A DNA stretch of 64,000 bases from Tubulanus polymorphus. Its lineage: Eukaryota; Animalia; Nemertea. The stretch is from assembly GCF_964204645.1 (NCBI RefSeq), contig NC_134034.1, forward strand, positions 12,846,962-12,910,961. The letters are read 5' to 3'. Each line of letters opens with the position of its first letter. Within the stretch, counting starts at the first letter, position 1. The translations under genes and the position numbers were made by a program. The notes beneath the pieces were generated by a model. It worked only from the letters and a program-made list of their open reading frames with translations, did not search any database and had not been told where the DNA came from. Shown here piece after piece: positions 1-64,000 of the stretch.

Positions 1-3000
1 CATTTACCATATTCTATAAAAGACATCTCAAAGCCACCTTGTTCGGTGACTATTACGATAATGGCCGAGTGGGTTAAGCCGCCGGTCACTGGTCTCGTCA
101 ATCCAGGGTTTATGGGTTCAAATCCTGGTGGCGACACGAGTTTCTTGGTCAAATGGTTCTTCTCTGGTCTCTCCCCCATTGGGAAAAAGAAACATCGAAC
201 CCGCTGTGTGGCGCTAAGCGGGTTGAGGGTGTTAAAAAAAAAACAATTTCGATAATCAAGATCTCAGAGGGGCGCGTTTGAACTTTGAATCAGGATGTTT
301 GCGCTGTACAAGAACTATTTGTAATTATCATTATCATCTTCCATATTTGGTGCCTTATTCAATGAGATTTTGTTGAAACCGATCGGATAAAACATTGATA
401 TATAATAAAATTTTGGCTCGATTGAAAAGAGCTGATCTATGGTGGTTAAAATGATTGCTGAAATCTAATTGTAGATTGTTAAAACGGTTGAGATTTTCGA
501 GAACTTACTCGAGGAATTAAATCAGCGGAATGAAGAGTTCCGACCGAATGACGACGAGTTCTACGATGAGTTATCGAGTTCGTCCGCCGCTGCTGCGCGT
601 CCGACTCGTAAAGTCGCGACGACGTGGAATTTAGAGCTCGTACACTGTTACAAATATACTCCAACTGTTCGGCAAATACCGACAATATTCCTACGGACAA
701 ACAAACAGTGAATCAGAGAAATAGTAGTAAAATTCTGACACTGCCTCAAACGAGTGGTTACTAGTGAGTGAGGCAGAGTCTCTGGTGAATCAGTGTAGCT
801 CACAATATCCTTGAAAAAACGATAACAGTAAAATCCCACAATAAATGAATTAATGATATCAGAAACACCCATCTTCAATCAAAAATGACTTGCCAAAAAA
901 AAATGGAAAATTTCTTTTTTTTGGCAAGTCACTTTTAACTGAAGAAGTTTGGTAGTAACCATCCTAAATATAAACTTTTCGTTAAATCATTTATTGAGGG
1001 ATTTTACTATTAGAATCTATGGTTATCATAATTTCAGTTTTGTCAAACTAAAGAATGAACTGTGTATGCGATATAGATGATGATAGCTGCATGGTTCATC
1101 TCTAAAATGAACCCTGATAGATGCATGGTTCACCGCTATTGATAGATACCTGGTTCGATGGATTGAACCTCATCGAATAGAACCCAGCTGCCGGCTTGTA
1201 GAATACCGCGTGTATACCTCAGTAACTGTGGTAAATCGAGACTCTGTGAACAGCTAACTGTCACTAAATGTCGTCCTAACATCTAAAATCAATAATCAAC
1301 TAAAACTTTTACTATCTTTGAAAATCGAATGTAAAAATAAAATTCTTTTGAAATTCTGGACTCGGTTTCATAGATGTGGAAGAAAAATAGTTCTTAGGAA
1401 CATTTTGAAATTCGTCAGTTATAACCATGGTTTCTCATTGTTACTACGGTGGTTGTCACCCAGATTTAGGAGTTACCCCTAGGGATAACTTAGATATTAG
1501 TCTATGAAACCGGGCCCCGGTCTGTGAATATTAAATAGGTTTAGATTTAAGTCTGGCTTTAGGGTCGATTTTGTACCTGCGCTAGGTTTTGAATCGTGTC
1601 CGTTTTACCAGTTGCCGAGCGACCGGTCAATGAGCCGCATTGTACGACTTGTAGCGACATCATCAGCGTCAAATACGCGCGATCGGTGAGAGGCGTAAAC
1701 ACTAAATCATGGTGCGGACTGTAATACTCGTAATCGTACGGGACTGCGTAACCGAGTTGGCGTACAACGCACGAACCAAACTCGTACGTCTGCTTGGTCG
1801 TCGCGGTTACCTTTGTCGTCTGTAACCGAGGAGCTCGTTCTGAAATAGAATTAAAAATCATTAGAAATTATTTACGGATCGAGTGCACATCCATTGTACC
1901 CACTTGTAGAGGGCAGCACCAGTGTATTGCACCACTAGGTGGCAGCACCAGTGTAAGTACCTCTAGTAGAATTACGTCTGATCTGTTTACGCTGCGTCTG
2001 CTGCTGCTCGATCTCGCTCTCAGTTAAATCACGCTCACTCGCCACTGCCTGCACCGTCTCCGAGATCGTCACCTCGTGTTTCAATGTTTTCATCCACTCG
2101 AATTTCAAATCGGATGGAAAATCAACACGATCCAACAAACCTGAAAATATACACAACAAATCATCAGATCATCGAGCATCTGCCTCCATGAATCCCCCTA
2201 TGACGACATCATCTGATCATCGAGCGTCTGCCTCAATGAATCCCCCTATGACATCATCAGTGGATCATCGAGCGTCTGCCTTCATGAATCCCCCTATTAC
2301 ATCATCAGTGGATCATCGAGCGTCTGCCTCCATGAATCCCCCTATGACATCATCATCAGATCATCGAGCGTCTGCCTCCATGAATCCCCCTACGACATTA
2401 TCAGTGGATCATCGAGTGTCTGCCTCCATGAATCCCCCTATGACATCATACTGTGAATATTTACCGTTAATTAGATCTCGTTGATGAATTGATTGATTTA
2501 TTAAATTCGTTAAAACGATGTTCAATCTTTGTCGCGTTTCCGAATTCGAACCCGTATCGAAATTCTCTTTCAGCGCCTCCGAATATTGATCGATTCTCAT
2601 CGCGATATTCGACCTGTAATATATTCAAAATTCAAATATAACCGCCGCACCGGTATAAAACGGTCAAACATGTAGTAACTAAAAACCGACCTGACGCTTT
2701 CGAGTTTCGAGAATTTGTGTTCGTCGAGAATTTTCGCGACCGTTCGATTGAACAACACCGAATCGGCAACAATGACGCACTGAACCGGAAACCGTAGCAA
2801 CCAGTGTTCGAACGTATGATGTATTTGTTGCTTAAGACGTTCGGTCTCGTCGGCAGAATCGAGATTCTCTTCGAGTTGTTTTAATTCACCGAGCAGTTGT
2901 AAAGCTTCACTACTCTTCGTACCTTAAATATACAACACAACTTTTAGAAACTAACAGAATATTACATCCTCTTTTGGTGTGTCATCAATTTACAGCATGC

Positions 3001-6000
3001 AGCCTATCCTCCCTACAGCCTGCAGCCTGTACCCTCTACAGCCTGCAGCCTGTACCCTCTACAGCCTGCAGCCTGTACCCTCTACAGCCTGCAGCCTGTA
3101 CCCTCTACAGCCTGGAGCCTGTACCTCTACAGCCTGCAGCCTGTACCCTCTACAGCCTGCAGCCTGTACTCTCTACAGCATGCAGTCTGTACCCTCTACA
3201 GCCTGCAGTCTGTACCCTCTACAGCCTGCAGTCTGTACCCTCTACAGCCTGCAGCCTGTACCCCCTACAGCCTGGAGCCTGTACACTCTACAGCCTGGAA
3301 CCTGTACCCCCTACAGCCTGCAGCCTCTACAGCCTGCAGCCTGTACCCCCTACAGCCTGGAGCCTCTACAGCCTGCAGCCTGTACACTCTACAGCCTGGA
3401 GCCTGTACCCTCTACAGCCTGCAGCCTGTACCCTCTACAGCCTGCAGCCTGTACCCCCTACAGCCTGGAGCCTGTACACTCTACAAACTGGAGCCTGTAC
3501 TCTCTACAGCCTGGAGCCTGTACCCCCTACAGCCTGGAGCCTGTACCCCCCACAGCCTGGAGCCTGGAGCCTGTACCCCCCACAGCCTGGAGCCTGTACC
3601 CCCTACAGCCTGGAGCCTCTACAGCCTGCAGCCTGTACCCTCTACAGCCTGCAGCCTGTACCCTCTACAGCCTGCAGCCTGTACCCTCTACAGCCTGCAG
3701 CCTGTACCCCCTACAGACATTGTGTGAAGTGTGGATGATCAGTTATGAGCTGATAAAATATCTAGAGATTGTAGTTCATATTCAAAGTGAAGTTCTGAAC
3801 ACAAGAGGGTAAAGTGAGGCCGGGGCCAGCAGCCAGTATCTGTGGTTCTGCACTCAAACTTACAAATGAATATGTATTACACCTTACCTTCCTCGAGTCG
3901 TGCTTGCAAGCAATGTTGTAAAACTGAAGCTAAAGTAGATTTCATATTGAATTCTAGGTCGTTCATCCACTGCGTAAGTCGAGGGGTCGGTTGAACCGCG
4001 TTCGTTAACGGAACTTTCTCGCCGTAATTTCCTTCGATTTCAGTCGCTAACAGTTTATGAGCTGAAATCATCAATATCATTATATCAATATCGATAGGCG
4101 GCCAAGGAGGTTCTGGTTGGATAATATAAGAGTGCCACATGGTTAAAAGTTGAGGGTCGCCCCTATAATGGCAGCGGGAGAAGATGATGATGATGATGAT
4201 GATGATGATATCAACATCCAACAGCAGCAGCAGGTTTACAGTTCAACAACTGGGCTAGCTTAAATGTGGACTCTCTTCCCAATTCAACAGTTGTGGATTA
4301 GACACAGCCATTTCTATGTGGTGAATAGGAATGTAAGAGTTTTAGGGGCAGCAGACGCTGAAAAATGTGTTTGGTTAAAGTTAATCAGTTAAAATGGATG
4401 ACAATTGAAATGGCATTCTCAGTACAGTGTTTGTTCACCAACTGTACAAAGGACTTTACCAGTGTTCATGATGAACTTATGTGACTAGGGAGCAAGGGGT
4501 TTCAAGCCTGGATCCAGGAAGAACTCATGGGACTGAATCCAAGAAGAACTCATGGGACTGGATCTAGGTAGAACTCATGGGACTGGATTCAGGAAGGACT
4601 CATGGGACTGGATCTAGGAAGAACTCGTGGGACTGGATCTAGGTAGAACTCATGGGACTGGATTCAGGAAGAACTCATGGGACTGGATTCAGGAAGGACT
4701 CATGGGACTGGATTAAGGAAGAACTCATGGGACTGGATCCAAGAAGAACTCATGGGACTGGATCCAGGAAGAACTCATGGGACTGGATCCAGGAAGAACT
4801 TACCATTGATAGCATAATCAAGTGAACTGTTGACATTGTGCAGTTTAGACGGAGGAAGTTTAAACGTCAAGTTGTGAATTCCCGGGAACAGTTTCCGTAC
4901 GTACGGAATCAACGAGTCCGGATTACGTGAAATACTCATAACATCGATCAGTTCGCCGTCGCTGAGGAAATAAAATCTCGGGAATTCCCGCCTCAATCGG
5001 GCGTACACCGAGTCGAGATCTTTCAGAATCATCTCCTGTCACAAACAAACAAACATACCGGTATAACTTATTATAATTGCGAGAAAAATATTTTTTTTAG
5101 AACCCGCAATCATGAGGATAAACTAAGAGAGTAATGACATTTAAACTCAATTCTTTTTCAAAACTAAGAAAGTAGTGAAGTTTAGACTCAATTCTATGAG
5201 ACATTTTCAAAACTAAGAGAGTAGTGACGTTTAGACTCAATTCTATGAGCCATTTTCAAAAACTAAGAGAGTAGTGACGTTTAGACTCAATTCTATGAGC
5301 TATTTTCAAAATTAAGAGAGTAGTGACGTTTAGACTCAATTCTATGAGACATTTTCAAAACTAAGAGAGAAGTTACGTTTAGACTCAATTCTATGAGCCA
5401 TTTTCAAAATTTGAGTCATGTCACAACTCTCTTAGTTTTTCTCCAATGGGTTTTTTCTTCACGCAGACAGTTTGCATTAGTTAAAGCAGGTTGTATATTT
5501 ACCTCAGCTATAAGCAGTTGTTGTAGAGTGACCCTGGCGTGTTCTCCTTGCATCGGACGGATCGCGGTCACCGGCAGACGTCTCTTCGTACCGAAACTCG
5601 TCAACGACAAAATGGTCGCATCGCAAACAACCGAATCCATAAAATCCTAAACAGATTATTAATCAATTCTGAATTTATTCAAGTAAGATTTTGGAAGATT
5701 ACATGAATTCCCTTCACGAAAATATGTTACATTACTGTCTAAATAAACTCATTAACATATGCAAACTCAAATAAACTCATTAACATATGCAAACTCAAAT
5801 AAACTCATTAACATATGCAAATATACTCATTGATATATGCAAATTCATAAAAACTCACCAAAAATGTTTTATTCACGTCCTCAAATTTCGAACTCAATTC
5901 TCCGAGGGAACAGTAAACTTCGGGTACTTCAAATACTTTCAATAGGTATAACCACTGGAAATAGAGGCAATACAGGGTAGATCTCAACCTGACCGACTAA

Positions 6001-9000
6001 CTGTACAGGTATCCACAGTATGGGTTTCGGGTGTGGCTCAGTTCATAGAGCACTCGGGTCATATAGTTTCATGAAAATACCCGGGTAATTAAGTTTAAAA
6101 TAGCCTAGTTTGAAATCTAGAAATTTCTGTACCTTTTTCTGACATGTATTCCACAAATTGATCAGTTCTTCGAGTTCCTTCAGCGAGGTCGACCAGAATT
6201 CAGCTTGGACGCGATGATCTCCGAGATACGGTGATACTAACATACTCTCTATACAAACTCTACTCTCCTTAAAACATATAAAATCCACATTCATCAGACA
6301 CCAGAAATCAACTAAGTTAAATGTAAATCTGGAACTGTGGAACAGGATCCTGAATTGTGGCACTGAGTTCTGGACTGTGGAACTGGGTCCTGGACTGTGG
6401 AACTGGGTCCTGGACTGTGGTACTGAGCCCAGAATTGTGGAACTGAGTCCTGGACTGTGGAACTGAGTCCTGGACTGTGGAACTGAGTCCTGGACTGTGG
6501 TACTGAGTCCTGGACTGTGGAAGTGACTCCAGTCACTGAAGAGCTGGGTCCTGAACTGTGGAAATGGATCCTAAACTGTGGAACAGGATCCTGAATTGTG
6601 GAACTGAGTCCTGGACTGTGGAAATGGATCCTAAACTGTGGAACTGGGTTCTGAAATGTGGAGCTGTTTTGGGTATTACAAATTACCTGTAGTTGATATT
6701 TCAGTTGTTCTATATTAGTCAGTATATATAGTCTGTTCTGATCGATGTAAAGTTGTTTAACGGGAGACGCCGCTCTGGAGCTGTTGTCTCGAGCTGTTCG
6801 TAATTTTTCGACCTTCGTCATTTTGTGTTTTGCGGGAGTCGAATTCACTTCTATAGATAAAAATAAATCCAACGACGATCAATAAATCAGGACCAGTGAA
6901 ATGATTATCGGTTGAGTTTGACATGTAGCGATCTAATCGATATTCCATTAAATGGTTCTAAGATTCAACTTACCGAGAGCGGTACTGAGTACATTTCATA
7001 TTCCATTAAACGGTTCTAAGATTCAACTTACCAAGTACCGGTACTGAGTACATTTCATTTTACTCAAATGATTCCATAAGAGTAAAATGAAATATGTACT
7101 CAGTATTATACAATGCGACAAGTTGATAGTTATGCGTTTAAGCAGCAGAAATGGATTCTGATTCCACATTAGTTAAGGGAAAGGCCACCGAATGAAGTTC
7201 TGCGACCTAGGGGCTGCAGTTGCTCAAAAGATGGTTAAAGATAACCGGTTGATAAATAACATATAGTAACAATGAACTTTTAATAGTCACTATAACTATC
7301 CACTGGTTAACTTTTGAGGAACTGCAGCCCCTGGATTTAAACTCCCTAGGGCCCGGTTTTACAGACTGGTATTACCTTTAACTTGGGGGCTAACCCCAGG
7401 GTTAAAGGTAAAACAAGTCAATAAAACCGGGTCCTGAACTGTGGATCGTAGCAGACTCTTACCTTCCCCCTTGGCGAACACACTGTCTAGAATATGCTTC
7501 GCCAGTTTGAACTCTTTTCCTTCCCACAGTTTTTTCAGTTTGCAGATTTTCATTTCGAGTTCGTACTCGGCGAGCGCCGCCTGGTACACGGTGTTTATAG
7601 ACTGACTGTGTTCGACGATGTTTAACGACAACAGTTCGTTAACGGTGAACTGAACCGACGCGTCGTACTGTTCACCCATACCGACAAATATCTGTCTCCA
7701 ATGTCGTTCCTATCACAAATAAAATATGTAGAGAATCTCACGATATTCACGAAAATGATTCCATGAGCTTATGTTGTTTAGAAGTCGTGACTTCCGCACA
7801 AATACGGTCCCGGGCCCAGTTTCATGAAAAAGTGTATGCCTAAAACGGTTAAGTTTGAATTGTTGTCCTCATTGAAAACGTGAAGTAACCAACAGCAATT
7901 AAACCATAGATTTGAGTTTAACTTTTTTGTGAAACTGGACCCTGGGCCAGTTGCACAGTCGTGACTTAAGTCCAAAAGTGGTCTTAAATCTTGAGACTGG
8001 TCCGAAGTTGTTAGATTGGTTATAGAACTAAGTTGGTCTTAGACTGGTCTCAAGTCTCAGGCCATGACTATGCAACCGACCCCAGGATCTGATGACTGGA
8101 CTTGTATTAGATTGGTTTCAGAACCCAACAGATTAGTCTTATATTGTAGAATAGCCACAATCTGCGTGGAGAGTAGAATGTAAAAACCTGGTGCCGGTTG
8201 CACAGTCCTGACCGGTTGCATAGTCATGGCTTAGCCTTAAGACCAGTCTAAGACCAATCTAGTTCTATAGCCAATCTAACAACTTAAGACAAATCTAAAG
8301 GTTTAAGACCCCCTTTGGACTGAAGTCACAACTGTGCAACTGTTTAACTGCCCCATGAATTTAAAACCAATTTCGTATTACAAATTGGTTTTTAAATAAT
8401 TTAAATTTGTACATAGTGGGTTTTAAACTTTTAGTTTTTTAGATTGGTTGTAGAACTTAAGACAGACTTGGTCTTAAACAGTTATAATTTGCTATAGAGC
8501 CGAAATGGTCTAGTCTAAGACTGGTCTAAAATAGTTAGATTTGCTATAGAGCCGAAATGGTCTAGTCTAAGACTGGTCTAAAATAGTTAGATTTGCTATA
8601 GAGCCGAAATGGTCTAGTCTAAGACTGGTCTAAAATAGTTAGATTTGCTATAGAGCCGAAATGGTCTAGTCTAAGACTGGTCTAAAATAGTTAGATTTGC
8701 TATAGAGCCGAAATGGTCTAGTCTAAGACTGGTCTAAAATAGTTAGATTTGCTATAGAGCCGAAATGGTCTAGTCTAAGACTGGTCTAAAATAGTTAGAT
8801 TTGCTATAGAGCCGAAATGGTCTAGTCTAAGACTGGTCTAAAGTAGTTAGATTTGCTATAGAGCCGAAATGGTCTAGTCTAAGAATGGTCTAAAATAGTT
8901 AGATTTGCTATAGAGCTGAAATGGTCTAGTCTAAGACTGGTCTAAAATAGTTAGATTTGCTATAGAGCCGAAATGGTCTAGTCTAAGACTGGTCTAAAAT

Positions 9001-12000
9001 AGTTAGATTTGCTATAGAGCTGAAATGGTCTAGTCTAAGACTGGTCTAAAATTGTTAGATTTGCTATAGAGCCGAAATGGTCTAGTCTAAGACTGGTCTA
9101 AAATAGTTAGATTTGCTATAGAGCCAAACTAAGATTAGAATATGGATTTCATACATACCTTCAGCGTTTGACTGCTCAGTTTATTCAGTATAGGCAGATA
9201 GGATTTAAACTCCTGTAGGTTTCTATAGAACTGTATAAGCACTTGATCGTCTAACGGAACGTGTCTCTTCATCTGGACAGCGATTCCCTGCCATTCGTGA
9301 ATCTTCTCCAAAATCTTCTTCACGTTCAACTGAAAATAGAAACACAAATATGTTTCTCACGTTGTTTCATTGTTTGTGAGGAGGGGATGATGGGTTGGTT
9401 CGGGGTCCAGTTTCATGAAAAGTTTGAACTCAAAATTTCTGATTAATCACTTAATTCACATTGTCAATGAGGACAAATTAACTTATACGAAGCCGAACTA
9501 AGCTTAAACTTTTTCATTGTGAAACCGGACCGCGAGTCCAGATTAAGTTTTGAGTTGGGATTTGATTCACTGAAAATGAAATGATTTTAACCTAGAGTTA
9601 ACTCTAACTCACAAGACTGTGGAACTGGATCCTGAGTTCAGAGTTTAACTCTAATTCACAGCTGTGGAACTGGATCCTGAGTTCAGAGTTAACTCTAATT
9701 CACAAGACTGTGGAACTGAATCCTGTGTTCAGAGTTAACTCTAATTCACAACTGTGGAACTGGATCCTGAGTTCAGAGTTAACTCTAATTCACAAGACTG
9801 TGGAACTGAATCCTGAGTTCAGAGTTTAACTCTAATTCACAGCTGTAAAAGATTTAACTCAGCATTAACTCATTGAAAGTTAACTACCTCTAACTCACAG
9901 AGTTAACTCAGGAGACTGAAGAACTGGATCCAGTTCCACAGTAGTGAGTTAGAGTTAACTCTGAGTTAAAATTAGTTCATGAGTTCATTGAGCTAACCCA
10001 GAGTCAAATCTTAACTCACAACTGTGGAACTGGACCCTGAAAGTGAGATATACCTTTCTGAACAGCATATTCCTCCAGTCTTGTATCGTACTGATCGATG
10101 TATCCAGATACTTCCACAATTCGTGGCGAATTTCCATTTTCGCTTGAAGATCTTTCAGATATTCCAAATCACACGATTCCCCTGCGAAAAATACAAATTC
10201 TCGTTTAACCCAAAACAAGTATCGTACGAAATATCACATCACATTTTGATATATCTGAGAATGTATTGTAATGTAATTTATTTCATCATCAATTATAATT
10301 ACAAATAAAATCTATAACAAATAAGTAGCTTGATGATGAGGAACAGAGCCTTAAAGGCTGTACAATCACTAGGACGTTCAGGCCCCTAGAGAAAAATAAC
10401 AGAAGAAGATTGATGGTAATGATAATAATAGTAATGCTAATAATAATAATGCTAATAATTATTATATTATTATTATTATATTAATAATAATAACAAGAAT
10501 AATAATTATTATTATATTATTATTATATTAACAATAATAATAATAATAATGATATTAATGCTAATAATCATAATGACAATAATTATGATAATAATCATAA
10601 TGACAATAATCTGATGAATATCTGATGAATATCTGGTATTGTATCTGTACCTGTGATAGTTTTCTTCCAATCGCTGACTTCGTGAAGTTTATCCCTGATT
10701 TTGATAAACTGCGCGAAAAGTTGCCGCAAGTCGGTAAGAATTTCGTAACAATTCGACGACGGATTCAGGTATTTTCCGGACGTCGCCTCGGTTACCAGAC
10801 GATTAGCCTCGTCCTCGAGCTTCTACAAAAATATCCCCGCAAAAAAATTGACGTTTATTTTAAGAACTTACGAAACAAAAAAAATAGCGATGAAAATGTG
10901 ACGCCGGTTTATCATCAAAAACAACCCAGTTGACAGACGTGAATCAACCTGATATCTCGAATTGGAGCAGTTTTCACCAAAAATGACACAAAAAAGTGTT
11001 AGTTTTTTTCAATAGAAAATGAACTAGAAATTATCATAATTTTCAGAGTATTTCGATATTTTTGATAGTAATTGAGCTCTCAAAAAGAGTAGAAATTACG
11101 CTCAAATAGAAGTCATTGAGTCAAGTCTGAGTTGGGTTTGGAGTTAAATCGATTCGATCAAATTTAACTCCTGACAGCGAAAATGGATTGAATATCTTAA
11201 TCACGTTGCCTTCAAATAAAAGGTAAATATGTTACAAAGTTTCACGCTGAACGACAGTTACATACATTACATCATTTAGAACTAAAGTGCGCGCATCTAT
11301 AGACCGTTCCTGACTAGATACCACGCTTCACATCGGCCCCCCTCCCCCAGGACTCTTCATCAGAATCTTTAACTATCTGCATTGTATTGTCCCAGGGTTG
11401 CAAACCTCTGAAAAGTGCTATCAGTAACAAATGGAAATTTTTCAATAAGCATTTCATGGAAATATGAAAGAATATATCTAGATTAATCAGTAATCAACAG
11501 TTAGACCCTCAGTAACATCTTTCATATGTCTGTATGCATCAAACAAATCAAATCAGTATTTTCTATTATAAAATAGTAACAAATACTGAAAATCAAGAAC
11601 AGTTGGCAGCAGCTTTGCTTGCGTTGTTCATTGCATTATCGGAATTTGGGGAAGGAAACACAATATGTACATTTCATTTATGTTTTCAAAAATTGCCCTC
11701 AGAATTAATCATTCCTGTACCGGATCTGATCAGAAACCCTTGTAGACAATGATAGCGGGATAGTCACCACACCTGACTGGTCACCAGTCACTACACCTGA
11801 CAGGTCACCGGTCACTACACATGACTGGTCACCAGTCACCACACCTGACTGGTCACCACTACTAACTGGGTTACCACACTGACCAGTCAAACTTTCACAC
11901 TCACTCAGTCACCAAGAGCTCAGTGGTCTAGTGGGTAGGACTGAGGGCTGGCAAGTTAGAGACCCAGGTTCAAATCCCACATTGGCTAGGGTTACAGTTA

Positions 12001-15000
12001 CAGAGGAGCTAGGGTTACGGTTTCGAATCAGGGTTCGTGGATTTTTCTAGCTAGAACTGGGAGAGCCTGTGGTTGGGGCTGATTACCAAATTTTCTATGC
12101 TGTATAAATAAAGCCATTTTGATGACCAATTTTTCCACTTTTGCTACAGAACAGTCTAAGACGCATAATAGGCCAACAATGGCTTCCTTTATGCGATCAA
12201 GGTAGATGTGTTTAGTTTAAAGGTTGATGATGTCATAAGGGGATTTCAAGCCATCTTTCCTCAGAGGGTCTATAGATTGTTAGTTGAGAGTGTAGCCACA
12301 CATTTAAAACAAATAAGCAGGAATTCAAGCATTTTTTATTAAAACACAACATTAAACAGAAAAACACAAAAATGTAATCAATTTTATTTGTTACATCGTT
12401 TACATTATAATAATTAGTTACAACAATAAAATAAGAGTTCAGGATTAAACATCAAGTTAAAATTGGAGCGAGTCTATTAGATTGTTATGAGGGGAGGGAG
12501 GTTGAGGGGAGGGAAGGATGGGTTGGTGCAGTTTAATACCATTATATCACTCGGGGGGTCATCGAGTGCGCTGCTGCGATTCTCGGCAGACGGAGCAGTT
12601 TCAGCAGACGGAGGAAGAATCGGAAGAATCTCCATCAAAGCCGTCGCGTCGATTCCTTCTAGTTTCGTCGGACTGACCGACGGTAGTTTCCGCGGCGATG
12701 GGGCAGACGTTATCTCATTGTTGTCGGGTTCCGATTGTTTCCGTGGCGATTGTTGTTGATGTTGTTGAAGTTGTTTTTCGAGGAGGACTTTCCCGATTTT
12801 TGTCGACTGACGACGACTGATTTTACTGACGACGTTCATCATTCGATTCTAGCAGACGTACGAATAAATTATAGCAGACGTACGATAGATTATAGCAGAC
12901 GTACGAATAAATTATAGCAGACGTACGATAGATTATAGCAGACGTACGAATAAATTATAGCAGACGTACGAATAAATTATAGCAGACGTACGAATAAATT
13001 ATAGCAGACGTACGAATAAATTAATGAACAAATGAAAAGTTTGTTCTCCCTTTTTTCTGCTTGAAAAGCTATTTAAGGAAAAATGATTTAGAAACGCAGA
13101 TTGAAATCAATTTAAAATCAAAAAGAATTAAAAGAGAATTTGAATTGAACATTTGAACACTAGTCGAGACAACGAAATAAACTGATTGAAATAAAACAGG
13201 ATTTTGTAAATAACCGACATGTTTTTACCTGGTACGTATCGTCAAGGGATTTTGTAAGTAACGGCGTTTGTATAACTACGAACGTGTTCGCGTCGGACAT
13301 CACTTGAATAAAATCATCCCACGCGTTAGAAACGCTCGTCTCCAACTTCTCTTCATCTCCGTTCAACTGACGATAACTCATTCTTATCACCTAGACAACC
13401 GATAACAATAATAATAGTTATCATCACCTAGACAACCGACAACAACCGTTAACAGTTACTATCACCTTGACAACCGGAGACAATAATAAGTTATTATCAC
13501 CAAGACGACCGACAACAATGATAACAGTTACGATCACCGAGACAACCGGAGACAACATTGACAGTTTCTATTTACGAGTGAAATGAATATTTGATTTTCT
13601 AGTTTTAAAGATTTGAATCTAGAGTTCAATGCATGGAATTCACAGTAAGGAATTCAAGAGATGACCACCGATTTACAAATTTCCCGAGTTTTCCCTGATT
13701 TCCCCATGTCACATCAGTGGCGCCACCCTGTAACTGTTCGTGCTGGGCGGTGAAGGATATGACTGTTTACCTCAAACAACTGACGTATATACTCCTGATG
13801 TTGCTGATAGTGAATTTTCTTTTCTTTGTATTGCTGTAGATTTTTCGAGTAAGCAGCAAATTTATCCAACGTCGTCTGCTTGTCTTTCATGTTCTAATTT
13901 ACAAATGAAAAAAAAACAATAATTTTTACGATCAACCACACAATTCAAATGTGAATCCAACTGCAAAACTGGTCTTAACAACTCATACAACTGGGCCCAG
14001 TTTCACGAAAAAGTTAAAGCCTAAAACGGTTAAGTTTGAATTGTTGTCCTCATTGAAAATATGAAGCGATTACACCAATTACAGCGATTACACCAAAAAC
14101 TTGAGTTTAACTTTTTTGTGAAACTGGGCCCTGGTCTAATGTTGTTAGATTAGCTATAAAGCTAAGATGGTCTTAAATCTAAACTACGCAGCAGGCTCCA
14201 ATTCAACAGTAAGAAAGTGATACCTCAAATTGAATCATCTCTATCCCTCTTCCCCACTCCTTCCCTTCCCTTCCACTCTCTCCTCACTCATACTAACCTC
14301 GATCATGACGTCCATTTCCTCGACGAACGTTTTCGCCAAGTTCCTCGTTTCCCTCGCGAGGTAATGACACAATTCTCGATGAATCTCGTTCAGACGAGGA
14401 ACGAGTAACTCGTGTATTCCATTCGTACAGTTTACGAACACGACTCGATTCCTCGTGAGGAACTGATGATCGAAACTCTTAATTCTCTCGATCCACGTTC
14501 GAATTTCTGTCAATTTTTGCTGCAACGAAAAAATTATGAATAAGGCAGTCCAGGGCCCGGTTTTATAGACTGGTATTACCTTTAACACGTGGGTTAACTC
14601 AATTGAAAATGAATTGAGTTAACCTCCGGATTAAAGGTAATACCGGTCTATAAAACTGGGCCCAGGGGTTTATTTTAAACCAGATACAGTAGAATGTGCT
14701 GTAGCGTCCAGCAAATTGTGTCCAGCCAAAAATAAAAAAATTCTATTTTGTCTTAATCCTTTCAGGGCGTCTACACTGCAGTGCTGTGTATAGATCAACT
14801 TGGCTAGTACACCGCACCATATTAATATTTCTATATTAATACAAGGCGCCACACCCCTCTCCCCATCCTGGTTTTCTGATTCAGAGTTTAAAAAATTTTT
14901 TTTTAAATCGATCAAGTTGTACAACTATTAAACGCACCTCGAAAGTAAAAGGGGGCGCTCCTTTCCATTCTGCGGTCGATTTATTCGTCCAGCTTCGAGT

Positions 15001-18000
15001 GAATTGTGAAATCTCTTTCAACCAGTTGTTTTCAGCGCAGTACTGATCAATTTCGTCGAACGCTTCCGTCATCAGAGTTTCGTATTCGTCTATAGCTCGT
15101 CTATATGACTCACTACATGCAACAAAACAATTCCGAGATGATACATAATACCCGAACATACGAGTAATCCCACAATATATTCAGCATTAGTCGCCTGGGG
15201 TCAGTTGCACAGTCGTGACTTAAGTCCAAAGTGGTCTTAAATCTTTAGACTGGTCTTCCGAACATATGAGAAATCCCACAATATATTCAGCATTAGTCGC
15301 CTGGGGTCAGTTGCACAGTCGTCACTTAAGTCCAAAAGTGGGCTTAAATCTTAAGACTGGTCCTAAGTTGTTAGGTCGGTTATAGAACTAAGTTGGTCTT
15401 AGACTGGTCTTAAGTCTAAGCCATGACTCTGCAACCGGCCCAAATTTCGTGGAAAAAAATATACAAACATTTCAGCTCTACAACTTGGTAGGGTAGAATT
15501 TGACAGCTGCAGGGCAAAATATATGAAATTTACTGATTTCTACCCTTTAGAATTCAAATTGAACTAGATAACTTGGAACCGATGAGTCCTAGCATCTAGG
15601 CTATCGCTGTTAGTAAGGTTTCAAGAAACAATCGTAGATCTGGGTCCAGTTCCACGGTTACGAGTGGAAATTTGATTCAGAGTTAACTCATTGAAAATGA
15701 ACTAACTTTAACTGTGGGTCCAGGGTCCTGATAATTCTCTATAGATAGACAAGTCACCAAATTGAAGAAAGACAGGGACAATAGTCAAACAGGGTCTAAT
15801 GAATATTTACTCGATCTCAAACTTTGCCCAAACTAAATTCGCCTGTCTTTGTTCCTTTTTTACTTTTTGAAGATGTAACCACAATCAAAAAGATGAATTT
15901 ATGAAAGTATGTTTTGACTCAATTCCATGCGTTTTGAAATGTGAAAATTTTTCTTTTTCATCATAATTGTGGATCTCTATTCATATTAAACCCAGTTGTG
16001 TTGTATAAACGTTACTTACTCTGCGTTGAGTTTCTCTTTTAGATTCTCCGCCGATAAAGCTACGAAGTCCGAACCTCGATCCGTCTGCTGTATCGGCGGT
16101 ATTATCTGACTGTAATGATGAACCAGATCGGGTGTAGCCACGCCTAAATCGTCCTCTCTCTTATCAACCGTCGCTGAAAAACATAAATACAACTCGCAAG
16201 CTTCAACGCCAAACTCAAAACAATTCTGTTCCGTGCAGCATTTAACTCTCAGAAAGCACATTTCAACTCTTACAGGATTGCCCTTAATAAATTACATTTA
16301 TTATTACCATTATCATTATTATTAATACTAACATTATCAATATCATTACTCTTATTATCATTATTATCAATTCATGTTTTTTCATCAAATAGTACTTTCC
16401 AATTGAACCCAGCTCACTGGTTATTCGAATCCGACTAGGTGGCGCTACTACTAAGCATGTCCTTCTACACACTAGCGACACCTGGTGGATCATCACTAGC
16501 CACGGTAGTAGTTTTTTAACGAACCTAGTTCTAGAGGAGTCGGCGTGTCTAATTTGAATTCGAGACTGTTCCACGTTTTTCGATCCGTCTGCTCGGTTTC
16601 GGCCGCCGTCTGCGTAATCATAGAGGGCGTCGCCGTATCGGGATCGCGTAACGACGGTAACGCTAGTTTATGACCGATCGGTTTTAAACGGAATTCCGAA
16701 TAACTGCTTCTGTTGAATAAAACAATGGAACAAATATTCAAACGGAAATCAGATTTGATTTCTAATGAAATGGACCCCAGTTCCACAGTTAGCTCTGAGT
16801 TCCACGGTTAGGACCGAGTTCCACAGATCTTGGTTGAATTAGAGTTAAAATTAATTCGATGTTTTCGCTCTTTTAAGCGAGAGGCCCGCGGAGCCGGAAT
16901 CGGACTTACTGAGATCGTTTAGTCGACCGGTATGTAGTGATATCCTCGTAGTCGATAGTCCGTACGATATCGCTGAGTTTATGAGGAATGTTGAATATCG
17001 AATCGGAAACGGAATTCATGAAGATTTCACGATTCGGACAGAAACAAAGTTCATCTGAAACGACAAAAAAAAAAAAAAAACAGAATTTGATTTCATAGTT
17101 TGGTTCAAAAGATTCCGTCGTTCAGTTTCAGTTTATTGAGAGACAAACCGTTATCGGAGAATTGTAAGAATGCTTGAAAGAGTCCATCTCTCTCGGCAGA
17201 CGCATTCTTCATCACTTCATTCACAAACGTTAAAACGTTCGATATAGAAATATCGATGAGATTGGAGAGGACGATCTGATCGATGAGTTTATAGAATATC
17301 GGTAATCTCCTGTACAGAGAGAGAGAGAGAGAGAAATAAAACAATCATTAGAAAACTGAATGAGAAAAGAGACAGACAAGATCTTCAGGGACAGGGTCTT
17401 CAGGATCAGATCTTCAGGGACAGGGTCTTCAGGGACAGGGTCTTCAGGAACAGGGTCTTAAGGAACAGGGTCTTCAGGATCAGATCTTCAGGAATAGATC
17501 TTCAGGAACAGTGTCAGGGACTTCACCAACAGAGTCTAATGAAAACTTACTTCAGGGACAGGAACAGGGACTGCAGGAGGGTCTTCAGGGATAGGGGAGG
17601 GACAAGGACAGGAACAGGGGCAGGGACAGGGATGGAGACAGGAGCAGGGGACAGGAAGGGGGACGGAGACAGGGTCTTCAGGGACAGCGACAATAGTCAA
17701 ACAGGGTCTAATGAATACTTACTCGACCTCAAACTTTGCCCGAACTAAATTCGCCTGTCTTTGTTCTTTTTTTACTTTTTGAAGATGTAACGAATCTTTG
17801 GAACTGAAGTAATAAAATGAAATTTACATTCCAGAAATACACGTTTCCAGAAACGATGGCTGCTTCCGTAAATCCACCTATGACATCATCGCAAAATCAA
17901 TTTCTCTACTCACAAAATCATTTTATGCTGTAACTGTTCCTCGCAATATTGAACTTTCTTGTACGATTCAATTTCGGTCATTTCCAAAATCATTTTACAA

Positions 18001-21000
18001 AATCTGAAAATCGAATAAAAATTAGAATACCGGTAACAATATAATTCGGCGGAAGAGTTTCCTGGTTTTAGCGTTTACCTGTAAAATCGTTCGAGCACTT
18101 TCTCGGAAAACTTCGTCTTCTGCTCTATAGTGCGTTCATACGTAACTAAGGGATACGACTGACTACAATATCAACACACAAAATATTCTGAATATATACA
18201 CGGGAATCTATTCATACAGTACGTGTGACCCCATTTAAACTTACTCTCGTTCAAGCGGTAATAATTCTAATGTCGTCAATTCTTTCATCAATCTACGGAC
18301 AAAATAGAAAAAAACAATATTTTAGCAAATTGCACGAAGCCTGGTACAAAAACGAACAAATAACAACAGGCCAGAGTCAGTACGGACAGAGTCAGACTTG
18401 ATACAGCGGAACCTTGTGTTAATATGAGTCTTGTGGGTAAAAGTGAAATTGTTGTATTAAACGCGGGTTTGATTTATATAAATATCTATAGCTGGGGACA
18501 CGTTGGAAGCTTGTAACACTTTTCCACTTCTATGGTTCAGGAATACTGAGGACTAACATACAGTCGAAATGTGAAATAAACTACGTAAGTAAATAATTAC
18601 TTTTCAACTTGTAGCAGTGCGGCGCTGAACAGCGGAACGCACTGTATCATAGAATCCTCCACGGACGAGCGCATTTTCTCGAATCGACAAATACTGACGT
18701 TTTTCTGCCATCTGAAAAATTTACATTCTCATAAAAACAAGTTTCAAATCGAAAGAAATCATGGCCCAGTTTTATTACCTTTAACCCGGGGGGCTAACTA
18801 AATTCATTTTCAATTGAGGTAACCCCCGGGTTAGAGGTTAATACCAGTATATTAAACCGGGCCCTGATATAAAAGAATGATTTTACTCGTACCTTCGCAT
18901 TGATTTTAAAACGAGGAAGTATTTAAAGAACGGTATTTTCGAGACGGCAGCGTGTAAGACGGCGTCTTTTAACCAATCGGTGAGTGACATACTCTCGGTG
19001 ACCAAACCTTGAACGTGGATCACTCCGAATGTGGAGAATACGTAATGTTCATCATCGGCCTACAATAAATATATATTACACATTATCAATATCGGTTTAC
19101 AACCTTAATCACCTCTTCATGTCTCTCACTCCCTCTGCCCTTTCCTTCTGATATCTACTCTCCCTCTCATCACTACTCTCCCTCTCCCTCTCCCTCTCAT
19201 CACTACTCTCCCTCTCCCTCTCCCTCTCCCTCTCATCACTACTCTCCCTCTCCCTCTCCCTCTCCCTCTCCCTCTCCCTCTCCCTCTCATCACTACTCTC
19301 CCTCTCTCTCTCCCTCTCCCTCTCCCTCTGATATCTACTCTCCCTCTCATCACTACTCTCCCTCTCCCTCTCCCTCTCATCACTACTCTCCCTCTCCCTC
19401 TCCCTCTCATCACTACTCTCCCTCTCCCTCTCCCTCTCCCTCTCATCACTACTCTCCCTCTCTCTCTCCCTCTCCCTCTCCCTCTGATATCTACTCTCCC
19501 TTTCATCACTACTCTCCCTCCCCTCCCCTCCCCCTCTCTGATATCTACTCTCCCCTCCCTCCCTCTTATCACTGCTCACCTTCTGTTTACTAGTTTCTAT
19601 CAGCTCGTACGGAGTGTAATGTCGTCTGTTCGCCGCGATGTTGAAATAAGCGAATTCTATTCGTCCGGTGTGAAAACATTTCATGAAATATTCGACGGCT
19701 TCTCGTCCGGTTTTCAGATGAGCTACGTCTAATAAACTCTGAAATATACCAGAAAAAAACCTCTCGCGTACATAAAACATGCCTGCATAGAATCTCTTAG
19801 CTTTCAGTTATTCAATTACCTTCACTGAAGATGAAGAGAGAGATGATGTTTTCTTTTTGAATTTTCGACTTCCAGCTGAACTCGATTGAGTTTTATCTTT
19901 CATTTCATCCTACGAATAAATTAACAGAGATTCAGGTTAACAGATCCTACATGTAAAAATACTCAGAACTGGAGTCAGTACTGGAGGTTTCCAGATTCCC
20001 AGTGGCAGGAGGGGTACTGAAGACAGTACTGGAGGTTTCCAGATCCCCAGTGGCAGGAGGGGTACTGAAGACAGTACTGGAGGTTTCCAGATCCCCAGTG
20101 GCAGGAGGGGTACTGAAGACAGTGCAAGGTTTCCAGATCCCCAGTGGCAGATGGGGTACTGAGGACAGTACTAGAGGTTTCCAGATCCCCAGTGGTAGGA
20201 GGGTACTGAAGACAGTACAAGAGGTTTCCAGATCCCCAGTGGCAGGAGGGGTACTGAAGACAGTGCAAGGTTTCCAGATCCCCAGTGGCAGATGGGGTAC
20301 TGAGGACAGTACTAGAGGTTTCCAGATCCCCAGTGGTAGGAGGGTACTGAAGACAGTACAAGAGGTTTCCAGATCCCCAGTGGCAGGGGGGGGGGGGGTA
20401 CTGAAAACAGTACTAGAGGTTTCCAGATCCCCAGTGGCAGGAGGGGCACTGGACTCAATTTTTTACCTCTGGATCCGGTAAATCTACATCCATAGCGTGA
20501 GCCGTCAGTCCTAAACAATGACCCCACAACGATTCACCTACAAACAGAAATAAAACAACGTTTTATCTCTCGTTTTATCGAGATTAAAATCCCAGATGGA
20601 ATCGCAGCAGATTTAATTACGTACGAGTAGCAGTTTCGAAGGCGACGGCCGGAAGAGATTTCCTCAAATCGCTGAACGTTAAACCAGCCGGCTGCAGATT
20701 GATCTCTTCGTATTCTTCCTACAAATTAAACAATTCAAACACTGCATCAGACATTGATTTCATGAGTCGTAAATTTGACAGCCGTGGCCTCTTTGATAAT
20801 ATGACTTCCTTCCCTGACTATTCCCTGACATGCACATTGTTTTCCTGGACTTATTCTACTAAGAATCCAATCAACAAACACAGTCAAATACGTAAGACTG
20901 TTACGGAAACTGTTTGAGTCGGCAATATCAACAAGTTTAACTGACTTTTCCCGATTTCAAAAAGAAAATTCCCCATATTTTTCCTGATTTCCAGGGGTGG

Positions 21001-22842
21001 GTTTCATAGATGTGGAAAAAAAATAGTAGTCCCTGGGAACATTTTGAAATTTGTCAGTTATAATAACCATGGTTTCTCATTGTAACTATATTGGTTGTCA
21101 CCTACAGATTGTGGATTTATCCCTAGGGATAACTTCGATACTCTGTCTATGAAACCGGGCCCAGGTAGGTGGCGCTGGCCTGTTTGTATAAAGTAGGTTT
21201 TTAGATTGTTTACTGCCTTAAATAAAACTATCAACTCAATTTACCTTTATCAAACTTTTACGTTTTGTTAAACTTACGAAATAGTTCGTCCTGAATAGAT
21301 TTTTCTTCGAAGGGAACGCGAGTTGAGTCGGGGGTGTTTTAAATTTCGACGCGATCGGAGTAAGGTTAACGCCGCGAGCAGCAGCAGACGCAGCAGCAGC
21401 AGACGCAACAGCAGCAGACGGAGAGCCGACGTTGAACGGATTTTTCCCCGTCGTTTTCGAACTGATCTTCTGCATCTCTTGCGGAAACACGGCTTTCAAC
21501 GCGTCGAAGACGGTTAGTTTATCGTCAGGATCGTCGCGTATGAAATCGTAAATACGTTCTAGATAGTGATATATCTACAAAAACAACACGAGATGAATGA
21601 GTCTAAATTAACGCAACCCGGTTTCAAAAGCCTAGTTTTAATGATTTCAATAAATAATCATTTGAGATTGAAAACCAACTGTTATACAGGGCTCAAGTTG
21701 CACGATAGCCTTCAGGGCCCAGTTCCATAGTCATGGCTTAGGCTTAAGACCGATTTAAGACCGTCTTAGTTCTATAACCGATCTAACAACTTAAGACCAG
21801 TCCTAAAATTTAAGACCATTTTTGGACTTAAGTCTCAACCAAGGAACCGGCCCCAGAGAGATAAGGCGCGATGCGGTTGCATTCTTCAGTGCTGAGTGAC
21901 AAGGAAGTGGGTTCGAGTCCCACTGATGGTGAGCGGGCAACACTTCAAAGGCCATTCCATCGTACAATCCAATTCAGGTCAGTCTCAAGAAACCAAGATC
22001 CAAATGACGTAAAGTAAGAAACAAACAAACGAAGTAAGTAAACAGTACCTCTTTGCTTCCTTGCAGTAGTTCTCTTATAGGAAACAGTGATCTGACGGCA
22101 ACACTGAGGTAATCCCACGACAGACAGCTGAAAAATATATCATACATCAACATATACTGTACGCTTTAACCAGTTCCACTTCCACTGGACTTAGTTCTAC
22201 AGCACTCGATTCCACGGAACTTAGTTCTACTGGAACCAGTTTTACCAGACATAGTTCCATAGCACTCAGTCCTAGAGGACCTAGTTCGACAGCACCTGAT
22301 TCCACAGTTCTCAGGAGTGTCAAATATTAACTGACAGTTGCTGAAAAGTTGGTTAAAGATAACCGGTGGATAAATAAAAAAGTAACAATGGACTTTTAAT
22401 TGTCACACAATGTTAACTATCCACTGGCAGCTGGTAAACTTTAACCAACCTCTGAGCAGCCCCTGGTGTGAAACCAGGTTCAGGACAAATTCACAAATAA
22501 GCATCTAAACTTTTATATTCTTTATCATTCCAAAAATGTTGAAATCGTAAGTTTTTAAACCGATGAATTTTAAACTTACTCATTCTGTTGCACAACCACG
22601 ATAATCAACTTCACGAGTTCCTGTTTGAGATTATGAATATCGGCCGGAGTGACGTCGACTTCCGAGAATTTCGCCGTCGAGATTCTCGATCTGACGTCCC
22701 TCGCCCACAACTCGGCCGGTTGAGACTCGGTATCCAGGGACGAGCGGATCGTCGCAGTTCTCACGGAACTCGACGACCGGGTTGTCGCCGTCGTCGTCGG
22801 ACGCAGCGAGGAGGATCGACGCGAGGAGCTGATTACACTCAT
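1..22842 (-). CDS. DNHD1: Dynein heavy chain domain-containing protein 1-like (tail, linker and start of AAA1); 3' part continues beyond the window start
   Basis: About 38 GT-AG exons, with phase checked at most junctions (approx.): 22580-22842, 22049-22127, 21278-21574, 20625-20718, 20467-20557, 19820-19909, 19580-19738, 18893-19059, 18601-18712, 18245-18293, 18078-18162, 17914-18003, 17723-17803, 17148-17309, 16910-17054, 16525-16709, 16020-16173, 14938-15112, 14298-14519, 13771-13894, 13229-13390, 10651-10822, 10054-10181, 9159-9329, 7463-7709, 6687-6850, 6133-6267, 5859-5958, 5503-5646, 4805-5036, 3887-4062, 2691-2922, 2465-2613, 1961-2140, 1577-1839, 1150-1282, 509-690, 1-13. Dynein motifs: RREFPRFYFLSDGELIDVMS, YDYEY..LVFTPLTDRAY, Walker A GRSATGKT, Walker B GSWVLFDE. 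The N-terminal EHYVFSTFGVIHV..IPFFKYF resembles DNHD1 (recalled, not searched). Confidence 0.88.
55..337 (+). mobile_element. tRNA-derived SINE
   Basis: A box TGGCCGAGTGG (62-72), B box GGTTCAAATCC (115-125), 3' end GCGCTGTACAAG followed by an ATT/ATC tail. No closed acceptor stem. Confidence 0.7.
1359..1516. mobile_element. Harbinger/PIF-like MITE family D (other copies approx. 20995-21161, 49139-49272)
   Basis: Ends GGTTTCATAGA / TCTATGAAACCGGGCC; three dispersed similar copies. Confidence 0.72.
2159..2450. repeat. Intronic minisatellite, 45-48 bp unit, about 6 copies
   Basis: GATCATCGAGCGTCTGCCTCCATGAATCCCCCTATGACATCATCA repeated. Confidence 0.95.
2990..3716. repeat. Intronic minisatellite, about 23 bp unit
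   Basis: CTACAGCCTGCAGCCTGTACCCT repeated about 30 times with variants. Confidence 0.97.
4508..4803. repeat. Intronic minisatellite, 25 bp unit, abutting a splice donor
   Basis: GAACTCATGGGACTGGATCCAGGAA repeated about 12 times. Confidence 0.95.
5120..5410. repeat. Intronic minisatellite, about 50 bp unit
   Basis: AACTAAGAGAGTAGTGACGTTTAGACTCAATTCTATGAGCCATTTTCAAA repeated about 6 times. Confidence 0.93.
6329..6665. repeat. 20-bp ACTGTGGAACTG-core minisatellite
   Basis: CTGGACTGTGGAACTGAGTC repeated. Confidence 0.93.
7211..7330. mobile_element. MITE family F (other copies approx. 22330-22462, 34870-34982)
   Basis: TIR GGGCTGCAGTT(G/C)CTCAAAAG; dispersed copies. Confidence 0.68.
8481..9125. 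repeat. Intronic minisatellite, 52 bp unit, about 12 copies
   Basis: ATAGTTAGATTTGCTATAGAGCCGAAATGGTCTAGTCTAAGACTGGTCTAAA, highly homogeneous. Confidence 0.97.
9593..9845. repeat. Tandem array of MITE-E end fragments, about 45 bp
   Basis: AGAGTTAACTCTAATTCACA..CTGTGGAACTGGATCCTGAGTTC repeated. Confidence 0.88.
9927..10036. mobile_element. Harbinger/PIF-like MITE family E (fragments approx. 15643-15720, 16775-16850, 34034-34110, 39348-39420)
   Basis: TIR GRTCCAGTTCCACAG; internal GAGTTAACTC repeats; CTG TSD. Confidence 0.72.
11750..12065 (+). mobile_element. Composite repeat: 18-21 bp subrepeats plus internal tRNA-like module (copy 1)
   Basis: TGATAGCGGG, then (GTCACCACACCTGACTG)n, A box TGGTCTAGTGG, B box GGTTCAAATCC and AGGGTTA repeats. 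Same layout as 25615-25862. Confidence 0.55.
12477..12848 (-). CDS. Candidate alternative (terminal or cassette) exon of the DNHD1-like gene
   Basis: Phase-0 acceptor at 12849-12850 matches the phase-0 donor of exon 13229-13390. It opens 123 codons (NRMMNVVSK...LPPLITI) ending TAA TAG, with minus-strand AATAAA at 12383-12388 and 12335-12340. CpG-rich like the true exons. Confidence 0.6.
   Translation of the reverse strand, partial: NRMMNVVSKISRRQSTKIGKVLLEKQLQQHQQQSPRKQSEPDNNEITSAPSPRKLPSVSPTKLEGIDATALMEILPILPPSAETAPSAENRSSALDDPPSDIMVLNCTNPSFPPLNLPPLITI
12851..13021. repeat. 22-bp minisatellite forming the acceptor region of the alternative exon
   Basis: AGCAGACGTACGAATAAATTAT repeated about 8 times. 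Confidence 0.95.
13994..14130. mobile_element. Harbinger/PIF-like MITE family C (other copies approx. 7813-7941, 57640-57764)
   Basis: TIR GGCCCAGTTTCAC..AAAAG; CTG TSD on both sides. Confidence 0.8.
14554..14662. mobile_element. Palindromic Harbinger/PIF-like MITE family A (other copies approx. 7350-7412, 18763-18863, 41634-41690, 48969-49082)
   Basis: TIR GGCCCGGTTTTATAGACTGGTATTACCTTTAA; near-perfect fold-back; CAG target duplication. Confidence 0.8.
15771..15880 (-). pseudogene. Partial duplicate of DNHD1 exon 17723-17803 plus its donor, lying in a downstream intron
   Basis: Near-identical to 17683-17790. It keeps the reading frame and a GTAAAT donor but lacks the original acceptor. Confidence 0.8.
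17380..17690. repeat. CAGGGTCTTCAGGGA / GGGACA degenerate repeat
   Basis: 15-bp and 6-bp periodicity fills the intron. Confidence 0.85.
19125..19575. repeat. Polypyrimidine (CTCTCC)n composite repeat
   Basis: CTCTCC runs interspersed with CATCACTA. Confidence 0.95.
19976..20447. repeat. Intronic minisatellite, 46-48 bp unit, about 10 copies
   Basis: CAGTACTGGAGGTTTCCAGATCCCCAGTGGCAGGAGGGGTACTGAAGA repeated. Confidence 0.95.
21698..22030 (+). mobile_element. tRNA-derived SINE interrupted by a MITE (21716-21853)
   Basis: B box GGTTCGAGTCC near 21910 and tail TGACGTAAA..(CAAA)n. The A-box region is split by a MITE with a CAG duplication. Confidence 0.55.
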
Positions 22843-23030
22843 TGTCTATCACTAACGCGTGTATCCTACATTCAATTTAAAACAACAATTTAAAGCAATA
22901 TTTCTCCATATTTTCTTGTTTACCTGAATATTCTTGCCCGATACATATTGCGGTACCCAATTCAGATTCAGAACTTATATAGTTAAATTAGAAAACCACA
23001 TTCCTAAAGACACTGATAACAAACCCTATT

Positions 23031-23310
23031 CATAGGCGTCCCCAAGGGGGGTGCGGGGGGTAGTGGATGCACCTCCTTTTCGAGATAGCTTACTTCTTAA
23101 GTTACTTTGTAATCAATGTTCAAGATTTTCTTGCCGATTTGACTAGTCTTTTAACTGTAAATGATTCATTTAGAGCCTGGAAAACGTCTCTAAACCCTCC
23201 AATTTTCAAAAAGTTTTTTGGGGGAGGTCCACCAAACACAGGACATTGTGCATGGATACTGGATTGATGCTAATTCGAACCCCCTATGAAAATTCCTGGG
23301 GACGCCTATG
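23031..23310. mobile_element. MITE with CATAGGCGTCCCCA TIRs
   Basis: 14-bp perfect terminal inverted repeat and subterminal G/C runs; no clear TSD. Confidence 0.65.
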
Positions 23311-24763
23311 CTCTCTACAGTCTACTAACTAGAAGTTCAATCTGCCCAGCCTTTATCTCTCTGCTTCCCCGTTCCAGGTTCAGCCTCTCTTACTTTTCTA
23401 GCTAGCAGCAGGAGTTAAGACTTATCCCAGAAACCAAACCTAACTACAGCGTGCGTACATTACTACTGCCTTGTGTGCGCTGCCAAGATGACGATTGCGC
23501 GCTTTTTCGGCGTCTGGCAATAAAGTTCCATTAATTTGAATTTATTGGTTAGTTACGTTAATTATTCACCTTGTTCTGATTGAGACACGTCTTTAATCAA
23601 ACAATCACAAACACACAGTTTTATAGAACATCATTCAACAGTTTTAAATCCCGCACAGCTCACACATATTCACTAAACATTTAAAATACAAATTTACAAA
23701 CACGGAAGTAAATGAAAATAAACTGTCAAATATCTGGGTCTATTTCCCATCCGCGCTGGCAGCTCTATCGCTAAGTTTTATTCATCTAATAGCTACTCAT
23801 TCACTCAAATGACAATTATCAATTTTTATAGAAGTAATATATTTGATTTAAATATCAAAACATCAAATAAAATGTGATTTGTTATGTTTTTTATTGAAAG
23901 TTATGCAGGATTCGAACCTCGAACAGTGTCCGAGGGTTCCACTTTCGATAAGCGTCTCGTTGTCAAGGCTCAAGTGCCGCAGTTGGTTCAATCTAATTTT
24001 ATTGATAAAGATTATGAAAAAAATTGCAATACAAAAAATAGACCAGCATTTAAAAAGTCAATACAACAGTTAAGGCACTCGAAATATAGGAAGTAATTCA
24101 AATACTCGCGTACCGCAGTCGGCTTTAACTCGCATACCGCCATCGGTTTCAACTCGCGTGCCACAGTAAGTCTGACCGAAAGAGGAAAGCTCCGACGGCG
24201 GTCGGAGGCTATCTGGTGTCCATTACTCGTCTGCTCGTCTCTACCCCTAGAGCTCTGACATCGATCTGACTACAGCCCCGCCCACAAACACTCGTCTTCT
24301 ACGGCTGCAGATGGAATGAACAAGTGCCCCCGGGCTATTTCACCTGACCCCAAGAAACTAATAATAACCGGTAGATCATCGCAATATATTAATAAATATA
24401 GTTATCAATAAATCTATGACTCTTCATCTGTATCAATGGTCTAAACTTAGCCCAGCAGTGACAGTAGCAGCAGCACAGCCTGGCCACCCATGATAGTGAG
24501 GGTAATGACTATATATAGCCTCCCAGTGGTAGTACCGGTAAATAACGACTGACGATTATAGCGACCACGCCCAATATTACACGGTACCCCTAAAGCATTA
24601 ACAGGTAAACAGAAAACCAATAAAAGCGATCATACATTCGCAGTATCATTTACTGAATGTCAAAGTTCCATTCGTACATTCTTTGTTGGTGATACTGGGA
24701 AACCTAGAGGGATGCATGGAAGATTCTGAACCCACCGTTCCCCAGGTGGGTTTAATTGGACTC

Positions 24764-24988
24764 CTGGATCCAGTTCCACAGTTGTGTGGGTTTAATTCGA
24801 CTATGGATCCAGTTCCACAGTTATGTGGGTTTAATTCGACTCTGGATCCAGTTCCACCGCTGTGTGGGTTTAATTCGACTCTGGATCCAGTTCCACCGCT
24901 GTGTGGGTTTAATTCGACTCTGGATACAGTTCCACAGTTGTGTGAGTTTAATTCGACTCTAGATCCAGTTCCACAGTTGTGTGGGTTT
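24764..24988. repeat. 39-bp minisatellite with CCAGTTCCACAG core
   Basis: CTGGATCCAGTTCCACAGTTGTGTGGGTTTAATTCGACT repeated about 6 times. Confidence 0.93.
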
Positions 24989-25614
24989 TAATGAATTGAC
25001 TCTAAATCCAGTACTTGGCTGGTTTGGTGTTTCACATTTTTTTCAGATCTTAAAATAGGGATTGACCCGGGTATTCATTTAATTGGTAGATTTTGTCCGA
25101 TTTGTCCCCTACAGACCAACCAAACCTGCCGGTAACGAACGTTAGCTAGCGCGTGAATATTGCAGCAACTGAAGGTATGAGGAGGAGGGTATCATCGCTT
25201 TAATCTGACTGATGCTGCTGCTGATGCTGGTGCTGCTGATGTCAAATCGCGTGAAATCGAAGATAATTATTGTACATACATATACAAATCAGATCATACC
25301 AGCGCTGATCCTCATCAGCGTCGATGATAATCTACTTATCGGAAGAATATCAAATAATGAAATCCGCGGATTAATACGTCATTGATTAGGATCAACTCGA
25401 CGTGTGTTATATATTAGTAAGTTATTCATAAGTCTCCATTGTTTCAAAAACAATAATCGCCGTATAATATTAAATACACATGTATTATTTATGATAATAT
25501 GAAGTGTGTAGTTGGACATTTTTTGTTATCGGAATTTTTCCAGATCGATTTTCTGTAAATTCTGAATTATCAAAATAAGTGCACCCGATAAAGAAAGTGA
25601 TGTATTTAGGTAAT

Positions 25615-25862
25615 GATAGCGGGTATTGTTAGTGAATAGAGTCACCGCACCTGACTGGTCACCGGTCACTTCACCTGACTGGTCACCGGTCACTACATTT
25701 GATTGTTCACTAGTGACCACACTTAGCGGACAAACTTACAAAATCGGTCAGTCAACACCGGTCTATGGTCTAGTGGTTAGCATGTTCGACTGGCGCGCAC
25801 GCGGAATTCGGTTCGAGTCCTTTAAGGGTTAAGATTACACAGTATAGCGGGTTAAGGGTTAC
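25615..25862 (+). mobile_element. Composite repeat: subrepeats plus internal tRNA-like module (copy 2)
   Basis: Same order of modules as 11750-12065; A box TGGTCTAGTGG, B box GGTTCGAGTCC. Confidence 0.55.
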
Positions 25863-27321
25863 TAATGACCTCAGTTGGATGGCCAGGATGGAAGTGCTGT
25901 AGTCGAACCCAAATCTTACATATATCTTCATTTTGCCTTTTAAGTAGGTATATTATAAATACATTTTTATATTATAGACACATATATAGACTAGTTTTCT
26001 TTTCAGATTCATTTTATCTATATCACAAATTCAGGGGAAAACCTATCTATCACGCATCGTATGAAACATTTTTTTTTGTAAAAGTTTTTGCCTCTAAAAG
26101 AAAAATTCGATGAAATATAAAAACACTTTACGACGGATAATGAAGTAGTTTGCAAGGAGACGGGTTGTTGCATGAAGCCCCGCTAACCTGAAACTAGAGA
26201 TGGTAGGCTCTGCAATGACGCCAGTCGCTATCTTCTAAATATTCAGTCATACGGAATTTCATATTTTCATGGGTCATGTTGTTGCTAACTACTTCGTATT
26301 GCGTGCTATCAGATTCTGAATAATCTTTAATTATCACATGTATATTTGTTCTCTCGTTTTAGAATCACACGTCGACTCGGAGCAGTTGAAATCGCAGGAG
26401 CAGCATCTGTTGTCACGCATCTGATCCGTACCTGTCCACAGTATCAGTTTGTTCCGTTTTGAGTCGGTTGTTTTCGTGTGGATACAATCGAGTTGTATAA
26501 CGATCTAGTAGCGATTGAATGTACTGTTCGTTATTGCTAAAAATAGATTTTTCGAAGAGGGAATTTTTAGATTGGAAAACGACAAATTACGTCCATCATC
26601 GCTCAAGTCGAATTCGTAGCCGCTCAGCGACGCCGTCGACGCGATCAAGGTTGAGCTGTTATCATTTAACGGTTCTACACAACAATCGGGGCTTCATACG
26701 CGCTTATGATTAGATGTGACCAAACGACCGCGTGACGTCATCATTATCGGGTTCAGATATCGGTAATGGTGAGATTGACGTTTTCAATTATACATCCCGC
26801 TTGTTGTTAATTATCCTCAGAGAATCTCTGCGGTTCAGTCCGTCACCGATCCAACCGAGAATTACTCATTAGCAGCAGCCGACAACAATCAACAACAATA
26901 TATTGTCATCGTAATCACGTATGAAACCGATATGAAATTCATTTTCATGTTAAACAAAGAAACTTAGGAGAAAATGAAGAATATAAAAATACCGACATAT
27001 ATCCACGGCAACAGTGACGTCACAGTGTCCGTTACGAGAGACACTTAGGCCTAATAGTTTGCTAGATTTGATTCAACTCCCGCGAGCTGAAAACTTTTAA
27101 ATCATTGAGGGACAAACTCTAACTCGGAGCACCGAGTGAGGAACAAACTCTTACTCAGCGAGGAATAAACTCTTATTCAGTGAAGGACAAACTCTAACTC
27201 ATTGAGGAACAAACTCTTTTTCAGTGAGGGACAAACTCTGGTGAGGTACTGATCTCAGGAGATACTGATAACTCAGTGAGTTGCTAAGGAACCGATTAAT
27301 TGATTTTCTTCTAAGTAAACA

Positions 27322-27753
27322 ATGGCACCATTAACTGATAACAATACGACTACAACCTCCGGTTATAACAGCATCAATTCAACGACAATCATTTCAAATT
27401 TAACCGTCACCACGTTGCGAGCCGGGAATAAAACCCCGCACGAGTTGCTTAGGAACCTGACACTTATCGGTGACGTCACAGAACAGGCTCGCTCGGCAAC
27501 GAGAAACAATGCTCACAGAACGCTGGATAGTTTTACGTATCCGGCGTCGGTGTCGATAGTAATCGGGGTGTTAGCCGTGCTGGTCATCCTGGGCATCGCG
27601 TTCACCATGTTCGGACTATTTTTCAAGTCTGAAGCCGCGGCCGGAAATCCGCACATGGTCGAAGATTCCGGCATGCAACACGGCGGAAGTAGCAGCGCAA
27701 CCGGAACTAGTTCGGAGAGTTATTCGATCCTTTACGGCGATATCGATTACTGA
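27322..27753 (+). CDS. Orphan single-pass (type III-like) membrane glycoprotein, 143 aa
   Basis: Strong start context (aaacaATGG). The Thr/Ser/Asn-rich N-terminus has several N-x-S/T sequons, followed by one hydrophobic helix (VSIVIGVLAVLVILGIAFTMFGLFF) and a short Tyr-containing tail. Exon-like composition; AATAAA near 28948. Confidence 0.72.
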   Translation: MAPLTDNNTTTTSGYNSINSTTIISNLTVTTLRAGNKTPHELLRNLTLIGDVTEQARSATRNNAHRTLDSFTYPASVSIVIGVLAVLVILGIAFTMFGLFFKSEAAAGNPHMVEDSGMQHGGSSSATGTSSESYSILYGDIDY

Positions 27754-27867
27754 CGAAATTTGTTTTTACAACAATTTTAAACATGGCATTTAACTCGACA
27801 TGATCTCCTTGACTCTTAATGTGAATAACTTTCTAACGAGCACACATTTTTTTATGGGGAAGTTTTC

Positions 27868-28798
27868 TGGACCCCAGTTTCACAGTGGTTCTCTGGACCC
27901 AGTTCCACAGCTGGTTCTCTGTACCCAGTTCCACAGTTCTGGACCCAGTTCCACAGCTGATTCTCTGTACCCAGTTCCATAGTTCTGGACTCGGTTCCAC
28001 AGTTGGTTCTCTGGACCCAGTTCCCCAATTCTGGACTCGGTTCCACAGTTGGTTCTCTGTACCCAGTTCCACAGCTGGTTCTCTGTACCCAGTTCCACAG
28101 TTCTGGACCCAGTTCCACAGCTGGTTCTCTGTACCCAGTTCCACAGTTCTGGACCCAGTTCCACAGCTGGTTCTCTGGACCCAGTTCCCCAATTCTGGAC
28201 TCGGTTCCACAGTTGGTTCTCTGGACCCAGTTCTACAATTCTGGACTCGGTTCCACAGCTGGTTCTCTGTACCCAGTTCCATAGTTCTGGACTCGGTTCC
28301 ACAGTTGGTTCTCTGGACCCAGTTCCACAGTTCTGGACCTGGTTCCACAGTTGGTTCTCTGTACCCAGTTCCACAGTTCTGGACCTGGTTCCACAGTTGG
28401 TTCTCTGTACCCAGTTCCACAATTCTGGACTCGGTTCCACAGTTGGTTCTCTGGAGCCAGTTCCACAATTCTGGACTCGGTTCCACAGCTGGTTCTCTGT
28501 ACCCAGTTCCATAGTTCTGGACTCGGTTCCACAGTTGGTTCTCTGGACCCAGTTCCACAGTTCTGGGCCTGGTTCCACTTCCATAGTTCTGGACTCGGTT
28601 CCACAGTTGGTTCTCTGTACCCAGTTCCACAGTTCTGGACTCGGTTCAAAAGTTGGTTCTCTGTACCCAGTTCCATAGTTCTGGACTCGGTTCCACAGTT
28701 GGTTCTCTGGACCCAGTTCCACAGTTCTGGACCTGGTTCCACAGTTGGTTCTCTGTACCCAGTTCCACAGTTCTGGACTCGGTTCAAAAGTTGGTTCT
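27868..28798. repeat. Satellite of alternating 20 and 27 bp units (47-bp higher order) with CCAGTTCCACAG core
   Basis: CTGGACTCGGTTCCACAGTTGGTTCTCTGTACCCAGTTCCACAGTT repeated about 20 times. Confidence 0.97.
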
Positions 28799-30061
28799 CC
28801 ATTATCTATTTATTCACATGCACAAATATGCAAATCACTTTGTTATAAATGTTCAATCATCACGTGATCCACTTCATCTTTCTTCATACTTCAAAATATT
28901 CTATTTTGTGTTGAAATTTAATATGATGTATATATATTTCTATCTGAAATAAAAAAAGTTGCATTTCCAAAAATCAGTCAAGTCAATATTCTTCGATTTC
29001 AGCGACAAAGTCGATCACGACACACGGTATAAAGGATGACCCATACTGTGAGAAGGAGGGGGGCCTACGCAGCAGTTTTGAACAATTCATAAGTGTTTTT
29101 GGCAATAAGTTGTTAGATTGGTTGTATATAGATCCAAAAAGATTCTTGCGCGTCCAAGAAGCGACACGGATTACAGTACCACGTTGATGCGTTTAATATG
29201 GAGACCCCCCACGGAGCCTGAATGGCTAATAATTCATTATATACATTCTAATACTACCACCATGCGTATGACAACATCGACAATGTGACGAATGTTAGTA
29301 TCTATTATTAGCAGTTCTTACCTGTGATTGGCTCTCAGATAATTAACGAGAGTACAAAATGGCATTAACGCCAATACCCGGTAAACAAGGTTCTCGGATT
29401 GATGTAAACGGTTAATGACCTTCAAGGTCATATTAGTCCCCACGATGCTGAATGGAACAACACGCCCGGCTGCCCCTAAAATAGTTTCCTATGAATCGTT
29501 GGCGGTAGCTTTTATAATCGCGTGGGCTTATACCAACAAAATGTATGGGCTTAAGACAAAAATCAGACGGATATCTCAAAAGACAACGAAATGACAGGCA
29601 AATTATTCTGATATTTCATTGAAAAATGCCGGACCGGCGTTCAGTTCCTGACTGTGGTGAAAATCATCGGCGATACTAAACCACAGGACAGGTTACTGAC
29701 TAGGATGCCCTCGGTTCGAACCCAGTAACTATACTGCGATGTTGTTTGATCTTCACCAGGGAAAAACTGATCATCGTATTCCTATGAATTAATGCATCAC
29801 TCAATTGTATCGTCTTATAAAGAGGAAGCTAAGATATGGAGCCCTCCCTGCAGTGAACCAGCTTAGTTGAATAGCGAAATAATAACTCTATATTCCGGTA
29901 GATGGCGCATGTGAAACTTGGTTCAGTTCGGTGCAAATCTTGGCTGCCAGAAATAGATAGTGATAGTTCAACAAAATTCCAATAGATGGCGAATATGCCG
30001 TATCGTTGTAATCAACGTAGGTTCGTACCCGGGACACTCTGCGCATTATCTGTCTGTTCAG

Positions 30062-32069
30062 TATGGAAGACCTCAGACGACATACGAGATATGAGATATA
30101 ACATACGAGATATGAGATGCAACATACGAGATACGACTTATGACATACGAGATACGACTTATTTACAGTACGGGTGTCCGTCCGCTAGCGCCACCGCAGT
30201 GTATATTTTTCAACATCTACTCGGCGTTGTGGCGTATACTACGACACGTGCGCAGGCAGTGGCGTATACATTAACTATGAATATCAATATGCGAAAAACG
30301 TTTCATTTGAAACGAAAAACATTTAAAAATATTCGATCAACCACTCCCGGGGACCGGCTTCTCGCTGTGACATCAGTGGGCGGCCACTCTTAGTAGTGTG
30401 AGACACCGATGGTCCGGTGATTGAGTTGGCTCCAAATACGGGGCTACAGCCCCTAAATCCACCAAAAACGCCTCAAATTCCATTTTTGAGTGTACAAAAA
30501 TCCCTCAAAAAGAGTTAGCCATGGCCCCTTCAAATTGGTGGTCAGTAAGAATTGCGCCTAGTCAAGGGTTTAAACTTCGCGTTCGATCGAGGGTTTTCGA
30601 TGAAGAATGAAAGATGTATGTATATTACGAATGCCGATGACCAAAGAGTTTAAAAAAAAGTCCGACACACGCGGAATCTGTGTTTAGTGTACTATGATTT
30701 CAACGAATGAATTGAAACATGGACATGAATTAAAAATACTAAAGATAACATAGATCTATTGAATGAATTATTCATTAAATATCAGAATGGAGTTCCATTG
30801 TATCACTCTCAGCTCCTGGCCCTAGTCCAGCTGATTTCATTTATCACGACGTTTTTTGCGACGGGTGCAAACGCACCATACGAGCAACGTTCCGGTGTTC
30901 CGCTAATTCCCCGGTCTAAAGAAATGTTACTTGATATTTCCATGGATCTCTTATCTTTACAAATGTAAGAGCTGTTGTGTTTTGCTGAAGACTTATTTAT
31001 GTGGTTCCTGTACTTTTGTCAATAAACAGTTTTAAAACTGGCCATGACAATTGATAAGAATGATCTTAAATTGGATTCTCCGATTATGAAAGTTATTCAG
31101 ATTCAGCCATTGGCCCTTTCCATGAAAGATGTCAGAAAAGAAAGATAGCCAAAAAGCACTCAGAATACACAAGTACCTAAATTGAACAAATTTTCAGGGG
31201 AGGACCCCGGACTATGGCTTCAGAAAGACAGTACCGCATACTGCCCTGGCGGTTAGCGAAAACTGGCCAGTCTCGACTCTCAATGGCTGGTCTAGTGGAC
31301 TCACCAGTCTGCCCCAGTAGCTCGATAGGGATGGAATTTAGCTGGGGATTTCAAACCTTGAGAGAGAGCACGGGAGTTCTTAATCTGGATACCAGGGCGA
31401 TGTACGGGTTCCCAGGTTGTTTGGGATTCAAGAACTCAGGCAGGGGTGTCAAACAGCGGAGGAGGGGTACAAGGGGGCCGGGATTTCTGGCTGCGGAGTT
31501 TTTTTTAGAATTTTGATTTCTGATGCAGAAAAGCAGGCGGTTACGGCGGGCGGTGAACAGTAGTTATTTTTTTCTGCAGGCATTGAGTAACCGGAACCCC
31601 GGCTCCTGAACACCAGGCCGTTTTAAGACCAAAGGAAGACAAGAAATAGCATAATATTATGAACTTGAACAGTTTGATATCTTTTTAGTTTTGTGATTTG
31701 AAAAACTTTTCGTCGCCCGCGGGAGAGGAACGGCCGGCGGCGCGCCTAGTCCAGGGTGTTCACAGTATGGCCTAATATCGTTGTGTCCGGTCCAGGTGTC
31801 CATTATCCAAAAGAAATCTATTTCTGGTTTGAATAAAATGTTGACTATGTTGGTTTTCATATAATTGACGATGACTGTACGCGTCACCATGTTAAACGAT
31901 TAATATGCAGTAAATATTGAAAAAACATACACTGCGGTGGCGCCAGCGGACGGACACCCGTACTGTAAATAAGTCGTATCTCGTATGTCATATGTCGTAT
32001 CTCGTATGTTGCATCTCATATCTCGTATGTTATATCTCATATCTTGTATGTCGTCTGAGGTCTTCCATA
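30062..32069. mobile_element. Non-autonomous 2-kb DNA transposon with about 160-bp TIRs, IS3EU-like
   Basis: Inverted repeats 30062-~30221 and ~31910-32069, termini TATGG...CCATA, 6-bp duplication GTTCAG (30056-30061 and 32070-32075). No long internal ORF. Confidence 0.8.
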
Positions 32070-33527
32070 GTTCAGCGCCAATATATGTACCAGTATCAGT
32101 AATTCCTGGATTCGAACCTGGGTCATCCCTGTACATCCTCAATTTAACGACCGTACCACAAGGAACGAGTACGGATAATTACTGGATTCGAACCCGGGAC
32201 ACCCCTTTTATCAATCCATTCACAAAACAGATACAATTTAACAAAACAATATTTATTTATTATTCACTGAATATACAAATCATTTATCTACACAGAAACA
32301 AATAGCGTTTTCTAGCACCTGTAGACTCATCACTTATTAATCAATAATTAGTTTGTTTAATTAATTAATTAATTAATTAATTACTGTAACACAGAGAAAA
32401 TCCATGTAGTTAAAATACATTAACTATATTCGATTTCTAACTAAACTCAAAATTCAAATTAAACAAGTTTTCAGATTTCAAACCCAAATTAGAATTAAAC
32501 AACAATAGCTTTAAATTTGACATTTGAAAACTGAAAATCCGAGCAGCAATTAATTATTGCCAGAATTGAATGCATGATTTCAATCTGTAAATTGAACCTA
32601 ATTATTTCTAAATCATTGAAACCAATGAAGGCTAAACATAAAACAGAATTGAAATAAATTCTCACATCGGGAGACATCATTTCCCCCTGATTAATGACAA
32701 TTTTATTGTTCCCTGAATGTTTTTCAGTCCAGTTCATCGTGGACTGATAAATGCAGAAGACTCTGTTTGCGTCGGACCAAGCAGGGCTATAATCAATTGT
32801 CTCCGCCGTATACCGATGCCCGGGACATGTGCAGCAGGGACAGGGCGGTCTCTAATACATTATCGGACAGGGCATGTGATAGCTACTATGGTTCCCACAG
32901 TTAGATGAATTAGAAATTCCCAGGTTCTTTCTCAAGTATTCGATGGGTGAGTTTTCCTGCAATGTCTGATGCTAAACTGTCACATAGAGGTTAACTCCTG
33001 TTTATTGCAATGCAATAACTGATTTTAGTGTAGAATCATACTCAAATAAATTGATCAGTTACCTTGTTGACATTGAAAACGTGTTTTATGTTAATATTTT
33101 TGACAATTATTGAATTATGTGAATTCCTTGGTTTTTCCCAACTATTTCACTATTTCATTTCAATTTTCCCAAGTGGTAATGAACAGATATCATCATACTA
33201 CAGTCGACATCTTAGCGGTGAATGGTTGATAAAGGTGATTTTCAAGGGAAATCGCTGAAGGAAAGTTGCCCTTGGCAAATACAATACATGAAATATAAAT
33301 GAATTACCCGGATATTTCCCTGATTTGAGGACATTTTTTTCAAATTCCAATATTTCCAAACTGGGAATTGTTTCAAAAGTTTTTCCCAATTTCCCAGTTC
33401 TGTGGGAGCCGATGTAATCCCTGCCAATCAGCTTGTCCAATCAGAGGGCGGCAAATAGCTCCGTCGCAAACAGAATCTACTGTTGTCGACTATGAGTTGC
33501 ATTGAAATATTGTAGCCGTATAAAATG

Positions 33528-36500
33528 TTATCTAAATCTATCGACTTTAATCGTCAGGTTTCGTTCTTCTCGTTTCGGTCCGTAAACCACGCCCACTGAG
33601 CTGTCAATCACTGTCTCACTGTCAGTTTCGGCAGCATCCCTTGCTTCTCGCCTGTGAAATAAACATACAAAATATTAATATATCGATTTCTATGAATTTC
33701 ATTATAGTTATTATACGAAATTAATCTCTTTTCGAATATTCAAATCATGATAAATGAATACATTCTCCTTATTAAGTACAACCTGAATTTCTCTCTCTCG
33801 CAAAAAAATTATTTCGATGATTTGAAATTAACTTCAGTTTGTGATATGATTTGATTCATTTAAAAGATGGAGTCTCTTTTGATCGAAGTTCAGTTTAAAA
33901 AGAAGATATTTCGGTAATGCTTCAATATGGTGTAAAATCGATATTTTAGTTCAGTTGCCCATCTTTGCTATACCTATTCACACCTTATATCAGGTTCATA
34001 TGTACTAACAAAACTGACCGAGTTATGACACTGGATCCAGTTCCATAGTTCTGATAAGATTAGTTCACTTTCATTGAGTCAAATCTCAACTCACAACTAT
34101 TTAACTGCATTTCCTTTCAATTCAAGTTGAAATAGCCTGGGACTGAAAATAAACTTCATTATTTCGAGGAATTCATCGATTTTACCGTTTTCTTTTTTCT
34201 TCCGCCTGCAGTTTTAATTGTCGTCTGCCGAGATCGTCGTCAATAGTCGTGAAGTCGTCTTCATCCGTCGGGTCGTCGGTCAAATCCTATCAACGACAAA
34301 CGATTATCTGAAACGCCGGTCTCTACAGCGCAAAATTGATTCTATATGATCACATAGAAAAATATGGCCGCCATACACAAAATGGCTAACGAACCTTCAC
34401 TGCTATGATATCTCCATCTCTGATGTAATAAGGCGACTGTTTTACGTTCACTTTCGGAATCTTTTGTCGTTTGCCTTTAATATTTTTCTGAAAAGAAAAT
34501 TTCTGCTATATTTTCCCAGAATTAATTAATACCCGAATTATCAACTGCATCGCCGGTAAAACTTACGTTAATTTGAAAATCGATTTTCTCGATTTTCTGC
34601 CATTCGTATCGATGTTGATGATATTTAGCTATCGATATTTGTTGCTGCGGCAACGAACAATGCGCCGCTATTCGATCGACGAGTTGATTCGGACTCGTTC
34701 CGCGACTCGTGTCCCAAATAAACTCCGGGTAAACTTTGTACGTACGTGTTCCGGGAACTCGCAACCAGACGTTCAATATCAATTCGCACGAGCTGCGAGC
34801 GAAAAATAAACAACATTTTGGAAATATTTCCGCTAAGGAGAATTTATACCCGGAATAATAACCGCCACGGACTGCGGTCGGTTTAGAGTTGACTGGTGAC
34901 AGAGTGACAATTAAAAGTTTGTTGTTACTATGGTATTCATCCACTGTTCATCTTTAACCAACCATTGCACAGCTGCAGCCCCTAGCCCAGCCGGCGTCAG
35001 ATGCATCGTCATGACTAAAAGTGGTCTTTAATCTTAGGTTAGATTGGTTATAGATTTAGGATGGTCTTGGACTGATCTTAAATCTAAGCCATGACTGCGC
35101 AACCAGTAACCGGTCAAGAAAGTCTCAAGAAGGTATGGGATAAGAATACTGAGGCCTAGTAGTTGGAGAGGTTTAGTTGAGGAGGGTTCAAAGCCAAGGG
35201 GGTCTAAGTTGAGAGGGTCTAGTTGACGGGGTCCAAGTCGAGGGGGTCTTATCGTGATATTTACCTCAACTGTTCAGCGTGCTGAAGTATTTGGACTCCT
35301 ATTTCGCTGGAACTTGTCACTTTTTGTCTCCTAAAAACATAACGAGTTCAAATCAAACGGTGACCAGTAGCAGACGACACCGCTGAAAGGTGAAGGTCGT
35401 GTGGAACTCACTGCAAATTCTGATGGTTGCAGCGTAGAACGGACTTTAATCGATCGGTTTCGATCAGTCGCAGACGCAAATAATCGAACATCGGATACGT
35501 CTGTTCACTCATCGCCGGTAGCAACGATATTCTCTCTTTTAATTCATCGACCGACGATTCTTTACGAACTTCGACAGTTCCTAATTTACACGGTTTTAAA
35601 TCCGGTTCAACGCTACTCCTGCCATACAGATAATCTAAAGATAAATCCGGTTTAACGTTACTCCTGCCGTACAGATAATCTAAAGATAAATCCGGTTTAA
35701 CGTTACTCCTGCCATACAGATAGTCGTTTAACATACCTTGTATTCCTGTAGTAATCCACGACAGTAAACCCGGAGTTGAGTCAGTTGATGGTTTTACCGT
35801 AGGATATAACCACACGGGAAGCTGAACGTAACCCTACAATCGTTAATTACAGACATAGTAGCGCCCTCTTTATGTACGCGAACCGATCACTTTTTTTAAT
35901 GGATATAATTCTACCTTCGGGGGAACGCGTCCTTCCTCGAGTAAAACTGTGTCGCCGTTTTTCATCTGCGATTCCGATAGTTTAGCGTCGAGATCGTCCA
36001 ATATGGCGGCCGGTTCTCCGCACCAGTTCGCCAGTCTCAGGTGCCACGCGGTAGCTGCAGAGAGTGTCAGAGTAAGGAGTTACAGTTTTCTAATCGTGAA
36101 ACTCGGGTTCGATTAACTTACATTCGATGTTTAGTTTTCGTAGGACGGTTTTCAGTAACGCGTCGACGGTCATATCTCGCTCCATCGTTAAACTAAATCT
36201 CTCCGTAGCAGCGCCACCTGCTGGTGGTGGTGGTGATATATTCACTATAATCTATACCACAAAAACAATATAGAATTCAAAATCATTTACAACGACGAGG
36301 AAAATTAGAGAGAGAGAGAAGTGATGAGTGCAGTGGAATCTACCTGATTATGTGTCGGTGGTTTTCCAGGTTCTAGAATCAGACAAGTCGTAGCCGCGAT
36401 TCCTGCGTGCGTTAGACTTAAATTTTCATGTACTGAAACAAGAGATAAACATGAACATGTTTGCTGCGCATGTTACATGTTTGCTGTACATGTACATGTT

Positions 36501-37443
36501 ACATATTTGTTATTCGTGTTACCAGTACATGTTTGTGGTACATGTGCATCTTACATATTTGTCATACATATTAAGGTTTGTGGTACATATTCATGTTACA
36601 TATTTGAGAATCATGTGCATGTTACATGTTTGTCATATATGTTACATGTTTGTGATACATTTGCATGTAACATGTTTGTCATATATGTTACATGTTTGTG
36701 ATACATTTGCATGTAACATGTTTGTCATACATGTTACATGTTTGTCATTCATGATATATGTTTTTGGTGTAAATGTGCATGTAACATGTTTTGTTGTACA
36801 TGTACTTGTAACATGTAGATGTTTACTTACAGGGAGCGGTCCAACCCATCATATCGTCGTCAATTCTCAATCGTGTCTCGATCGATGGCGAATTCAATCT
36901 GAATAAAATCCGTTCTTTAAGCTCGGCGACAGTCTGTGTGGTGAAAATACAAATCGGCCTCGCGAGGCCCAGGCGAAGTTAGTTTCATTACGAGGAGCCT
37001 AAATCGATTTTAGGATTCTGAACGTTTGCTTACCGCATATTCCGGAGTTTGAATCTTAAATACAGTAGGATATTTACTAGAGACAGCTGCAGTGCCCGTA
37101 GCGCCCGTACCGCCCGTTGTATCGGCTGAGTTTGTTTCTGTATGATTACAATGATTCTCGACTGTTACCGTAATCAGTTGATCTGTCACCGGTACCGGGT
37201 TACCGTGGTTACGGACGTCGTTCTGTTGTATGAATTCGCTCGTATCGACGCAGTTGATCGCGCATAAATCGGTGAGTTTACATTCGTCTAACGTGAATCC
37301 GTCGTTAACGCGTTCGAGTATCGTATACTGACCGGTCTTATCTGAAATATTCGACACAGTTGAATCCGCTTGAAATTCGGATAAATTTCGGACCGACGAA
37401 TTTCATCCGGTTTACGAGAAATCCGGATTTAAAATCATTTTCT

Positions 37444-37515
<72 letters not shown>

Positions 37516-40500
37516 CGATGAACAATTGGGCTGCAAATATTGTCCGGGTTAGACCAAAATTAGACTAAAATCCGTATTGAGCAGGTTTGACTGTACTTAA
37601 CCAACTAACCGAGGCACAGGGCTACCCAATTCTACTAAGTGCTGACTGTAACAGGTTGGGGCCAGTTGCTCAGAGTAGAATGCCATAGAGCTGATTGAAA
37701 TTGCATTTTTACCGTGGTATTTGTCCGCCATTAGAAGTTTTTCAAATTTTTTTCATTCTTGCTTTCTTTTGAGAACGTAATTCTAAGGTCACTGATATCA
37801 TACGATACTTTTTTGCCACCTCCCTCTCGTAGCTGGCTTTCAAGGGTTAAGAATTGGACTGTAAGTTAGGTGAGGAGGGCGAGTCGTACCTTCAAATGAA
37901 TTCAGCGCTGATAATTCACAATCATTGTACGTCAGAAGCAGACGTTCGCACACTAAAATACGTAATTCCCCGAGAGTGAGACTTTTCGGGTAACCCTCCG
38001 ACCACTGATTCACCATAGACTTCTGAACTGTCAGTAAAATCGGTTCGTGTTCGAGTCCGGTTAGAATAAATTTACCGGCGACCTGAAAAAAAAAAAACAA
38101 GCAGTCATTACTTCATCAGTTCAGTGGGCAGACGGAGGGGTCATGTGACATTGATTGACAGTAGCGGGAGGGGCCTTACGTACTTGTTGTCCATCCCACA
38201 CAAACACCATACAATTACTACTCAATTGAAATTCTTTTATACATTTTTCATCCTCTGAAATAACAAAATATAACCAGGTAACGAAATCCATAATCATAGG
38301 ACTGGGTCGGAGGCTGGAACTAGGTCAGGGAGTCTGTGGAATTAGGTCAGGGATTCTGAAGACCTACTAGGTCAGGAAGTCTGCGGAACTAGGTCAGGGA
38401 TTTATGGAATTGGGTCAGGGATTCTGTGAAACTAGGTCAGGGATTCTGAAGAACTAGGTCAGGAAGTCTGCGGAACTAGGTCAGGGATTCTGTGGTCAAT
38501 GAATACCTGATATTTGTTCATACAGATGAATGCCTGCTATCGTATCCTTAGCGACGTGAACTGTAAAACCGGGTGAAGGTCGTTTGAGTATTGATTGTAT
38601 TTCTGATATCAGTTCGCGCACGCGTTTCCTCTGATCGATTTTTACCGACAGATGTTGCGGCTCGATTCCCTCTCGTTGTTGTACAGCGCCACCTACGACG
38701 TCGTAATTCTCCGCCAGTAATATCTCGATATCGATCGTATTCGCCGCAATCTCGAACGCGGCTCTGAAAATATCGGAGATATCGAAATTCCAGAATCGAT
38801 TCAAATACGGACAGAGTAACCTTGACAAAATACCTTTGTTGAATGAGTTGATCGTTGCACTCGGCGACCTCGTCTCTCAACCAATCGGGAACGTCGTCTG
38901 TACCACTAGTAGCGCCCCCTAGTGATCGTAGTCGATAGAACAGCATATAAGCGCTCTCTCGTCCCGAGTATTGTTTCTCTAGTTGTTCAGTTTGTATCGC
39001 TTGGACGCGAGTATCGTTAAAATCGTACCAACAATACCCGTTAGGGGGCGCCGGCGACGTCGACCTATACATATAAGATGAAATAGATTATCGTCCAGTT
39101 CGACGCTAGACGCGTCAATTCTACGCACGGTTCTCTATTTACCGGTTCTGCTGCTGATTCGCGCGTTCGTCTTCGTTCGTTTCGACGTTTTTCAAACGGA
39201 CGCAATTCGAACCGGATTCAAACGCGAACACGTCGTCGTGTTTCCTTAAAAACTTCACGGAGAAAAAAAACAAGCATGAAACGCGACCGTAGAAATAGGT
39301 CCGTTGGGTGGCGGGGGGGCTATAATCATCATTCAGTTCACACCCCAGGATCCAGTTCCTCAGTTGTGAGTTCAGAGTAAACTCTGAGTTAAAGTTAGTT
39401 CATTTTCAAAGTTTGAAACTGTATCGTCAAATCTTGACAGAGGACCGACTGCTCAAACTGGATCCCGCTCTTAACAACAGAGCCACAACCAAAATCAATT
39501 CGGAACTGTGGAACTGGTGGACCCAGAGTTATAGATGAAATTGAAGTGAAGGTCAACATTCTGGGACCGGTGTCTCGAACAGGGCCTCGGTTGATTCAAC
39601 ATTTTGAGACCGGTGTCTCGAACAGGGCCTCGGTTGATTCAACATTTTGGGACAGGTGTCTCGAACAGGGCCTCGGTTGATTCAACATTTTGAGACCGGT
39701 GTCTCGAACGGGGCCTCGGTTGATTCAACATTTTGAGACCGGTGTCTCGAACAGGGCCTCGGTTGATTCAACATTCTGGGACTAGTGTCTCGAACAGGGC
39801 CTCGGTTGATTCAACATTTTGGGACCGGTGTCTCGAACAGGGCCTCGGTGGAATATTTACCTTATTTATGGAACCGTTATTCTTCTTGAAGCGTTTATTC
39901 CATGAAACCCCGGTTTGTTTTACCAATTCCTGTTCGATAATCAAACACATAGTTACCTTTAGTAAACAGATAATACATGTACACGGGTACACAGATAATA
40001 CATGTACACAGACGAGTAGGGTGCGATCTAATCACATGTCCGATTGCCGGGATAAGTATATTCCCATTACAGGGTCCGAGCTAAGGAATGAAATCCACTT
40101 GCCCCGGGGAAAGCATATCTGATATTTTGCTTGCCCCCTCCAAAAGTACTTGCCCTACACAGGCAGTCTGATTGGTGGCACTATCATCTGTTGTATCCAG
40201 TGGGAAAAAAACTTTGTGACATGAAATTACACTAGCCCGGGGGACTAGTGATAATGATTACCTACTTGCCCTGATGAGAATATACTTGTCCTGGGCAATC
40301 GGACAAGTGCTTAGATTGCACCCTGCATTAGGGGCAAGTAGTTTAGTCATTTTCATTCGACTACCGGGCTAGTGCATATGTATGTCTCCAAGCTTTTATC
40401 CCAATCGATGAAACGGATGATTGTGCCACCAATTGGACAACATGTCAAGGGTAAGTGAAATATCGGGTACACCTGTCCCCGGGCAGCAAGTGGCTTTTGT

Positions 40501-43500
40501 TCCTTAGATCGGACCCTGGGTGAAACTTACGCTGCAAATGTTATCAATAGTGATCGGATGAGGAGCAGCCCTGGCGAGTATCTCTCTCATTAAATCAACC
40601 GGAGAATCAAACTCGATTAGATCCGTAGTAGCTGTTGCTGGTTTACTGCTAACTGCTGCAGCTGCTGCATCATCCTACAAATAGACAATACATATCATAG
40701 AGCGAGACAGAGACAGAAATGTCAGACAAACACAGACATAGCTGCCAGACAGCCAGAAATGTCAGATTCGCACAGACATAGCCCACCAGACAGCCAGAAA
40801 TGTCAGATTCGCACAGACATAGCCCGCCAGACAGCCAGAAATGTCAGATTCTCACAGACATAACCCGCCAGACAGCCAGAAATGTCAGATTCGCACAGAC
40901 ATAACCCGCCAGACAGCCAGAAATGTCAGATTCGCACAGACATAGCTGCCAGACAGCCAGAAATGTCAGATTCGCACAGACATAGCCTGCCAGACAGCCA
41001 GAAATGTCAGATTCGCACAGACATAGCCCGCCAGACAGCCAGAAATGTCTGACAAACAGACGGACAGACAGTTTACTTACCGGATGAGTCCAGTTAGCTA
41101 GTGATTGTATATCTCTAATGAAGGCGTGATAATGTCCACCGTGAGTACTACCACTGTGTATTAATACTGAATATAATTCATACTCCGTTTCTTCATTACA
41201 ACTGATCTAAAATCAAAACTAACAGTCATTTCATTCTACATTTCACTTCTACGGAGGGAGCCATCTCGCCTGGTTTTCAGGAAGGAATGCGATGATGTCA
41301 TAGGGGGATTCACGGAACTCAGTGTTTGAAGACGGCTGGGAGAGTTGTGGAGAGGACACATTAAGTAATGATGGTTGATGCTCACATTTTCCTCACAATA
41401 TTTCCTCATGTCGATAGTTTGGGGATACGTAAATTTTCCTGTCTCTTTGTATCGTTCCATTTTCTCGAAATTGAAGCTGAATCTCAACAACGAGATCGTT
41501 AGAATCGACGGCAGTTTACGGATTTTTACTCCCTGCAAAAAAACAAAATAATAAAACATACAAATAATCTACAAAATTCACCATTTGTCCACGACGCTCG
41601 GTTCTTACAGATCAGGCCTTCTATAATTCTCTGGGTCCGGTTTTATAGACTGGTATTACCTGAATGGAGTTAAAGTTAATACCAGTCTATCAGTGAGGAC
41701 TGTTTCTTATCAAGAGGTTCCTTGCGTCACTCGTCACCAGCAACAACAACAAGACACCAAAAATTCAAAATCCCTGATTGAATTACTAGATATCCTCAGT
41801 GAGGGCTGTTTCTCATCAAGAGGTTCCTTGTGTCACTCGTCACCAGCAACAACAACAAGACACCAAAAATTCAAATTCCCTGATTTTCAAGAAAGAGTGA
41901 GAATTCCGTTTTTTCCTGAACTGTAAGAACCCTCAGATTATGTGGTACAAAATTTTTCACTTTGATTATTTTGATCAATTTGTGGTGTATAAAACACCAA
42001 TCATCTGAGAGGGCGCCACTTGTAGTGATTACTAGTTTTGATGTTTAGAACACATTAATCACACGAGCATTTTTTGGCCCGGGCAAAATTTGGCCCGGAA
42101 CAACTGTTCACACGCGTGCCAAATGGGCCTGGGCCAAATTTGGCCCGACTAAAAACGTCAGACCAGGCCCGAGCCAAATTTTAGCACCAGACAAATGATT
42201 GCGTTTGAATTGCAACTGGTACCGGAAATGTAATCTAATTAGGCACGGGCCAAATTTGGCCCGAGCCTGATCCGTGTCAATTTGGCTCGGGCCAAATCAT
42301 CTCCGTGTGATCGCGGCGAATATTCCATGGTGGCGACGATTTATGGTTCGTTTTCAATTTCATTTACTCTCAAACCCATTACAAGTATGAGAGGGACAAC
42401 AACACAACTTACAGATCTAATAACACAAAACACGGGTAGAAAGATAACCATTTCAAAAACACAATATATACGTTTAAATTAACAAACAGAAATAAGATGA
42501 GTTATTTATAACAGCTATAAACATACATTCAAATAAAACACTACCAAAAAAATAGAGAATACTACAAGTGGCGCCCTCTGGCAGTGTTTTCAATAAGAGT
42601 CAGGTCCCAGGTCCCGGACCCGTCTGTCGTTTGTAAAGGACCCGCCTGTTTTTTCAAACCAGCTTTCATTTCCGGGACTGTGACATATTATGGGACCCTC
42701 CTGTTTTTCAAAGGGACCTGGCTTGTTAATTTCTTATTGAAAACACTGTCTGGGAGATGATTCACTTACCCGTTCAGCGTCAACGAGTCTCTGGCAATTT
42801 TCACATCGATACTGATTATTTCCGTCCATTGTTTCCACGTCGACGTAATCATTGTTTAAACTCATCTCGAGGCTCTGCATTCCGGCAACTGTCACCGTTA
42901 AATCGAGAAAATCCTCCTGAAAAAAAACAACAAAAACAATCGTCGCGTTTTAACACAAATAAACAGCACAATTTCCTCTCTGCCTTTATCCATTCCTCCC
43001 TCTCTCCTCCCCTTTCTCCCCTCCCTCTCATTATCTCTCTATTTCTCCCTCTCTCTCCTCCCTCTAATTATCTCTCTATCTCTTCCTCTTCTCCCTCACC
43101 TCTCTTCATTTCCCACTCTCTACATCTCCCTCTCTCTCCTCCCCTCTCCCCTCTCCTTTCCCTTCCATCTCCCTCCATCCAACCCAAACCCAAGCTGAGA
43201 AAGTTATGGATTTAAACGGTCTCACCCCCTCGCCTCTCTTCTTACCTCTCTCTCACTGATTCTATGACACTGTTTACAGATGATCTGGTTCACCACCGTT
43301 CCGTGGTAAAGTCGTTTTATGAAATCATGTCCGGACGTGCCGTACAAGGATTCCTCGATCGCCGAGAATAGAATGCGGTTTAATTCCTGAACGTCGTGTT
43401 GATGCAGCTCCTGTTTATATATAACGCGAAAATGAATAGAAACATTAGAACGATGACGAGGGAAAATAGATCGGAAGCAATGTCCGCCAGGGGCCAGTTG

Positions 43501-44550
43501 CACAGTCATCAGATCTAAGTAAAAAAGTGTTCTTAAATGTTAAGACTGGTCTTAAGTTGTTAGATTGGCTATCGAACTGAGTTGGTCTTAGAATGGTCTT
43601 AAGTCTAAGCCGTGATTGTGCGACCGGCCCTGCAGATGATTTAAAACGGAAGAGATGCCGGGATGAAAGATTGCCAATGTGATACCAAGGAGTCGTAGGG
43701 ACCCTATGAAAACAAACTTATTACTTTTATTCTGGATACCATTCGAAATATTTTGATCTTAGAATAGGGATTGACCCTGCTATTTATTTGATCGGTAGAT
43801 TTTGTTTAAATTTTTAGATTCGGTGTCCCTTACGAACCCACCACGCCTGCCGGGTGCAAAACTGGCCGGGTTTGAATGTGAAATCGGAAATTGAATATAT
43901 TTGTGTGATCGGCGGTCGAATTTACAGAATTGATCGGCGGTCGAATTTACAGAATTTAACCAACGTCTGCTAAAAAATATCGACCAAATCCAAATTTTCG
44001 AAAATTTTAATTTCAAGTGATTTTTACCTCGCTGTTCGTCCAACCGAAACTATCCGTTAATTCGGTCGTCGACGTGAACTGTTGATCGAGCAGCAACAGA
44101 CGCGAGAATAACTTCTGAATTTGAATCGGAATAATTCGAACTTTCTTCGACGAACGGTCATCGTTGTTTTCGCGCCGTTGATCTTCAATACGTCCGAGCT
44201 CGTCCGGACCCAGATTAAACAACGCCGCTTCAAATAAAGATAGATATTATACATAAAATACGTGAATTAATTTCTGATGATATAATTTCGGGACCCGCAA
44301 ACAAATAATAACAATAATCACCTCTAAATTCTGGGGTCATAAACAGGGTCTGTAATAAACTGTTCAGATAACAGGTGGCGCCTTGATTCGATATACCGCA
44401 TAATCGGTGTTCCGGTCTCGGCGGGGGCGGAGCTTCAACTCCTAGTTTCGTCGTAGATATCGCTGTTGGTTTATGATTAACAGATGTCGCCGAGGCGGCG
44501 GAGGAGGCTGCGGTCTGTGCCGTATCCTCAACAAATAAATCCCCAAACAT
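33528..44550 (-). CDS. USP40: Ubiquitin carboxyl-terminal hydrolase 40
   Basis: Start MFGDLF, Cys box [41 protein letters not shown], His box [24 protein letters not shown]-terminus ..LTIKVDRFR*. Exons approx. 44322-44550, 44028-44229, 43246-43410, 42770-42916, 41386-41533, 41080-41206, 40531-40675, 39861-39929, 39143-39245, 38834-39064, 38507-38764, 38184-38254, 37890-38082, 37034-37341, 36830-36898, 36344-36432, 36122-36252, 35914-36055, 35737-35833, 35411-35634, 35266-35330, 34567-34793, 34394-34487, 34186-34286, 33528-33651. Confidence 0.95.
36440..36828. repeat. Degenerate ACATGT-core repeat filling a USP40 intron
   Basis: TACATGTTTG periodicity. Confidence 0.9.
37446..37515. repeat. 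(TA)n microsatellite (others: about 56445-56500 TA; 10415-10610 AAT/TAT)
   Basis: Read directly from the sequence. Confidence 0.95.
38320..38495. repeat. About 21-bp minisatellite
   Basis: GAACTAGGTCAGGGATTCTGT repeated about 8 times. Confidence 0.9.
39555..39850. repeat. 43-bp minisatellite, about 7 copies
   Basis: CAACATTTTGAGACCGGTGTCTCGAACAGGGCCTCGGTTGATT repeated. Confidence 0.95.
40017..40518. mobile_element. CAGG-ended (hAT-like) MITE with a same-family copy nested inside (40070-40325)
   Basis: TIR CAGGGT(C/G)C(G/A)ATCTAAG. The inner copy is inverted and flanked by CATTA/CATTA. Confidence 0.72.
40712..41055. repeat. 41-bp minisatellite, about 8 copies
   Basis: GACAGCCAGAAATGTCAGATTCGCACAGACATAGCCCGCCA repeated. 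Confidence 0.95.
41991..42590. mobile_element. Inverted-repeat element (AGAGGGCGCCACTTGTAGT) containing a second MITE (about 42058-42316, GGGCCAAATTTGGCCC subrepeats)
   Basis: 19-bp perfect inverted repeat at 42008-42026 and 42561-42579. The inner element is bounded by TCACACG/CGTGTGA. Confidence 0.55.
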
Positions 44551-45435
44551 TTTTTTAGGACGCAGGATTTCACAATTCAGTGTAACCAGCTTAAGAAATC
44601 TAGTTCAGAAACCTGCCGCTGAGGGCGCTGGTATCAGGCAGTGCGTCTTATCGTGTTTCACTCAAAATACCGAAATCTTAGCGTCAAAAACCAGGTGGCC
44701 TCTCAGGGCAGGTTCTGGAAAATCTGCAGAATGACTCATATGTGATTTTATCCTATTTATTTTTATTCATGGGCGCGGCCATATTGGATCCACAATTCAA
44801 TTCAATTCAATTCTTTATTGCCACTTAGAACGGATTTACAACACAAAGCACGCACTATTCCCCGGGAAGCCCAAACTATCACGTAACGGATAAATCGTAA
44901 GCTTACTCGGAGAAGATAATCGAACGCGCTTACAAAAAGAATTAAAGAAATAGAGAATCTGATCCACATCACGAACTATTAACTGAAACGACCAGTCATC
45001 ATCATGGATGTTTTTTGTTTAATAAGTAACTAAACACCTAACAGGTATGGAATCACAAGTAAAGTGATTTATCTAAGGAATTTAGTTATGATAAAGTTTG
45101 TTAACTTTGTGAAATGTGTAATTTGGTAGTTTGAACATTTTCGACGGTTCAGTAAATAGTTTCAGTTCCTAACTTCATTTATATCTTGCAAACAAATTGA
45201 TGAAACGATTATCATAGTTTATCACCCTAATTCCATCTTTGACGATCAAACCTATCTTTAAATAGATTGTATAGCATTTTGAATAATTTTTAAATTATTT
45301 TACTATCAAAATTGACTCCTAGATTCAACAATAATCCAATTGATGCGTCTTATCGGTTCAGCCAGATGGGTAGACATTTCAATTCAATACAAATTAATCG
45401 AATAAAGCGGCGAAAAACACGTGTGTGATTTCAGG
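44551..45435. promoter_or_regulatory. Compact divergent promoter region USP40 / POLR1B
   Basis: Start codons are 886 bp apart on opposite strands. YY1-like GCGGCCATATT near 44774; ETS-like GGAAG cores. Confidence 0.55.
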
Positions 45436-48400
45436 ATGACAGCTGAAAACGAGGGGTTACGCCTTTTAACGGACCCTAATTACGGCAAACCTAGAAAAAA
45501 ACAACTACAAGTACGCATTTATAATTATTGTTAATTGCGGGCACTTGTCACTCGTTGTGTATTGCGCAATCAGTTCTGACTGGCAATGTTCTGTCCGGTG
45601 TGTTTACATACGATCGAATCAATTCAATTCAAAAAACACCCAGCACACCTCGGCACCAAATTATCAGTGATTATTAAAACAGGAAATATGAGTGGGGGTC
45701 TGTTTTGGAAAACTCCTGGTCTAAATAATCATCGCCCGACAGGGATTCGAACCGATGGCATGGCTACACTCAGCCACGGCATAAAACCCTGCCACATAAG
45801 ACGGCCCCAAAAACTTGCGGCACCAATCAGATTGCTCGTTGTGTAATCGCTCGGGCAAATTTAACGGATAAACTATGGAAAAACCTGGGCTAGAATAACT
45901 AGTATTTCTGATTGGCTGATAGTGACATCATCTAAGCTGTGCACCAGGGGCCAGTTGCACAGTTGTGACTTAAGTTCAAAAGTGGTCTTAAATCTTAAGA
46001 CTGGTCTTAAGTTGTTAGATTGGCTATAGAACTAAGTTGGTCTTAGACTGGTCTTAAGCCTAAGCCATGACTATGCAACCGGCCCCAGGGTTTCGGTATA
46101 GTGGCGACTCTTAGGATGTCATCAGGTTCGAATCCCTACTGCCAGTCGGAGGTATCTAGCTCTGCCCTCCCCTCGTCTCCCGTTCTGTTGCGTTCAGTAG
46201 CAATCTCCTCTCATTTCAGTCGTTACAGAATCTGGTGAAACCTCACATCGATTCGTTTAACTATTTCGTAAACGAAGGCTTGAAAACGTGTTGTAAGGTA
46301 ATCATTGAAAATTCGGATCGCGCACCTAAAAAAAAAACAATTAAAATTCGGTCGATTGAAGAGTTTAATTTTCTGTTTTTCATTTATTTAGTTTTTGAAT
46401 CCGGTTGAATTCGTTTTGCCTCGAAACGATCAAAATAAAGAACTCGAACAGAAAATCTGTTTGGATATATTGGTAAGTTTTCAATTCCTCCTGGGGTGAA
46501 CTCAGTTCTGTGAACTCCGTGAACTTTTCCTAACCGCAGGTGAACTCAGTTCTGCGAACTCCGTGAACTCTTCCTAACTGTAGGTGAACTCAGTTCTGCG
46601 AACTCTGGGAACTCTTCCTAACCGTAGGTGAACTCAGTTCTGCGAACTCCGTGAACTCCTCCTAACCGCAGGTGAACTCAGTTCTGTGAACTCCGTGAAC
46701 TCTTCCTAACCGCAGGTGAACTCAGTTCTGTGAACTCTGTGAACTCTTCCTAACCGTAGGTGAACTCAGTTCTGTGAACTCTGTGAACTCTTCCTAACCG
46801 TAGGTGAACTCAGTTCTGCGAACTCCGTGAACTCTTCCTAACCGCAGGTGAACTCAGTTCTGTGAACTCTGTGAACTCTTCCTAACCGTAGGTGAACTCA
46901 GTTCTGCGAACTCCGTGAACTCCTCCTAACCGCAGGTGAACTCAGTTCTGTGAACTCTGTGAACTCTTCCTAACCGTAGGTGAACTCAGTTCTGTGAACT
47001 CTTCCTAACTGTTGGTGAACTCAGTTCTGTGAACTCCGTGAACTCTTCCTAACCGCAGGTGAACTCAGTTCTGTGAACTCTTCCTAACTGTTGGTGAACT
47101 CAGTTCTGTGAACTCTGTGAACTCTTCCTAACCGTAGGTGAACTCAGTTCTGTGAACTCTTCCTAACTGTTGGTGAACTCAGTTCTGTGAACTCCGTGAA
47201 CTCTTCCTAACCGCAGGCGAACTCAGTTCTGCGAACTCCATCTCTGAACTTCTTCGGTGAACTCCTTGCTGAACTCAGTGAACTCCTCTTTGAACTGTCT
47301 TAATCCTTTCAGATTGTTTTCAATTTTGTGGCTTTTTTTTTACAGGACGCGCAAATTAGTCGACCTACTGTTGCAAGGGGCAACTTGACAGCTAAATCCC
47401 TGCATGTTTACCCAGCTGAGGTAAGTAGCTCCACCAGCTTAAACAGAAGCAGATGTGATTCACGGTCGTACCTAGCATTTGAATTTTTGCGGCTGTCAAT
47501 CAGCAGTCTGTCCCCACCCCCTTCGACGTCATCCTTTTGAATGGCGAAGTCTGGGTTCGCAAATGGTGCATGCTTGTCATTGTGACACCTAAATTCATTT
47601 TCAAATAAAAATATCTAGGGTTACTGCCTCGGGGAGTGGCTACACCTGGACAAATGGAGTTCGAAAAAAATGGTAATGATAATGATAAAGATATGATCGC
47701 TGCGTTTAGGGAGGGGGGCAGAGAAACCTGAAAAAGGGCAGTTCTATTGGATATAACAATCATATTTGCAAAATGGGCCCCTTTTCCAAAATTTCTGCCA
47801 AACGTGCCGATTGTGAAATGTACTATTTATTGACCACAGTTCGTGTTATTTGTTGTTTTTAGTGTAGAGGGCGCGGCACGTCGTATCGAGGCAAACTATC
47901 GGTTACGCTACAATGGAAAATAGATGGCGTTGTAAGCGGTAGAATAGAAACGCATGTCGGAGAGGTGCCAATCATGGTGAAGGTAATTCTCGAGTATGCC
48001 AACACCTTCGGTTCGATCATCGAATTACGATTCTAACTTACCTGCATTTGTATCGAGATCGACTTCTTGTTGATTTTATCTTATCAGCGCTGTTGCAGCA
48101 AAATAAATGTTCCACGTCAACTTTGACAATTGAATTACTTTCAACGTATCAGTAATTACAGGCACACCCCGGGCTGGACGAGTGGGGTGTAAATTTCTAT
48201 AGGACTCTATGATATTACTGGATTACAAAATCGTCTCCACAGAGCAGCTGGGGGGAGGGGTGTATGATTGAGGGTCATGTTACAGGGGAAAAAAGTTGTC
48301 ACCGTGTAACTGCCGGGGTTATATGACAATCAGTGCCCCCTATCGGTGAATGTTATAACTGTTTATTCGTTACAGTCTGACGTGTGTAATTTGAACGGAT

Positions 48401-51400
48401 TAAATCCGACTCAGTTGATCCGACACGGAGAGGAGGCCGAGGAAATGGGAGGATATTTCATCGTAAACGGACTGGAAAAAATCATCCGAATGTTAGTGAT
48501 GCCTCGTAGTAACTACGTAAGTAACTACACGAGTAGATCTTGGGCAGAGATAGTAACTATGTAAGTAGATCTTGGGCAGAGATAGTAACTACGTAAGTAG
48601 ATCTTGGGCAGAGATAGTAACTACGTAAGTAGATCTTGGGCAGAGATAGTAACTACGTAAGTAGATCTTGGGCAGAGATAGTAACTACGTAAGTAGATCT
48701 TGGGCAGAGATAGTAACTATGTAAGTAGATCTTGGGCAGAGATAGTAACTATGTAAGTAGATCTTGGGCAGAGATAGTAACTACGTAAGTAGATCTTGGG
48801 CAGAGATAGTAACTACGTAAGTAGATCTTGGGCAGAGATAGTAACTATGTAAGTAGATCTTGGGCAGAGATAGTAACTATGTAAGTAGATGTTGGGCAGA
48901 GATAGTAACTACGTAAGTACATCCCCTCATCAGGTGAAATACACGTGAATCAAATGATTTAACTACAGAGGCCGGTTTAATAGGCTGACTGGTATTAACT
49001 TTAACCTGGGGGCTAACTTAATTCATTTTCAATTGAGTTAACCCCCGGGTTGAGAGATGATACCAGTCTAAAGAACCGGGCCCAACAACATAAGTTGTAG
49101 AATTACAAGTGCGTAATTCTAAGCTAATTATTAACCAGAGCCCGGTTTCATAGACTGAGCATCTAAGTTATGCCTAGGGATAAATCCTCAATTTGGGTGA
49201 CAACCGCCATAGCAACAATGAGAAACCATTGTTATATCTGACAAACTTCTTCCACATCTTTGAAACCCGGCCTATGGGTTTAAGTACAAGCTAGTAATAT
49301 CAATACATTTAAGATTTAAGTACTAAGACGAACTAAATAAGTCTCGTCGAACCCTGTAAATGGTTCAGCTAGCCCGGCGCCCTCCGTTCCTCAGCCACTG
49401 TATGATGGATGGTTTTTGATTTTGATTGTAGCCGGCTGCTGTATGTAGGAACAGTTGGACCGGACGAGGCCCTCAGTATACGAAATTCGGCGTCACTATG
49501 AGATGTGTCAGAAAAGATCTGTATTCATCCGTAAGTTGTAATCGAGTTTACTTTCAATATCACGCAGCTATCAACCTGTTGTCTGTACTTATCCCCCCTT
49601 AGACATCCGGACCTAGATAATCACCATTTTCCTCAATTATATTCATCCAGACATCACCATCCCCTATACGGCAGTAACTGCAGACATTTTTCTTTGAAAA
49701 TGAATTAAGGTTTCATCTCTGAGGGTGTCGCGATGTCTGAACCATCGATTTCAGACAGACGTTCGCAATTTGTGAAAGATGTGTTTGTCCACACTTTGTC
49801 GTTCAAAAGGTGGTCGCCGGAGGGTGTTTTTATGGTGCAGACCGCGGATTGACAGCTGAATCAGTTGGCTTCATTCAACCGTATTCCGTGGATCGGTCCT
49901 AGTTTAACTGTTAATTTGTGAGGTTTATTTTCAGGATTTAGTTCTACACTATCTGATGAATGGAACGGCCGTGTTGTGTTTCGCACAAAGTAAAGAACAA
50001 TTCTACATCCCGATTATATACGTTCTAAAGGTAAACGCTAATAGTCGGACTGTCGTCTTTAAAATCCTTAAAAAACTCGCCGGTGAATTATTGAAACGAC
50101 AATATTATTTCTCACTAGGCTCTGATAGACGTCCCCGATCAATTCATTTATTCAGAATTAATCAAAGGAAAAGAGGACGACGCGTTTTACAAAGGGTAAA
50201 TTTTCCCGCTAGATGGCGTTGTATATCGGTTAGTTCGCTGTTTACTTAATAGATGGCATTGTTTTTTTTTCATAGATGTATAGCGAACATGTTGAGACAG
50301 GCGCAAAGTGAAGGCGTTACCAAGCAACATCTCTTACAGAAATTCATCGGGGAGCGATTCCGAGTGAGACTACGACAACCGGAGTGGCATTCAGACGTAC
50401 AAATCTGTCAGTTCCTACTCAGGTTAGTTTCGACAGACCGCTCCCCCCTCAGCCCGCTCCCTTCCACCCGCTCCCTTCCACATCTCTTCATCCAGCCGTC
50501 TGATTCGTATTGTGTGTATTTCAGAGAATGTATCGCGATTCATCTGGATTCAAACGTCGACAAGTTCAACATTTTAGTGTAAGTTTTTATTAATTAACTT
50601 ATTAACTAATTGATTTTACGATTAATAGCTATGGTAGTCAGTACAACATTAATTGATCTGTCAATTAACTAATTGATTTGATAATTAATAGCTACAGTAG
50701 TCAGTGTGACATTAATTGATTTATTAATTAACTAATTGATTTGATAGTTAACAATTGTAGATTCAGTGAGACATTAATTGATTTATTAATTAACTAATTT
50801 ATTTGATAATTGTCTTTATTTTTCTAGGTATATGACTCGTAAGCTATTCTCTTTAGCGAAAGGAGAATGCGCCCCTGAAAACCCCGACAACCCGATGAAT
50901 CATGAAGTATTGTTAGGCGGCCATCTTTATCAGAAATTCATCCAGGTATCGTAAACTTAACGGTCCATTCAAATCGATCGGTGCTCGTAAATTAGAGGTC
51001 TGCTGTACGCCAGGATTTCATCATGTCTTACAGGAAAGGCTGTCTTACTGGTTGACTGCTTTGAAATATACGATTTTGAAGTTAGCTGATAAGAAAGTTG
51101 ATTTAAGCGTCGATGCAGGTATGGTAGTCAATGTATAAACTCTCTCTGTTGCTCTCCTCTTCTCTTTAACTCTCTCTCTCTCTTTCTCTTACACAGATTC
51201 GATTACGAAATGTTCAAAACTTGTTACGAATATCACGGCCTCCACGGAATTTCTGCTATCAACCGGGAATCTCGTTTCAAAATCGGGACTTGGTCTCATG
51301 CAGGTAAACGTTGTTGACCTCGCGGTCGTACGACGGTATCTAGTCTCATCCGTCCGCAAAAATGGGATATCGGCGGCACTCACCAGATGGCTCGACAAAA

Positions 51401-54400
51401 CAGTGGGTCATTCTCGTAATGGAAATCGGCTCGTTTTCAAGGAAATTTGAACTTGATTTTTAAGCTTCCAAATCTGAAAATTATCAAATGATTCATCGAA
51501 TACATTCCCTTTCTCACCTGACTCGGTGTCTGGCGTTGATCTCACTGAAAATTTATTTACTAATCGGAAAAGCTGACGAGGATTTAGTTGAAATTGAAAC
51601 ACGCTAACCCACTAGCGATCCTGGCGGAATCCTGGCTTGCCACAGTAGCCTTGCTGGTATCCCATTGAAACATGAAATAGTTTGGAGTTACTTCAGAATT
51701 TTGAATTTATATATTTGTGCTGATTTCGGTTGTGAAATGCCCCCCCCCCCCTGAATTTTAGTTTTCGATAAATTTTTTTTCAGCACTCCGGTTTAGCAGT
51801 CGTCGCCGATAAACTGAATTTCATGCGATATTTATCTCATTTCCGTTGCGTTCATCGGGGAGGATTCTTCACGACGATGAGAACGACGGCCGTTCGTAAA
51901 TTACTTCCCGAGGCGTGGGGTACGTTACACTTCGGCATCCAGTTTCAAATTTGCGAGTTAACATTTGACTCTTAGAGTTATAACATTGAAAATAAGCTAA
52001 TTTGAACTCGGAGTTAACTGTTACATCTGACGGAACCTGCTCGTTACTGCCGGTGATAATCATGTTAAAACTGTTCGTATTGTTGTAAAGTGTGTTTGTT
52101 GTTTTGTTTGTAGGATTTATGTGTCCGGTTCACACACCAGACGGAACCCCGTGTGGTCTGTTGAATCATATGAGTGCAAATTGTCAGGTAAGTTTCAACA
52201 AGTTACCGAATAAACTTGCGCCCGAGTTTCGGAGATATCTTTGCGCACAGTTCCGCAGATCCTGGTTTAGATTTGATTCTAATCTATGGTTGTTAAAATG
52301 TTAAGTTTGTTAATTTTACGCGTGTAGATTCAAACCTAACCAACTGTGGAACCAAATCCAGAGTCAACTGTGGAACTGGATCCGCAGTCAACTGTGGAAC
52401 TGAATCCAGTCAATTGTAGAACTGAATCCACTGTGGAACTGGGTTCAGAACTGTGGAACTGGGTTCAGAACTGTGGAACTGGACCCCGAACTGTGGAACT
52501 GGGTTTTGACCTGTAGAACTGGGTTCAGAACTGTGGAACTGGGTTCAGAACTGTGGAACTGGGTTCAGAACTGTGGAACTCGGTTCAGACCTGTAGAACT
52601 GGGTTCAGAACTGTGGAACTGGACCGCGAACTGTGGAGCTGGGTTTAGAATTGTGGAATTGGATTTAGAATTGTGGAACTGAGTTCAGTGGTATTTGTGT
52701 AAATAGAGTTGAATGTTTTAATGTTTTGTAGGTAGAGAATAAAGAACAGCCGTCTGCTCATCTCCCTCATCTGCTCTGCTCACTCGGAGTTTTACCGATC
52801 GATAGTCAAACAAACGTCTCTTATAAACAATGTTATCCCGTTATGTTGAACGGTAAAATGGTCGGCTGGTTGTCTAGCGACATCGCTCAACGGACGGCCG
52901 ATCAACTTCGCACGATGAAAGTAACCGGATACATGAAGGTAAAGGCAGTGCGGGGTTTGGGGTACGAGGGAGCGTGGAAGGGTGTGATCAGAGTTTGGAA
53001 ACGACTTGTGTTACTTGCAGAGTTGAGAAGTGTTGAATTATATAAACTACTTTCTCCGTTCTATCCAAGAGAGATCTGATATAAACTTTGCATCAAATTT
53101 GTGCAACGTCCAACAAACCTTCATCACTTTCCCGAACTAGATGCGGTGGTACCCCGGGAGACATTTTTCTTTGAAAATAGATTAAGGTGCCATGATGTTT
53201 GTCTGAACCATCAATTTTAGACAGATATTCACCATTTGTGAAAACTGTGTTCATCCAGAATCCTTATTATATTGTATTGTATTGTATTGTAGGTGGCGTC
53301 TTCGATGGAGATATGTTTAATACCGATGTCCGAACACCGCTCTCAGTATCCGGGGTTATATCTGTTCACGACTCTCGCTCGCATGATTCGTCCAGTTATG
53401 AATCTCGCTCACAAAAAAATCGAAATGATCGGATCTTTCGAACAAGTTTATCTCGATATTTGTGTCGTTGCGTCTGAAGGACATCGAGGGGTACGTAATC
53501 GACCGGGCGAGCGCCGGTTTTAAAATCAACCCCGGAAACATTTCTCATTATAGTTATGAGTTACGGGCAACCTTCATGTGGCAAGCGAGGATCCGCTAGG
53601 TGTCACTAGTGGCACTCGGTTACCGCGCTTCAATTACTTATATATTTCAATTAGATTGAAATTTCTCATCATTAACCCTTTCAGTGCGTCTACACCGCAG
53701 TGCGGTGTATAAATGGGTGATGGATTTTGCTAGTACACCGCACTGCAGTGTATTGATGTAATTAGTAATTATCTCTATTAAAAAATGGCAGCACCTGTGA
53801 AACATAGTGAAATACTAGTAACTAATGATACACCGCACCGCAGTGTAGACGCACTATAGTGGTATTCCCGTTATTAAACACACTAGGGAATTTTTAAGAA
53901 TTTTTAGATTATCTTCAGCACTATAGGGTACTATTAAGTCAGCACTGAAAGGGTTAAATCTATACCTTTTTTACACTGAGTGGGAAAGTGAATTTCTTTT
54001 CCAATCAATGACTTATTTGATTTGGAAGCCTAACAATCAAGACTTGTATGATTATTCAATGACGTACGGTGTCTATCTATAAAACTCAGATCCTCGTTTT
54101 ATTTTCAGAAAACGACCCATCAAGAGATCGACGAATGCACGATGTTGAGTTGTATCGCTAGTTTAACTCCGTATTCAGACTTCAATCAAAGTCCTCGAAA
54201 CATGTATCAATGCCAGGTGAGTTATAATGGGTCCGGGTGCCTGAAACGATTAACCGAGCAGAATGATGATTAAAAGGCGAATCAGAACTAGTGGCTCCGT
54301 CTTTATTAGGTAAACTGAAGCGTTATAACGCGCCTGTTTTTGCTGTGAGAGACGTTGAGCTATTTCAAATGTTGACTGAACTTTCTCTGACTGCTGCTGC

Positions 54401-56445
54401 TTCCTACTGATTCTAGGACAATTGCCCCTTGAATAAAATCCTTTTTAATCTGGATTAACACCACTTATGAATCATTTTAATCTTAAAGTAAGCCACAAAG
54501 ATAAAACAAAGCTAACCAACTTTAGCTAATAAGTGCAGCTAATTATTGTAGGACTGATTTAAAGTGTTCGGGGGTAATAATGTCCTGATAAGGCTACTGC
54601 AGCTGCTGCTGCCGCTGCTGCTGCCGCTGCTGCTGCCGCTGCTGCTGCCGCTGCTGCTGCCGCTGCTGCTGCTGGTGCTGCTGCTGCTGCTGGTGCCTCT
54701 GTAGTTGCTATTACTGCTGCTGCTGCTGCTAGTGCCTCTGTAGTTGCTATTACTGCTGCTGCTGCCTCTGTAGTTGCTATTACTGCTGCTGCTGCTGCTG
54801 GTGCCTCTGTAGTTGCTATTACTGCTGCTGCTGCTGCTGGTGCCTCTGTAGTTGCTATTACTGCTGCTGCTGCTGCTGCTGGTGCCTCTGTAGTTGCTAT
54901 TACTGCTGCTGCTGGTGCCTCTGTCGCAGCTACTGCTGCTGGTGTTGGTTGCAGATGTCGAATAGCTAACAATTGACTGGTAATGTGTTTATAGATGGGT
55001 AAGCAGACGATGGGAACGCCGTGTCACGCTCTTCAAGCTCGCAGTGATAATAAACTCTATCGGATACAGACGCCTCAGGCTCCCGTCGTTCGACCGACGA
55101 AATACAACGAATACAACATCGATGAATATCCACTCGGCACTAACGCAGTCGTAGCTGTTATCTCTTATACTGTAAGTATCACATCTACATCCATCATCAC
55201 CTTCATACAATTACAATATGTGTTTATTGCAGAATTATGATATGCGGTATTTGTTGCACCACTTGCAGGGTTTTGACACATGATATCACTGATATGTGTT
55301 GTATATTTTGCTGGTCATGATGTGATATTTGTTGTATCACTTGCAGGGCAATGATATGTGATAAGTATTGTATATTTTGCAGGGTTATGATAAGTGATGT
55401 GATATGTGGTGTATATTTTGCAGGGTTATGATATGCGATAAGTGATATATGGTGTATATTTTGCAGGGTTATGATATGAGATAAGTGATATGTGGTGTAT
55501 ATTTTGCAGGGTTATGATAAGTGATATGTGTTGTATATTTTGCAGGGTTATGATATGTGATAAGTGATATGTGTTGTATATTTTGCAGGGTTATGATATG
55601 CGATAAGTGATATGTGTTGTATATTTTGCAGGGTTATGATATGTGATAAGTGATATGTGGTGTATATTTTGCAGGGTTATGATAAGTGATATGTGTTGTA
55701 TATTTTGCAGGGTTATGATAAGTGATATGTGTTGTATATTTTGCAGGGTTATGATATGGAGGATGCGATGATATTGAGTAAGAGTTCGTACGAACGCGGT
55801 TTTTGTCACGGTTCGATTTATAAAACGGAGTTTATCGATTTGAAAGCGCTCGCCGGAGAACGCTACAGCGGAATTATTTATTTATTTGGTAAGTTCCATT
55901 CGCTAGCAGCAGCAGCAGCAGCAGCAGCAATTAATTTCATTTTGTCATTTTAAACCATCAGTCTTTCACTTGTCTCTCATGAATCCATGGTTCAAGGGGT
56001 TCGAATCCTAGTCAATAGTAGTGGATCCTCTCTGGCCTCTACCCTTAATGAATATGAAAAAGAAACCAAGATTCTGCTATATGAGTTGTTGGAAATGCCG
56101 CTCGGCAGGTCGGGGGATGCCAAAATGGCAATAATTACATCTTGTGGCTTTGCTATATTCAACCCGTACTATCTTGCCTATTGTTAACCATTGCCACCGA
56201 TATTTCAGTCAGCTGTATTAAGACCTGTGAAAGTGTGTTAACACAGCACAGCACACCACTACGCGGTATATAGGCATTTATCGATTAGCAGAAGACCGTC
56301 TGCTTTTCATTGTAGTTCCTTTTCATCTGTATAGGCGTCACCACGTACTTGCATCATCAAAATTAATTTAAGCTTATCTGGTACGGGGAGTGCACAATTG
56401 TTTTGGAGCGGTTAAGGGATGCTAATTATGACTGTATATATGAAG

Positions 56446-56489
<44 letters not shown>

Positions 56490-59400
56490 AATATATATAT
56501 TTCAGGTAAAGAAGCCGGCGATGAACGAGTCAGTAATCTAGATAGCGACGGACTGCCACCTATTGGCTCTACTATAAAATACGACGAACCTCTGTGCAGT
56601 TATATAAACATTCAAACGGGCGCCGCGAAAATTAAGAAATATCGAGGTTTAGAAGACGCAATCGTCGATAATATAAAATTTTGCGGCAGCGACCTCGGTA
56701 ACGAGAATTTACAGAAGGTAGCGATAACGTTACGCGTGCAACGTAATCCGATTATCGGCGATAAATTCGCTAGTCGTCACGGTCAGAAGGGTATCTGTAG
56801 GTACGTCTCGGAATATCGGCTCATTCGCTCAGCCACTATCCTTAACTTTTCCTTATTTCATTATTATTATTATTATTATCATTCAGGCTAAGTTCTTTTT
56901 TTTTCATTTCTTTTTGTTTGGTTTTTTTGTCCATCCTTACTATCTCTAGTATTGTGATTATTCATTTAATTTTGTCTTCTCTTTTTAACCCTTTCAGTGC
57001 GTCTACACCGCAGTGCAGTGTACGAATCATTGATAGATTTTGCTAGTACACCGCACTGCGGTGTATTGCTTTAATTAGTAATTACTAATTATCTCTCCTG
57101 AAAGATGGCAGCACCTGTCAAACATAGTGAAATATTAGTAACTAATGATATACCGCGCCATGGTGTAGACACACTATAGTGGTATTCCCGTTATTCAACA
57201 CACTAGGGTGGAATTTTTCAGAATTTTCAAATTATCTTCAGCACTATAGGGTATTAATTAGTCAGCACTGAAAGGGTTAAGGTGCCATCAATTAAAAAAG
57301 GTTTGGCTTTCTTTTGGCATCCGTGCTGTTGTATTGGAATCATTTATCAATCAATCGGGTTGAAATCAGTTGTGTTTGTTTTGTTTTGCAGTCAGAAATG
57401 GCCGGTCGAGAATTTACCGTTCTCGGAGAGTGGAATGACGCCGGATATCATATTCAACCCTCACGGTTTTCCGTCCAGAATGACAATAGGTACGTCACCG
57501 GGCAGGGCCGGATCCAGAACATATAAAGAGGGTAGCACCCGATGGAAAGAGCAGTCATTATTGAAAAGAAGCGCTATCCACGAGTAGCGAAAAGGGGTCT
57601 AGTTGGCCTCTCCCAGAGAAGTTTTTGAAAAATAAGCCCCTGCAGAAGACATTTCCAAGTATTTGAGTTCGTTTCAATTGCCATTGGTTACTTCATGTTT
57701 TCAATGAGGACAACAATTCAAACTTAACTGTTTTAGGCTTAAACTTTTTCCTGAAACGTGGCCCAGGATGGAAAGAAAATTTTTCGGGGAAAGCGTGGCA
57801 TCCTGTGCGGGGGGGGGGGGCTGTCTGGTATGATAGCGTTAACCTATCCGTCTCTCTGTCTGATTTATTTCAGGAATGATGATCGAATCTATGGCTGGTA
57901 AATCTGCTGCTATGCACGGTTTATGTCACGATGCGACGCCGTTCACGTTCTCTGAGGATCAACCGGCTATTGATTATTTTGGTCGTATGCTTACTGCAGG
58001 TTAGTACTGTTGAATGAAGCTACCTGAAATTCTAGAATTCTCTCCCGGTTAGCCAGTTGCTTGACCTTAAATAAGTTCATTTACTGGAGATGATTTTGTA
58101 ATTTTAGAAAATTCCACCAGTGTTGAATAACAGGCATACAGCTATGCATAATACGCAGTGCGGTGTATTGTTAGTTAACATTTAACAGTTGCACAGGTGC
58201 TGCCATCTTACAATAGAGATACAAACTAATATTTAATAACATCAATACACTGCGGTGCGGTGTACTAGTAAAATCTATCACCGATTAATACACCGCACTG
58301 GGATGTAGACGTAGTGAAAGGGTTAACCGTCTATAACCTGCATTTTAAACCCTGTCTACGTTTTTCGTTGTTTCTCGTAGCTGGTTATAACTATTACGGA
58401 ACCGAGCGTCTCTACAGCGGAGTCGACGGACGAGAATTCGAAGCCGATATTTTCATCGGCGTCGTTTACTATCAACGCCTTCGTCACATGGTCTCCGATA
58501 AATTCCAGGTTAGTAGTTTCTCCCGATCGCTCGCTAGATGGCGTATCGGTCTGCCGTTTCTCGATCGCATTCACAACAGGGTCCGATCTAAGGAATGAAA
58601 GCCACTTGCCCTCGGGGGAAAGCATATCTGATATTTTGCTTGCCCCTCTTAAGGATCTACAAGTAACAAGTAACTTGTTCCTTATTCAGATTTTCTCGTT
58701 TTTGCCGGTTCAACTTCGTCACCGGTTCACTGGGGTTAAAGATCTACTTGCCCTGTACACGGGTAGTCCAACTGATGGCACAATCATCGGTTATATCGAT
58801 TGGAAAAAAAGCTTTGAGACATAAAACACACTAGCCTGGTGCAGGGTCCGATCTAAGGAATGAAAGCCACTTGCCGGGGGGGGGGGGCAAGCATATCTGA
58901 AATTTTGCTTGCCCCCTCCCCCTGCTTGCCCTACACAGGCAGTTTGATTAGTGGCACTATCATCCGTTGTATCGATTTGGAAAAAGCCGTGTGAAATTAA
59001 ATTGCACTAGCCCGGGGGACAAGTGATAATGATAACCTACTTGCCCTGATGAGAATATACTTGTCCTGGGCAATCGGATAAGTGCTTAGATCGGACTCTG
59101 CTGGTGGGCAAGTGATTATCTACTTGCCCTAATGAAAATATACTTGTCCCGGGCAATCGGACAAGTGCTTTGTTCACACACTGGTTCACTAGATGGCGTA
59201 TCAGTGCGCTGTTACGACGCGTGTTGCGTTTAACGTTTTACAGGTACGAACGACGGGACCGATTGACTCGATCACTCATCAGCCAGTGAAGGGCCGTAAA
59301 CGAGCCGGCGGTATCCGATTCGGGGAGATGGAACGCGACGGATTGATTTCTCACGGAACGTCGTATTTACTGCAAGATCGTCTGTTTAACTGCTCCGATA

Positions 59401-60250
59401 AGAGTATCGTAAGTGGACATTATCTTTTCCGATCGTATCTTGCGCAGGCTCAGGTGTTGTGTGAAATATCGATCGAGGGGTAATAATCAGGGGGCACGTA
59501 TTTAGGGGGTTTCACTGCTCATTGACAAACTTCCGCCCGAAAGATGCCAGCATTTAGAAAATTTGAGCATCGACCTCAAAAGATTCACTCATTGGTAAAA
59601 ATGTGCACAAGCTTCCAAATTTACTTGATTTTGAGGCCAAATATTAGGAAAAGGAAGCAAAATTTTCACCCCAAATAAGCTGGAAGTTGTGAAGTTGCTT
59701 CTCTCTTTGCATCTAATTTTCAAAGAATTATTTCAAAGGTGTTTTTAAGTATGCAAATTTTGCATAAAACCTCTTCAAAAATGAAGAAATCGCGTTAGGT
59801 ATATGTCCGTAATGATAAATTCTGGTTTTGGTATGGAAAAAATGTGAGAAATCGTTTGTTTTTGTGTGAAGAATTGTGGAAGATTCAATGCGAAAAAAAT
59901 GTGTGATTTCAAACCATGCATCCTGGTTTTAGATTAAGATGAAACCATCTATTATCCGTGCACCAGTTATCTCCCACTGAGTTTCACAGAAATTTTCATT
60001 TTCTATTTTCTAGGCTCAGTTGTGTACGCGGTGCGGTAGTCTGTTGTCCCCGACGATGGATAAACTGCCCGCATTGTTAGCGGTGGTATCCCGTGACGCC
60101 GAACGCGTTTGGATGTGTTCCGTGTGTCGAGTTCGAGATACGATTAAACCGGTCGAGATTCCGTACGTATTTCGATATCTCGTCGCCGAACTCGCTTCGA
60201 TGAATATCAAAGTATCGCTCGACACCACGGAGAAATCTAAAATCAGATAA
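45436..60250 (+). CDS. POLR1B: DNA-directed RNA polymerase I subunit RPA2
   Basis: Motifs [137 protein letters not shown] and a C-terminal CxxC..CxxC zinc ribbon. Exons approx. 45436-45510, 46220-46297, 46392-46472, 47346-47420, 47863-47982, 48375-48516, 49432-49530, 49935-50030, 50119-50195, 50276-50422, 50525-50578, 50828-50945, 51034-51118, 51198-51303, 51784-51919, 52113-52187, 52732-52938, 53293-53491, 54109-54216, 54995-55171, 55747-55888, 56506-56800, 57392-57489, 57874-57999, 58381-58508, 59244-59408, 60014-60250. Confidence 0.97.
45948..46085. mobile_element. Harbinger/PIF-like MITE family B (other copies approx. 7945-8082, 8191-8343, 15198-15442, 21716-21853, 35000-35105, 43490-43630)
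   Basis: TIR GGGCCRGTTGCA; internal AGACTGGTCTTAAG subrepeats; CAG TSD. Confidence 0.82.
46496..47280. repeat. 43-bp minisatellite filling a POLR1B intron
   Basis: CAGGTGAACTCAGTTCTGTGAACTCCGTGAACTCTTCCTAACCG repeated about 17 times. Confidence 0.97.
48508..48919 (+). repeat. 32-bp minisatellite containing copies of the exon end and 5' splice site
   Basis: AGTAACTAYGTAAGTAGATCTTGGGCAGAGAT x12. Confidence 0.97.
52340..52690. repeat. 20-bp ACTGTGGAACTG-core minisatellite
   Basis: ACTGTGGAACTGGGTTCAGA repeated. Confidence 0.93.
53676..53953. mobile_element. piggyBac-like MITE
   Basis: TTAA on both sides; TIR CCCTTTCAGTGC. Confidence 0.85.
54595..54945. repeat. (GCT)n-based composite repeat
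   Basis: GCT runs plus a GGTGCCTCTGTAGTTGCTATTACT unit. Confidence 0.93.
55225..55760 (+). repeat. 36/43-bp minisatellite containing copies of the 3' splice site and exon start
   Basis: GTATATTTTGCAG|GGTTATGATA x10 including the functional copy, plus degenerate copies. Confidence 0.97.
55985..56265 (+). mobile_element. Probable SINE fragment
   Basis: B box GGTTCGAATCC near 55998 and an (ACAGC)n-like tail. Confidence 0.35.
56989..57276. mobile_element. piggyBac-like MITE (same family; partial copies approx. 14758-14860 and 58090-58323)
   Basis: TTAA TSD; TIR CCCTTTCAGTGC; similar to 53676-53953 throughout. Confidence 0.85.
58577..59183. mobile_element. CAGG-ended (hAT-like) MITE with a same-family copy nested inside (58842-59100)
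   Basis: Same family as 40017-40518. The inner copy is in the same orientation and flanked by CTGGTG/CTGGTG. Confidence 0.72.
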
Positions 60251-60365
60251 TCTCAGTCGGCCGCCGTTTGATACAGGGGGCGCTGCGACTGACCCTCGGA
60301 AGCTGATGTCTTCGGGGGTTTAGTAAGTTTTGTGTATATATTTTGTATAAATTCTATTCAATGAA

Positions 60366-60383
60366 AATAAAATATGAAATAAA
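60366..60383 (+). terminator. Polyadenylation signals of POLR1B
   Basis: Two AATAAA (60366, 60378) about 120 nt after the stop, followed by GT-rich sequence. Confidence 0.65.
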
Positions 60384-60971
60384 GAATTATTTGATTGGTT
60401 GTGGTTGGTTTGCCGTATTTAGGAAGTAATTTGCATATTCATACATAACGACCAATCAAAGCGCAATACTCATTCGCCATCTACCGGATTTGTCCATCCT
60501 CGCTTGCCAGGAGTCCGGTATCGCTCCCAAACTCGCTTCCACCAGCCCCCTGGTCTCACGACGCGCGATTTCATTACTGGCGCTTTTGCGCATGACGTCA
60601 TATATCAACACGCGACAATACTTCCGCGTTCACTACGTGTTCGCTGATTGGTCCATTTACCGGGAAATTCCATAGATGCCTAATGTCGTTTGTAACAAGC
60701 GCTGTGATTGGCCCGACCTGATTCTGGTCGGCTAGTAACGACTCCAACGACTCGTGAGGTCAAGGGGTTCGGGGAACAGCTTTAGCGTAGTGGGTTCGAA
60801 TCCATTGACGGGTGAAGATGGATTTATCTGGAACCACTGGTTCTGATGCTCTACATTGTCTCGCTTGGCGTCGTTCGGATCTTGTATTTCGAACCCTATT
60901 GCGTTTTCACGACGGGACTACGGCCTTCGCACACTGTAAGTAGCCAGCAGAACTGACAACCGGGCTGGATG

Positions 60972-61125
60972 TAGACTGGTTGCCTGTACAATTTTGACTG
61001 GTAACCGGTCTCAATCTTCAATGAGATTGAGACCGGTAACCAGTCAAAATTGCCGTAGTCCACTCGTGAGAGACCGGTAACCTATCGTCAATTAGATATA
61101 TTGAATGGGACAGGCAACCAGTCTA
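60972..61125. repeat. Nested inverted repeat / hairpin between the convergent POLR1B and BAMBI 3' ends
   Basis: Outer 16-bp IR TAGACTGGTTGCCTGT. Inner 29-bp stem (1 mismatch) with a 6-nt loop at 60989-61052. Confidence 0.75.
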
Positions 61126-61369
61126 TAGCATCGAACGCCTTATTTCACCGTGGACGTATTTAAACCTAGGACGTCCATGCGCATCCTCGCTCGCTTTAGC
61201 TTAGTGAGTTAGAATTCTTTCATGGGTGAAGATGCTCCATGAGCAACCGAAACTCATTAAACAAACCGACGTGCATTCAAATACACATTCGCCATCTAGC
61301 GGATTTGACTTCGAACCTGATGCATTGCATTCCATTTAGAAAGTGAAAATTATCTTTAATTTCAATAGA

Positions 61370-61379
61370 TTTATTTATT
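61370..61379 (-). terminator. Polyadenylation signal of the BAMBI-like gene
   Basis: Overlapping minus-strand AATAAA about 135 nt past the stop. Confidence 0.55.
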
Positions 61380-61510
61380 TATAATACAGATCTATATATT
61401 TTACAATTCGTTAATCTCGGAGATACCTGAGAGCATAGATAGGTTTATATACACGGGAGGGATCGACACGCAGGTGCGTGGTTTATTGCTATCTTTTAAA
61501 CGGAAACGTG

Positions 61511-62727
61511 CTAAACTTTCATCAGTAACTTCCGTTCACTCGTCGCACTAGAACCCTCTCTTCCCAGTGCATACTTCCTATCATCGGTCACCGTCGAGTC
61601 GTTGCTATGACTGACGCAACAATGCGTAGTAGCGTCCGCGGCGTTGCTATGGTAACAAGCGTTAGACGGCGCTGTAGTCGTTTCGGGAGACGATCCAGGC
61701 AGCCGATAGGAGCCGCCACCGGTGTAGTAGTTAGTTCTCGGTGAGCCCGGTAGGGGGCGCGGCGAAGATTTTCGCCTGAGTAGAAATATAGCGAATATAA
61801 CACTAGCCAATAGGATACAAGCACCTGCGATCGGTATTCCGATATAGATTGGGTTTATTTCACCGGCGGATGAATATTGCCGACTATCAGCCGGTTTACG
61901 CATGTATATATCCTCCACGTACGGATTGTTTTTAATGTTCGATAATGACGCATGCGCATCGTATTGATATGTCGGTTCCGGTGTAGTAGGTTTCGGTTCC
62001 CGTTTCTTATCTTCCCCTGAAGAAATAGAAAATTAAGAACGAATTCAAACGATGGTCCATAAATTAATAGCAGACCCGATCACCACAGCGACCCAGATTC
62101 GAGAAGTTCGAGGGTGCTTTGGTGAGGAATCTTTTTAAAATTTTGGAAAATTGTCATTTTTGCAAATATTATTGTCATATTCAACAGAACTGCCCTTTTC
62201 GGCATTCTCTGACCCCCGCCCCTAAAAAATCCAATATCCTAGGTACGGCCATGTCTGGGTTGAGCGCCCCCTGGTGGAACTTACTGTCTAGAAGCCATTG
62301 AGGTATTTGAGGTACAACGTGTTGATTGCACCAGTCGTCCTTACAGCAGTGTAAAACGGGCCAGGCTCCGGTGACGTCTTTCGGTATTTTATTCTCGCAC
62401 AATAACGGAGTTCGATCGTCGATACATCCTCGTACTATATCTAACCCGATATCGGCGATACTGGCGGCGATACTCTGCGCGTAACACATATACCTGCGCA
62501 GAAATTTAAAACTATATTACTCTCAATAGAAATTTATCGATTTCGAAAATTGTCTTATTCGACCGTGAAAATATGTATAGTTGGAGCGAAGTGAAGAATT
62601 CAGGAAATGAATTTTGAATCGTAAGGAAATTAATTCTAATACGAACGGATGTTTATTTACCTGCCCTGACACGTTCTTTTCTGTCTCTGTTTGCAAGCTC
62701 GTGTTGTACATACGCAATTCACATCTC
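61511..62727 (-). CDS. BAMBI: BAMBI-like TGF-beta/BMP pseudoreceptor (signal-peptide exon not located; probably upstream or outside the window)
   Basis: Exons 62661-62727, 62285-62493 and 61511-62016 splice in frame. They encode a Cys-rich type-I-receptor ectodomain (VNCVCTTRAC..TC..MCY..RGC..LC..LHCCKDDWCN), a TM segment IGIPIAGACILLASVIFAIFLL and a short tail without a kinase domain. Confidence 0.8.
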
Positions 62728-64000
62728 CTAGAAAATAAAAACATTCGCCGGTAAGCGAGGTTTCTTCAACATAGGCGGCACTGTCTACCGACTCGGTGGC
62801 TATACAATCCCTGGTAAGCGAGGCATAGATGGCGTTGTAGTCGAGAGAGCTGTATAGATTCGTTGTAAATTCCCAATTCCCCAAAATCGGTCGAATAAAT
62901 TTGATTTCATCGACCAAATTCAGTGTAAAGATTTGCCGCTAGACGGCAGCAATAGTATCCGCCCGCGGCTAGCAGACGAACGACAGCGGCAGCAGCGGCA
63001 GCAGCAGGCGCCGATCGCGTTTCAAATAATTTCAGTGAGAATTATCTAACAAGATAAGACATGTGATAAGCCGTCTATTTCGTGTAGGGTAAGAGTATAC
63101 TTGAAATGCCAAACTGCCTTACTTTTACTGATCGCCTTCACCTTCATCCAAACGACAGACCCTCAGCACGTGTGGAGAGACCCTGCCCACCTGTCCTTGT
63201 GAAGGGACCCAGTGGACACTAGTGCCCACCCGTCTATGAAGGGGCATCCTGCCCACCTATCTCTTCTGATTTGACGTCGTAAAAACCGTTACAATAATGT
63301 TTATAAACATTGATACCTATAGCATGCGACGGGGTTATGTGTGAGTCGATGTGCACTACGTCATCAATATTGCCGTTTCAAAATAACAATTACAATTGTA
63401 AATTCGGCGTTTATTTTGTTCATAACTTATTTCAATTTAGATAAATTTGGACATTAAACATTGTGATAATCATTTTTGAATATATTTTTTGATTATTTTT
63501 TCGAGGCGTCCCCACAAACTTCCAAGTCAAGTTTAGTCTTCTCATTTTACTCAAGTATTCTGTCCAACATCCTTTCACCGATTTCCAGCAGACTATGAAC
63601 TTCAACCAGATAAAAGCCCCAGGCAAATCCAACAAGCCTACACGAAACCAGGCTCGAGAATTTGAGAGCATATTTGCCGTAGTGAAAGGGGTTTCTACAT
63701 AGTAAAATTACTTTTTAACCGACGAATATTTTTCTCTTCGCAATTTTTTCTCCCTTCCTCCCGAATAGAGAGAGACTATAGTTTGAGTTTGAGTTAGAGT
63801 GGAGCCGGCGTTGAGAGGTAATGACTGATGGTTTGTATACATCGTTAAAACTAACGTTATTTTAAAGGCCGAGGAGCAGTATAAAAGCCCAATCAATGTC
63901 AAAGATGGCAGTACCCATGAAGCAATAGTGCAGTGGAGAGCTCCAACGGTTGAAACTGGAAACCTCCTATTTTCTCTGTCAGTTATCCGATTTGGACCCT

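Follow-up and report, generated by a model that had tools for sequence, protein, structure and literature searches.

Ten identical 3' splice sites in front of the GYDMED exon of POLR1B: a minisatellite spanning an intron-exon boundary in Tubulanus polymorphus

The intron in front of the GYDMED exon of POLR1B carries, ahead of its authentic acceptor, nine further copies of that acceptor arranged in tandem, all of which lead into premature stop codons. The explanation that we favour, with a probability of about three in four, is that this array is a 'mirage' minisatellite, i.e. that the intron-exon boundary was duplicated and expanded in place as a by-product of a minisatellite-prone region, and that the last copy is the one that is spliced. 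In what follows, the window is the whole stretch of DNA that was analysed (64 kb); positions are counted from its first letter.

Results

Host gene and intron position

The array lies within POLR1B, which is read on the + strand from approximately 46160 to 60250 and comprises about 22 exons according to a six-frame reading. Homology searches were run exon by exon, a joined spliced query being left out. The exon upstream of the array, MGKQTMG...AVISYT (54995..55171, + strand), is preceded by the acceptor tttatag| at 54994, ends in phase 0 and aligns to residues 693-749 of human POLR1B (7ob9_B; E 1.9e-20). The downstream exon, which contains the GYDMED motif (55747..55888, + strand, 142 nt) and is followed by a G|GTAAGT donor at 55889, aligns to residues 750-787 of the same chain (E 3.8e-12); the exon after it begins at 56506. 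The PDB matches of both flanking exons were Pol I RPA2/RPA135 chains only (human, S. pombe and yeast). Judged by these matches, the host gene is the second-largest subunit of Pol I (POLR1B/RPA2/RPA135) and not a Pol II or Pol III subunit; the identity of the gene and of its GYDMED exon, which an earlier note had proposed from the letters of this DNA, is borne out by the alignments to 7ob9_B. The E-D of GYDMED presumably corresponds to E836/D837 of Rpb2, at the metal-B site.

POLR1B is a single-copy gene, as a DNA search of the 268-Mb assembly returns its own locus alone, and the last acceptor must therefore be the productive one. A search of the genome with PF00562 retrieved, besides POLR1B itself, two paralogues with introns on other chromosomes, which presumably encode the Pol II and Pol III subunits, and, on C8, two ORFs without introns.

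A search of protein collections with the upstream exon yielded 91 homologous exon-sized ORFs from other animals, carrying Pfam PF00562 (best 85% identity); no transcript or protein of the same species was found among these 91. The intron position after ISYT is common to all eight of the 91 ORFs that were read (8/8), each of which reads into the intron. Since the position is shared by all eight of these homologues, the comparison indicates that it is ancient, and that the array represents the growth of an existing intron and not the gain of a new one.

Anatomy of the acceptor array

The intron (55172..55746, + strand; delimited from the sequence and the parsing of units) is 575 nt long and starts with a GTAAGT donor at 55172. 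The 20-mer TATTTTGCAG|GGTTATGATA (= TATTTTGCAGGGTTATGATA), which takes ten bases from either side of the intron-exon boundary in front of the GYDMED exon, is present in 10 exact copies with 0 mismatches between 55373 and 55756 (copy starts: 55373, 55414, 55457, 55500, 55536, 55579, 55622, 55665, 55701 and 55737), and 0 matches to it were found in 100 dinucleotide-preserving shuffles of the window. Nine of the ten copies are intronic. The tenth (55737..55756, + strand; AG at 55745-55746) is the authentic acceptor of the GYDMED exon and the only copy that leads into an open frame matching RPA2. The would-be exon starts of the decoys are 55383, 55424, 55467, 55510, 55546, 55589, 55632, 55675 and 55711, the real one being 55747. 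The ten identical acceptors reported in the earlier note are thus confirmed by the exact copies and by their absence from the shuffles, and the AG positions that it quoted are correct.

Tandem Repeats Finder describes a single array of period 43 (36/43) with approximately 10-12 copies and a score of up to 702, together with higher-order periods of 79, 122 and 165. When the array is cut at each CAG|, the units measure 41, 43, 43, 36, 43, 43, 43, 36 and 36 nt. In each unit, 10-12 nt copied from the exon start precede 26-31 nt copied from the intron end, TATTTTGCAG being part of the latter, and an internal AAG is present within every unit. Two parts can be recognised: (i) nine well-kept units of 36-43 nt (55383..55746, + strand), which share 93-100% identity with the consensus and each end in a full acceptor copy, and (ii) four or five decayed older units (55190..55382, + strand), which share 75-94% identity with the 43-nt consensus, CAG being kept in three of them (would-be exon starts 55233, 55269 and 55347) and replaced by CTG in one. 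Array-derived sequence, decayed copies included, makes up approximately 90% of the 575 nt, and the head-to-tail array adjoins the authentic boundary, its last unit ending at 55746 and the exon starting at 55747.

Predicted outcome of splicing to the decoys

In the phase-0 frame set by the upstream exon, the sequence past each decoy reads GYDK, GYDMR or GYDM and then meets a stop codon, i.e. translation would stop 4-6 codons past each of the nine decoy acceptors; the three decayed sites that retain CAG likewise run into stops. The earlier note had described such a premature stop behind each decoy, and this description holds for all nine. It had also named re-splicing as a way in which the last acceptor might be selected, an idea that does not withstand inspection of the junctions. 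Indeed, (i) re-splicing or recursive splicing can be rejected, as the AG|GGTTAT junction regenerates no donor, all ten sites being CAG|GGTTAT and not AG|GTRAGT, and (ii) rescue through micro-exons can be rejected too, as the 11- or 18-nt micro-exons are out of frame or contain TGA/TAA. The ATAAGT hexamer inside each unit, taken in the earlier note for a crippled GTAAGT donor, is better regarded as fortuitous: no donor is expected in a unit derived from an acceptor, and a hexamer with one mismatch in 43 nt is at chance level.

Because of the early stops at the decoys and because a second splicing step offers no productive rescue, only the acceptor at 55747 can, on the predicted reading frames, yield RPA2. 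Rare splicing to a decoy, which would be likeliest for those nearest the exon, would run into a stop within 4-6 codons, and nonsense-mediated decay (NMD) would presumably remove the resulting transcripts. Use of the decoys is probably low.

Origin and turnover of the array

A DNA search showed that the array sequence is unique to the POLR1B locus in the 268-Mb genome, which rules out a dispersed repeat family. Since its unit bridges intron and exon, its sequence is confined to this locus and its last copy adjoins the real exon, the array appears to stem from duplication of the boundary itself and expansion in place. The array most likely arose by tandem duplication followed by expansion. In the scenario that we propose, (i) a segment of ~43 bp across the boundary, with ~31 nt of intron end and ~12 nt of exon start, would have been duplicated in tandem, (ii) unequal exchange or replication slippage would then have expanded the duplicated segment inside the intron, and (iii) the copies, being placed upstream of the exon, would leave the mRNA unchanged for as long as the exon-attached copy is used. 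A short intron, presumably of less than ~100 nt, would have grown in this manner to its present length. The array would be a by-product of a highly minisatellite-prone region of the genome and would not be a device serving POLR1B.

Identity to the 43-nt consensus increases towards the exon, from 75-86% (55190-55346) to 93-95% (55347-55509) and then to 98-100% (55510-55746), with full identity among the three units at 55510, 55675 and 55711. This gradient, together with identical internal units, is commonly seen where a tandem array turns over while its edge units decay. The decaying edge units argue that the array has long been present in a working essential gene. The AG was lost in none of the nine decoys (0/9). 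Variation among the nine units is confined to three substitution sites and two indels, all located outside the 20-mer. Selection maintaining the 20-mer core was considered as a cause, but approximately 5 variant events would all spare the core by chance with a probability of ~0.04-0.15, too high to be convincing; the few variable positions point neither to selection that preserves the core nor to selection that removes it.

Distinction of the authentic acceptor

So far as can be read from the letters, the units do not differ in their candidate branch region (TGAT at -24..-21), short U-run or AG, and the sequence between about -30 and +10/+12 cannot discriminate among the copies. The puzzle of acceptor selection formulated in the earlier note is thus a real one, since the -10..+10 sequence does not separate the copies. 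The real copy differs from about +12/+13 onwards, where it continues with purine-rich GGAGGA, and it is followed 142 nt downstream by a consensus G|GTAAGT donor. The purine-rich stretch GGAGGATGCGATGA... (55758..55776, + strand) starts where the decoys cease to resemble the exon and is a candidate exonic enhancer, proposed here by inference.

The last copy is probably selected by exon definition or by dependence on an enhancer: the spliceosome would choose it as the only one behind which a real exon follows. If so, any leakage should fall mainly on the decoys closest to the exon (55711 and 55675). A purine-rich start and a downstream donor are nevertheless an incomplete explanation in this genome, because the decoys of an array in a RUVBL2-like gene, described below, carry 60 nt of exon. 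In any case, the choice of the last of ten acceptors conflicts with a simple 5'-to-3' scan in which the first site wins.

Other arrays in the gene and in the genome

POLR1B contains a sister array at a donor (48517..48923, + strand), in which the exon end and its donor are reiterated 12 times, in units of 32 bp, behind the real GTAAGT donor at 48517. All 12 decoy donors (12/12) lead to a frameshift or to an in-frame TAA. The arrays of the gene total seven, of which five are purely intronic, two of them stopping short of an acceptor by 17 nt and 45 nt, respectively. Under random seeding of these arrays (~42 boundaries, ~14 kb, 7 arrays, ~40-nt seeds), ~0.9 boundary-spanning arrays are expected; the presence of two in POLR1B is therefore unremarkable and needs no special cause (Poisson P ~0.2).

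Two genes of the TIP49 family were located in the genome, one of which has an exon reading like RUVBL2. This RUVBL2-like gene, on another chromosome, carries an acceptor array of 77 bp x 20.9 copies with 97% identity, which adjoins the real exon and whose unit comprises 17 nt of intron end and 60 nt of exon start.

Array densities were compared at five sampled spots with identical settings. The window, at 12.85-12.91 of 14.30 Mb, contains 38 non-redundant arrays in 64 kb, covering 15.6% of its bases. Five arrays were found in 6.5 kb at the RUVBL2-like locus (13.78 of 13.98 Mb), and a further distal locus, the third sampled, had four in 10 kb (27.63 of 27.81 Mb). No array was present in the 44 kb that surround the Pol II/III paralogues (26.4 of 31.9 Mb; 6.46 of 32.1 Mb). 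On these five spots, the distribution points to minisatellite-rich domains towards the chromosome ends.

POLR1B of a relative

The closest homologue that was fetched, from the ENA assembly L001, is 85% identical in the upstream exon and much less so in another exon. L001 has an intron of 4.8 kb at the same position. Its acceptor is plain, ttcag|GGTTACGATATGGAAGAT, without a repeat array, and the acceptor array of POLR1B is therefore not ancient; a single distant relative is, however, a weak test of conservation. An array of 33 bp x 19 copies starts 9 nt past the donor of this intron in L001, and the end of another POLR1B exon, together with its donor, is present there as a two-copy duplication of 46 bp, which indicates that duplication of boundaries also occurs in that other lineage.

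Discussion

Comparison with known boundary-spanning repeats

The POLR1B array is a further case of the boundary-spanning minisatellites known from amphioxus and human genes. The name 'mirages' was introduced for tandem repeats that cross exon-intron boundaries in Adh3 of amphioxus (Canestro et al. 2002, as cited in PMC3087553). In the amphioxus globin genes BflGb6 and BflGb9, mirages are present at 3' and 5' boundaries and splicing was found to be regular by RT-PCR; the arrays differ in length between haplotypes and have divergent edge units, and one of the amphioxus arrays was mis-assembled in the draft genome (PMC3087553). The amphioxus mirages and the POLR1B array share several traits: (i) the unit spans the exon-intron boundary and the copies are intronic, beside the authentic site, (ii) both 5' and 3' boundaries are affected and many units retain AG or GT, and (iii) edge units appear to be left out of homogenisation. 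The amphioxus arrays have been proposed to be unstable in length and to feed intron evolution. They differ in unit size, which is 36-43 bp in the acceptor array of POLR1B against 150-160 bp in the amphioxus globins and 10-72 bp in Adh3. The present case moreover concerns another phylum and an essential single-copy housekeeping gene that carries both an acceptor and a donor array. For amphioxus, RT-PCR indicates that splicing is undisturbed; for POLR1B, this is a prediction from the sequence.

Minisatellites spanning donors have been described in human genes, namely in F7 IVS7 (37 bp), CBS IVS13, the interferon-induced gene 6-16, LMNB2 and PDGFA (PMC1557585). The authentic donor alone is used in F7, LMNB2 and PDGFA, whereas in 6-16 and CBS the two nearest pseudo-sites are used too, constitutively (PMC1557585). 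These human arrays resemble that of POLR1B in their boundary-spanning monomer, in their identical pseudo-sites and in the use of the exon-attached site, which for POLR1B is predicted, and both are natural models for the choice of splice sites; the LMNB2 repeat, like the acceptor array of POLR1B, 'covers most of an intron'. Among the arrays of POLR1B, the one that corresponds directly to the human cases is its donor array (48517-48923). In the human genes, the success of the most upstream site fits a 5'-to-3' scan, whereas in POLR1B the productive acceptor comes last in a row of ten. The literature was searched for natural VNTRs on the acceptor side in organisms other than amphioxus, with no useful result; a C. 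elegans paper on minisatellites and splicing deals with regulatory motifs and not with boundary copies.

Other systems share only some of these features. Regulated unproductive splicing resembles the POLR1B case in that use of a decoy would give a premature stop far upstream of later junctions; however, the known cases are conserved, often autoregulated and documented in use, whereas the POLR1B array is absent from one distant relative and, unlike those elements, has an equivalent structure in an unrelated gene of the same genome. Recursive splicing likewise involves several acceptor-like sites in one intron, but needs AG|GTAAGT, where POLR1B has AG|GGTTAT. In the Rogers model (PMC3087553), a tandem duplication over a splice signal adds intronic DNA and leaves the mRNA unchanged, as proposed here; intron gain of the Rogers type differs in that the intron position of POLR1B is ancient.

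Alternative readings

Several alternatives to an expanded boundary with its last copy spliced were weighed. In the first, the decoys would be used appreciably and the loss would be borne, the array being a mildly harmful, drifting structure kept up by the high local rate of repeat formation. The branch-point region, pyrimidine tract and AG are identical in each unit, exons defined through the nearest decoys would still be of normal size (178 and 214 nt), and human 6-16 and CBS do use their proximal pseudo-sites (PMC1557585). Yet the decayed units at the 5' edge speak for long persistence in an essential single-copy gene, the retention of AG in every decoy (0/9 lost) suggests little pressure to disable them, and the RT-PCR of amphioxus found regular splicing (PMC3087553). 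We consider this alternative unlikely. A related proposal, in which decoys would leak in a graded manner, mostly near the exon, so that both arrays would lower POLR1B mRNA according to their length and copy number would be a heritable modifier of Pol I, is in our judgement very improbable.

The earlier note had further suggested a regulatory role, in which a fixed or regulated share of transcripts would be spliced to decoys and destroyed by NMD, the length of the array setting the output of Pol I. Such a dial would make use of the fact that each decoy is a full acceptor copy leading to an early stop, and the constitutive use of the nearest pseudo-sites in two human donor arrays makes some leakage plausible (PMC1557585). 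Against it, (i) arrays built in a like manner are present at a donor of POLR1B and in the unrelated RUVBL2-like gene, (ii) the locus is embedded in sequence of which 15.6% is minisatellite, (iii) the acceptor array is absent from L001, the one relative examined, (iv) two boundary arrays in POLR1B are within the range of random seeding, and (v) the core is without sign of selection. We give it hardly any chance; of the overall interpretation offered in that note, the anatomy and the selection puzzle are retained, and the NMD-coupled dial is regarded as unlikely in view of the recurrence of this type of array, its repeat-rich setting and the relative that lacks it.

An error in the assembly of the array or of its length is a more technical concern, as tandem repeats can be mis-sized and one amphioxus array was indeed mis-assembled (PMC3087553). 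However, the distribution of 268 Mb over 77 contigs suggests a long-read assembly and the array is only ~0.5 kb long; aperiodic unit lengths and three substitution sites are not expected from collapse or stutter; and similar arrays are found at several loci. An artefact is therefore extremely unlikely. Lastly, RNA structure that would hide the decoys and expose only the last acceptor has next to no chance of being the explanation, as the fold of 55160-55800 (-167.2 kcal/mol) is no more stable than that of shuffles (-164.7 +/- 6.5, z = -0.38) and direct repeats do not pair with each other.

Significance

As a single locus, the POLR1B array is ordinary: repeats of this tolerated type were described in amphioxus (2002, 2010) and have donor-side counterparts in human genes. 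If a graded leak were true after all, a fast-mutating repeat number would modify the level of Pol I, ribosome production and growth, and arrays at chromosome ends would be a general source of quantitative variation in expression. The value of the locus is that of a natural experiment, in which ten acceptors are identical from -10 to +10 and have their own branch-point regions, and only the last is productive. It mirrors what is seen at the F7 donor, and the rule that the first site wins cannot explain it. With arrays in both POLR1B and RUVBL2-like genes, this genome is suited to a clean test of the part played by exon context in the choice of 3' splice sites, and it could also show what share of intron growth is due to the duplication of boundaries and whether such events cluster near chromosome ends.

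Arrays at splice boundaries

The acceptor array of POLR1B has a donor-side counterpart in the same gene, at window positions 48517-48923, where 12 further copies of the exon end and donor (32-bp unit, 96% matches) stand downstream of the real GTAAGT donor. All 12 decoy donors would, if used, bring about a frameshift or an in-frame TAA. A close analogue of this donor array is human F7 IVS7. A further acceptor array is found in a RUVBL2-like gene on contig C11 of the Tubulanus polymorphus assembly G000 (L022 3294-4904; G000:C11:13778793-13780403, - strand), in which a 77-bp unit, composed of 17 nt of intron end and 60 nt of exon start, is repeated 20.9 times at 97% identity and adjoins the real exon.

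In the POLR1B locus of a distant relative (L001), a 33-bp x 19 array (6186-6820) begins 9 nt 3' of the donor of the homologous intron, and its unit ends in AACT|GTKGAG, with a faint likeness to the exon end and donor. Another POLR1B exon end of this locus, together with its GTAGGT donor, has been copied once (245-338, 46 bp x 2).

Other repeats and intronless frames

The POLR1B intron before exon 54995 is largely occupied by a GCT-rich compound minisatellite (window 54593-54949; periods 12, 39 and 108), which stops 45 nt short of the acceptor at 54995 and leaves the splice site outside the array. A piece of about 40 nt of the next intron (window 55955-55999) has matches of 87-93% elsewhere in the assembly: these recur every 65-70 nt on C11 (~2.5786-2.5790 Mb) and C12 (~1.5055-1.5057 Mb), arranged as if in tandem arrays, and occur singly on C15 and C3.

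Many arrays have in common a core resembling CCAGTTCCACAG or CTGTGGAACTGG on either strand, namely (i) in the window, 6329-6666, 9594-9846, 24746-24988, 27866-28799, 38315-38495 and 52341-52688, and (ii) at other loci, L022 2274-2340 and L025 6915-7032. They form a dispersed minisatellite family, whereas the boundary arrays are locus-specific.

Two intronless long open frames (1177 and 1019 aa; G000:C8:4526433-4526930, +, and G000:C8:4634764-4635261, -) match the Rpb2 domain 6 family of RNA polymerases (E ~7e-11). They are beta-subunit-like genes that lack introns, here in the genome of an animal. They lie ~108 kb apart in opposite orientation.

Distribution of minisatellites

Minisatellite density, compared between the whole window and L023, L024, L026, L027 and L028, is extremely uneven. 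In the 64 kb of the window there are 38 arrays, which make up 15.6% of its bases, and two further loci in distal parts of chromosomes have 4-8 per 10 kb. The surroundings of the Pol II-like and Pol III-like paralogues (44 kb) contain none. This unevenness suggests, from five sampled spots only, repeat-rich domains towards the chromosome ends.
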